The notes: a model not told the origin generated them from the sequence alone. A DNA stretch of 64,000 nt from Takakia lepidozioides (GCA_030704615.1 CM060734.1:47120001-47184000), one strand, 5' to 3'; shown: positions 1-64,000, numbered from the stretch's first letter. A program made the numbers and translations.

Positions 1-313
1 CGAGCACGGGTCGGGGGGCGGAACCCGCGAGAAGGAGAACGGGTGGGAGGGGCGGGGGAAAGGAAGGGGATTCCTCTTGCGATCTCGCGGGTCATCGCGC
101 CCGTCCACCATCGCTGCGAGAAGGAAGCTGGAGCTGGAGGTGGGGCTGGTGAGAAAGAGTCTAGTGCGCAAAAGAGAGAGAAACCGTGGGGAGAGATGGA
201 ATATCGGGTTTTGAGCAGTTGGTAGCTTGATTTGAAGGTTCTCGGTGCGGCATGTGCTTGTGAAACAGGTTTGGGTGTGAAGGAGAACGGTGGATGCGCC
301 AGGATCGGGAAAC

Positions 314-3300
314 ATGGAGATCCATGATGGGGGGCCGCCCTCGACAGTACCTGAGGATTTTGTGCCAGAGAATTCTTCGACAGGGGAAGTGCGAGCGGCT
401 GAAGCTGAGAAATCCAAGAGTCGGGCCGTCTCAGACGCAGATGATGAAGAAGACGTGTGTCGAATTTGCAGGACGCCTGGGGAGGATGATTCCCCTCTCT
501 ATTATCCGTGTGCATGTAGCGGCAGCATTAAGTATGTTCATCAGGAATGCCTTTTGCAGTGGCTAAGTCATAGCAATGCCCGGCAGTGCGAGGTACGTGT
601 TGTACGTATTACTCATATTGTTATATAGGTGTCACTGTGCCACGGAGGGGCAGGGATTCGTGAAACATATTCAACTTGACATAACAGATTTTGTCAATTG
701 TGAAGCTGAAATTGATTAACTTCTGCCTCCAGGTGAGGCAGAGGGAGGGGAAGACGAGAGAGACGTTGAAATTCATGACAAAAGTTTGATTCTATGCTGT
801 CCCAGCATGCCCAGGTCTCCTCAAAGGGGCAGTGATTCTCATGGATATTCTCTAAGCCAGCTTTGCTGCTGTGCATGGGCTGTGTGTGGCGTCCTCTTTG
901 ACGTCTGGCCAGCAGAGGCTACAACTGCATGAATTCTGCCAGAGTGAACCCTGTAACTAAGGCCAGAGATGTTTCCATGTCAATCTACTACGTGGGTTAG
1001 CAGCCATGGGATTCCTATCTGATGGAAGAATGGTCCTAGAGCAAGAAGTACTTGCAGAGACTGAATGGCATTGCCCTTATTATGCGATGCATGGCTTTTG
1101 CTCAGTCCTTCCTTATATAACTGTCTTATGTCAGGGACTTCAGATTAGGTCTAAGACTTGAGTGTATCCATTAACGTTTTTGTTCAAGTGGAAGTGACCG
1201 AGGGCCGGATATTGCATTTGGGCAATTTAGTTTAGGTCTAACCTCGTGGCTAGACAATCTTTACGCACAGCAGTTGGAAGCTCTTCAAAGTGGTAGTATT
1301 CCTGGTTTCCAGCTGAAGGAGTGGCTACTACTAGGGCCTTCTCATAGATGAAAAAAATAAACCTTTAATTTTGAAGCAGTTAAAGAAGTCTATGGGATTC
1401 TTGGTTCTCCTTTGCTAACCCTGCTAAGAAAGGATTAGAGATAAGGCTGGTCTGCACATTATGGAATCCAGACCCTGCTATTCCTTGCTCAGTTTGCCTC
1501 TAGAGTATTTACCCTGCCCATATCCTGGTTTTCTGTGAGGTTCTTCTACTCGCTGTCGTGTAGGTCTGAAGGATGAGTAGTATGCATACTATCTGGGTTT
1601 CTCCACATTATGAATTTGGGAATGAGTTCCTGGATAAGGTCATGGTTCTAAACATTGATTTATGTGTGCGTTTATATGTGTGTAGGTGTGCAAGCACCCG
1701 TTTTCTTTTTCTCCAGTTTATGCAGATAATGCGCCAGCCATGCTCCCCTTCCAGGAGCTGGTGCTGGGCATGACAGTTAAAGCCGGGAGGGGTGCACGTT
1801 TCTTTGTTCGTCTAGCATTTGTGCTATCTGTCTGGCTTTTATTCATCCCCTTCACGACTTTTTGGATATGGAGGTTCACTTTTGTGCGGAGCTTTGCTCA
1901 GGCTCAGCGCCTGTTCCTCAGCCGCTGTTCACCCGGTCTGCTACTCACGGATTGTTTGCATGGATTTCTGTTGTCAGCGGGAATCGTCTTCATCTTTTTG
2001 GGTGCTACTTCACTACGAGAGTATTTTCGGCATTTGCGGGAGATAGGGGGAGCACATGAAGGTGATCGTGAGGAGGAAGGGGTAGTTGTGGACCGGGGGT
2101 TGGCTGGGAGGGCAGGAAGGCGGCTAGGCCAAGTGGTGGCTGCAGGGAGGGGGGCTGCTGCAGCAGATGGACAACCAGCCCCAGTTCCAGGCATTGCAGG
2201 CAATGGTGAAGTTGCAGTAGCGCCCCATCAGGGTCTGGCAGCTGGGGCTGGTCAGTTATTTAGAAGAAATGCTGAAAATGTAGCTGCCCGGTTGGAGATG
2301 CAAGCTGCACGCCTGGAGGCCCATGTAGAACAGATGTTTGATGCAGTTGAGGATGTGGATGGTGCTGAAGATGTGCCTTTTGATGAGCTAGTGGGAATGC
2401 AAGGTCCGGTCTTCCACCTGGTTGAGAATGCTATCACGGTAAGGGAAACCACAGTTTACTTGCACCAATAGATCACGTAGTATTGTTACCTGAGTTTGTC
2501 TTGACAGTAATGAAATTTATAGGGCTGTATGAAATATTGATGATTGGTAGCTAAGAATAGAGTGTGCTGTTTCACAGAGATTGTCACTGTTGCAGCTCTA
2601 GTGTGACCTTTCCTGACGTTCAAGTCTCTTGAGTGCTGCACCTACCAGGTCCCACTAATGATTGGACACAAGGTAGGATCAAGTAGTTATGAAAATGTTT
2701 GAATGCTAGACAAGATGGTCAATGCCCAAAGCCAAGGTAAGTCGATGGAGCTTCTCCTGTCAATGATGGTGAGCTCCATTTCCTACCCAATAATCTGGAA
2801 AATCCTGCAGTGTGGTGAGGGTTTTGAGGTTGCATGCAAAGTTGTGATTGGAAATCACAGGTTGGGAAAACATCTGTTGAAGTACATGGGTGGTTGGTGG
2901 CTTTCAGGTTTTGGCCAGCAATGCAATTTTCTTGGGCCTGGTGGCTTTGGTTCCATTCACACTTGGTCGTTTAGTATTGTCCATTGCATCAAGGCTGGTG
3001 GTTGTCACAGGCAGCGCAAGTGCCATAGCAGCATCAGCACTTACAAACATCACAGCTACCAGTGAGTTTGGACTGAATGCTTCCTCCCCAGCATCTAATG
3101 GCATGAACTCACATCCCAGTTCCTATTTTGCTGGAAAAGACAGAGTGGAAAGCAACAGCAGCTTGTTTAATTTTCTGATCGGAAGTGGACTCAGTGGGTT
3201 TTCCTCTGAAGTGGATGGTCTGGCGGTGGGGAGTGCCATTGATGCCACGACTGATGCAATGATAGCTGCACTAAGACTTTCTGATGCTGCAACAGTTGCC

Positions 3301-6300
3301 GTTGGCTATGGTGTTATCCTGCTTGCATTGAGTCTCTACCTGAGCCTCATAGCTCTTATTAGATACAGTCGGGGGGAGCCAATGACTGTTGGACGTATTC
3401 ATGGGGTTGCTTCAATGGCTGAAGCTGCACCATCAGTGGCCAGGCAGATAATGGCGGGTGTGAAATACATGGCGACAATGTTAAAAGTGGCATTTCTATT
3501 AGTGATTGAGCTAGGGCTTTTCCCTCTCTTGTGCGGGTGGTGGCTGGATGTCTGCACTCTTGGGATGCTTGAGGTCACCATAGTGCAGCGAGTGGCCTTT
3601 TTACGGTCATCTCCCCTCACGAGCTCCCTGCTCCACTGGCTCCTTGGAATTGTGTATATGCTTCAAATCAGCATCTTTGTTAGCCTCCTCCGAGAGGTAG
3701 TCTTCTTCATGTTTCAACCCTAGTATGCTTTGAGCTTGGCGTTCCATTTCTCATCTGTCATGGCTTGGACTTCCTTGAATTTAGTAGCAGCAGAGTTTGT
3801 TACTCCTCGTATGTACTCTGTCTCCCTTTTCTTTCTCCCTATCTTCCAGTACTGGTCCAGAGTGCAACTTCAAAATTTCCTTGACCTAGACATAACCGGG
3901 TTTTGTCTATCAGGCCTCATTTCTTGTCAGCCTAAAGTTTTTGTTCGGTGCTTGTACGCAGGTGCTTCGACCTGGAGTTCTGTATTTTCTACGGGACCCT
4001 GCTGATCCAAACTACAACCCATTCCGGGATCTAATTGATGACCCTATACACAAGCATGCACGCCGTGTGCTCCTGTCGGTTGTGGTTTATGGCAGCCTCA
4101 TTGTTATGCTGGTCTTCTTACCTGTTCATCTTGCCGTCTCTGTTGTTCCTCACGTGTTTCCTCTGGATATAAGGTGACTAACCCTAAACCTGTTTTAGTT
4201 GTGCACATTGTGCATTTTTTCTCTGTTTCTGAAAGGGAGGGGGTTTGTACTCTCATTTTTAGGAATATTTGCAGGTCTGGCTGTGAACTTTTCTAATTCC
4301 AGCAACTCATGCCGTTGTGTAGGGTCTCAGACCCGTTTACAGAGATACCAGCTGACATGCTTTTGTTCCACATCTGCATCCCATTTGCTGTGGAGCACTT
4401 TCGACCTCGGGCAACCATCAAAGCTGTGCTTTTCCATTGGTTTTCAACAATTGGTTGGACTTTGGGCCTTTCCAAGTTCCTCCTTCCTGGACCTGAGAAT
4501 ACAATTGGTTACAACCATCCTAATAACCAGAGACGAGAAAGAGGGGTGCGGGTACCAGATGAGGTACATGGCGCTATTTTGGAGGTCAACCCGGTGAGAG
4601 CAGGCGTGGTACAGAACCAGAATAGTTCTCCATCAGCAGTGAATGAAGTGGTTGGGGATAATACAGTTTATGGAGTTGAGGCAACTGATGCAGAAGAGTA
4701 AGTTTTGTCTCTGTGCTGGAATTTCACAAGTTTTATTTGTGCATTCCCCAACAAGAGATCCACACTTCAACAGAAACTTGAGCTTGGAAGTTGTTGTAGT
4801 CCATGGTGCTCATTTGGGATGTCATGAGTAGCAGGTACAAGTTTGCAGTGCGGATTGTGTTGCTTTTACTGGGGGCGTGGGTGACGCTTTTGTTGTTCAA
4901 TACAACAATGTTGCTGCTGCCTGTCTCCCTTGGACGTGCTATATTTGCCTCTTTTTCACAGCTCCCAATGACTCGTGGTGCAAAATGCAATGGTGCGTAA
5001 AAAGATGCCCCTTGAGTGCCATATGGCAATATGTTGGTCTATTTGGGAAGGCAAATGTGTTCCTGCAAATTGGTGCCAGGATTATGTCTCAGACATCAAA
5101 TGACCTTGATTTGGCAGTCAGTATTGGAAGGTAGTCAGAGTTCCACTCATTATAGAGCATTGTTTCAGTAACAAGGGTATCCAAATAATGTTTGGACTTT
5201 TGGACTGATTTTTGGCTGTTTTCCATGGAACAGATCTGTATGCATTCAATATTGGTTGTTACGTCTTGTGGGCAACAGCTGCAGCAGTGCGATACGTGGT
5301 GGATTACTTGCAAACTCATGATGTCTGTGTACTTCTAAGGCAGGTGCTCAAGTGGTCAGCCATCATCATCAAGAGCATGGTGTTACTGACCCTTTGGGTG
5401 CGGATCGAATCACTCTGCTTTGGTGCTCTTTGTGACGTTCTCAATTCATCCTGATTTTTGGTATTTTAAAATTGTTGATTCTCTGTGGACATCTTCCGGT
5501 CGAAACAGTTTCTAGACGTCAGAACTGTTATGTCTGTAGGAGGGATCAGGGCTGGCCTCTACAGAGGGGTTAGTTCTTGGACGCCCCTGTCATGTGCTGG
5601 TGGCCTGTTCATGATAAGTAGCTGTTGCAATTTTGTTTGAATTTGACCAATAGTCCACCTCTTTTGATGGATGCACACTTCTACCTTTGGATTTTTTTTC
5701 ATTGCGAAGGTCCCTTGAAAATCTAACCTGGTCGGCCTATGGATCGTATTATCATATAACATGCCCTTTTGACAAACTGACTTCAATTCAAATTGTTGCT
5801 GTCTGGATTTGTGACAGATTGTGGTGATCCCTGTGCTGATTGGTCTTCTCTTTGAACTTCTGGTGGTTGTACCCCTGCGAGTGCCTGTGGATGAGAGCCC
5901 AGTTTTCCTGCTCTATCAGGATTGGGCATTGGGACTTGTGTTTCTGAAGATTTGGACCAGACTGGTATCCTCTTCTCCCTCTCTTTGTGGTTGCTCCATG
6001 GGGGCCTGATGTTGTGGTTGCCAGAGAAGTCTGTCACTGCCATAATTGTCTTACTTTTAACATAAGCCTTGGTGGACCAACAGTGACCCTTGTTATATTT
6101 GTCATGGGCAGTTGGAGTGCTCAGAATCTTTTTCTCTGCAAAATTTAAGCATACACTCCTTGGGAGTGAATTGGAGTTCTGGATGATAAATTGGAGTTCT
6201 GGATGGTTTTTATCTTATACTTTAAAAGAGACCAACTGTCACTGAGGCTTGGAGTGAACATGAATTTTGGCCAGGTCATGCTCGGGCAGATAATGCCACT

Positions 6301-7118
6301 GGTTGATGACAGCTGGCGTGTGAAGTTTGAACAAGTCCGCTCTGATGGATTTTCTCGCCTGCGTGGATGGTGGGTGTTCAGTGCAATCATTGCCCCCATT
6401 CTGACCCGTTTATTGACGTCACTCTGTGTGCCCTATGTCTTAGCGCGTGGGATATTTCCTCTCTTTGGTTATTCCCTCATCATCAATTCTGCGGTCTATC
6501 GTTTTGCCTGGTTGGGTTGCCTGCTACTTGGGCTTCTTTGGTATTGCACAAAGCGGTTACATAGGTGGTTGTTGGACCTTCACAACTCCATCCGCGATGA
6601 TCGCTATTTGGTTGGCCGACGGCTGCACAACTTCGGGGACAGGAGAGCTGGTACACTGGCAAGGTTACCGAACTCACAAACGGCAGGTGGGTCTTTTCTT
6701 TTCCAGGTGGGGTGGTTCCTTGCTACATTGGTTGGAGGATTGAGACGTGTTTTCTTTCTCCTTGTGTCCATACTAGATGGATGTCAGAGAACAGTAGATT
6801 GCTTGTGTGTTGAGAACCTTGTTTTCTTATGAAGTGTCATTGAAATTGTACTTATGTTCAGGTCTAGAAGGTGAGGTAGAAGGCGCTGTCGAACACAACG
6901 GAACCTCCATGATCTCCCATTTGACTCCGCCAGGTAGTAGCAAAGCCACAGTTGACGTTGCGAGCACAGCAGAGACAAGGGACGATGCCCAAGGGGATTC
7001 TCGAGAAGCACAGCTTGCCCCTGCAATCCAAGAATGGGACAGAAAGGGAGTGACAGGCGGCGGCCCATTGCGGTTTCGCCATGTGGGGCATGCCTCGTCT
7101 AGTACTAGCAGCCTATAG
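314..7118 (+). CDS. SUD1: Multi-exon RING-CH (RINGv) ER-membrane E3 ubiquitin ligase, SUD1/ECERIFERUM9/DOA10/MARCH6 family
   Basis: Exon 1 has [38 protein letters not shown], continued by [12 protein letters not shown]. Other conserved blocks: [69 protein letters not shown]. About 10 GT-AG exons at approximately 314-592, 1686-2438, 2908-3696, 3962-4172, 4323-4696, 4835-4992, 5233-5397, 5818-5964, 6274-6686, 6862-7118. Confidence 0.93.
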
Positions 7119-7871
7119 CTTTTACTCTCAGGATAGTTCCACTGGCTGACAGTGGTCAGGCTCTGGTTGCATGTATTGTACAGTTTTAGTTGTACCAGGT
7201 GTTCTTGGCCATTTCCGTACCTGGAAAGTGTGAGAGATTACTCCGCAATTTCCCTTGGTATTCTTTTCAATTAGTAAAGAACAGCCTGATATAGAGAGAG
7301 AGGGCTTTGGATACTGTTTGCAACGCTTCCTAGGTCTAACCCTAGTTAGAGCAGCCATCCATTGTTGGACTTCGCCAGGCCATCATGCTTCGGAGAAAGG
7401 GAGGAAGGAACACAGTGGTAAAAGAGAGTATCAAGTAGGTAGGCAAGCTTCCCTAAATTTATTTCATTTTTCCTTTTGTAATATTATGTTTCTGGGGATG
7501 GTCCACTGTCATCCTGAAGCAGGACAGGGGTGTCCATCCTCAATGTACTCTACAGAGAGTGATGAACGGGAAGAATGAGAAGAGATGGATATCGAAGGTA
7601 TACTACCATGGCTTTGTGTGTGAATAAGAGTGCAAAGGGAGTGGATTGTTGGTACCTCAATGTCTTTCTCAAACCAGAGAGCTCTGGGTTCTTTCATGGC
7701 CTCCCAAGTTATGTTGCAATACTGGAATCCAAAGAAAAGAAATAAATCCAAATATCCACTGTTTCCTTTTATCCTATGCAATGTTAATATAAAACATTTC
7801 CGATGTAGTTCACTGTAGCTGTGCTGTATACAACCATCCGCACTGCACACAAAGGCTTCTCACAAGAGGCA

Positions 7872-8343
7872 CTAGGCGTACTGCCCATGCAGTGGAGGGC
7901 ACCGTTGGTACATTTCGGCACCCTTGAGCTTCTCCTTGGCGGCTAGGGAATTCCAAATAGGCCTCGATGTGAAATGCAGCGCAATTCACTTGATCAGATG
8001 CCAATTCAATTGAATTGCGATGCCAATTCAATTGAACTAACCCTAATTTGCAATTCAATTGAATTGCCACTTCGCAATTCGCCAGTTGGCAATTCAATTG
8101 AATTGTAATCTATAATTTTTAACGCAGTTTTGTATATAATATATATAATATATATAATATATTATCATGTGTATGTATATGTATATGTATCGTATACACA
8201 TATACATACGAGAGTATAAGATGAATATACATGCTGGCCCGTCTATTCCTGCTGCCCGTCCATCCTTTGCTTGTGGTAAGGCCTAAGTCACGACATGAGT
8301 CGCGTACCCTAAAGGAGAGATATATACTACACATATATACTAG
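7872..8343 (-). mobile_element. Short non-autonomous Helitron-like element, copy 1
   Basis: About 400 bp is shared, in inverted orientation, with 12668-13023. On the minus strand it ends in GCCC..GGGC (hairpin), a short spacer and CTAG|T, like a Helitron 3' end. It contains repeated CAATTCAATTGAATTG palindromes and AT microsatellite. Confidence 0.55.
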
Positions 8344-8345
8344 TC

Positions 8346-8592
8346 GAGGTATCGTCATTAGGTTGTAGCCCTGTTTGATATATCTACAGAGGTATAGTAT
8401 TTCATTTTACAAGAAAAGTTGGCCAAATTAATCTATATTTATGCGGAGGTATCGTCATGAGACAGTAGCCCTGTTTAGTATACCACCAGAGGTATAGTGC
8501 ATGACTTACAAAGAAACCTGGTCAAATCAGCCTATATGCAAGTTGAGGTATGGTTATGAGGTAGTTGCCCTGTTTAGTATACCTACAAAGGG
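8346..8592. repeat. Diverged ~100-bp tandem repeat, ~2.5 units
   Basis: GAGGTAT(C/G)GT..AT..G..GTAGCCCTGTTT..TATA..C.ACA recurs at about 8346, 8446 and 8545. Confidence 0.7.
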
Positions 8593-8997
8593 ATTGGCAA
8601 CGTACGCATTCTTATCTCTGTTTTTATCCCAGTCCTGGCTTGTTAGATTCTACAGCTGTTCATCGCGTAGCACTTGGCTACATGATGTCTATTGTTTCTG
8701 GTTTACTCAATAAGAAGAGTGGGATAGAAATGTCAAGTGAGTTTTTCATGGTACGTGTCATGGTTGGGTGGACAGGAAGAGGCCAAGGAAGAGGCAGCAG
8801 CAGAGCTGACACATTTGGTAAGGCAACCGTGTCCATCCTGAGTATGAATGATGCTGCACCCTCGGAAATACAAGATCCTTCAAGTAAGTTCAAAGAGCTT
8901 TCTTCTCTTTCTGGTGTGCTGGATATGTATGCGGAGGACAACTAATATCACCTTAGGTGCCAAGGCAGAAACAAACAACCAAACCCTATTTCATTTC

Positions 8998-9033
<36 letters not shown>

Positions 9034-9036
9034 TTT

Positions 9037-10535
9037 CTCCCTATCCTCTAGGAAGCCTATTGACATTGGGTGGACTTGAAACGGGAGTACATTAATGTCT
9101 CTGTCACTAAATGCCGGCCTTCTGACCTCGTGTCCTTGTTTGTTTCGACCTTAAGCGTTTTGCTTCAGGTAAGGTAGTGCATTGGATTTAGTTGGAAAGC
9201 TTGGGGCCTTTCCCTCTTTAGAATATGCCTACACGGGCCATTCCCTGCAACTCCCTGGAGTGTGATCTCTGAATGGTAACAAGCGAACTCCTACCGCTTG
9301 GGGGCAGCTCCTCCGCCCAAATTGGGCAGTCGTATGCTCTGTCTAGCATACTCGGCACACTTGGGCTCGGGTTGGTTCCTGTGCTTAAACTTATGGCCTG
9401 CGAAAAAAAAAATCAAAAATTTAGCTCCTATCAACATCAACACTCCTCAGGTGATCCCTCACAAGTGGTTACTTATGCCAAATCTAGGGCTTCATGAGTA
9501 GTTTTTGGGGTGAATCCCAGGATGGACGATGTGTTTTAAAACTACATGCTCTACCTTAGGCTTGGATTTCATGGTTAATGGTACCATCTCGAGACTTGAT
9601 AACAGGGGTACGTTGAAGATTGCAATGACCAAAAGTGCTTCTAATAGAGTCCCGCATCAATTCAATCTCAAAGAAGTTCGTTCGTGATTTCTTGTTTGAC
9701 AATTGTGAAATTATCAACAAGGGTTTGAGGTACGAGCATAGTATCTGGCTAAAACTGAATTTGAAGGGCGGCATGAGTACTCTGCTGGACCTCTTTGTCC
9801 GTTGTGTTTACATGCCCACAGAGGGGACCCTGTGTGCTGACGCAGACAAGGCCTCACAAGTTTTGAAGCTGGACTGTGCTTCGTTCCTTGCCAAAGGTCA
9901 GGTGGTACTATTGGGGGACTTCAATGCCTGGGTGGGCAAAGGGATCCATCAGGACGACATCATTGGACCTTTTGGTGAGGACGAGCTGAATTCTAATGGC
10001 AAACGGTTAATTAACTGTCTAGAAGAGCTTCAGCTTTTGACCTTGAATAACAGGACAAGAGGTGACCAAGTGCAGTGGACTCGTGAGAAAACCCCAAACT
10101 GGGGAACGTTCCATTGTGGACTATATCATAATGGACAAAATTTTGTTCCCCCAGTGTGCCGATGTGTTGATCGACAGAACTGATATTGGTACCTCTGACC
10201 ACTTGCTGGTTTGGACTGACATCAAAAGGTGTTTTCCCACCACCAAGAGATCTGTGAAACGTTCGATTCGGAAGTGGCGCATAGAAAAATTCCACAATGA
10301 GGAGGTCAAGGCTGAGTACGTCCAGCCCTTGCAAGAGGCTCTCCCTCATTTTGTCCAATCGCTCCAAGAACTTCAGTCACGCTCTGTTAACGCAATAAAT
10401 GAAGTCGAAAGAGCAGTGGACTCTTGGGAGAGTTTCGTTTCCTCCGTGGCTGACAAGATCATTGGGAGGAAACTAATTGTCTACGGTAGAGCTGTTAATT
10501 GGTGGACTAATGAGATTAAACTCAAGATAGCTGAG
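9037..10535 (+). mobile_element. Non-LTR retrotransposon copy A: 5' UTR and endonuclease, internally deleted and 3'-truncated
   Basis: Near-identical to 26282-28607 except for an ~840-bp internal deletion (junction AAAGAAGTTC|GTTCGTGATTTC). APE motifs LLGDFNA, IVDYII and SDHL. Preceded by (TC)15 at 9001-9030. Confidence 0.9.
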
Positions 10536-12101
10536 GCAGTCGATGCTTCAGGATGTGGCCGATCTAGACCTTTGTGACTATGTGGTTGGTTTTAGGCCAG
10601 TACACAGTGCCTTCAACCAGCTCTTATATCTATTTGACCTGGAGTTTCGGTTTAGGGGCATCAATTTAATCAATTTTACTCACACTGAGAACCAAATTTT
10701 GAGTAACCAGTCATATTGCAGACTTAAATTAATTTAAATCTCAGTGATTGAGTGAGTGAGTCCACGGCAATGCCTGGATACATGAGAAGTTGACCTGCAT
10801 TTTGTTGTTTTCCATTTCTTGCAACTTTTGGAATTTGAATATGGTCCTGGACGACCATCCGATCTGCTTCCTTCTTTTCATAGCCCTGTGTTTTTATTTT
10901 GCTCGTGTTGTTTGCAATCTGAGTATCCCGCAACAAAGAGGAAGATTTAAAGAACTTAGTTGATGAATTATGTTCTGCATGATTCCCACATCTGAGGAAC
11001 AACGGAATCACCAGTCATGAAGCAGGTTAGAGGTCTGCTACAAGTGGTCACTTGCGTATGGGCTAATATGGACTTGGTAGTGATCTTCCTGTGCAGACCG
11101 TTGTCCATGTGCTTTTCAATCAATCTGCGGTTCCAGTACAGAAAGAATGTAGAGGTATTGACCACAAGGGGAAGCAATATAACTTGGCATAGGGGCTGAT
11201 ATGGACTTGACATTGATCTTCCATGTGCACACCTCTCTCCATGTGCTGCTCATCCACCACTCTACCCACTGCCTGCGTATCGCTGGTTTGACTAAGTGAC
11301 TGGTCACTAGAACACCAGTCACACCTTTATAGGAGTGGGCATGTGGCTTGCAAGTGTTGGGCTGTCAATAACAAACCCACTACAACGTTGCACTACAACC
11401 ATAATCTCATCACTATTGTAGAACTTAGCATTCATGCTTTCGATTCCCACTCTAGCCTTTCAAATTCCTCAACTTCCATTCAGCATCCCATGAACCCCAC
11501 ATGCAGCCCGAGTGTTATTACAAGCACGTTATGTGCTTTGGTAAATACTGTTGTTGGAATGAGGCAAAGCCCTCAAACCTTGGCCAAATGTTTATGCAAA
11601 CCTCCTTAAACTACTTGTGAGCTAAATGGGTTTGATGTGCATGCCAGGGCTAGCTCCATCATTTTTGGGGGACCCTTTGGGAGACAGATGGCTTACTCAC
11701 AAGTGCTTCAGCTTCCTCTGATTCACTGGCAAAAGATATATGGCTACCTCTGAAAGAAACAAACAATTCAAACCTCACAATTGATGAATGGCTTCCCCTG
11801 CATCATCATGTACTCCCCTGGCACTAGTATCTGGCCCCCATGACACAACCCCAGAGAAAACAAAGACATGTTCATTTCGAGAATTATCTCCAATAATCTT
11901 GTTTCGATACCCTTGCAAAGGTATCATGTTGCAAATTGGGCTGTGTTCGATAGAGAGTTTAATTATCAACTCTTAGACGTTGATACTCTTACAGTGGATC
12001 ATGTTTGGTATATGTACATAGCCATATATTGGCACTATAGGGCTTGGCAGTATGAAATTGGTTAGTGTCTCAAGGTGCAGATGAAACATGCTAACATATT
12101 T

Positions 12102-12196
12102 AGATTGTAAGCAACACCCACCAGTCAAACTCATCCTTAGAAGAGATTAGATTGTAAGCAACACCCTACCAGTCAACTCATCCTTAGAAGAGATTG
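12102..12196. repeat. ~47-bp tandem duplication
   Basis: AGATTGTAAGCAACACCC..ACCAGTCAA(A)CTCATCCTTAGAAGAGATT occurs twice. Confidence 0.85.
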
Positions 12197-12667
12197 GTGC
12201 GCAGGCTATCCTAAAATGTATTAGCAAACCACAGTACACAGTGTGGGCAGGTTGAAGACAAACCATGTGATCAAGCTCTTTCTTTCAGTGTATGTGTTGA
12301 GGAGCGTTTGGTAACCCACTCTACTACCCCTAAAGTTCTCTCCTCAAAACTCATGAGTCACCTGCACGTACACAAGAACTACAGCTTTAGCTAAAATGAT
12401 ATCTTTATCAATGATTGGGGAAACTCATGCCAATATGGGAATGTGTTTACTCATGGGCAGATCTTGTCATTTGGTGATCCAAGAAGGCTTCCATCATACA
12501 TAGCGCCACCACCGCTCCACCACCGCTCAACCCTAAACTTGTTGTTGCATTCTTCTCTCGTTACTTCTCGTCCTCCAACTGATTTGATCCTTTCACTTTT
12601 AGGGCACCTCTGCCCTAAAAACCCTTCATCACTTCATTTCTCTCTCCCTTTCCCCTCTCGCTCTCTC

Positions 12668-13023
12668 TCTAGTATATATCTCTCCTTTAGGGTACGCGAC
12701 TCATGTCGTGACTTAGGCCTTACCACAAGCAAAGGATGGACGGGCAGCAGGAATAGACGGGCCAGCATGTATATTCATCTTATACTCTCGTATGTATATG
12801 TGTATATGATATATATACATATACATACACATGATAATATATTATATACAAAACTGCGTTAAAAATTATAGATTACAATTCAATTGAATTGCCAACTGGC
12901 GATTCAATTGAATTGCAAATTAGGGTTAGTTCAATTGAATTGGCATCGCAATTCAATTGAATTGGCATCTGATCAAGTGAATTGCGCTGCATTTCACATC
13001 AAGGCCTATTTGGAATTCCCTAG
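12668..13023 (+). mobile_element. Short Helitron-like element, copy 2 (lacks the 3' hairpin end)
   Basis: Reverse complement of about 7940-8330. The ORF track gives identical spurious translations (SIYLSFRVRDSCRDLG...) on opposite strands. Confidence 0.6.
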
Positions 13024-13504
13024 GCGGCAACACCACACCATTTAGAAGACTTTTCTTAGTCAATCCCATGCCTTTGCATTTTGAAGACAAACATCCTAAC
13101 CTCTGCTGGTCATCCTCCCATTGGTTTCATTGGAAAAACATGCCCTTTACATAATTCGTACAGTCCATTCAGTCCAGAACGTATCAAGAATATTCTATTA
13201 CATGCACAGAATATGCCAAAATTGAACTTCCAGACTAGTTTTGTTTGCCAACCATCCATCCATCTGGATGTTCACGCAGAGGTGGGTCACATGCAGTTGG
13301 CCACCTGCAGTGACGATCGATCAGTTCACTGCAGCTTGTCTTGCTTGCACTGCCCTTCTGGCTTTCGCAATTGACCCAACTACCCCACTCTCTCACACCT
13401 TTCTGGCAGCCACCTTCCTGGGCACACATTTCTCTCACTCTCTTTTTCACACAAATTACACACTGTAGACCAATACAGTATTGTGGAGCTGAAGTTTGAA
13501 CGTG

Positions 13505-16500
13505 ATGGAGTGCAATGGTGGTGGGTCTGGGATGCTGGAGAGTTTGAATGCAAATTTTGCAGTCACACTGCCTCTCTTATTGATGGGGATTATGTTATTG
13601 TGTTGGAGTTGGCAGCGAGCATCCAGCAAAGATCTCCCACCTGGCACCTATGGGTTGCCGTTGTTCGGCGAGACTCTCTCCTTTTGCAATCAGATGCGCT
13701 CCCCTCTAGCCAACTTCGTTGACGAGCACAAGAAAAGGTGAGCTCAAGTTGTCTAAACCCTCTTGTCTGTCTGAGAGACTTTTCATCAATTATTCGACTA
13801 GAGTTTGGCATCCTGATTTACGTACAATTTCATCATGACCAGCTGATAATGTGAGAATTGTGGTCTACCACAGATTTGGAAAGCTATTCAAGACAAACCT
13901 GTTTTTTGAGCGTACGATCATTTCCGTGGAGACAGACACCGTGCGAATGATTGTCCAAAGAGAGGGAAAACTGTTTGAAGCAAACTATCCTACTAGCTTC
14001 AAAATGCTTCTCGGTCCTTACAATGGCCTGAATCTCAAAGGCGCAAAGTGGAAGCAAATGCGGCGCTTCATTGTGAGCAACGTGCTGAAGCCTGAGCTCC
14101 TGAGGGACCGTGTGAGCACCATTGAGGATCTTGTAATCTCGTGTTTGAGTACATGGGAAGGCCGCACTGTGTATGTCGAAGATGAGACAAAGACCGTAAG
14201 TGTACAATTGAGCTTCCTCGTAGCCTCCTCATAGACAGAAATGTGGTTCGATGATCAGAATAATGCAGGCCTGCGTGTTGAAGTGTCCAGCTGAAAATGT
14301 CTGGAAACTCTATTCCTGGTGAATAGACTAGTACTTGCATAGACTATATGCTCTCTTCCCGATCATGTAACTCCAGAGTCTAATTGGTTTTGGTGTGTCA
14401 CACCCCACATCACCTAGGAGTGTCCATGTGAGGTCAAAATTTCCTAGAATCCAGCTTTTCAGCCGTCTGGAACCATGGTTGAGAGAGAGAAAACCTGAGA
14501 ATCTCTATCTGTAAGGTTGCTCTGAAATTTTATCGAAGGTAAACTTTTATGTACAGTCGTTATTCTCGTACATCAACCAGTTGATGTAAACCTGAACTGC
14601 TTTGGCTGTACAGCTTACATTCAATGCAACAGCATTGATTGTGCTCAACGTGCCCCCTGGCGATTTGAGTGACAAGATTAAGAATGATTATTACCCACTC
14701 ATCGAGGGCATGTTTACGCTCCCCATCAACCTCCCTTGGACTACCTACGGCAAAGCTATCCAGGTTTGTGCACTTATGAGATCAGTCTTTCTTTTCATTT
14801 TGTTATGAACTTCAATATACACATCAGGCCTCATCATATAAGGTATGAGTGTATATGCCAGTAAAGTGCGTGCTATTAATACATATAGGTGAGACTCTCT
14901 AGAGATCTATTCAAATGCTACGGATTCGCGTAGATGTTTCCATCTGCTGCACTGTAGTAATATCTCTAAGCAGATGTCCGTTCGGTGTTGTGTGATCATG
15001 TGAAGCCAGGTATAGTGCGTATCAACCCGCCTCCTTGTATATCATAAGCTGATCCTGACCTACCCAAATGCTGTATGCCATGAGTTCAATGTAAACTGCA
15101 CGAGAAGCCCCAGCTCCCACAAGTGATCCATTTCTTCAGCTTAGCTCTAGACTCTTTAAGATTGCTGCGTCATTTTACAGGCGCGCAAGAGGGTCGTGAA
15201 GACTCTGGACGACTACTTGGCATCGAGGCCAACGAAAGACGACCATTACGACCAATTCATACAGTTTCTGAGGGATACGTACCCCGAGGACTCAGAACAG
15301 TACATACGTGACCAAGGCCGGGACCTTCTTACAGGCCTCCTTTTTGCAGGCCACGATACTACGGCGGCCGCCATGGTGTTTGCAGTCAAGTATGTGGGGG
15401 AGAATCCGAAGGTTCTGGCGGCATTACGGGTAATGCAGCCTGCTAGGCTTTTAATTGAGAGTTCTGGACGGATTCTTACAAAAGGTGGAAGCAATAACCG
15501 ATCATGAACATGTTACCAAGTCCTCTGGATTTCCTCTGTAGAGATGTACCTAGAACCACTCAATCAAGATGATCTAGCCAATTTACACTCAAGGGCCGCT
15601 TCAACAAACCCCTGATGTTTCCATGCTGATCGACTGTTCCAGGAAGAGCAGGAGAATGTTCGCAAGGAGAAGCAGCCTGGTGAGAGGTTGACGTGGGAGG
15701 ATTGCAAAGGCATGAGCTTCACACAAGAAGTATATCTTTCCTTGTAGAAACTTCAGCTGCTTTTCCTGTATTCTGCCGCACTACATCTGCTACATTTGCT
15801 TTCAATTTCAGATTGTGACATTTGTAGCTTCAACATTTATGAAAGTTCCCATCTTCATTCATGGTGAGAAGCTCAAGAATAGATCAATCAAACAAGATGG
15901 TTTGCGACGAACCTGACCTTTTTTCTATCCGTGATGTATTATGGGGCCAGGTTATCACTGAGACCTTGCGCATGTGCAACGTGGTAATGTCAGTGTTTCG
16001 AAAATCGGTTGAGGATGTCCGTGTGGGTGGTGTGTCTCTCTCTTCAACCTCCTCGTTGATACTTAACTTTGGAGCAAAGTATTAGCTATCATAAACGATT
16101 ATGTTGCTGAGCCAGATCTTACCGTCTGCACTCACAAGGCCAGACAGTATATAGTCCTGATCATGTGAACATTATAAATTTGCTGAATTGGGTGCGTGCG
16201 TGGCTGCAGAGTACTTGATACCAAAAGGTTGGGCGGTGGTGCCTTTCTTCCGGTCCGTGCATTACGATCCCTCAGTCTATCGAGATCCTTACAAGTTCGA
16301 CCCGTGGCGCCATCAGGTTCCCATCAAACGTCTCTCATGACCCATACTTGCAGAGGATATGGTCGAAGCAGCCCCTATTTCCTTTGCAGTGTTCCGTCAA
16401 ATGATCCAGACCCACTAACTGTGGAGAAATGCCGTAGACGACATTGGCCACAACCCCTCCACTGGAGCGCTTCCTTAGAGAATTGTTTGCCGATTGTTTG

Positions 16501-17275
16501 GGGATAGGGGAGGATATGAGCTCCTTCAAATGAGACCTGATCGTATGGTAGAGGCCTTTCCCTTCCTCTTCAACCTTATGAAATTGAAAGTCTGAAATGA
16601 CTCCTTCCGCCGGAGAGAGGATCGTTGTCAATCCGAAAAAAGCAACAGAGAAGAGCCTGGGGAACTACCATGGCATTACACTTCTTAGTGCAGTTGGCAA
16701 GCTGTTTGGAGGACACCACAGGCTCCACCTCACCTCATGACTTGTGTACATTCTCTCTCTCACCCACGACGAATACTCACTCTCTTATCCAGATTTAGGC
16801 ATTGATGAAAACTGTTTCAAACTCACACGAATCTAGAGTTTCCTTCAGCAGAAAGTCTTACGCAGAAGTAGAGTTGTCATCAGCCCCTAATGACGGCTCT
16901 GTGTATACGTCAGGAAGCAAATGGGTCGAAGTTACCCTTCTTTGGGTTTGGAGGTGGAGGAAGACTGTGCCCTGGTGCGGAGCTGGCGCGCACTGAACTC
17001 TGCATCTTCCTTCACCACCTTGTAACCAAATTTGAGTAAGTCTTCTGTTCTCATGCTGGTATTGACGCCGGCTTCGGCCCGAGTCTGTACTCTCTTCTCA
17101 TGCTCAACTTGTCTGGAGAGTAATAAGCTTCTTTCTCTCTTTCTCAAATAAGATTAATGGATTGTGCAGCTGGAAGCTGCAAGGAACAGATGTTCAGTCA
17201 CATTTCCCCTTCCCAAGACTTAGCCAACGACTTCCCATCCGAGTCAAGCCACTACAGTCAAGTTCCTCAAACTAA
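13505..17275 (+). CDS. Cytochrome P450, CYP85 clan (CYP90/CYP720/CYP724-like), ~9 exons
   Basis: N-terminal TM segment followed by [15 protein letters not shown]; [10 protein letters not shown]; I-helix [13 protein letters not shown]; K-helix ETLR; FDPWR; heme motif [10 protein letters not shown]. Exons at approximately 13505-13737, 13873-14195, 14634-14763, 15181-15429, 15643-15729, 15951-16029, 16210-16316, 16914-17035, 17170-17275 (ends ...[11 protein letters not shown]). Confidence 0.9.
16510..16705 (+). mobile_element. Old LINE RT relic inside a P450 intron
   Basis: Diverged match to about 29115-29305 (GGGGAACTACCATGGCATTACACTTCTTAGTGCAGTTGGCAAG versus GGGGAACTACCGTGGCATCACGCTCCTCAATGCTGTTGGCAAG). 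Confidence 0.7.
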
Positions 17276-18127
17276 ACTTCTATCTCTGTGAAGAGCAACG
17301 TGGGTCAATGCATGACAGCAACATTCCACTTCAAGAGAAGTAGTTTACTTACCAATAGATCGATGAAGATTGATGAGATGATCTGGCTGTGTCAGTTAGC
17401 ACGTTAGCACCACTTTTGGTAGTTCTACGGCCAAGGTCATGTGTGTTTAGTTGCCACAAAATTTTGTTAGGGCACACTGGCAGTGTTATCATCATTTGAG
17501 AGAGAAACTGAGCTATAACATGGAATTCTGCATGACATCACTTTCTTTGTAAATATGCTAGTTCTCTTCTGTGCACATGAACATAACATAGCTAATTGCA
17601 AAGCAGACTCAAGTCTGACATCCAGTTGTTCATGTTGATAAGGAAATGAGGCAGCCATAGAAGTTCTTGGTTAAAAGAGGTCAAAACTTTCACAACATTG
17701 TATGAATTCCAAAAAATGAGCCAATGCCAAGAAATAGATTGGCGAAAGATGGTGATATTTCACTGACGCAAGCTAGTTTTGTCTCAATGCCAAAATTATT
17801 GATCTAAATGCCACCTCCATCTGCTTCAACAAAATACTGTCCATGGGACTGTCCAACCTCAGGATCTGCTGAGTAAAAAATTGAGAACAAAGCATGGGCT
17901 TATGAGATGGGGCAAAACTATGCATGTGAATGGGGCACACCTATTCATCTACCACTAATAAGCATGGAGAAGAGGCCTGTAACCCGGGAACTCATTGCAG
18001 TGTTTACATCTACAAATAATCAGATGAAAATGTTCCCCACTCACTTCTCTTACATATAGCTGAGTTGGAAAAAAGCTGCCTACTTGAGGCACCAAGTGAG
18101 CAAGAGTGATTTTGAGTCCTGAAAGTA

Positions 18128-21100
18128 TTATGCCCGGCTCATGTAACTTCCTGTCCGTGTGTCCACCTGGATTGCATCTCCAATGTTGACAAACAATGGA
18201 ACATTCACCACCGCCCCCGTCTCCACTGTTGCTGGCTTTGTCCCTCCTGGTTAATGTAAGCTTACCATTAGTAGTGAAACCACCTCCCCCACTTGTCTCT
18301 CTCTCTCTCTCTCTCTCAGTGTGGAGAGATGGCCTATGGTTCCGCCTCTGGTCTTGTGGGATCAAGGGAAAGATGTGGAGAGTTGTCCACAACTTGTATG
18401 CTCACACCAAAAGCTGTGTCACTGTTAACGGACAGAAGTCCAACTTCTTTGACATAGACCAAGGTGTAGCTCAAGGATGTACTCTCTCCCCTCTGCTCTT
18501 CAATGTTTTTATCAATCAACTCCTCGAGGATGTGGAAAGTGAGGGATTTGGGTTAAGGGTGGGTGATACCACCATACCAGCCCTTATGTTTGCGGATGAC
18601 TTCGCAGGCATAGGGGAGACTCCAACCAATCTCCAGGAGTTGATACTTTGATCTTTGGGGGCTAGAGGCAAATGTCAGCAAATGTGCAGTGGTAGCATTC
18701 AACGACAGAGGAGAGGGAGGAAGTGATCTTAAGTGGCAGTGGGGTAGCCAAGAGATCCCGGTCCTCCCTTCCTACACTTACCTGGGCGTTGAGTTTTCCT
18801 CCAATTGTAATTGGGATGCACATATCCGGAAAGTTGTTCAAACTGGCAAGGGCTAAGCTCTGGGGCTCACTAAATTTTTCCACTGCAGAGGGGTCAACTC
18901 TGAGGTTAAGAAAACCATGCTTTGTCGCGTTATTAGACCTTCCTTGGAGTACGGATCTGCTATATGGGTTGATAACTCCAACCAGGCTAAGTCTCTAGAA
19001 TCCATTCAAGTGGGGGTGCTTAAGGAGTGTATGTCAGCATGCTCCAAAACAGCCAATGTGGCTGTTCGGGGTGAGTTTGGCATTCCGTCCTTAAGCTCCC
19101 AACGAGATGAATTCAAGGTCAGATGGTGGGGTCAGCTGCAACATATGCCCAACACCAGATATCCTAAGTCTCTATATCTTGGAAACAGGACCGCCCTGTC
19201 AAACAGGCTAAGTCCTGGCAGAAGAGAGTAGAAGAGATTCTCAAGGACCTGGACCTGGAACCGCAAGTCTTGACCCTGCTGGATAAATCTGACTTAGAGG
19301 CTGTAGTGTCCGAAGCCATGTCTGTTGCCGTGAGATTGTCTGATGAAAATGAAGTTAGGCAGAAAACTTCCCTGAACTTGTTTCCAGTCAGAGGACATCT
19401 TGGATGACCTCAAGGGTCTACCCACTCTCGGCACTAGACTGAAATTTAAACTCAGGGCAGGAAGCCTACCTTTGAACAGCAAACAGAAGCAGAGAGGAAA
19501 GGGAGAGTGCAATTGCCCGTTGTGTGGGCAATCTGAAGACAGTATTCATTTTCTGATACACTGTCCGGGGTTCTCTCACCAAAGAGACGCTCTCTTCAAT
19601 TCTATCAAGGGAATTGTGCCTGTACCCCTGTTTACCAACTTTGAAAGTCTCGAGGCTGAGCCAAAAGCCCAGGCCCTCCTGAGGCCTAGTTTTTGGGCAA
19701 ATCACACACAGCAGATTGATGCTTGTGTGAAGGGATTTCTAGAGGATATCTGGAAAACCCGGATTAATTCTTTATATGAAGGTAAGTCTTACTACCAACG
19801 TCAGCCCCTGACAGAGGTAGGTTCTGTCCCTTTTGTTCCCGCTCAAACTGGGCGCGGGGTCAATGGCCACAAGGCTACGGCAAACAACGTCTGATGAGTA
19901 CAATCTCTCTGCAATTTGCTCCATCCAACTGCCAGGTCTACATCCACAAGGCTGAGGCAAGCACATGTGTCAAAAATGAGCACCTCTCTCTGGCTGCCAC
20001 TTCCGCCCAAACTGAGCGGAGGCTATGGGCATCAAGGACACAGCAAAGGACACTTACACAGCTCTTACCAGCCATTGGTGTTGCAACTGCACTACAATAT
20101 TGTAGCAGGTCCCAAACAGTAAAGTGAAAATTTCAGAGACTCGCTGGCAAAATCAACCAGGTTGCAAGTGGAAGGTACCTTGAGCAGTGTCACCCTTCAA
20201 GCCTGGGTCAGTGTCAGTCACCTTTACAACTACAGTAATGGGAAGGTCCACGTCAATAACCTGCATCCCAAGTAATGAAATCAGAATCCAGGTTGAAGTT
20301 ACTGAAGTTGTCAGGAAGGCTGTTCCTGATTGAAATAAAAGAGTAGAGTAGGGATGCATGCCAACAGTAGAAGCTTGATGCTGCAAAAGGGCTGTCTACC
20401 AGCGACATCCCTCCTTTCTTTCTCTCTCTCCTCTGTACTAGTGAGGTGTTTGATTGTACGCCATGCGCCCTCTCAATGTAGTCTTTCCACCCCTACCTCG
20501 CAACCCTTCAATTGAAGGTATTCTACATTCTATCTCACAATCAAATGCTACATGAGAGAAAGTCAATGGGCATGTCTCGCTGGGCCCTTCAACACCCTCT
20601 TCTAATGTTTGCTTGATCAGGGGTAGGGGGATATACCCTTCCTTTCCAGGTAAGCACGCTGCACTCCATGCCCTCCTTAATCCACTTGCTTCTGTCTCCC
20701 AAGTCCTTCAGGTTTAACCGAGTCTCCTCATATGTCACCTACACGAACTCTTGCATACTATTATGTTGTGAGCATCCTTCCCACATTGACTCAAGTAAAT
20801 TGCTGTACTATTTTGATTGCTTCCTGTGAGTGTTGGTACCCAGAGCCAGCTATGAGGTTGCAGATGTATGAGACTCGCACTGAAATTTTCATACCACTCG
20901 CACACAGCCAATGACAATCTAGTAAGAGGGAATCAAGTGTTGATGTATCAGCTGGAAATCATAAATTCTGCTATAGCCCACTACCGGGAAAGTGATGTAG
21001 CAAATGTGGCAGTGATTGCACACCTCATCACCGGCTCAAGGAGAGAGAAAGAAGGCAGGGGTTATAACGTCCACGGGGCCCTGTGCCAAAGTGAACAATA

Positions 21101-23828
21101 AGACACGGACTTCAAAGCTGGGAGATGCAGACAGAGAAAGAGAGTCAGAGAGGCACACCATATCCATGAAAACATATTGATCGCCATCCACATATGTGTG
21201 CTGCTTGACATCCTTCACTACTGTTGCCTCATCCAGCTGCCCTCCATCACTCCAAGCCATACCATACCTTCACCATCAGTTGTATGCTAAAAACTACCAC
21301 TCTAAGGTCAAGTTTCTATACTGATAGCTCCTCTGGTGTAGGTAAGTTGGATGATGACTGAGGTCTGACCTGATCTCATCTACTGTTCAAGTATAGGAAC
21401 TCTCTTCACAATTACTAGTTTCGTACCACCTCCTCCTACATCCACAATTGAGTACTGAGTTCCATGAGGGTGAGCCATGAGCCTTCTGAGTACATCTTGG
21501 TTGTCCCCAACAAGTATACTGACCAGTGGACAAAAATCTTGCTACTACTACTGCTGATACAAACACCAAACTGCTTACATTTTATTATGTATTAAAATGA
21601 GCTAACAGATATTTTGACTCTGGAAAGTAAGATATTGAAAATTTTTCAACCCAGAAAGTACCGATTCTCCAGCTCGGAATGTGCGTTCAACAGTATTTCC
21701 AGTGATATAGTTCCGCAGCTTGGTTCGCACAAATGCGGCTCCCTTTCCCGGCTTCACATGCAGGAACTCTTCACCAACAAGCCCACCATAGTCCTATTAT
21801 GTGTTGACCAACGTAGACTGGTACCAAAAACATGTCCCAGTGAGAGGCGAATAGACTGACAAAGTTACAACCAGCTTGGATATAGTAGGTGACTCGATGC
21901 AGTGACTAAGTGAGAAAGCTCATTGCATATTTTGCACAGGCATGGATGGATGAAGAGTTACTCCCAGCACTTGCTAAAGTGGGAGTCAAGGTTTTGATAG
22001 CTCTGGAAGCCAACAACTGAAAAGCAGGTGCTATGCAGCCACAAACTTCATTCGCAACAATGAAGTGGTGGCAATCAATTCTGCCACTGTCCAGTAAGCA
22101 CACATTCTTGGATCTGTTGTAGCTGACATGCAATCATATTTAAAGAGCAAATATGAGCAACTATTCTGTTGAATACCTAGGGACTAGTTGAGTGCTCCAA
22201 ACTTTGTGATTGGATGTACATGTTAAGTTTTCCACACCTAAAATAAGAATTTATTGTTGTTTGTTCCTCAACATGTTAGCATGTGAAGAGCGAGTCCATG
22301 ACAGTCCTTGACAACTGCTGTCCTATTGAGATGGTGTCTATTAGTGCAGAGCGGTCAAACATCAAGCAAGTTCTACAGTCACTGGCTTACATGGACTAAA
22401 TAGTGTAATCAAAGGACTGGGGGGATCTCATGTTGGTCAATACCCTTCACTTGGGTGCAGATGCAACTTTAGCGTTGAAGAACTCAACAGGGTACACTTG
22501 TCTCACAAATACAGTTTTGCCGACAGTTCCTTCCATCAAACTCAGCGAATAGGACACAGGATGGTACAGTATGTGCTTACATCGTACCTTGCACACGCCA
22601 AGGGGCACCATCCAGCTCAATGCTGGTGCCAGGCCTGAAGTCATTGCTACTTATGGCCCATACTTCTGCACCCATTCATTCAAAGCCCAGTCTTGACATG
22701 TTAATCCCCAAGGTCTAGGGAATTTGACAAGAAAGATTGTAATGGCAGTGCATCTTTTCAGCATGTACAGCCCTAGTCTCTAAATTTGTATTCTCTGCGG
22801 CTATATTCAGGTTCCGTTAGTTTATCTCCCCATTATCACACAGACTGCACCCATTCATCACACATATGTGAATCCAACAGTGAAGATATGCATACAGCAA
22901 TTATCCTTCCAATGTGGAGGGACTATACCGGGGTTAAGCTGGAGAGCACCGCTGAATCTTGCCTATCTATGCTTCCAGCTGGCTCACCCATACTAACCCA
23001 TGCCAAATCAACCAGCTTTCTGTTCAATTTTCAAGGTACACATAATTTGAAAATATGAACTCGCTGTCACCAGAGGAGAGTGCATACTAGCATTGTGGTT
23101 TCAGCAGGTTAAAATTCAACAAAATGACATTAGAAAGGAGGACCTTTCCAATGTGTACATGTATAGCTGGACATGTCATTTGCAGAGGCCGCAAGTGAAG
23201 TTGTCTTATCTTGAGTTACAAATTTGAGCGCAACTTTCACACTTGAACCTTTGCTGGATCATCCTTTTACTCTAAATAATCAAGTGCACACAACCATAGC
23301 ACCTTTTCAAACAATGTGTGCATCATACCAGACGTAATTTAATTAGTAAGGGAGGCTTCTTGAAGTGTAAATAAATGAAAGGTGCAACTCCTGCCAATTT
23401 TTGTAAAGGAGACAAGGTCCCCGTGCAAAGTAATTACTCAAGATCGACAACTTAATCCACCATAAGACTAATTCTGTTCCATCACACAGATGCTATACAC
23501 TGGTGGTCTGCGCGCCCACCCTCCCTGTTGGATGACAATCGGTGCGTCAGCTATGTCACAGCCACCCCCGTTCCGTTTTCTGGTCTCCAGATTCATTCTA
23601 GCTGCTCAAAATACCAATGTGACATCCTCAACAGTATAGAGAAACAGGGAGGGACTCGGACAGGAAAATACCCAGGGTGGAGCACCTTTGAGTCCGAAGT
23701 CGAGGCACAGCAGGAGGCAGGGCCAGTCTGAGTTGTCCATTCCTAGAAGAAGTGCTTGCTGAGGACGACAGGGTTGCAATGGAAGTGTAATGGACTGTCA
23801 CACCTGCTGCAACACCTGCCATCGCCAT
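18128..23828 (-). CDS. efp: Nuclear-encoded plastid translation elongation factor P with transit peptide
   Basis: Minus-strand exons: MAMAGVAAG.. transit peptide (from 23828); [21 protein letters not shown] (~22588-22665); [36 protein letters not shown] (~21662-21768); [26 protein letters not shown]; [15 protein letters not shown]; [21 protein letters not shown]; [38 protein letters not shown] (18246-18128). Confidence 0.93.
18317..19903 (+). mobile_element. Non-LTR retrotransposon copy B (5'-truncated RT and CCHC zinc finger) in the last EF-P intron
   Basis: Near-identical to 29507-31118, with the same 3' end ATGAGTACAA. Flanked by (TC)n on the left and TCTCTCT on the right. Confidence 0.92.
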
Positions 23829-24861
23829 TGCCTTTCCTCTCTTCCAGATTATTGCGTGTCTGTGTGAGAGAGAGAGACACACACACAGACACACAGAAAA
23901 GGATATGCTAAAACCCTGGACTGTGGTATAGACTAGGGGTTCTGATTTTTGTTTAACATTTATTTATATACTTGTTATGTATTTTATTTTCGTTAAAGCC
24001 ATGTGAGAATGTCGGAAGCATATTCGACGGAATATCCAACAGATGCACCCGTGTTTTATTTTGTTTTCATTTGCATTCATCTGCGATCGCATCCGTCAGC
24101 CATTGAACCATCAGCTCTAGGGCTGGCTGGAATGTAATTTCTTTCAAAAGCAAGGGTGTTAATTGTGAAAATGGCTCCAGGCCCCACTGTAATTCCAAGT
24201 AACCGAGCGTTGAGCAAGAAAACGACTAGGGGAAGGGAGCTGAGAATTTCTGACGTAGTTTCTGGTCACCCATTTGGTAACTATAGTTCCTTCAAGTATC
24301 TTGCATCATTGGAAGAGCAATTTATGAGCAATTGAATAGATTATCACAGCAACCGATGTGCATCAATCCTCATTACAATATTATGTATCCATACTTTCAA
24401 GTTTTACAGCTCTTGATACCAATTGTCTCTGGAACTAATTGTAGGAGTAAAGATAGCTATGGTTTCTTGACGGATAACCTCACAGAGACAGTCGGTGTCA
24501 CCTTTAAGAGTGTTTGATATGTGTTCCGCATGTTGTGGGTGCCTCTCTCTCCTTCATATATAATTCCACAGTTTCACCACCACTGCACTTTGTTGGTGAA
24601 AGTCATCTAGGGACGAGAATAGTCACCTTAGTCGTCCCTTCATCTAGGGACGAGAATAGACCAAATGATCCCTTCCTCTCCCATTCAACCAAACACATGC
24701 ATACCTCAGCTCCTCCTGTTTCAGGATTCAACATCTTGCTCTCTCTATTCTGTATCAACAAAATGCACTCACCCGTGGTAACTCGACTTGTCACCGTCTG
24801 TGGCACGTCCCAACTCATATCCCTTGGTCTCTTAGGAAGCATAGTTCGCCCTAATCTCCAG

Positions 24862-25072
24862 GAGGTGCTGACCATGCTTCAAGCTGTGGTTGAGTGCACA
24901 TTGAGAGGGCATGATTGGAAAGGGTCCATTGAAATGTAGAAATCATGGACTTCTGGGGTCATGCAGATAGGTGCTGACCATGCTTCAAGCTGTGGTTGAG
25001 TGCACATTGAGAGGGCACGAATGGAAAGGGACCACTGAAATGTAGAAATCATGGACTTCTGGGGTCATGCAG
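24862..25072. repeat. ~107-bp tandem duplication
   Basis: AGGTGCTGACCATGCTTCAAGCTGTGGTTGAG...GGACTTCTGGGGTCATGCAG occurs twice. Confidence 0.85.
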
Positions 25073-25283
25073 TTCCTATCCTGGGCAGCTTGACTGGAAA
25101 CGCGCTGGAGTGTCCATGTGGTAGCATATGTGTCTTCAAAGAACGGAAATGGTCTCTGCAAGCTTCATAGTCAGCAGAGCATCTTGAGCCCAGGTCCATT
25201 TACAGCACACACTGAAGACCCTGGCACAGAGATCGGAGAAGTAGAGGGAAAGATGACACTGAACAGCTCCCTGGACCTAATTT

Positions 25284-25545
25284 TTACTTAGAGTAGGTGC
25301 ATGCGATCTTCAGTAGATGTTTGTTAAGCTTTTTTGGTGCTGAGAAGAAAGGGCTGTGGTCAGAGTTTATGATACGAATCTTTCCGGGGTGATTGTTGGG
25401 ATCAGACAAGAATGCTTCAACCTGTGCTTCAGCAGGAAGAACTCTGAAGAATTCTGTCTTCCAATGTCTTTGATGTACACAGCTGGAACCGTTCCGTGCT
25501 TCTGAGCTGTATATGAAATAGCAGCTGGAAAGGGGTTTCATCCCG
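25284..25545 (-). pseudogene. C-terminal fragment of a methylesterase (MES/SABP2-like alpha/beta hydrolase)
   Basis: Frameshifted ..KHGTVPAVYIK/TLEDR../RVLPAEAQ..IINSDHSPFFSAPKKLNKHLLKIA*, containing the catalytic-His motif DHSPFFS. No N-terminal exons seen. Confidence 0.65.
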
Positions 25546-26281
25546 TATCACCTTTTTTCTTCTTCCACTTTTCCACATTGAGTCTGCAGAAGTTGTGAGG
25601 GAATCAATGTTAACATATTTGTAGCAAGACACATTTGCTGCACTGCTACTCCTCCAAGCACTTGCATCCTTAAAAATTGAAAGCACCCTTCATAAGGAAC
25701 CAATACCACATTTCCAGCAGAAAACGGTGACGTAACAATACAGACATCCACAAAGCTGCTCCTCACTTGGTACTGTCTACAGTACACCCCAGACCATATG
25801 CAGAGTAATGTGATAGATAGTAACACACCTGACCTGCCCCCACTCCGAAAATGTAAGGCACCCCCTTCTCCAAAGAACTGATTCAGACACATGGTGGCAC
25901 TGGTCAGTGAATACAACCATGGTATTTTCAACCACTGCCACACAGATCATGTTCTCTGTAAATGAGTGCCACACAGGTTGCCAGATAACACTTCGTGACA
26001 CCTATGCTTTCACATGAGGAAAAATGTCTGAGGTGGTAGTGAAGATTGAGTACTAGGGTGTCACATATTTTGTGAAATACAACCACCTCAGGAGGTATCA
26101 CTTCTGAATGAGATAGCTGTTGGCACTCCCATTTCAGATTGACTTGTGTGTTGTCACATCAATCTACGACTCTTAAGGTAATGGCTGCGAGGTTCAAAAT
26201 GGGGGTCTCAAAAATCTGACAAGGCCATTTGAGACGCCCACCATTTGGACAAAGCATAGGTTTCATCTCTCTCTGTCTCGA

Positions 26282-29200
26282 CTCTCCCTGTCCTCTAGGA
26301 AGCCTATTGACATTGGGTGGACTTGAAACGGGAGTACATTAATGTCTCTGTGACTAAATGCCGGCCTTGTGACCTCGTGTCCTTGTTTGTTTCGACCTGA
26401 AGCGCTTTGCTTCAGGTAAGGTAGTGCATTGGATTTAGTTGGAAAGCTTGGGGCCTTTCCCTCTTTAGAATATGCCTACACGGGCCATTCCCTGCAACTC
26501 CCTGGAGTGTGATCTCTGAATGGTAACAAGCGGACTCCTACCGCTTGGGGGCAGCCCCTCCGCCCAAATTGGGCAGTCGTATGCTCTGTCTAGCATACTC
26601 GGCACTTGGGCTCGGGTTGGTTCCTGTGCTTAAACTTATGGCCTGCGAAAACAATCAAAAATTTAGCTCCTATCAACATCAACACTCCTCAGGGTGATCC
26701 CTGGGAATTGGTTACTTATGCCAAATCTAGGGCTTCATGTGTAGTTTTTGGGGTGAATCCCAGGATGGACGATGTGTCCTTTAAAACTACATGCTCTAGC
26801 TTAGGCTTGGATTTCATGGCTAATGGTACCATCTCGAGACTTGATAACAGGGGTACGTTGAAGGTTGCAATGACCAAAAGTGCTTCTAATAGAGTCCTGC
26901 ATCAATTCAATCTCAAAGAAGTTCATCCCTTGACTGGCTGGAGAGCGGTCTTAGACATTGGTGATTCAATGGGGCGCTCTAGGAAGACAACCAAGGGCAA
27001 CAACTTCAACTTGAGAGTTTCTAATCGGTTTGACGCTCTGGATGAGGTTGAATCCAAACAGCCAGAAGGACAAGATGCCCCTAAGTGTACGGAACCTGAA
27101 TGTCCTGAATCTGAAGGATTTGGTACTCTGAATGGTTTACCAATCCTCAAGGTTTACACAAGACGAACAAATTCTATACACGGGGTAATTGTCCCCAAGC
27201 CGTCAGATGGACAATCTGTCTCTAAGTGTGCAGAGCCTGAAGGATTTGGTACTCTAAATGGTTTACCAATCCTCAAAGTCTACACAAGACGAGCAAAATC
27301 TATACACGGGGTAATAGTCCCCAAGCAGTCCGACGGACAATCTGCCCCTACGTGTGCGGAGCCTGTGCGTCGTGTAACTGAAAGATTTGGTACCCTGAAT
27401 GGTTTACCAATTCTCAAAGTTTACACAAGACGAGCAAAATCTACACATGGGGTAACTGTCCCCCCTTTGCAGAACGGTTGGCCGTCCAGGAGCAATCACA
27501 AGCTACCTAGACGACAAACAATTCACACGCAAAGGGCTGGCTTGCAGCTGGCCACTTTCAACTTCTCAGGGTTGACCAACCAAAGGAAACAACTTGAAGT
27601 GGGACAAGTTCTTCGGACTAATGATATTCATATCTGTGCTGGGCAAGAAACATGGGAAACGTCGGATAAACTGGTTGGAGATGTCATTGGTTATAAATGG
27701 GCAGGTAAGATGTGTACTCTCAAGGCAGCCTCTGCCAAACGCGGTCAAAAAGGGGTCGGATTCTTTGTCCGTGATTTCTTGTTTGACAATTGTGAAATTA
27801 TCAACAAGGGTTTGAGGTACGAGCATAGTATCTGGCTAAAACTGAATTTGAAGGGCGGCATTAGTACAAAGGACCTCTTTGTTGGTTGTGTTTACATGCC
27901 CACAGAGGGGACCCTTAGTGCTGATGCAGACAAGGCCTTCGAAGATGTAAAGCTGGACTGTGCTTCGTTCCTTGCCAAAGGTCAGGTGGTACTATTGGGG
28001 GACTTCAATGCCTGGAGGGCAAAGGGATCCATCAGGACGATATCATTGGACCTTTTGGTGAGGACGAGCTGAATTCTAATGGCAGACGGTTAATTAACTG
28101 TCTAGAAGAGCTTCAGCTTTTGACCTTGAATAACAGGACAAGAGGTGACCAAGTGCAGTGGACTCGTGAGAAACCCCAAACTGGGGAACGTTCCATTGTG
28201 GACTATATCATAATGGACAAAATTTTGTTCCCCCAGTGTGCCAATGTGTTGATCGACAGAACTGATATTGGTACCTCTGACCACTTCCTGGTTTGGACTG
28301 AGATCAAAAGGTGTTTTCCCACCACCAAGAGATCTGTGAAACGTTCGATTCGGAAGTGGCGCATAGAAAAATTCCACAATGAGGAGGTCAAGGCTGAGTA
28401 CGTCCAGGCCTTGCAAGAGGCACTCCCTCATTTTGTCCAATCGCTCCAAGAACTTCAGTTAACGCAAGAAATGAAGTCGAAAGAGCAGTGGACTCTTGGG
28501 AGAGTTTCGTTTCCTCCGTGGCTGACAAGATCATTGGGAGGAAACTAGTTGTCTGCGGTAGAGCAGTTAATTGGTGGACTAATGAGATTAAACTCAAGAT
28601 AGCTGAGAGACGAGCCCTCTATAAAGAGTGCTGCAATTTGGAAACCAACAGAGAATTGTGGGCGAGGTACTACCAGCTCCGTAAAGATATCAATCAGCTT
28701 GTTAGGTCTCAGAAGAAATTATACTGGGACAAGTTATACAGTGAAATAAACTCAAACCACCATGGTGGTAATGACAAGAAATTCTGGTTGGCCCTTCAAC
28801 GTTTGTACAAACCGAAAAACGGTCAGCAAGTACAAGCGCTGAAGACTACTAAAGGTGCAGTGGTGACTTCATCGGTTGACATTGTCAAAACCTTTGAAAC
28901 TCACTACAGTACCTTGGCAGAACTTCTAGGTCTAACAGTGAGGGGTCTTCTGCTGAATGGAGGGACACAGTTGGAAAAACTGTTCCTATGATTCAAAACA
29001 GCCCTGATGAACTGGAGTATATTTCAATGGCTTATAATGCTCCCATTAGTTCTTCTGAGATTGTGGAAGCAATTGAACATTTAAATGGATATAAAGCTGG
29101 TGGACCTGATGGTATTGTCAACGAGCTTATCAAGCACGGTGGCGATCCCATGATAGAGGCCCTAGTTCTCCTCTTTAACCTTATCTGGAAGACTGAAATG

Positions 29201-31118
29201 ATCCCCTTTCGCTGGCGACAGGGGGTCATTGTCAATCTATACAAGAAGGGTGACAGAGAAGAACCGGGGAACTACCGTGGCATCACGCTCCTCAATGCTG
29301 TTGGCAAGACATTCTGCAGAGTTATAAGTACTCGTCTCGAGGTTGATCTGGAGTCCAGAGGTTGTTTCCACGAAGGCCAAGCTGGCTTTCGGCGAAACAG
29401 GGGCTGTGTGGATCATATCTTCACTCTCAGCCAGATTATCCAGGGAAGGAAAAAAGGAGGGAAACCCACTTATGTCTTTTTCCTGGATGTCAAAAAGGCT
29501 TATGACACAGTGTGGAGGATGGCCTATGGTTCCGCCTCTGGTCTTGTGGGATCAAGGGAAAGATGTGGAGAGTTGTCCACAACTTGTATGCTCACACCAA
29601 AAGCTGTGTCACTGTTAACGGACAGAAGTCCAACTTCTTTGACATAGACCAAGGTGTAGCTCAAGGATGTACTCTCTCCCCTCTGCTCTTCAATGTTTTC
29701 ATCAATCAACTCCTCGAGGATGTGGAAAGTGAGGGATTTGGGTTAAGGGTGGTGATACCACCATACCAGCCCTTATGTTTGCGGATGACTTCGCAGGCAT
29801 AGGGGAGACTCCAACCAATCTCCAGGAGTTGATTGATTGCGCGAAGAGATACTTTGATCTTTGGGGGCTAGAGGCTAATGTCAGCAAATGTGCAGTGGTA
29901 GCATTCAACGACAGAGGAGAGGGAGGAAGTGATCTTAAGTGGCAGTGGGGTAGCCCGGTCCTCCCTTCCTACACTTACCTGGGCGTTGAGTTCTCCTCCA
30001 ATTGTAATTGGGATGCACATATCCGAAAAGTTGTTCAAACTGGCAAGGGCAAAGCTCTGGGGCTCACTAAATTTTTCCACTGCAGAGGGGTCAACTCTGA
30101 GGTTAAGAAAACCATGCTTTGTCGCGTTATTAGACCTGCCTTGGAGTACGGATCTGCTATATGGGTTGATAACTCCAACCAGGCTAAGTCTCTAGAATCC
30201 ATTCAAGTGGGGGTGCTTAAGGAGTGTATGTCAGCATGCTCCAAAACAGCCAATGTGGCTGTTCGGGGTGAGTTTGGCATTCCGTCCTTAAGCTCCCGAC
30301 GAGATGAATTCAAGGTCAGATGGTGGGGTCAGCTGCAACATATGCCCAACACCAGATATCCTAAATTAATCGACTCTATATCTTGGAAACAGGACCGCCC
30401 TGTCAAACAGGCTAAGTCCTGGCAGAAGAGAGTAGAAGAGATCCTCAAGGACCTGGACCTGGATCCGCAAGTCTTGACCCTGCTGGATAAATCTGACTTA
30501 GAGGCTGTAGTGTCCTCAGCCATGTCTGTTGCCATGAGATTGTCTGATGAAAATGAAGTTAGGCAGAAAACTTCCCTGAACTTGTTTCCAGTCTGTGACA
30601 TGGGGGAGGACATCTTGGATGACCTCAAGGGTCTACCCACTCTCGGCACTAGACTGAAATTTAAACTCAGGGCAGGAAGCCTACCTTTGAACAGCAAACA
30701 GAAGCAGAGAGGAAAGGGAGAGTGCAATTGCCCGTTGTGTGGGCAATCTGAAGACAGTATTCATTTTCTGATACACTGTCCGGGGTTCTCTCACCAAAGA
30801 GACGCTCTCTTCAAATCTATTAAGGGAATTGTGCCTGTACCCCTGTTTACCAACTTTGAAAGTCTCGAGGCTGAGCCAAAAGCCCAGGCCCTCCTGAGGC
30901 CTAGTTTTTGGGCAAATCACACACAGCAGATTGATGCTTGTGTGAAGGGATTTCTAGAGGATATCTGGAAAACCCGGATTAATTCTTTATATGGAGGTAA
31001 GTCTTACTACCAACGTCAGCCCCTGACAGAGGTAGGTTCTGTCCCTTTTGTTCCCGCTCAAACTGGGCGCGGGGTCAATGGCCACAAGGCTACGGCAAAC
31101 AACGTCTTATGAGTACAA
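26282..31118 (+). mobile_element. Full-length APE-RT non-LTR retrotransposon (RTE/RTEX-like), copy C
   Basis: 14-bp TSD TCTCTCTGTCTCGA at 26268-26281 and 31119-31132. One long frameshifted ORF: N-terminal region; endonuclease (ATFN, GQETW, LLGDFNA, SDH); RT ([35 protein letters not shown]); CPLC..H..HC finger. No poly(A); ends ATGAGTACAA. Confidence 0.93.
27085..27465 (+). repeat. Three ~41-aa in-frame repeats in the LINE N-terminus
   Basis: (EG/ER)FGTLNGLPILKVYTRR..S(I/T)HGV.VP occurs three times in ORF 26606..28072. Confidence 0.9.
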
Positions 31119-33094
31119 TCTCTCTGTCTCGATACCACAGGTTCATCTACTCAGAGTTATACTCAGGCAGGACTTCCTGGATTGCAACTAGCAAATGCTA
31201 AAGCACAGTCAATATTTATTTGCAATGATGGCTCACACCCCAAAACTTGCCTTCGTTCATGACAAACTTTGTAGCCCAAGATGCAGTCCTTTCAAAATTT
31301 GCCCTGTTTGGCAGCACAATGACCAACTGATACATTTATCTTGCTTACGTTGGAAAATCAAAACTGAAGAAGTGGGTCAGGCAGAGAGATGACAAAGTGA
31401 CAACTTGCCTGTCAAATACCTTGCCAGAAGGTACCATGGCTACATAGTTGGCTGCAACCTGTCATCAAGCAGTGAACCCAACCCGGAGACAGCACTATCA
31501 GTGTCATTCAATACCTTAAATTAACCACTATTCCTGCTAAAGATTATGTCCACTGCTATCTGAAAAACTGTGTACATATAGCAACATGCGTTTCACTGGG
31601 ATCAGTGCACTTAGCAAAAAAGAGAGCAAATGTATGCCTCATACTGCTCCCCTGAAAACCAACAGGAGGGGTTGGTCCACTACCAACCGCAATGTCTTTG
31701 TATTGTAGGCCCGGAAATCGTAGAGCCAATGACGGAACACAATTTGCAAATGTGGACACCAGTACGCTCCGGCTTACACTTTCAAGCTCCTTCTCGCAGT
31801 CAGAGCCACACAATTTCGGTGCCTCTACTGCTTGCAAACCAGCTCCTTCACCCACCATATTGCAGCCACGACAGTGCTGCAGTCAGCCCCGCCATAGTTA
31901 GGGACAATGCAGGCATTTCCAGAATTTGATGAGGTGGTAAATCTGCACTCAACCAGAATACACAAAGCCTAGACAAACAGACCAGACAGACAAACATAAG
32001 GCCTCTAGATTGCACCATGCCTAACAAGTCTCGCCACTATATCACCACCAATATAAGCTCTTTGCATTACAGCCAACCTGACTTCCCCAAAATAACTCAA
32101 GTTCTTGATTGATGAGGTAAGGTCACCATATGATAACCTAATCAATGCAGGAAAGAAGGTGCTGTACTTTGTCAAAGCTGCAATGCTCCATTGCAGAACT
32201 ACACTGAGCTTTAAAGGTCGTCAAGGCCGGTCCCCCAATGTGTTTTCCTTGCGCGTTGCGCAGTCACTGCTTTCCAATGCCTCTTGAGTAGGAAATGTCA
32301 CATTTCATAATATTCCTAAATGGTATCTTTTCTGAGAAAAATTGACTGTGATCAAGAAAAAACCTGAGGCAAGCTTGCCTTAAGGCTCGCCATAGTAGCT
32401 GATTCTGATAAATCCACACAGAGCTCTGGAACGGTAAATGATTTGATGCTGAATGTAGCACAACAAAGAAAATAAATCTGCACAGACCCCTCTCCTTAGT
32501 GGGTGTGAGAGAAACTTAAGCCCACAGAAGGAACTTCCCTGTGTAATTCCACAGCATCTCCTACATTATCTGACCTATCTGATATTGTCATTGTCGTCGA
32601 CATGATGCAGGAATGCAACTGTCGACGCAGGCGTGCAACGAAAAGTAAAACAAGAGAGAAGGAGCAACGAGCTGCAGTTAAAGAATGAAGAAGAAATTAC
32701 AAAGAGAAGGAACTACGTACAAAGCAGAGAGAAGCAAAAATCAAAGCAAGAGAGAAGGAGCTACAGTTGAAGAAGGAAGATGGAACTACAAAGAGAAGGA
32801 ACTACAAAGATCCCAAAAATCGCACGCCAGTTTAGATTTAGCACTGGGGGTACTGCTAAATTCGTTGTAAACTACACGAAGGATTATTTTAGGATAGATA
32901 GCAATAGTTAGTGCTAAGATATTTAGAGCAGGTCAGTGCAGCCGAAGTTTTCTAGCTAGCAGTAGTTAGTAGTAGCCTAACATCTGTTAGCAGCCCGGTG
33001 CGGGCGGGGCCTTAGGGATCCATCATGCGTTTTATGTGTGCTGAAAAATTCCATAGCACCCAAAACATGATGATGGAGGAAGGCTATTCTTGAA

Positions 33095-34580
33095 TTTTTT
33101 TCTTTTCTTTCTTTCTTTCTTTCTTTTTTTCTTTTTTTTTTGGTTAACAGGGTTTCTTTCTTTTGTCTTTTAACAGGGGACAGTGGCCCTGGAGAACTTT
33201 ATTAATAAAGAAAGGAAAAAATAACCTTACATGTAGCCATGGAGGCAGATGACTGAGGTTCCACTCCGAGCCAGTAACACTTAAGGGGAAGGCACAAAGG
33301 CCATGGAAGGCACTATGTCCTAGGGAGGGAGAAAAGTGGTAAGACAAGAAGGGTAGATCTCAAACTAACAAAGAGAGGGCCAGCCTGCAGCCACTGCAAG
33401 GCACCTCATAAACACTACAGCCTAAAGCGCTGCTAACAGGAGGGTGATCCCAAAAACAAGTGGAAAGGAAACCAAAGCAGAAATAGAAGCTAATCAGCTT
33501 ATGAGCTGGTGCTCTTCTTTTTAGAAGGCTCAAATGAGCTGCGCTTTTGATTTTCCCTTCTTGAGAGACCTTTTCTGATTCCTCCAGCTTATATGAGCTC
33601 CATCTGATCCCTGGGGTGAAGAACGGTTGCTAACCGAGCTCCCAACAGGTTGGGAGACGGGTAGCCCATTCAATTCTTCAATCCGAAATTCTCATGCAGA
33701 ACACTCCCCCTTTTCCCCAGGAGTTGTCGAAGGCAGAGATGAGTTGTTCTGCCTTTCTATCCCAGATCTTGGCAGAGTTGTCACAACGTTCAACCAACAT
33801 TTACGAGCCTCAGACATGAGGTCTGAGTGAGCCAAATGCAACAACTTCTGCAAACAAGGCATAGAATCTTAAAAAACAACAACATCTCATCTTCCAAATG
33901 TGCCACAAAATAGCCTCCCCCCTCAAAGCTTCCCACACTGGGCAAGAGCAAAATTGGCTGCCATTTCTGATGTTCAAGAGCACAGTAGAGGTAGAGTATG
34001 TCAGAGAAGAGTTCCACTAGGCGTAGAGGGTGAAGGCTTTGGTCTACACTGCAGCAACAAAAGGCCATAGAGCCAGGCAATGTTCAATGTCTTCCACGAG
34101 GTTGAGATTGCACGTAAGGCATTTTGAGGGAGGGTCTGCAATAGAAGCACCAACAGGCACAATTATATTAGCAATCTTCAAAAGGAACGCGGAGATCTTA
34201 GCAGGCCTGTGTTTTTTCAGTCTATACATCTTTCCATGAAATCTACTGCTACAAAGAATGGGCCCATTTTTGCTGCCATTTTCTTTGAAAAGACTGTTTG
34301 GGTACCAACAGGGAATACCCAAACTTAACCGTGTAGGAAAAAAAGTGGTCGTGCTTCTTTTTCATCCAAAACCACTCGTCCGGTTCAAATTGAAGCAACC
34401 TGATCGGTTCTGAAAGGAACCAAATGAAGGATCTGCAATAATGTTGCAGTTCTTCAAGGGGTATAGGATTAATTTTACCCGCTGAAGTGCAAAGACTCAT
34501 GTGTCATAAATGGCAGGCAACGTCTAGGACATAGGCTTGTACAAGAGGTCGTTTGATTGCACATGAAAAGCAACTCCATC
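33095..34580 (-). mobile_element. 5'-truncated L1-like LINE relic (zf-RVT region and A-rich tail)
   Basis: Minus-strand PAKISAFLLKIANIIVPVG..KCLTCN..EDIEHCL..PF resembles the plant L1 C-terminal zinc finger. The T-rich tract at 33095-33141 would be the poly(A) tail. Confidence 0.6.
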
Positions 34581-34589
34581 GAAGCGATC

Positions 34590-37500
34590 GCGAAGAGAAG
34601 TTGACCACAAGATAGAGGTGGTGTCGGGATCGGAGCCGCCTGCCAAGGCGCCTTACCGGTTGAGCCACAGAGAGTTGGTTGAGCTGAAGGCCTAGCTCAA
34701 GGATCTAATGACAAAGGGGTACATCCGGCCGAGTAAGTCACCTTACGGAGCCCCGGTACTATTCGCAGATAAGAAAGATGGGACGCTATGGATGTGTGTC
34801 GATTACAGGGCTCTGAATAAGGTGACTATCAAAAACCGGTACCCTTTGCCAAGGATCGACGACCTCTTTGATCGGTTGGCAGGAGCAAAGTATTTCAGCC
34901 GGATCGATTTACGCTCAGGCTACCACCAAAGCCAGATAGCGGAAGGAGATGAGCAAAAGACAGCATGCAGGACAAAGTATGGTTCGTACGAAATTTGGCT
35001 GATGCCTTTTGGGCTCACCAACGCACCATCAACCTTTAGCACCTTATGAACTGCCTCTTTCAGGAGTGGTTGGATGACTTTGTGATCGTGTACATTGATG
35101 ACATTATGGTGTACTAAAAAATGAAGGACCTGGAGCACCTCCAAAGGGTGTTCCAGAAATTGCGGGAAGGGAAGCTATATGCCAAGCTTCAAAATGCGAA
35201 TTCGGGGTCACGAAAGTGGAGTTCCTAGGGCATATGATTATACAGGATGGGATCAAAATGGATGAAAGAAAGGTGAGGGCGATCTTGGACTGGGAACCTC
35301 CGACTTTGGTCTCGGGAGTGCGATTATTTTTGGGACTCGCCTCCTACTACCAAAAGTATGTGAGAAATTTCGCCAAGATCGCGAGGCCGCTGTCAGATCT
35401 TTTGTGTAAGTCCAAGGTATGGGTATGGAACACTTTTTGTGGCCAAGCTTTTTCTGAGTTGAAGCAGCGGATGGCGAAAGCTCCGGTCTTGAAAATCTCG
35501 GAGTTCGACCGTCCATTTGAGATTCACACGGATGCGTCGGACTTCGTCGTTGGGGGTGTACTGATGCAGGATGGACGTCTAGTGGCTTACGAGAATAAAA
35601 AACTGAATGAAGTTGAGCAACGGTGGCCTACGCATGAGAAAGAAATGAAAGCGGTGGTGCACTGCCTTGAGCTTTGGCGCCACTATGTTGGTTCCAACCC
35701 GGTGAAGGTGTTCACGGACAATGTCACGGTGAAGTATTTTGCCACACAGCCTAAGTTGTCCCCAAAACAAATTAGGTGGCAAGACACTTTGGCAGTGTTC
35801 GACGTGGATATCCAGTACAAACCGGGACAAGACAATGTGGTGGCCGATGCTCTGAGTAGAAACTAACAGCTCATGTTGGTGTACAAGGGCGAGATGGAGT
35901 TGCAAAAGAAAATTCGGAAGGCCTATCGGAAGGATGAGTTCGCGAGGTCGATATTGCGGGACTTGAGGCTGGGGGTTAAGTCACAGTTCCACTTGCATAA
36001 AGGACTATTCTGGTACAAGAAAAAGCGCCTCTACGTGCCGAAGGGAGGGCTCAGAGATGGTCTTTGAAGAGAATGCCATGATGACCTACTCGCGGGCCAC
36101 GGCGGAGCCAAGCGCACCGCGACACTCTTGAAAAAAGAGTATTTTTGGCCCAAACTAAGGGAGGAGGCCGAGGAGTATGTCAAGACATGCACCACATGCC
36201 AGCAAAACCGGAGCGAATACAAAAAGCAAGCGGGCTTGTTACAACCTTTGCCGATTCCAGAGGGGTCTTGGGAAAGTGTCTCGATGGATTTCATGACTGC
36301 TTTGCCGCTGTCAAAAGGATTCGATGCAATCATGGTGGTGGTGGAAAGGTTCAGTAAAATGGGCCATTTCATCCCCACCAAGGAGACGGCAACGGCACAG
36401 GAGACGGGATGACTTTACTTCGCCCACATCTTCAAGCATCATAGACTCCCAAAGGATATTGTCTCGGACCGCGATCCAAAGTTTACAAGTAAATTTTGGA
36501 GGGCACTTTGGAAGAAGATGGGGACAAGGCTCAAGATGAGCACGGCCTTCCAAACTACGATGGACGGCCAAACGGAAAGAGTAAACTCCGTGGTGAAGCA
36601 ACTTTTGAGGAATTATGTGTCGGCAGACCAGTCGGACTGGGTGGAGCACTTGGATGCGGCAGAGTTCTGTTATAATAACACAGTATACTCCGCAACGGGG
36701 GCTTCCCCTTTCGTATTGGTTTATGGAAAAGCACCTCTAGTGCCCACGAGTTGGGCTGCCTAGGACAGTGAGGAGCCGGCAGCAACGGCGGTGTTGAAAG
36801 AATGCGAGCGCTTGTTGGAGCTCGCAAAGTACAACATTGCCAAAGCTAGGAAACGCTACGAGCGGCAGGCGAATCGGAAGCGGAGGGAAGTTAAGTTTGA
36901 GGCAGGCACGGAGGTCTGGTTGACATCAAGAATTTTTGACTACCACCGGAAGTGAGTCCGAAGTTCGTACCTCTGTATGCGGGGCATTTTCGCATCCGGA
37001 AGGTTATGAATGAGGATGTTTATGAGTTGGAGCTGCCGGCAGACAGCAAGGTGCATCCGGTATTCCACGTTTCCCTTTTCAAGCCTTACTTCAAAGATGA
37101 AGCGCGTCTGAATCGGCATCAAGTGTTGCGTCCGCCACCTGTGCCAGCTCTGGAATCCGATTGCAAAAACTTGTGTTGTACAAATTTTGTTTATAAATGA
37201 AATGGTTTCCAAATATTGTGCTTCCTATTTTGTTTGGAATGGTGATGCATGGTATGGTTGGCTAGTGTGTAGAATGCATGCTAGCTTACAAAAGTGGGAG
37301 AGGTAAATTGGATTAATCGTGTGTTTGCGGAGCGCCAAAATCGGGTGACTCTCATCCGACGGGCAAGGAAACTTGCGCCTTCTTTGGGAGTTCATGTGCT
37401 AGTGCGCACCTGGCGCGTGCGCGTACTATAACTGCACTACCGAGGGGGTTGTCTTGTAGTGCGGGCTAACGCGGAAGCTACGTGCTTCTGTTCACGTACT

Positions 37501-38726
37501 ATAATTATGTAGCCTCGGCATGAAGTCGTAGTGCAGCTTCGGCGTGTTCCCGTACCTCAGGCCAGCATTCCAAGGCGGACCCAGTTGTAGTGATTGGGGC
37601 GCACGGTTGGTTCAAGGTTATCTTCCTAGTCAAAAAATGTTCAAAGTGAACCCTTGCTCAAGATGATGCCAAAAAGCGGCATCATGAGCGGTCGCAAGCA
37701 ATGTTGTGGCAGTAAGGCGATTCGATCCTCGGGGAGGATCGTTCCTTGGCCTTGAAGTGGGCCAAGAAGAGTGCACTAGGTGGAGCTTGAGAGGCTCCAC
37801 CCTTGGCCGGGACTTGGAGGAAGTCGGCTGAACTAGCTAGTGGAGAGTAGAGTCAAGTGGGGGTTTGTTTCTTTGCCATGGGACGCCATGGGACGGAAAC
37901 AAACTCCTTGATGTGGGATGCCACAACTTGGATGTTAGTTTCCACGAAAAGGGACAACTAGTCAATGAGGACATCGACTCCCCGTTGGTAGGGGTGTGTG
38001 TCGCGGCCTTTTGCCTTGAGGGCGAGGGGTCAAGATACAAGAGGGGCTGCCCCTATGGTGGGGGCAACGGCAACAAATCGAGATAGGGGCTGAAGCACCT
38101 TTGAGTGCCGAAGGCACTCAAAGAGGCGGAGGCGATCACTAGGTGGAGCCCCGCCGACCGGGTTGCGGTAGGGGGCTTCGTGTGGGGTGGTGGTAGTGTA
38201 GGGAGTCGTAGTGGGGGTGGCATAGGACTCACCATGAGGCTGAGGCCTTCATGTGGTGGGAGTCATGGGGAGTCTTGGGACTCACCACGGTCCATTGGGG
38301 CCGTGGTGGGTGGGCCAAGACTCACTGCGGCTCATCACAAGGACAGTCGAGGGTCTAGGTGGTGGTGCACCTGATTTGGATTTGGCTACTTGTGGAACCC
38401 CCGCGGACACCTACAGAAGTATATATAGGGAGTAGTAACCCCGAGAACGGTGCAAACCCGTTGGTGACCAAAAGCTAGTGAATAAGCGTGCGAACCGGAA
38501 AGCGACCAAGGTGTGGGGAGCTATTCCGGACTGCCATCTACCAAAGGGAATTTCCACTAGGCCCAAAGTGGTGGAGGATCTTTTGGAGACGCAAGGGGGA
38601 CCATTATACCCCAGTGAGCAGCCGAAGCTCCGAGTAGGCCCGGTGGCTAGTTTGGGAGTTAGGCGCGCGCATCAAAGCGAGTAACTATGACTTGAAGGGG
38701 AGTTTACCGAAGTGAGGTGCGCGACA
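34590..38726 (+). mobile_element. Ty3/Gypsy chromovirus copy 1: 5'-truncated, degenerate RT-RH-IN and 3' LTR (37999-38726)
   Basis: RT ([14 protein letters not shown]), RNase H (HTDASD) and integrase (SMDF, DGQTER) with stops. LTR bounded by TGTCGC...GCGACA. Same family as 46320-53266. Chromodomain segment deleted near 37140. Confidence 0.92.
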
Positions 38727-39250
38727 TGCCAGTGCAATGTTCATAATGACATTTGGTACAATTCCAGCTTTGATGATATCCCCATGCACCTCTTTGCCCT
38801 TGTCCAGGGCTGCCAGGCTTGCACAAGCATTGAAAATGCACACAGACATGATGTGGCCGAGCATCATTCCTTCCCCATCATTTGATCATAGAACATCAAA
38901 GCCTTCATCCCACGTCCTTGTTGTGCATACCCTACAAGCATTGCATTCCACGACACCACATCTTGTTCAGCCATAGTGTTGAAAACTCCCTTCGCATCCT
39001 CGATGCACCCACATTTTGCATACCCCGAGGGCATTGTTCATAATGGCATTTGGTACAATTCCAGCTCTGACAATGTCACCATGGACCTCTTTGCCCTTTT
39101 CCAGAGCTGCCAGGCTTGGACACGCATTGCAGACGGAAACAGACGTGATGGGGTCGGGCTTCACCCCTTCCCATTTGCTCATAGGTCTCCAAAGCCTCCA
39201 CCCCGCGCCCCTGCTGTGCATATCCTATAATTATTGCACTCCACGATACC
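38727..39250 (-). pseudogene. PLS-type PPR motifs (degenerate)
   Basis: VVSWSAIIIGYAQQGRGVEALETYEQM, VKPDPITSVSVCNAC, KGKEVHGDIIKAGIVPNV, with frameshifts. Confidence 0.85.
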
Positions 39251-42200
39251 ACATTTGGCAGACTTGTCCACCAGGGCACTCTTCAGAATGACATAAGGTA
39301 CAATTATTTCAGCTTTTGACAATGTCACCATGCAGCTCTTCCCCCTTTTCCAGGTCTGCCCAACACTCCCTTTGCATCCTCGACGCACCCGCATTTGGCA
39401 AACCTGTCCACCAGGGCACTATTCAGAACGTACAATTCCAGCTTTTGACAATGTCACCATGGGAGCACCATGGACCTCTTCTCCCTTTTCCAGGTCTGCC
39501 CAGCACTCCCTTTGCATCCTCTATGCACCCGCATTTTTGGCAGACCTGTCACCAAGGCACTATTCAGAATGACATGAGGTACAATTCCAGCTTTTGACAA
39601 TGTCACCATGGACCTCTTCCCCCTTTCCCAGGTCTGCCCAACACTCCCTTTGCATCAGGCCTGTCACCAGGGCACTGTTCAGAATGACATAAGGTACAAT
39701 TCCAGCTTTTGACAATGTCACCATGGACCTCTTCCCCCTTTTCCAGGTCTGTCCCACACTCCTTTTGCATCAGACCTCTCACCATGGCACTTTTCAGAAT
39801 GACATAAGGTACAATTCCAGCTTTTGACAATGTCACCATGGACCTCTTCCCCCTTTTCCAGGTCTGCCCAACACTCTCTTTGCATCCTCTATGCACCCGC
39901 ATTTGGCAGACCTGTCCACCAGGGCACTATTCAGAATGACATAAGTACAATTCCAGGTTTTAACAATGTCACCATGGACCTCTTCCCCGTTTTCCAGGTC
40001 TGCCCAACACTCTCTTTGCATCCTCTATGTACCCGCATTTGGCAGACCTGTCCACCAGGGCACTATTCATAATGACATAAGTACAATTCTAGCTTTTGAC
40101 AATGTCACCATGGACCTCTTCCTCCTTTTCCAAGTCTGCCCAACTGACAAGCCCTAGTCGCGCGCGGCCAGGGTGACGGCATACTAGCCTAGGGGGTCGT
40201 GGCAAGTTGCGGTGTAGGTTGGGCTCAACGAACCGCCTATCCGGTTGCGGTAAGTGCAGGGGTCCGTGGCAGCTATAGATGGATCTAAACAGTCTAACTT
40301 CCTACCGGCAAAGCAAAGCTTAACAACTCCACTTCACAGGGCGATTTGCGTTTCCTAGTCCTACGTTTTGTTTATGGGTTTTCTACGTCTTTAATCGTAA
40401 TTGCCTTCCAAAACTTTGTTTATTACTACTTCCTACATGCCTGGACTCTCAACACGCTTATAGCCGGGACGAACCTTCAAATCCCTTCACAAAACGAATC
40501 CCGAGCCCAGGGAGACGGGGATCATCTATCTCCCGCCCAATGTCCCCCACTAAACCCCGAGGTGGATTAGTTTCCTACCTCCTAGGAAGGGACCGGATCC
40601 GCTTTCCCAAGTCAGTCTCCCCTGCTTAGAGCGATCCAAGTTTCAACCTCAACGGTCAGTCCATCGGGTGAATGATAACAATTCAAACCTCTAGGTAATT
40701 CCCGAGATCTAATAAACAATGGCCGTTCCTTAGCCCAAGGCCTCCCCAGCGGCCGGGTATTTGCCTTCAAATATCATTGGCGGAAGGGGGCGATACCTCT
40801 AATTAAACTCCTGTTTTTAAGTTAAGGGGGTCCGGATAAAATCCCTTATTAAAGGCGAGTTACCCTGCTGAATAATAAAGAACAAATAATAAAAACCCTC
40901 CTACAAATGCATGAAATTCGTAGAAATAGAGAATCATCGTAGGATTCTGGAGCTAACTAAATTACCCTCAAGGTACCAGGGGAACGCCCTTCATGTCGGG
41001 AGCATTGGGGAACCGCTCTCTACTTGGGAGCGCCTCTCAATTCATATACGAAACCAATCAATAACGCATTAGCAACTTAAACAATCACCGGGCCAGGATT
41101 AATGAAATCTGCCGCCCATCAGTTTCTCATTTGATTGTCACCCGGGTGTGTAAACAATGATTAAACATTCAGTGGGTCCCAGGGTCCATTCCATGCGCCT
41201 CTTCCACCTACTTCCAATATAATCTGATTAATTTATGCAAGCAACCAGCCTAGAACGAAGTTGGAACATGTCATCTTCTACCTTGTGAAACCCCTACCAA
41301 GGATTCTCTCCTCCCTATCTCTAGGCTCTCTCTCTCTGCCTGTGGCATCCATCCGTGAGCCGTGCTTTCACAAGCCCCGGTATACATATCAAACTGATGG
41401 CCTCAATGGGGCCTATCCAATGGTACCAACCATTTCTTGTCCTTTGCTAAAACACGCCTTCATTCCCATGCAAGAAGAACACCATGAATAGTGCACAAGA
41501 TCGGAATGGTCGGCAGAGAGGTTGGGGCATAGGGAGAAACCCCCCCTTAAAATACCCGTATCAGGAACCAACAGTCCCTGGCGGGGTCCGTCGTAATATC
41601 CAGCGGTTAAAACCGATACCCCGCGGCCAGTGTTAAGTGGCGCGGCCTGACTGGCCCGCCGCCAGCACGGGTCCAATGGGTAATAGCAGGCTCCGTCGTC
41701 TTTGTCGCTCGTGTCGTACCTGCGCGGGCCCAGCTATGGCACCTGGTGCTGCCACGCAGTGTACCAGCAACCCGTACTTTGCTCCAGGGGTCAACTCCCC
41801 CCACGGGGGAAGGCCGCACCACCCGTGTTACATGCGCCTTTCCATGGCGATTCTAGGCAACCTCCTTGGTTGATCTCCAGCCTAGAGGCGCCTAAGGCGC
41901 ATGCACTTTAGTGTTGGGCTCTACCTTTTTTGGCAGCTCTCTACAAATAGCTTAACCACTTATAAAGCTAGTTAACACTGCCTCCCATGGTCCTCTATGG
42001 CCAGGGGGCTTATGAACATAGATATAAACTTAATAATATGGAAATTTTGGCAATAGCTTCGCCGTCTCATGCAATATGGCCGTTGCCACTAAGCTAGAAT
42101 GGGAAATTTGACAAGAGCTTCGCCACTTCATGCAATCTTGCCCTCTCCTTAAACATAATAATTGACATCTACCCTCACTTCCATGACGTAATTGGGTTAG

Positions 42201-44962
42201 ATTCCTAAGGCCCTGTCTCTGGGGCTTCACACCTGTGCTCTTCACACATGCACATAGATATGCATACACATCCTCTTTGAAAGAGGGTTAGTTTTTATAG
42301 ATTTCTAGCAAGCAATGTTGTAAGGTCCCTTCTTGGAACAAGCTTGAACAACAAATGAAACAAATGAATTCAAATGTCAAGATAATATGGTAAGTCACCC
42401 TCTGAAACAAGTGGTGCTTGGGATGCACTAAATCGCTTGGTAGAATGGTACTCAAATCTGGTCCTCCTCCATCACTCCTACTCGTCCTCAAGTCTCTCAC
42501 TTCATGGAGCGCTTCCTCTACTTTTTGCCTCAAATGGCCACAAGGCCTTGAGCTAGGACTATCTTGTTCTCACTATGTTTGCTTCTACTACTAGAGAGCC
42601 ACAAGCTCAACCCTCTAGGATCTAGCTCCCTCAAGCTCAAAACTAACTACACAAGCAAGAGGCCAAAACAAAGAAATGAGACTAGATGAAGAACAAGAGG
42701 AGCCTGCTCTTCTTTTATTGTGTTTATGGCCTCTTAAACTAGTGAAAGATAGTCTTAAACTATTATTTCCTACATGAGTCTATAATTTAAAAACGATAGA
42801 ACGCCATAAAATAATAACCATTGATGGAAAACCTTGGTGTTAATGATAAATCTGGTTTTTCATCCATCCAATGGATGACCAGTCGGCGCTAGGTTGTCTT
42901 CTCATCCATCCAGCTTGCAGGTCGAATTTCCAGTTTTCATCCATTGGATGAACTAGAATTCCATTTAATCGTCTTTCGCAACTGCCTCCGGCTTGATAAT
43001 TTGATGTCATCTTTCATCACCTCCAAAAATCCCCAAACTGGGTGAAAAATTATAATTAAATGCCCCGTAGCTGCCTGTAAAACCTCAAGGGAATCGAGGA
43101 GGAAAAGCCACCCCTTTGGTTGGTTTCCATGGTTTTGCCATATAGGCAGTCTGCCGCTTCCTGGCAGTAAAAATACTGGTGGTGCCCCCAGGGGGTCTTT
43201 GGCCCTGCCACTGGGTCACAGATCTTATGGAGTTCCCTCCTACATACTTTGCATCGCTAAGGAGTTCAAAACTTCGCCGGGAAGCTCCTTCACCCGTCGT
43301 TTGCTCCGATGCAGCACTTGCTTTGTCGCGATATTTCATCGTTATACATATTGTTTCCTCCAATTGCCAAGACTCCTCGTCGCGTGCTCCTACTGGACTT
43401 GAAAGGCGGGAGAATAGAGAGATCGCAATCCGGGACTGGAACAGTCGTCAAGTATTGTTTCGAACAGGTGCACGTTGTCGTTACTAGTATCGAATTGGCA
43501 GCCTAACTCGCTGTCGATGCAGCTCCCTACGGTCATTTTGACGCCAGAGCTCCTCCATGGTCATCTCAGACATAATCTAAATTCCTACGTGCTTTACCAG
43601 CAATTCCCAGATAACTCGCAAACAACCCTGCTTTGGCAGTACAATGCCTAAATTGTCTGCCTTAAGATCATAAACGATCTGAAAAGAAATTTGTACCAAT
43701 ATATACATCTACACCAACACTCTTTTTGCATCCTCGATGCACCTGCATTTGGCAGACCTGTCACTAGGGCACTATTCAGAATGAGATAAGGTACAATTCC
43801 AGCTTTTGACAATGTCACCATGGACCTCTTCTCCATTTCCCAGGTCTGTCCAACACTCCCTTTGCGTCAGACTTGTCACCCGGGCACTGTTCAGAATGAC
43901 ATAAGGTACAATTCCAGCTTTTGACAATGTCACCATGGACCTCTTCCCCCTTTTCCAGGTCTGCCCCACACTCCCTTTGCATCCTCTACGCACCCGCATT
44001 TCGCAGATCTGTCCACCAGGTTCTTGTTCAGAATGACATAAGGTACAATTCCAGGTTTTGACAATGTCACCATGGACCTCTTCCCCCTTTTCCAGGTCTG
44101 CCCAACACTCTCTTTGCATCGTCTATGCACACGCATTTGGCAGACCTGTCCACCAGGGCACTATTCAGAATGACATAAGTACAATTCTAGCTTTTGACAA
44201 TGTCACCATGGACCTCTTCCCCCTTGTCCAAGTCTGACCCACACTCCCTTTGCATCCTCTACGCACCCGCATTTGGCAGACCTGTCCACCAGGACACTGT
44301 TCAGAATGACATAAGGCACAATTCCAGCTTTTGACACTATCACCTCTTCCCCCTTGTCCAAGTCTGCCCCACACTCCCTTTGCATCCTCTACGCACCCGC
44401 ATTTGGCAGACCTGTCCGCCAAGGCACTGTTCAGAATGTCATAAGGTACAATTCCAGCTTTTGACAATGTCACCATGGACCTCTTCCCCCTTTTCCAGGT
44501 CTGCCCCACACTCCCTTTGCATCCTCTATGCACCCGTATTTTACAGACCTGTCCACCAGGGCACTGTTCAGAATGAAGCACCTCTTCCCCCTTTTCCAGG
44601 CCTGCCCCACACTCCCTTTGCATCCTCTACACACCCGCATTTGGCAAACCTGTCCACCAGGGCACTGTTCAGAATGAAGCACCTCTTCCCCCTTTTCCAG
44701 GCCTACCCCACACTCCCTTTGCATCCTCTACACACCCGCATTTGGCAAACCTGTCCACCAGGGCACTGTTCAGAATGTCTAAGGTACAATTCCAGCTTTT
44801 GACAATGTCACCATGGACCTTTTCCCCCTTTTCCATATTGTTGAACACTGCCTTTGCATCCTCCACATTTGACATACATGTCCACCAGGGCAGTCTTCGG
44901 AATGACACATGATACAATTCCAGCTTTCATGATTCACCATGGACCTCTTTCCCCTTTTCCAG
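39250..44962 (-). repeat. PPR-derived tandem array (~18 units, mostly 136/137 or 115 bp), split by a solo LTR
   Basis: The marker TCACCATGGACCTC occurs at 39603, 39718, 39833, 39969, 40105, 43815, 43930, 44067, 44203, 44470 and elsewhere. A unit translates to EKGEEVHGDIVK/AGIVPYVILNSALVDRSAKCGCIEDAKGV. Confidence 0.9.
40145..43713. mobile_element. 3.57-kb solo LTR or non-coding LTR element
   Basis: Starts TGACA and ends TACA, with a 5-bp TSD CCAAC at 40140-40144 and 43714-43718. No recognisable ORFs. Removing it restores the 136-bp period of the host array. Confidence 0.8.
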
Positions 44963-45062
44963 AAAGAGGCTCTACAGACTTTAAACCAAGGAGCATTTCA
45001 ACAGATTCAGATATGTATGTCTGTCTCTTGCTTAAGTGCATCAAGATGAAAGGTCTGGAAGC
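44963..45062 (+). pseudogene. N-terminal fragment of a PLS PPR gene
   Basis: KEALQTLNQG/ISTDSDMYVCLLLKCIKMKGLEA resembles the first L-type motif of bryophyte PLS-DYW proteins. Confidence 0.55.
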
Positions 45063-45064
45063 TA

Positions 45065-46158
45065 GATGTCGGCGTGATGCCTTTGATAGAGCTGGCACAG
45101 CTGTAGTGCCCATGGTAAATCCCATTGCCCGCTCTCACTCATCTGCATTGGGCTCCACCAATTGCTGTAGCACACTGTCCCAAATCAGCCCAGGACCATT
45201 GTCTCGAAAAGCATGAGACGAGGGAAAGCTCATGAGCGTAGGCAAGGCCGCATGTGGCTGCCCCACTCGATTTACCACTGCTAGAGGTGGACGGTCATCA
45301 TGTCGCACCCTCTGTGGTTGCCTCCCTTGGTCCAAAATGCCCTCAGCTGTGAAATTGGGTGGCCGTTGAATAGAATCGTATGCTCTCTTGAGCAGCTCTG
45401 GTGTTGCAAGATTAGTCCACCACAATCGAGGTCAATGCGCTCGTGATCCCACCGCTGCTGCATCCAATAGCACCGCCGATCCAATCCAAGACCGCACCTG
45501 ATGCACACTGGCCATCACCCTGGCCCGAGAGTCCCCCATAAGAGGAACATTCTCCAAGATATAGGCTAGAGGTTGCACTTGCCTTGTCTGCAAGTCACGC
45601 AACACTCTCAATATCTCCCAAAACAAATGCGATCGTGCATCATGCAAGCCGTTCCCATGACCTGCGGGAGATGTGTCCTTGGCAAGGCCATCCAGCTATC
45701 ACCAAGTCAATGGCACCATGCCGGTCCAAATCATCCGCCCCCAACAAGGTAATGTTTGCTGGCAAGGCCTTTTGATACCCTTGAATTGTTGAGAGAGGCA
45801 ACAACTCAGGGTACCGGTGTGTGAGCAAGGCGATGTGGCGCATAGAAATACGCCGAGCTATCTTATCCTTCTCCACATATAAGTACTTGCGTACTTTAAT
45901 CCCTGTACTCATGCCTCCAAACAGGTCTAGCAAACAAATCCCTGAGTCAGGTGGTTGCCAAGTAATGGGCACTGTATCCAAAGGAGCTAACTGAGGAAGT
46001 CCAGGTGATGTCACTGAACTCCCCTCACTCACCAATGGATATGCCTCCTGCCATGCTTGGTGCACACACTCGCCTGCTATTCGATGCAAATTCCTAACTG
46101 TAACCCACAGTGGAATATGAACATACACATGAGGAAACAAATCAGCCTTGTATGCCAA
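45065..46158 (-). pseudogene. DNMT3-like C5 cytosine methyltransferase domain within the retroelement
   Basis: Motifs in canonical order: I LLDLFGGMSTG, II YVEKD, IV DLVIAGWPCQG, V DARSHLFWEILRVL, VI YILENV, VIII AH*PRLWWTNL, IX E*ERAMGF. One frameshift after PCQG and two TGA stops; cut before motif X. Confidence 0.88.
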
Positions 46159-46319
46159 TTGTTTGTCCTCATCATGTTCCTATGATCCACCGCTACATTC
46201 CCATAAAACCGCACTGGGAGCAGTGCACGTCGACCATCCCCTGATTGCCATTCCAGCCTGTAGGATGCCGTTTCCTCCCAAAAATCCAAAGTAAATCCCA
46301 TCGGGTATAATACAGCCCC

Positions 46320-49300
46320 TGTCGCGGCCCTTTGCCTTGAGAGCAGGGGGTCGGGACACATGAGGGGCTGCCCTGTGGTGGGGCAGCGGCAGCGATAGGT
46401 ATGGGGGGCTGAAGCACCCTTGAGTGCCCAAGGCACCCAAGGAGGCGGAGGCGCTCACTAGGTGGAGCCCCGCACACCGGGTTGCGGTGGAGGTGGCCAC
46501 AAGGGGTGGTGGTAGCTTAGTGGGACTTAGTGGGGGGTGGCATAGGACTCACCATGGGGTGGAGACCTCGAGGTGGGAGTCGTGGGGAGTCTTGGGACTC
46601 ATCACGGTCCATTGGGGCCGCGTGGAGTGGGCCAAGACTCACCGCGACTCACCACCGGGAGTCGAGGGTTTTCGTGGTGGTTCGCCATAAAATGGCATGG
46701 CTGGTTATGAAACCCCCGCGGACAGCTACAGAAGTATATATAGGGAGTAGTAACCCCGAGAACGGTGCAAGCCCGTTGGTGACCAAAAACTAGTGAGTAA
46801 GCGAGCGAGCCGGAAAGCGACCAAAGAGTGGGGAGCTGTTCCGGACTGCCATCTACCAAAGGGAATTCTCCTAGTCCCAAATAGGTGGAGGGTTTAGAGG
46901 GAAGCGGAAGGGGACCGTTATGTCCCGGTGAGCAGCCGAAACTCCAAGTTGGCCCGGCGGCCAGGTTGGGAGTCAGGCGCGCGCATCAAAGCGAGTAACT
47001 ATGACTTGAAGGGGAGTTTACCGAACTGAGGTGTGCGACACTTGGTATCAGAGCTTAGAGTTCAGTACGCGATCGTCCTTGGGATTGGCCTCATCATGGG
47101 TCGGGCAAGCCGAAGCGAAAGCGGAACGGCCCAAAAGATGATGATCCCGGTGAGCCCGATGGGGGCGACGTGTCACCGAGGCGGCCGTTTGAGGAAGCGA
47201 TTAATGTTTCCGAAAACGAGGCCGCTCAGGAGCGGGAGGAATCCGAGGAGTCGGAGCCCGAGGAATCTTTGAGAGCTCCGACAAACCAAGAGATGCCTCC
47301 CATGCCGGCAGCCTTTTGGGAAGGGTTGTTGGCGCAGTTTGGCGGGACGTTGAAAGACGTGTTGAAGGCGGCTAATGCCACTCCACCAAGGCAAAGTTAA
47401 GGTGAAGCCTAAGGAACCCGGCACCTTCGAGGGCGTTCGAAACCGGAAGGCACTCAACACCTGGCTCCTGGAGCTAGAGCAGTACTTCCGGCGGCCAAGT
47501 TGAGTGACGAGGATCGGGTGAAGTGGCTCCCACCTATTTTGAGGGCTATGCTCAACAATGGTGGCAGAAACGCCTTCACGACCGAAGCCCAAGCCCGGAA
47601 ACCTTGAACTGGAGTGAGTTCAAGGCATTGATGAAGAGACCGTTTGTGCCCCTCAACGCATCCTGGTTGCCCGCGGACAAGATGAGGAATTTGAAGCAAA
47701 CAGATGACAGTATTCGGGGGTATGTCCAGGCTTTCAATGTGCTGTTGCTCGAAGTCGCGGACATGGCAGAACCAGAAATGGTCTTCAACTTTGTGGCGGG
47801 ACTGGCCCCATGGGCTAGGCGGAAGTTGGAGGAGAAGCCACCCAAGACTTTGAACGAGGCAATTGAGAGAGCTGAATGTTTCTCGGATGTCCCTAGGGGT
47901 GAGAGACAAGGCCGTACGGAGCTGAACCACAAGAAGACCCGGCGGGAAGGTGACTCCTCCCGACCGGAAAAGAAGTGGGATAGGCCACGCGGCGAAAATG
48001 GCACGTGGAAATCGAAGGGAGGCCTTCACACGTCAAGGCGGCACCCGGTGCTTCGAAAGGAAAAGCGGGGGGAGCGACTTATGGCGGACAGAAGGCGACC
48101 TTTGATGGAGTGTGTTTCAATTGCGGGGAGCCCGGGCACATGGCCAAGAAGTGCACGAAGCCCCGGCAATTGAACATGACTCGGGCGACCACGGAGCTGT
48201 CGGAAGATACCATCAGTCGCTTGGTGGAAGCGGTGGTCGCCAGGACTTGCAAGGTAGGCAAATTTTCTTGTGAGTTGTATCAGGAAACTGGCGCCTTACG
48301 AAAAGGGAGTCAGTTATTGTTCGTGGATGGGATAATATCCGGAACTAATGTGTCGTTGTTGGTGGACACAGGAGCGTCGCACTCCTTCATGACGCCGGCG
48401 GCGGCGCGAAAGTTGGGACTCCCGACAAGTGACGTGGGGGCCTCTATTGAGGTGCGCTCTGCCAAAGGAGAACCTCAGTTGGCGACAAGGTTGGCGTTTG
48501 ATGTTCCTTCAACTGGGGAGTTGGGAGGGACGTGAGAACTTCACATCTGCGAGATCGATGGAGTGGATCTCATTTTGGGAATGACCTTTTTGAGCAAATC
48601 CGGAGCGGTCATAGATGGCCGCAAGAGAGTAGTCACGCTGCCATGTGGGAATGGTGGCGAGGTTTTACGAGTGTCGGAAACGCCCAAATCCGTGGGAGGG
48701 CGAATAAACCTTCTGTCAGCAAAGGAGTGGGCCGTGGAGGAGGACACACGAGTCCCAGTTTTTGCTTTACATTAGAGAAGTGAAAGGAGAAGGCGATGGG
48801 AGCCGAGCCCAGATTGGATCAAGGGGATTTTGGAGAAATACCAGGATGTGATGCCGGAGGATTTACCAAGCGGCTTGCCACCGCGAAGAGGAGTTGACCA
48901 CAAAATTGAGGTGATACCGGGATCGGAACCGCCTGCCAAGGCGCCCTACCGGTTGAGCCACAAAGAGTTGGTCGAGCTGAAGACTCAGCTCAAAGATCTA
49001 ATGTCAAAGGGGTACATCCGGCCGAGTAAGTCACCTTACGGAGCCCCGGTGCTATTTGCAGACAAGAAGGATGGGACGCTGCGGATGTGTGTCGATTACA
49101 GGGCTCTGAATAAGGTGACTATCAAAAACCGGTACCCTTTGCCAAGGATCGACGACCTTTTCGATCGGTTGGCAGGAGCGAAGTATTTCAGCCGGATCGA
49201 CTTGCGCTCCGGCTATCACCAAATTCGGGTGGCGGAAGGAGATGAGGAGAAGACCGCGTGCAGGACAAGGTATGGTTCATATGAGTTCTTGGTGATGCCT

Positions 49301-52300
49301 TTTGGGCTCACCAATGCACCAGCGACATTTAGCACGCTGATGAACAGCCTTTTCCAGGAGTGGTTGGATGACTTTGTGATCGTGTACATCGACGACATCT
49401 TGGTGTACTCGAAAACAAAGGAGGAGCACCTGGAGCACCTCAAAAGGGTGTTCCAAAAATTGCGAGAAGGGAAGCTGTATGCCAAAGCTTCAAAGTGCGA
49501 ATTCGGGGTCACAAAAGTGGAGTTCTTGGGGCACGTGATTACACAGGATGGGATCAAAATGGATGACAGAAAGGTGAGGGCGATCTTGGACTGGGAGCCT
49601 CCGACTTCGGTCCCGGGAGTGCGATCCTTCCTAGGACTCGCCTCCTACCGGAAGTATGTGAGAAATTTCGCCAAGATCGCGGGGCCGCTGTCGGACCTTC
49701 TGTGTAAATCCAAAGTCTGGGTATGGAACACATTTTGTGGCCAAGCTTTTGCTGAATTGAAGCAGCGGATGACGGAAGCTCCAGTCTTAAAAATCCCGGA
49801 GTTCGATCGTCCGTTTGAGATTCATACAGATGCATCGGACTTCGCAATGGGGGTGTACTTATGCAAGATGGACGTCCAGTGGCTTACGAAAGTAAGAAAC
49901 TGAATGAAGTGGAGCGACGGTGGCCGACGCACGAAAAGAGATGAAGGCGGTGGTACATTGCCTTGAACTCTGGCCACTATGTTGGTTCCAACCCAGTGAA
50001 GGTGTTCACGGACAATGTCACGGTGAAGTATTTTGCCACGCAGCCCAAGTTGTCCCCAAAACAACTTAGGTGGCAAGATACTTTGGCAGTGTTCGACGTG
50101 GATATCCAGTAAAAACCGGGACGGGACAATGTGGTGGCCGATGCTTTAAGTAGAAAGCAGCAGCTCTTGTTGGTGTACAAGGGCGAGACGGCGCTCCAAA
50201 GGAAGATCCGGAAGGCTTGCCGGAAGGATGAGCTGGCAAAGTGCGTGATGCAGAACTTGAGAATGGGGGTTAAATCGCAGTTCCACTTGCAAAACGGACT
50301 GCTCCGGTATAAGCAAAAACGTCTCTATGTGCCAAAGGGAGGGATCAGGGATAGTCTCTTGAGAGAATGCCATGATAGCCCGCTTGCGGGCCACGGTGGA
50401 GCCAAGCGCACTGCGGCACTCTTGAAGAAAGAGTATTTCTGGCCCAAACTGAGGGAGGAGGCAGAGGAGTATGTAAGACATGCACCACATGCCAACAAAA
50501 CCGGAGCGAGTATAAAAAGCAAGCGGGGCTGTTACAACCCTTGCCGATTCCAGAGGGGACTTGGGAAAGCGTCTCGATGGATTTCATGACTGCTATGCCG
50601 CTGTCAAAAGGATTCGATGCAATCATGGTGGTGGTAGATAGGTTCAGTAAAATGGCCCATTTCATCCCCACCAAGGAGACGGCAACTGCGCAGGAGACAG
50701 GGCGACTTTACTTCGCCCACGTCTTAAAGCATCATGGAGTCCCGAAGGATATTGTCTCGGACGCGATCCAAAGTTTACGAGTAAATTCTGGAGAGCACTT
50801 TGGAAGAAGATGGGGACGAGGCTGAAGATGAGCACCGCCTTCCGACCTACGACGGACGGCCAAACGGAAAGAGTGAATTCCGTAGTGAAGCAATTCTTGC
50901 GGAATTACGTGTCGGCAGACCAATCAGACTGGATGGAACACTTAGACGCGGCAGAGTTCTGTTATAATAACACAGAACACTCCGCGACGGGAGTTTCCCC
51001 TTTGTGTTGGTCTATGGAAAAGCACCTCTGGGTGCCGACAAGTTGGGCCGCCCAGGACGTTGAGGAACCGCAGTAGCGGCGGTACTGGAAGAACGCGAGC
51101 GTTTGTTGAAGCTCGCAAAGTACAACATTGCCAAAGCTAGGAAACGGTATGAAAGGCAGGCGAATCGGAAGCGGAGGGAAGTGAAGTTTGAGGCAGGCAC
51201 AGAGGTCTGGTTGAACATCAAGAATTTTCGACTACCTCCGGAAATGAGTCCGAAGTTCGTACCTCCGTATGCGGGTCCCTTTCGCATTCGGAGGGTTATG
51301 AATGAGGATGTGTATGAATTGGAGCTGCCAGCAAACAGCAAGGTGCACCCAGTATTCCATGTCTCCCTTTTGAAGCCTTACTTCAAAGATGAAGCACGTC
51401 CGAATCGGCAGCAAGTGTTGCGTCCGCCACCTATGCTGTTGGATCATGAAAATGAACCCGAGTACGAGGTGGAGGCATACTTAAGTCGAGGAGGTTCAAG
51501 AACCGAGAAACGGAGTATCTCGTCAAATGGAAGGGCTATCATCTTGTGGAGGCATCTTGGGTGCGTGCCTCAGAAATGGGAAACGCATCCGAGGCAGTTG
51601 CAGCGTTCGAAGGGCGACCTCAAAAGCGGAAGAAGCGTTGATGGGGACATCAACCTTGGAGCGTGGGGGAGGAAATGCATGCTTAGCCCGGTTTAGCTAG
51701 CTCAGGAATCCGATTGCAAAAACTTGTATTGTACAAAAATTTGTATAAAGGAAATGGGTTCCAAATATTGTGCGTCCTATTGTGTTTGGAATGGTGATGC
51801 ATGGTGTGGTTGGCTGGTGTGTAGAATGCATGCTAGCTTACAAAAGTGGGAGAGGTAAATTGGGTTAATCGTGTGTTTGCGCAGTGCCGAAATCGGGTGA
51901 CTCCCATCCAAGGGGCAAGGAAACTTGCGCCTTATTTGGGAGTTCAAGTGCTAGTGCGCACCTGGCGCGTGCGCGTACTATAACTGCGCTACCGAGGGGG
52001 TTGCCTTGTAGTGCGGGCTAACGCGGAAGCTACGTGCTTCCGTTCACGTACTATAATCGTGTAGCCTCGGGACGAAGTCGTAGTGCGGCTTCGGCGTGTT
52101 CCCGTACCTCAGGCCAGCATTCCAAGGCGGACCCAATTGTAGTGATTGGGGCGCACGGTTGGTTCAAGGTTATCTTCCTAGTCAAAGAGGGTTCCAGGTG
52201 AACCCTTGCTCAAGGTGATGCCAAAAGCGGCATCATGAGCGATCGCAAGCAATGTTGTTGCAGTAAGGCGATTCGATCCTCGGGGAGGATCGTTCCTTGG

Positions 52301-53266
52301 CCTTGAAGTAGGCCAAGAAGAGTGCACTGGGAGGAGCTGGAGAGGCTCCACCCTTGGCCGGGACTTGGAGGAAGTCGGCCGAACTAGCTAGTGGAGAGTG
52401 GAGTCAAGTGTGGGTTTGGTTCTTTGCCATGGGACGCCATGGTACGGAAACAAACTCCTTGATGTGGGACGCCACAACTTGGATGTTCGTTTCTACAAAA
52501 TGGACAAGTCGATGAGGACATCGACTCCCTGTTGGTAGGGGTGTGTGTCGCGGCCCTTTGCCTTGAGGGCAGGGGGTCGGGACACATGAGGGGCTGCCCC
52601 TGTGGTGGGGGGCAGCGGCGATAGGTATGGGGGGCTGAAGCACCCTTGAGTGCCCAAGGCACTCAAGGAGGCGGAGGCGCTCACTAGGTGGAGCCCGCAC
52701 ACCGGGTTGCGGTGGAGGTGGCTCCACAAGGGGTGGTGGTAGCTTAGTGGGACTTAGTGGGGGTGGCATAGGACTCACCATGGGGTGGAGACCTCGAGGT
52801 GGGAGTCGTGGGGAGTCTTGGGACTCATCACGGTCCATTGGGGCCGCGGTGAGTGGGCCAAGACTCACCGCGACTCACCACCGGGAGTCGAGGGTTTTCG
52901 TGGTGGTTCGCCATAAAATGGCATGGCTGGTTATGAAACCCCCGCGGACAGCTACAGAAGTATATATAGGGAGTAGTAACCCCGAGAACGGTGCAAGCCC
53001 GTTGGTGACCAAAAACTAGTGAGTAAGCGAGCGAGCCGGAAAGCGACCAAAGAGTGGGGAGCTGTTCCGGACTGCCATCTACCAAAGGGAATTCTCCTAG
53101 TCCCAAATAGGTGGAGGGTTTAGAGGGAAGCGGAAGGGGACCGTTATGTCCCGGTGAGCAGCCGAAACTCCAAGTTGGCCCGGCGGCCAGGTTGGGAGTC
53201 AGGCGCGCGCATCAAAGCGAGTAACTATGACTTGAAGGGGAGTTTACCGAACTGAGGTGTGCGACA
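46320..53266 (+). mobile_element. Full-length Ty3/Gypsy chromovirus copy 2
   Basis: 721-bp LTRs at 46320-47040 and 52546-53266 (TGTCGC...GCGACA); TSD GCCCC at 46315-46319 and 53267-53271. Gag with CFNCGEPGHMAKKC, protease LVDTGA, RT YIDD, RNase H, integrase, and a chromodomain EYEVEA/ILKSR..EYLVKWKGY..ASW (~51460-51610). Confidence 0.96.
47043..47054 (+). promoter_or_regulatory. Primer-binding site for initiator tRNA-Met
   Basis: TGGTATCAGAGC two bases after the 5' LTR. Confidence 0.9.
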
Positions 53267-53271
53267 GCCCC

Positions 53272-53620
53272 ACCAACAAGCACATCATAAGACATCGCGT
53301 CCGTAACAATGGCTTTAGCTCTCATGACAGAGCCATATGTAGGATGATCTGGCTGCAATCGAATGAAGAGCTCATGGCGTGTAATCCCTCGTGCCTTCTC
53401 TAAACCGCCCAAAGATGTTTGAATTTGGAAAGGACAAGGCTCCAAATCCGCCTCTGTAAGGCCCAAGCCTGCAATTGCTGCTCTCCCCAACATCAATGGC
53501 TGTGCTCCCAAGTCCAACAAGACCCGCAGTGGCCTATACCTCCTCCCGGCAAGGCCACCCAACTGAAACACACCATCCTGATTGTCCACCAGGACTACCC
53601 CAGGAGTAACCATACTACGC
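53272..53620 (-). pseudogene. Aspartic protease of the MTase-bearing element (continues at 46319-46180)
   Basis: RVLLDLGAQPLMLG...SYDVLVGGA. Removing the chromovirus and one TSD rejoins YDVLVGGAVLYPMGFTLDFWEE in frame. Confidence 0.8.
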
Positions 53621-53721
53621 TCAATGGCTGGTCTAGCTGGCAACTCCTACAACCTTGCAGCTACCGCTTGCCATGGCGCAGCTGTGGTTGTTTTCACCCT
53701 AGAATCCAAGGCATCCATGCA

Positions 53722-55614
53722 CTACACCTGATCCGCTATCCCCGCAGATAGTGCCGATGCATCACCACTCTCACAGAGTGCAGCTGCCAGTCTAAACACT
53801 GCAGCTGGCCGCATCCCCGACATTGCAATTGTCGTGGCAGAGAATAATGGAGCTTGGCAAATTGTCGTAGCCGCCCCCAACAATGTATTGGCTGCACCTT
53901 GCTTTGCAGTACCACCCACTGGCATTTCCCGAGCCATACCAACTCTCCCCAATGACACTCGTGGCTCTACTTCTGACACACTTGGGCGAGCGGGTGCCAT
54001 CGATGGCATAGTTGGCACTGTCTCAGCCAATGTGAAAGACCGTAGAAGCCTTTTCTGCCGACTTGCTTCCCCTCTTTGTGGATCAAAATCCACATCCGCT
54101 CGAGTGACAGCAGCTGCAGAATCCACATGCAATGGTCTTGCAAGTGCGGCTCCACACATGAAGCCCATACCAATCCGGTCTTCCCTAGGCATAGGAGGTT
54201 GTGCAGGTGGGGCTTGAACCTCAAGCCTTGGAGCTGGCGCAACATGAGTAGTGGCCATGGCAACAAGACGTTGCTCTAGCTGGGCAAGTCTATCCACCAT
54301 GCCTTGGTCATGACCTTGACCCTGACCCTGTGCTCCTTGGTTTTGGTTACGTTCTCCACCCCGATCTCTGCCTCCTCTACCTCTCTGGACTACATTGCCT
54401 CGTCCTCGGCCACCATTGTTCCTTTGGAACTGGCCTGGCCGTAGCTCAGGATGCAAGTCATAACAATGGGCCTCTTCATGCCCATATTTGCCACAATGCC
54501 CACATTGTAGTTGTGTAGGTTGTGCCTGTGCCGGCCCTTTGCCTCATTCCGGGCAATCTCTCTTAACATGGGATCCTCCACAATCCCAACATGTCACACC
54601 CAACTGTTGTTGGCCTGAGAATGAAGGAAGTGACCTCTGCAATTGAGATCCTCTCGGCCCTTCCCTGGGCTTTGCCTGAGCCCCTTTGTTGCCTTGAGCA
54701 CGTTGGGGTAGTGGTTGTTGTTGGCTAGGAGCCCTACTTCGTTGTGTCTCCTGACCAAACCCCACCATGACCACTTGCTCCTCCACCATATTGAGCTCTA
54801 TCTGCTCTGCCAGCAAAAACACATTTGCTAAGGTGGGTTGGTCCACTTGTAGGAGAGTTGCATCCCGCACCCTTCTCCTCAGCTCCTTGTCCAGGATCCC
54901 ATACCAGAACTGGACTGCCTGAGCTTCTGTAACCCCTTGGGTTACGTTTATCAAGCGCCTCATGCGAGTGTAAGCCTCCCTCAAACTCTCAGTAGACCTT
55001 CGTTGGAACTCTTGCAAGCTCCGCAACTTCTCTGTCCTTATCCCTTGGTAGTTTCTCCTCAACTCCTCGAAGAACTCCACAACTGGGTTAAAGGCAGGCA
55101 CGGGTGTTGGTGCTGCAGCAGGAGCTTGGGTGGACTTCCCAGCTCATGTTCCACTTGACGTCCCACTGCTGCTTGCAGAAGCTGCCGGTGTAGCTGCCGG
55201 TGTCACCACTGCCCTTGTGCCTCTAGTGATGGAGACATAGTCAGGTGACAAATACACCCGTCATTCCTCAATCTCCACCTCATGTCCCCGCCTAAACTCA
55301 TGGTAGTCATCCATGGGCGGCCCCTCAAGGTGCTGAAACAACCCCTTCCACGCCATAAAAGGCGTAAATAGTTGTGGATTACGCATCTGCTGCAAATCAC
55401 ACCACCTATCAAACTCATGTATGAAATCATCAAGCTCGATGGTGCCCACAGCTCCAGAGTACCAACGTGGCTCCTTGGTAGCTCCATACATTTCCTCCAT
55501 CGTATCCCACAACAATGGCACGGAAATGGCTTGCACCCTCGGCGAGAATCCTCCTAACTCTGAGTCTGAACCTTCCTCAAAAAACACTGAAGGTGAAGGT
55601 GGCCTAAACCGCAC
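53722..55614 (-). pseudogene. gag of the MTase-bearing element with two CCHC zinc knuckles
   Basis: YSG..ELDDFIHEFDRWC; LQEFQRRSTESLREAYTRMRRL (retrotransposon gag major-homology-like region); CWDCGGSHVKRDC and CGHCGKYGHEEAHC; RG-rich tract; internal stops. Confidence 0.8.
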
Positions 55615-56691
55615 ACCTCGTCTTGTATACCCACTAGTATCGCTAGTGCTCGTACTGGCACTCTCCTCAGCAACTGGTTGCAGCTCCGTGATGAAAACTC
55701 ACAACCATATGTGTTGTAAACTTGTCTCTAATCCCCCTTTCCACAAGGTAACCGGGTAGAGAACCTGTTGCGGCTTATGGCTTAGACTACTAGGTTCGTA
55801 ACACAAACCTGCACCTGCATCCACCGCAAGCACTCATATGGTCTGCTGGTCATCAACCCAGCCTCACCATAAGAGAAACAATGGTGGTCTGACTGGTCAT
55901 CACCCCAGCCTCACCACCGACAACATGCTCTAGGATTGGCCGGTGATCAAATCCGGACCAACCTCCTATGAAAACAAGCACCCACACAAAACTGACATGG
56001 CACATAGTCAAGCATGCAGGTGTGGGGGGGATCCAAACACAAGAAAATCAAGACAGTAACTCCCCCACACCAAAAAAAAACACTCCACAGTATCGCTCCT
56101 GCAAGGACACCCCAGCCCAAACCCGGACTGACTCTTGCCTCCACCTACGGAAAGGTTTTGGCCTACATAGAGGGTGGAAGACTACGAGGAAGAGAGACTA
56201 AGGAAATTCTTAATCCTAGAATGCTCTCATCCCACTAGTCTCCCCCTATCTCTAAACGCTCTTGCTCATGACCAACAGACATAACTACCTTCCAGGGTCT
56301 CTCAAAATCTCCAAGAGCCCTCAAGATGTCTCTCAAACAATCTCACTAAGGCCCCCAAAGCCTGCCAAATCTTGGCCCTCAAGGACCCCAAAAAGTCCTT
56401 CAGACAAGTTGCCAAAGACTCCTTAAGCTCGCCAAATATTAGCCTCCAAGGACCCCAAAATAGTCCTCCAAATAGCCCTCCAAAGCTCCAAATGTTTGCC
56501 AAATATTGGTCTTCAAGGACCCCCCCCCAATAGTCCTCCAAACACCCCTTCAAGAGCTCTTCAAGTGTCTTACAAAAGCTCCTCAAAGGACCCCCCAAAG
56601 ATCCTCCAAAGGCAATACTCCTCCAGATACACCCTAGATGTCATACTTTTTTTAATGAAAACGTATGGTAGGCAAAGTCTCTCCACTTGTA

Positions 56692-56866
56692 TCCATACCT
56701 TGTTCACAAAAGTGTATGGTGGGGCAGATGGAGCCCATACACTGTTCACAAAAACGTATGTTGGGCAGAGGGGGCCCATACTCTGTTCACAAAAGAGTAT
56801 GTTGGGCAGAGGGGTTCCATACTCTGTTCACAAAAGTGTATGATGGGCAGAGGGAGCCCATACACA
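56692..56866. repeat. ~41-bp tandem repeat, ~4.5 units, in the element leader
   Basis: CCATAC..TGTTCACAAAA..GTATG.TGGGCAGAGGG at about 56692, 56735, 56776 and 56817. Confidence 0.85.
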
Positions 56867-58719
56867 CAGTTTCTTGAAGAGTATGGAGACTAGGGTTTGT
56901 AGAGTATAGTAAGAAACACCTTCTTCATGGTATCTTCCCCCCTAACATGCATGCAAGATTGCATTATCTTACTTTGCAATGCATTCATCCCAAATTGACA
57001 AGTTCCTCTTGATCTCCTTGGAACTCATAGCAAGCTAATGTGCCCAATGACAAGTGCCAAGCATTGCTTGAATTTGAATTTTGTATGCCATCTTCCATGT
57101 GCTTTCCCTTGCATGGGCTAGTCACACACACTTCCACCTCTTGACCTAGGTGTTCTCTTCATTCATCATAATGTGTATCCACACCTCTATTCAAGAGCTC
57201 ATCTTCTCAAACTTGAAGTCACAAGCCCTAAAGAGCATGCTCCACATAAGCATCACTTGCTTGAACAACCATCCACCACAAAACTTAAGCAAAAAGGGAA
57301 TGAATACATGAGCTTCACCTTCCCCTTCCTTGTCTTGTCACATGCTAATGTATGGTTGAAGTTGCTATGCATGCCGTGAGCCACAATCTCCTTTCTTCAT
57401 GAAGACCACCTCCAATGATCTCCCACATGTGCTCCAAGCTCTTAAATACTCTAAGCTTGGTTTCACATCATCATGGATAGAATTCTCACCCACATGATTC
57501 CCTTTGGAGTCATCTTGAGCTTCTTGATGCTCTCCAAGTGGTTGCTTTTGTTGTCTTCAAGCCCTAGCCTATGTAGCTCCTTGGATTTTCTTCCACAACA
57601 TGCACCACCTTATACACAAGGAATGAACTTGCTCACTTCACCTTCTAGCTCTCCTCAAGCTTGAATTGGAAGCCACACTTGGAAAGCATGCTCCACACAT
57701 GCGCCACTTGCTTGGTCAATCACTTGCTTCACCAAGAGCAATCCAAGAACTCATAGAATTAGCAAAAGCACTCCCCTTCTAGTGCGCCTTCGCTTGCTTG
57801 TTTGTCAACCAAATGAAACCCCATTTGGCTTCATTTCACCATGGATAGAACAACCACTTCTTAGCTTCTCTTGAGCTACTCAATGCTCCTCAAACTACCC
57901 TTATTGTACTCCTTCTATGGTATTTCCAACCCAAGCATGTGCCGCTCTTTGGCTTCTCTTTCACACCATGAACAAGTACTAGAGCTTGCTCTTGAAACCC
58001 TAGTGTTTATCTTCTCCACACACAAGACGCTTCTCTTGTGATGCAAGAGCTCTTTTCCAAGTTCTCAAACCCTTAGTGCACATACAAGCACTTACCTTGC
58101 AAAACCATGCAAGCTTTGTGATACAAGAGCTCTCTCCTTAAGCTCTCCACCTCTGCAAAGTCTTGTAACTCAAGAGCTCTCTCCTTGAGCTCTCCACCTC
58201 TTTGATGCAATGCAAAAACACTCCTCCTTGCAGCACCTTGCAAGCCTTGTAAGATACTTGAGCTTTTCTAGCTCTCTCACTCCTTGGTGTACACCAACAC
58301 AAGTGCTAAAACTAATCCTTACACTCCGCACTCACAAGCATAAGGCGATCTTCTTGTAGTGATAATGGAAGTGAACACACAATGGAAACACTCCACTCAT
58401 GAATCCACTCAATCACATAAACTAAGTCAAGCCAAGGGCACCTTTGCTAAAGGAATCTGTCCTACAAAGCCCTCACCACACTCCCTCTCAATACCTAGAG
58501 CTATGGAGGTGAGAGAGGCTCATGGAGGCTCAACTACAAGAAGATGAGCCCTCCTCAACACTCACAAGGGGAAAACCCATCCCCATGTCCCAAGTGAGGT
58601 TTGACACCTCACTTGGCATGTAATGAAGTCCCAACACACAAAATACAAATATAAATATCCAAAATGTCCTAGTTAGTAGAAGTAGGTAATTCTAGTTAAC
58701 CATGACTAAAACCATGACA

Positions 58720-60536
58720 AGGGTATTGTTCATAATCACATCTGGTACAATTCCAGCTTTGGCGATGCAACCATGCACCTCTTTGCCCTTTTCCAGGGCT
58801 GCCAGGCTTGCATACGCATTGCAAACGCACACAACCGCGATGTGGTCGGGCTTCACCCCTTCCCCCATCATTTGCTCATAGGTCTCCAAAGCCTCCATCC
58901 CACGCCCCTGCTTTGCATACCCCCTGCAAGCATCGTGTTCCACGACACCACATCTCGTTCAGCCATATTGTTGAAATTAACTCCCATTTGCATCCTTAAT
59001 GCACCCACATTTGGCATACATGTCCACCAGGGCAGTGTTCAGGATGACATCTGGTACAATTCCAGCTTTGACGATGTCACCATGGACCTCCAGAGTTCCC
59101 AGGCTTGCACACGCATTGCAAACACAAACAAATGTGATGTGGTTGGTTTTCACCCCTTCGCACATCATTTGCTCATATGTCTCCAAAGCCTCCATCCCGC
59201 ACCCTTGTTGTGCATATCCTGCAACATCACACTCCACAACACCACATCACGTTCAGCCATACTGTTGAACACTCCATTTTCATACTCGATGCACCCACAT
59301 TTGACATACATATCCACCAGGGCAGTGTTCAGAGTGAAATCGGGTACAATTCCAGATTTGACGATGTCTCTTTGCCCTTTTCCAGGTCTGCCAAGGCTTG
59401 CACACTCATTGCAAATGCAAACAAATGTCATGTGGTTGGCTTCACCCCCTTCGCACATCATTTGCTCATAGGTCTCCAAAGCCTCCATCTCGCGCCCTTG
59501 CTGTGCACATCCTGCAATCATCGCACTCCACGACACCACATCACGTTCAGCCATACTGTTGAACACTCCATTTGCATCCTCGATGCACCCACATTTGACA
59601 TACATGTCCACTAGGGCAGTGTTCACAGTGAAATCAGGTACAAATCCAGATTTGACGATGTCACCATGGACCTGTTTGCACTTTTCCAGGGCTGCCAGGC
59701 TTGCACACGCACTGCAAATGCAAACAAACATCATGTGGTTGGGCTTCACCCCCTTCGCACATCATGCTCATAGGTCTCCAAAGCCTCCATCCTGTGCCCT
59801 TGCTGTGCACACATCCTGCAATCATCGCACTCCATGACACCACATCACGTTCAGCCATACTGTTGAACACTCCCTTCATACATGTCCACGAGGGTATTGT
59901 TCAGAATGACATTTTGTACAACTGCAGCTCTGACAATGTCGCCATAGTCCTCTTTGCCCTTTTCCAGAACTGCCAGGCTTGCACACGCACTGCAAATGCA
60001 CACAAACATGATGTGGTTGGGCTTCACCCCTTCCCCCATCACTTGATCATAGGTCTCCAAAGCCTTCATACCACATCCCTGTTGTGGATACCCTGCAAGC
60101 ATCGTGTTCCATGACACCACATCTCATTCAGCCATAGTGTTAAAAACTCCGTTCGCATCCTTAATGCACCCACATTTGGCATACATGTCCACCAGGGCAG
60201 TGTTCAGAAAGACATCTGGTACAATTCCAGCTTTGACGATGTCACCATGGACCCCTTTCCCCTTTTCCAGAGCTCCCAGGCTTGCACACGCATTACAAAC
60301 ACAAACAAATGTGATGTGGTTGGGCTTCACCCCTTTGCGCAGCATTTGCTCATAGGTCTCCAAAACATTCCTACCACACCCATGCTTGGTAAATCCTGCC
60401 AACATTATATTCCAAGTGATCAAAGATCGTTGAGGCATTCTGTTGAACACTTGGTGAGCATCCATGATGATCCCGCACTTAACATACATGTTGACAAGGG
60501 TGTTGGAGAGAAAAACATTTGGCGTGAATCCACTTG
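58720..60536 (-). pseudogene. PLS PPR array (about six P-L-S triplets, degenerate)
   Basis: SGFTPNVFLSNTLVNMYVKCG..QVFNRMPQRSLITWNIMLAG..GVKPNHITFVCVCNACASLGALEKGK repeated, with stops and frameshifts. Confidence 0.92.
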
Positions 60537-60540
60537 CACT

Positions 60541-61100
60541 TTAGATAATGATGAGGCAGTGGACCTAATTAATAAAATGCCAATCAATCCAGATGTTGTG
60601 GTGTGGAAGGGCTTGCGTGGTGCCTGCAGAATCCATGGCAATGTGGAGATGGCTGAACATGTGGCAACATCTATCCTCAAGTGGGATGAACAGGATGTCG
60701 CGACTTATGTGTTGCTATATCAAACATCTATGCTGCAGCTGACAGGTAGGATGATACTACAAAGGTGAGAAGGATGATGAAGGTCAGAGGGGGTTGGAAT
60801 TGAGGTTGGCAACAGGGTGCACACCTTCGTTGTAGATGATAAGTTGCATCCCATAATTAAGGAAATCCATGTTGAGCTAAGAAGATTGTCTGGGCAGATG
60901 AAGAGGCGGGGTATGTGCCTGACACGCGCTTTGTATTGCATGATGTGGAGGAAAGGAATTTTCTCTTTGCCACCACAGTGAGAAGCTGGCCATTGGTTTT
61001 GGGTTGATTTGCACGACTCATCAAGAATCTTCGAGTGTTTGGAGACTGCCACACCTCCACCAAATTCATCTCAAAGATTGATGGCCGAGCAAATGTTGTA
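60541..61100 (+). pseudogene. E/E+/DYW deaminase domain of an organellar RNA-editing factor, degenerate
   Basis: DEAVDLINKMPINPDVVVW..GACRIHGNVE, YVLL/SNIYAA, IEVGNRVHTFVV, GYVPDT, HSEKLAIGFGLI, KNLRVFGDCH. The first Cys of CxxC is replaced, the PG box is deleted and the terminal DYW is missing. Confidence 0.88.
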
Positions 61101-61339
61101 TGTTGGTTCAATTAATATCAATGAAAATACACCCAACTAAGGGATAACTTATGTGAATAATGAGAGGACGATATACTTACTGCTCCTCCTTTGGGTGTGA
61201 GAGCACTGTCATCAGAAGGATTTGTAGCTAGCCGTGGTGCAATGTACAATTGTTGCGCGAAGGGTTGGGATTCTCATTTCCTCTTTGTGTTGTTGTGGAT
61301 CTACTGGTATTTCTCTTTATCTCTCTCTCTGGTACAAGC

Positions 61340-61750
61340 CTCATTGCCGCAGATGAGAGACGTCACGAGAATGCATACACCAAGATTGTGGAGAAGCTTT
61401 TTGAGTTGGACCCTGACGGGGCCATGCTGGCGTTTGCTGATATGATGAGGGAGAACATTGTTATGGCAGATGATGGACAGAATGAGCACCTTTTTGACAA
61501 TTTTTCTCTGGTGGCCCAGAGGACGGGGGTGTATACTGCTCGGGACTACGCTGACATCATGGAGCACCTGGTAAATAGGTGGAATGTCGCAAGTATCCAA
61601 GGGCTCTCCAGCGGGGGTCAGAGAGCACAAGATTATGTTTGCTCGTTGCCACCTCACATCCGGAAGCTTGAGGAGCGGGCACAGTCTAAGGTGAAGACGG
61701 GTCCGAAAACTTGAAGTTTTAGCTGGATTTTCAACAGGGAAGCACGGCTC
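61340..61750 (+). pseudogene. SAD: 3' fragment of a stearoyl-ACP desaturase
   Basis: [35 protein letters not shown] and SFSWIFNRE. The PAHLM block is missing, there is a premature stop at ~61712, and no upstream exons are visible. Confidence 0.85.
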
Positions 61751-62989
61751 TTTTGTGAGTCAAAGGCAATGCTTAATCCCCATGCAATTGTGTTCTGTTG
61801 GTGCTCACTGAATTGTGTCATAGTGTACATTGGGCTCATCTAGTTTGACAGGAGCTGTAAAATACATTAGGTTAGTTTACTTTTCCTGGTCCTGGTATTC
61901 AACATTTAAGCTTTACCTGACCACAGACAAGACCACACAGTTGGTTGGTGGCTTGATCTTCATGGGTTTGTCCACCCTTTCTTATAGATCTACCTAGCGT
62001 GAATGTGTGCTTTGTGTATTAGGGACTTTGTGGCAGGCACAGAAGGGAGTTTTTGCGCTCTCTAGCTTTTCAGGCAAACAACAAGAGTTTTTGAAGGTGG
62101 AATCTACCTCGCTCCGATATGTCTAGGATATTTGCGTTTCAAGACTCGGGAATTGTACAAAAAAGTTCCGGTAGCAGGTAGTGCTGCCTATGTAAGGGGG
62201 ATTGAGCTTGGCAGGCAACAGGTAAGAAAACTGTAAGCTAGGGTCAAAATGGATCAATGTACTGCCATTTTTACCCTCCAGATATCGAGTTGCTTCCATA
62301 TTCTCCACCCTCCTGACTGTTGTTGAGTCACAAGGTCAAAGTACACTCACAAAACAATTTCTCCTTCGCTTCAGTGCACTATGTTTGTTTGTGCTCTGTT
62401 CATTTGTTTGGATTCTTGTCCTAAAGATGTCATACATTTTTTTCCTTTTCTTTATCTCCTCCCTATGGCTGCTAGACCTAGCAAATCGACATTTTTGTGC
62501 AACATGTGAATGGCTCAAGTCTGGGCTTTTGAGGAAATCCTGGAGCCAGGAAGTCCTGACTCTTGGTGGCACCGACCAAAAAATGTTGATTTCTACATGT
62601 AAACATTTAACACCACGGATGACCCCGTCTTTTTTGTGCAAATTGAACGTAGTTCTCAGAATTCGTCGCTAGTAGTGCGGAGCAACGCGAAGCCCTAGTT
62701 CTAGCGACGACCAAAGGTCGAGAGCTAGTTTAGCGTAGCGCAGGAATAGGGTGCCATAGTGCCACATCATCGTTGCCACGCTTCGTACGTCATCAATTTT
62801 TTTCTATCTGCCCAGATTGCCCGAAAATAACCGGGAGACTGACGCTTTCCCTCCCTGCTTCTGTTTGCTGTTCAAAGGAGAGAGAGAGAGAGCGGAATGG
62901 CTACATAGGTTGATAAGGCCTGGCATTTCTGGCCCCTGTATTGTTAGAACAGGTTTAGATAGGTTTGGCTTGCCGAGGCTATCTATATA

Positions 62990-63990
62990 TAGCCATGAAG
63001 TGTCAAGAAGGGTTAGAAAGAGCTCGAAAGTGCGGAGGGCATTTCTTCAAAACGGCGCATCCAGGAGAGCGTTTTCCAGTGAGAATCCCAGGGAAAAAGG
63101 TAAGCATATTTCAGAGGTAATTAAGTCGTCACAATTATCTCATTCTTGAAAGAACCCTTTGTGTGCCAAGACCAAGAGGGATTGATTTATAATTGTCGGA
63201 GGGTGAGCTTAGAACACTTAGTTTAGCAAGCGGGGTTGCTTCAGGATTATTGTTGGCTGGTGCTGGAGTCCAAGTGCTGAGCTCTAATTTGGGAATCGTC
63301 CACATCAGATTGGTGTGTCAATTTTCACAAGCGCTGCACTATTCTGCTTTAAACCACAAGGCACATTCTTTTTTAATTTCATCCAGCTTGTTGATGATCA
63401 ACTCTCCCCTTGACCAGAACTTCAGCCTCTACGACTTCATGCGGTGGAACCCTAAGTGAGGGTAAAAAGTAACGGAATGCTGTGACGGTTGTATTTTGTG
63501 GACCTGCTGGTTGTATCTACATCAGCAGGTGGCATTTTAGGTCTTTTTCATAGCCTTAGTAAGTAGATTGTAGGCAAACACCTCTTCAAGAGGATATTTG
63601 GGTCGGCAATGAGGCTTAGCTTTTGCTCTACTATGTCACAACTACATTGAGGTGGTGACTATTTGTTGTCATTAATAAACAGTAGCTGTATTAGGTGGGG
63701 AGTGTGTCAACAACTAATGCACAAGCTCATCGCATGTCATGTTCCCAGTTTCAAGCCTGCATGTCAGCAGAATTTGGTCCTCTTGCTGTAATCCATAAGG
63801 CCAGGTTCACAATCACACCTCTGCCAGCTAATCCCTGTTGGAGTGGTAGTAGGGTTGAGTCTTGTACATTTGTCAAGTGGGGCTGAGTCTAGCAATGCTT
63901 CTATGTGTGCAGGGTATGAGAACTTCTATCCAAAGAACAAGAAAGATCTTCCCAAGCGCCGCAATGAGCAGAAATCAGAGTCAAAGAATG
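62990..63990 (+). CDS. 5' exons of a mitochondrial m-AAA protease, FtsH3/FtsH10-like (runs off the window)
   Basis: RRAFSSENPREK|gtaag, then an AG/GT-bounded exon GYENFYPKNKKDLPKRRNEQKSESKN (63913-63990). Start codon not identified. Confidence 0.6.
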
Positions 63991-64000
63991 GTAAGGGATG

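What the first reader, a model, noticed from the sequence alone, without database searches (positions are those of the whole stretch)
45063..58719. LTR retrotransposon carrying its own DNMT3-like cytosine methyltransferase directly after the protease
Seen: on the minus strand, gag with two zinc knuckles, an aspartic protease, then C5-MTase motifs I, II, IV (PC), V, VI (ENV), VIII and IX in order with no introns. The link is hidden because a chromovirus (TSD GCCCC) sits in the protease; removing it rejoins ..YDVLVGGAVLYPMGF.. in frame, with the MTase following. Known: DNMT-bearing retrotransposons have been reported in dinoflagellates and the charophyte Klebsormidium; I am not aware of them being characterised in land plants. 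Inference: this is a family whose polyprotein is gag-PR-DNMT-(RT-RH-IN) and which may methylate its own cDNA or insertions. This copy is dead.
Basis: partly seen in the sequence, partly recalled or inferred. Interest (0 to 1): 0.92.

Follow-up and report, generated by a model that had tools for sequence, protein, structure and literature searches.

The report
Dead moss retrotransposon carrying DNA methyltransferase
This is a broken copy, split by a younger jumping gene, of a moss and liverwort jumping-gene family that encodes its own DNMT3-type DNA-methylating enzyme and likely uses it to methylate its new DNA copies; such elements were described in a green alga, and their presence in the model plant Marchantia would make their purpose testable.

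Summary
Observation largely confirmed. A young chromovirus (721-bp LTRs, 711/718 identical, 5-bp duplication) splits the protease of a gag-protease-DNMT element that is colinear with Marchantia Mp4g09160 (47-71% identity). This copy is dead: 7 stops, two frameshifts, cut off before motif X. The host is a moss, and the stretch is highly repeated in its genome. Relatives occur in Marchantia, Calypogeia, Sphagnum, Closterium, Mesostigma and Klebsormidium with the same order; chlorophyte relatives carry the DNMT between RNase H and integrase. The domain is DNMT3-like by profile and fold, and shows purifying selection. Full family order is gag-PR-DNMT3-(stop)-RT-RH-IN-PHD. Correction: the family has no paired LTRs. 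Its ends are A-internal-B or A-internal-B-A-B, with 4-bp target duplications and a self-priming signal in place of a tRNA site; that signal is also present in the window. It is a land-plant member of the Gypsy-Dnmt3 kind described for Klebsormidium in 2018; I found no paper placing it in land plants. The scan has already noted this family, its ends and self-priming on other DNA. Methylation of its own cDNA is inferred, not shown.

The parts
58360..58719 (-). 5' terminal repeat A (end of U3, R, U5); begins with the family's terminal motif TGTCATG and ends in CA
   Evidence: weak alignment to the A repeat of L059: score 155 against shuffles 123+-9, max 147; boundary in a PPR unit
58534..58545 (-). 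predicted self-primer (inferred first 12 bases of the RNA), exact complement of the bases after A
58348..58359 (-). primer-binding site, not tRNA-like
55501..58347 (-). long 5' leader with 67-bp x3 and 41-bp x4.2 tandem repeats; that all of it belongs to the element is inferred
54463..55500 (-). gag with two zinc knuckles; 3 stops
53272..54462 (-). gag-protease linker and most of the aspartic protease; 2 stops
   Evidence: (weak Pfam, E 0.049)
46320..53266 (+). nested chromovirus-type Ty3/gypsy element, LTRs 46320-47040 and 52546-53266, frameshifted; target duplication at 46315-46319 and 53267-53271
46206..46319 (-). C-terminal end of the protease
   Evidence: 71% to P0005 720-757
45946..46205 (-). 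protease-MTase linker, about 32 codons shorter than in relatives and frameshifted
45066..45945 (-). DNMT3-like C5 methyltransferase, motifs I-IX; frameshift near 45672, 2 stops, motif X lost
44962..45065 (.). deletion junction: the MTase abuts an unrelated 100-bp repeat and the PPR array; RT, RH, IN, PHD and the 3' end are absent

Best explanation
This is a dead, 3'-truncated copy of a moss Ty3/gypsy family with the order gag-protease-DNMT3-stop-RT-RNase H-integrase-PHD, whose active members likely package the methyltransferase with Gag and likely methylate their own new DNA before it inserts. Shown: identity, domain order, DNMT3-type fold, kept catalytic motifs, selection, the conserved stop, split ends, 4-bp duplications and the primer complementarity. 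Inferred steps: (1) RNA starts inside repeat A and primes itself, as in Tf1. (2) ORF1 (Gag-PR-DNMT) is made in bulk and RT-IN-PHD by read-through of the stop or by re-initiation just behind it, so the enzyme would be present at Gag-like amounts. (3) The protease frees the DNMT in the particle, and it methylates the double-stranded cDNA, probably at CG. (4) The cDNA (B-A-internal-B-A) is end-joined or recombined to a circle, and integrase cuts the palindromic B|A junction (CA-2 nt-TG) instead of the cDNA tips. (5) The PHD finger would read histone H3 at the target, and host enzymes would maintain the mark. Odds: identity 0.95; active enzyme in the family 0.75; cDNA as substrate 0.5; circle route 0.55.
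For: 33 homologues at 43-73% identity, mostly Marchantia, Calypogeia and Sphagnum. 12 of 80 loci hold gag to PHD on one contig in this order; none places the DNMT between RH and IN. Profile ranks DNMT3A/B/C (E 1e-23 to 1e-17) above DRM (1e-13 to 1e-9) and bacterial enzymes. A model of a natural relative (pLDDT 92.6) matches only DNMT3 chains among the listed hits. Catalytic Cys kept in 78 of 80 loci, ENV Glu in 78 of 80. N/S 3.44 for private against 1.60 for shared changes in the DNMT, p 1e-5. Stop at the same place in 54 of 55 matches. Exact 4-bp duplication in 7 of 10 loci with both ends. Complement of the 11 bases after A found inside A with at most 1 mismatch in 13 of 28 ends against 1 of 560 controls, mostly 171 bases from the A end; the window has the same geometry with different letters. 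A2|B2 junctions are precise in 3 loci, carry filler in one, and a primer-site remnant plus filler in one locus assembled twice, as end-joining would give. The related Symbiodinium enzyme methylates CG in yeast (PMC5890265 section 10).
Against: No activity data for any member. The Klebsormidium enzyme gave no methylation in yeast, which the authors call inconclusive. Pairwise dN/dS of the DNMT (0.54-0.61) is weaker than for RT, RH and IN (0.25-0.43). The motif VIII arginines have decayed in many copies (46 of 80 and 59 of 73 kept). CpG depletion of the element (0.41-0.50) equals that of a host exon (0.46), so it does not point to self-methylation. No A-B-A-internal-B form was seen among 25 left ends, though a plain two-LTR circle model would give some. 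A-internal-B can also arise by recombination between B1 and B2. The 3' half and 3' end are known only from relatives, not from this host.
Confidence: 0.62

Rival explanations
1. The DNMT domain is kept for a non-catalytic or weakly catalytic role, such as binding and shielding the cDNA, flipping bases, or acting as a decoy for host methylation machinery.
For: No activity of the Klebsormidium enzyme in yeast; weaker constraint than on RT; many chlorophyte relatives have LC, MC or EC in place of PC.
Against: Cys, ENV, FGG and motif X are nearly invariant across 80 loci, PCQ in 26 of 29 PR-DNMT proteins; complete confident fold.
Confidence: 0.18
2. The enzyme is active but works in trans after nuclear entry, methylating integrated copies or the target site to limit harm to the haploid host, rather than the cDNA.
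For: Its place on the abundant ORF1, apart from RT, allows release as a free enzyme; raised in general terms in PMC5890265 section 11.
Against: No reader or targeting domain on ORF1; the PHD is on the integrase; Gag fusion favours packaging (inference).
Confidence: 0.17
3. Chance juxtaposition: a host DNMT3/DRM retrocopy or pseudogene lies next to a gag-protease fragment.
For: The join is hidden by an insert and the MTase is out of frame in this copy; Pfam misses the N-terminal half.
Against: Colinear with single proteins from several genera; thousands of contigs lie on it; motif order is not permuted as in DRM; host DNMT3s carry DUF3444 (PMC6453930), found in none of the 23 homologues scanned.
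Confidence: 0.01

Closest known systems
KnitGypsy-Dnmt3 of Klebsormidium nitens (de Mendoza et al. 2018, PMC5890265; sections 9-11 read whole, passages of the review file; figures not seen)
   Same: Intronless, unpermuted Dnmt3-related domain in a Ty3/gypsy element; DIRS-like A1-ORFs-B1-A2-B2 repeats. K. nitens protein GAQ93235.1 (P0163) has gag-zinc knuckle-protease-DNMT and aligns with Marchantia P0005 over 569 aa (29%, E 2e-54). That it is a KnitGypsy-Dnmt3 copy is inferred.
   Different: Land-plant hosts; highly repeated here; DNMT separated from RT by a conserved stop, where the authors state one ORF (P0163 itself ends just after the DNMT); most copies are A-internal-B; self-priming, 4-bp duplications and PHD do not appear in the text I could read; capture looks much older than the K. 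nitens lineage.
SymbioDIRS-Dnmt3 (same paper)
   Same: Dnmt3-type domain, split direct repeats, CG methylation shown in yeast.
   Different: DIRS element (tyrosine recombinase, recalled), not DDE integrase; its DNMT is remote (E 1e-9; very long branch).
Tf1/Sushi and Tcn1 chromoviruses (PMC6317226, passages)
   Same: tRNA-independent self-priming; Tcn1 occurs in mosses.
   Different: They have ordinary paired LTRs and chromodomains; this family ends in a PHD finger. No reference RTs were held, so kinship was not tested.
Foamy virus LTR-LTR junction cleavage (PMC1180852, abstract and outline)
   Same: Integrase cuts a palindromic junction to give processed ends.
   Different: There the junction is formed from the cDNA tips; here the att pair is fixed inside the LTR.
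Host plant DNMT3 (PpDNMT3a/b; PMC6453930, passages)
   Same: Unpermuted DNMT3-type catalytic domain.
   Different: Host genes carry DUF3444 and are not in polyproteins; no host DNMT3 sequence was held for a tree.
EpiLTRs of Cymbomonas and Euglena (bioRxiv 10.64898/2026.05.21.726589, passages)
   Same: LTR elements with a cytosine DNMT and a chromatin reader.
   Different: DNMT4-related, with a DAM domain and chromodomain; the authors call them distinct from Gypsy-DNMT3.

Membership tests
Gypsy-Dnmt3 (KnitGypsy-Dnmt3 kind) | Ty3/gypsy domain set, RT-RH-IN order | tested here: met
   Met in relatives; absent from the truncated window copy.
Gypsy-Dnmt3 (KnitGypsy-Dnmt3 kind) | Intronless, unpermuted Dnmt3-related domain | tested here: met
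Gypsy-Dnmt3 (KnitGypsy-Dnmt3 kind) | Homology and same gag-PR-DNMT order as a K. nitens element protein | tested here: met
   P0163
Gypsy-Dnmt3 (KnitGypsy-Dnmt3 kind) | DIRS-like A1...B1-A2-B2 repeats | tested here: met
   4 of 28 right ends complete B-A-B, 21 B only; the window keeps only A1.
Gypsy-Dnmt3 (KnitGypsy-Dnmt3 kind) | DNMT in the same open frame as RT | tested here: inconclusive
   Same frame in 37 of 53 loci but a stop between them in 54 of 55 matches; fused in P0079, P0247, P0382; K. nitens P0163 also ends after the DNMT.
Gypsy-Dnmt3 (KnitGypsy-Dnmt3 kind) | Purifying selection on the DNMT | tested here: met
   weaker than on RT
Gypsy-Dnmt3 (KnitGypsy-Dnmt3 kind) | One clade with the K. 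nitens DNMT against host DNMT3 | tested here: inconclusive
   P0163 is a long branch in an unresolved backbone; no host DNMT3 outgroup.
Canonical LTR retrotransposon | Two identical direct LTRs at the ends | tested here: not met
Canonical LTR retrotransposon | TG...CA ends, target duplication, polypurine tract | tested here: met
   (relatives)
DIRS/Ngaro elements | Tyrosine recombinase, no DDE integrase | tested here: not met
   Zinc-binding and rve integrase domains follow RNase H.
Host DNMT3/DRM gene | Single or low copy, introns, DUF3444 or permuted motifs | tested here: not met
Active C5 methyltransferase | Methyl transfer to DNA | not testable with these tools
   Motifs and fold only.

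The most novel reading that the evidence does not exclude
One ancient green-plant clade of Ty3/gypsy elements, from chlorophytes and Mesostigma to mosses and Marchantia, has kept a working DNMT3 since before land plants. It self-primes, loads the enzyme at Gag amounts through a leaky stop, methylates its cDNA, and inserts through a circle junction with a DDE integrase. That is a replication route between LTR and DIRS elements, invisible to paired-LTR finders, and a hidden source of de novo methylation in bryophytes.
Probability: 0.33. Interest if true: 0.85.

Novelty: new member of a known kind. Interest (0 to 1): 0.58.

Why it matters
The 2018 paper left open what a retrotransposon gains from its own cytosine methyltransferase, and treated the Gypsy case as a capture in one alga. 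The family is in Marchantia, a genetic model with methylomes and methylation mutants, so that question becomes testable. Its range points to a much older capture or repeated transfer. Marchantia gene models listed as hypothetical proteins are in fact element ORF1s with intact catalytic motifs, which bears on counts of DNA methyltransferases in bryophytes. The split ends explain why paired-LTR surveys could miss the clade and suggest an unusual integration route.

Tried and rejected
Pfam finds nothing in the N-terminal MTase half and only E 7e-5 in the C-terminal half. No relatives in prokaryote genomes (single short query) or viral contigs; phage MTases reach only 24-31% identity among the 10 rows listed, so a recent phage origin is not supported. 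A second LTR for the outer element is not in the window. No RNA holder listed. Run X9, only guessed to be RNA, has a contig across the protease end and MTase start but no cover of 45097-45733; neither tells anything about expression. Summed contig depth is no copy number and was not used as one. Changes private to this copy fall on CG 8, CHG 10, CHH 14 of 32 listed sites against 11/17/71% background: host-type marking, from a truncated table, not evidence of self-methylation. Whether gag-protease relatives without a DNMT exist was not testable, since all relatives were found through the DNMT. The RT tree had no reference lineages; DNMT-bearing groups joined at only 84 support and included two other elements of unknown DNMT status. 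All trees are quick searches with SH-aLRT only. The Atlas search only returned generic C5-MTase clusters.

Full report
Observation. The window holds a nested pair. The inner element (46320-53266, +) has 721-bp LTRs with 711 of 718 aligned bases identical, a GCCCC duplication and a Met-type primer site, gag, protease, RT, RNase H and integrase and a chromodomain; it is a young chromovirus (7 substitutions). The outer element lies on the minus strand. Marchantia protein P0005 (Mp4g09160, 1278 aa) aligns with it in order: residues 1-724 at 55500-53257 (47%), 720-757 at 46319-46206 (71%), 817-977 (54%) and 980-1191 (64%) down to about 45065. Motifs I, II, IV, V, VI, VIII and IX are present without introns. 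The copy is dead: 5 stops in gag-protease and 2 in the MTase, a linker deletion with frameshift, 8 residues lost after motif I, a frameshift near 45672, and loss of motif X and all that follows. At two breaks listed in the tables, most other contigs of the host's runs differ from this copy.

Host and repetition. No genome is held. A neighbouring SUD1 gene groups with Sphagnum and Physcomitrium at 99 support, on its own branch, so the host is a moss. In run X1, 6685 contigs lie on the 1451-bp MTase stretch and about 50-70 contigs cover single sites; 25,941 lie on the 5.5-kb gag side. This shows a repeated family, not a copy number.

The family. The C-terminal MTase half finds 33 longer proteins at 43-73% identity, the named ones from Marchantia, Calypogeia and Sphagnum, and 832 cluster representatives. 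Named more distant relatives come from Closterium, Mesostigma, Klebsormidium nitens, Scenedesmus, Haematococcus, Chromochloris and Cymbomonas (30 of the 150 listed representatives were looked up). Eighty metagenome loci were fetched (best 80 of 123; 63 distinct); they match a Sphagnum integrase probe at up to 100%. Twelve hold gag-PR-DNMT-RT-RH-IN-PHD on one contig and none has the DNMT between RH and IN (PHD E 5e-9). K. nitens GAQ93235.1 has gag, zinc knuckle, protease and DNMT in the same order and aligns with P0005 over 569 aa. Of 197 held proteins with a near-complete domain, 41 have it after the protease or before RT, 110 after RNase H or before integrase, and 46 are undetermined. The second arrangement is one branch in DNMT and RT trees and holds all named chlorophytes; the window copy sits in a bryophyte group at 99-100 support (subsets of 66, 42 and 48 rows, quick trees). 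The backbone is unresolved and no host DNMT3 was available.

The enzyme. A family profile ranks DNMT3A/B/C first, then DRM, then bacterial enzymes. A model of natural relative P0003 (pLDDT 92.6) matches DNMT3 structures in all listed rows. Catalytic Cys and the ENV Glu are kept in 78 of 80 loci each; the motif VIII arginines are more decayed. Private changes have N/S 251/73 and shared changes 189/118 (p 1e-5), which indicates purifying selection in replicating lineages, though pairwise dN/dS (0.54-0.61) is weaker than for RT, RH and IN. The DNMT ends ORF1: RT is in the same frame in 37 of 53 loci, but a stop stands at one place in 54 of 55 matches, mostly followed by CAA-CCC-ATG. That this resembles read-through contexts is recalled, not tested.

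The ends. The family lacks paired LTRs. It begins with repeat A (339 bp; TGTCATG exact in 21 of 25 left ends) and ends, after a polypurine tract, with repeat B (115 bp). Of 28 right ends, 21 are B only, 4 are B-A-B, 1 is B-A cut by the contig and 2 end with the contig (17, 3 and 2 distinct after removing duplicates and adding two loci with a damaged junction). Seven of 10 loci with both ends have an exact 4-bp duplication, two have 3 of 4 and one none. B|A junctions read CA, two bases, TG. There is no tRNA site; the 11 bases after A are complementary to a site inside A in 13 of 28 ends (at most 1 mismatch; control 1 of 560; one of the 28 is a misclassed A2), and the window has a 12-base match at the equivalent place with different letters, which also pairs in the predicted fold. 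So B+A is the functional LTR, and the integrated ends lie inside it.

Mechanism. Most likely the RNA self-primes, Gag-PR-DNMT is made in bulk and Pol by read-through or re-initiation, the packaged DNMT methylates the cDNA, and integrase inserts from a joined or circular form by cutting the B|A junction. Filler and primer-site remnants at two of five independent A2|B2 junctions fit end-joining. Against: no activity data, the K. nitens enzyme was silent in yeast, the mirror form A-B-A-internal-B was not seen, and B1-B2 recombination can also give A-internal-B. CpG depletion and mutation contexts do not separate self-methylation from host methylation.

Comparison with print. PMC5890265 describes KnitGypsy-Dnmt3 with DIRS-like repeats and calls it an acquisition in the K. 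nitens lineage (sections 9-11 read; review file and one table by passages; its figures and supplementary figures were not held). Ten searches found no paper placing it in land plants. Passages of PMC12344493 and bioRxiv 10.64898/2026.05.21.726589 say 'streptophytes' and cite the 2018 work; their supplementary trees, which I did not see, may include bryophyte copies. Passages of PMC6453930, PMC10952607, PMC11244446, PMC6317226, PMC9477723, PMC9985172 and 10.1101/363937 did not mention it; PMC1180852 was seen as abstract and outline. Subscription papers and repeat databases were not searchable. The scan's notes hold 8 reports of this family in other DNA, one on self-priming and one on permuted ends; my tests of the ends and priming came before reading them, and the notes are not independent support.

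Verdict. Real, and a land-plant member of a known kind, with a wider range and an odder replication anatomy than the papers I could read describe. Interest 0.58.

Noticed in passing
window 395-6832 (+): Multi-exon SUD1/MARCH6-type E3 ligase gene; in a quick tree it groups with Sphagnum and Physcomitrium (99) on its own branch, placing the host among mosses.
   Followed up: yes
window 7936-13030: Inverted repeats of about 390 bp enclosing LINE fragments; possibly a DNA transposon.
   Followed up: no
window 26266-31126, 9017-10535, 18317-19911: LINE with endonuclease and RT, plus two further fragments 95-96% identical to it.
   Followed up: no
window 34589-38726 (+): Second, older and 5'-truncated copy of the same chromovirus family (88%), also ending at the PPR array.
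   Followed up: partly
window 38700-44960 and 58720-60700 (-): Degenerate arrays of PPR repeats; both retroelement types sit in them, and very many contigs of the host's runs match them.
   Followed up: partly
window 61232-61714 (+): Exon of an acyl-ACP desaturase gene (PF03405).
   Followed up: no
proteins P0063, P0206, P0220, P0243 and others: Chlorophyte relatives have the order RT-RH-DNMT-IN-PHD and form one branch in both DNMT and RT trees (99-100), so the domain moved once within the lineage.
   Followed up: partly
L017 1-2019; L043 14739-16610: Related elements (RNase H 62-64% to the Marchantia probe) nested near family copies; whether they carry a DNMT cannot be seen.
   Followed up: no
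P0003-P0011 against Sphagnum-like loci: Liverwort and moss DNMT domains are about 70-77% identical, as close as a host gene, and the window copy branches below both; strong selection, old paralogues or horizontal transfer.
   Followed up: no
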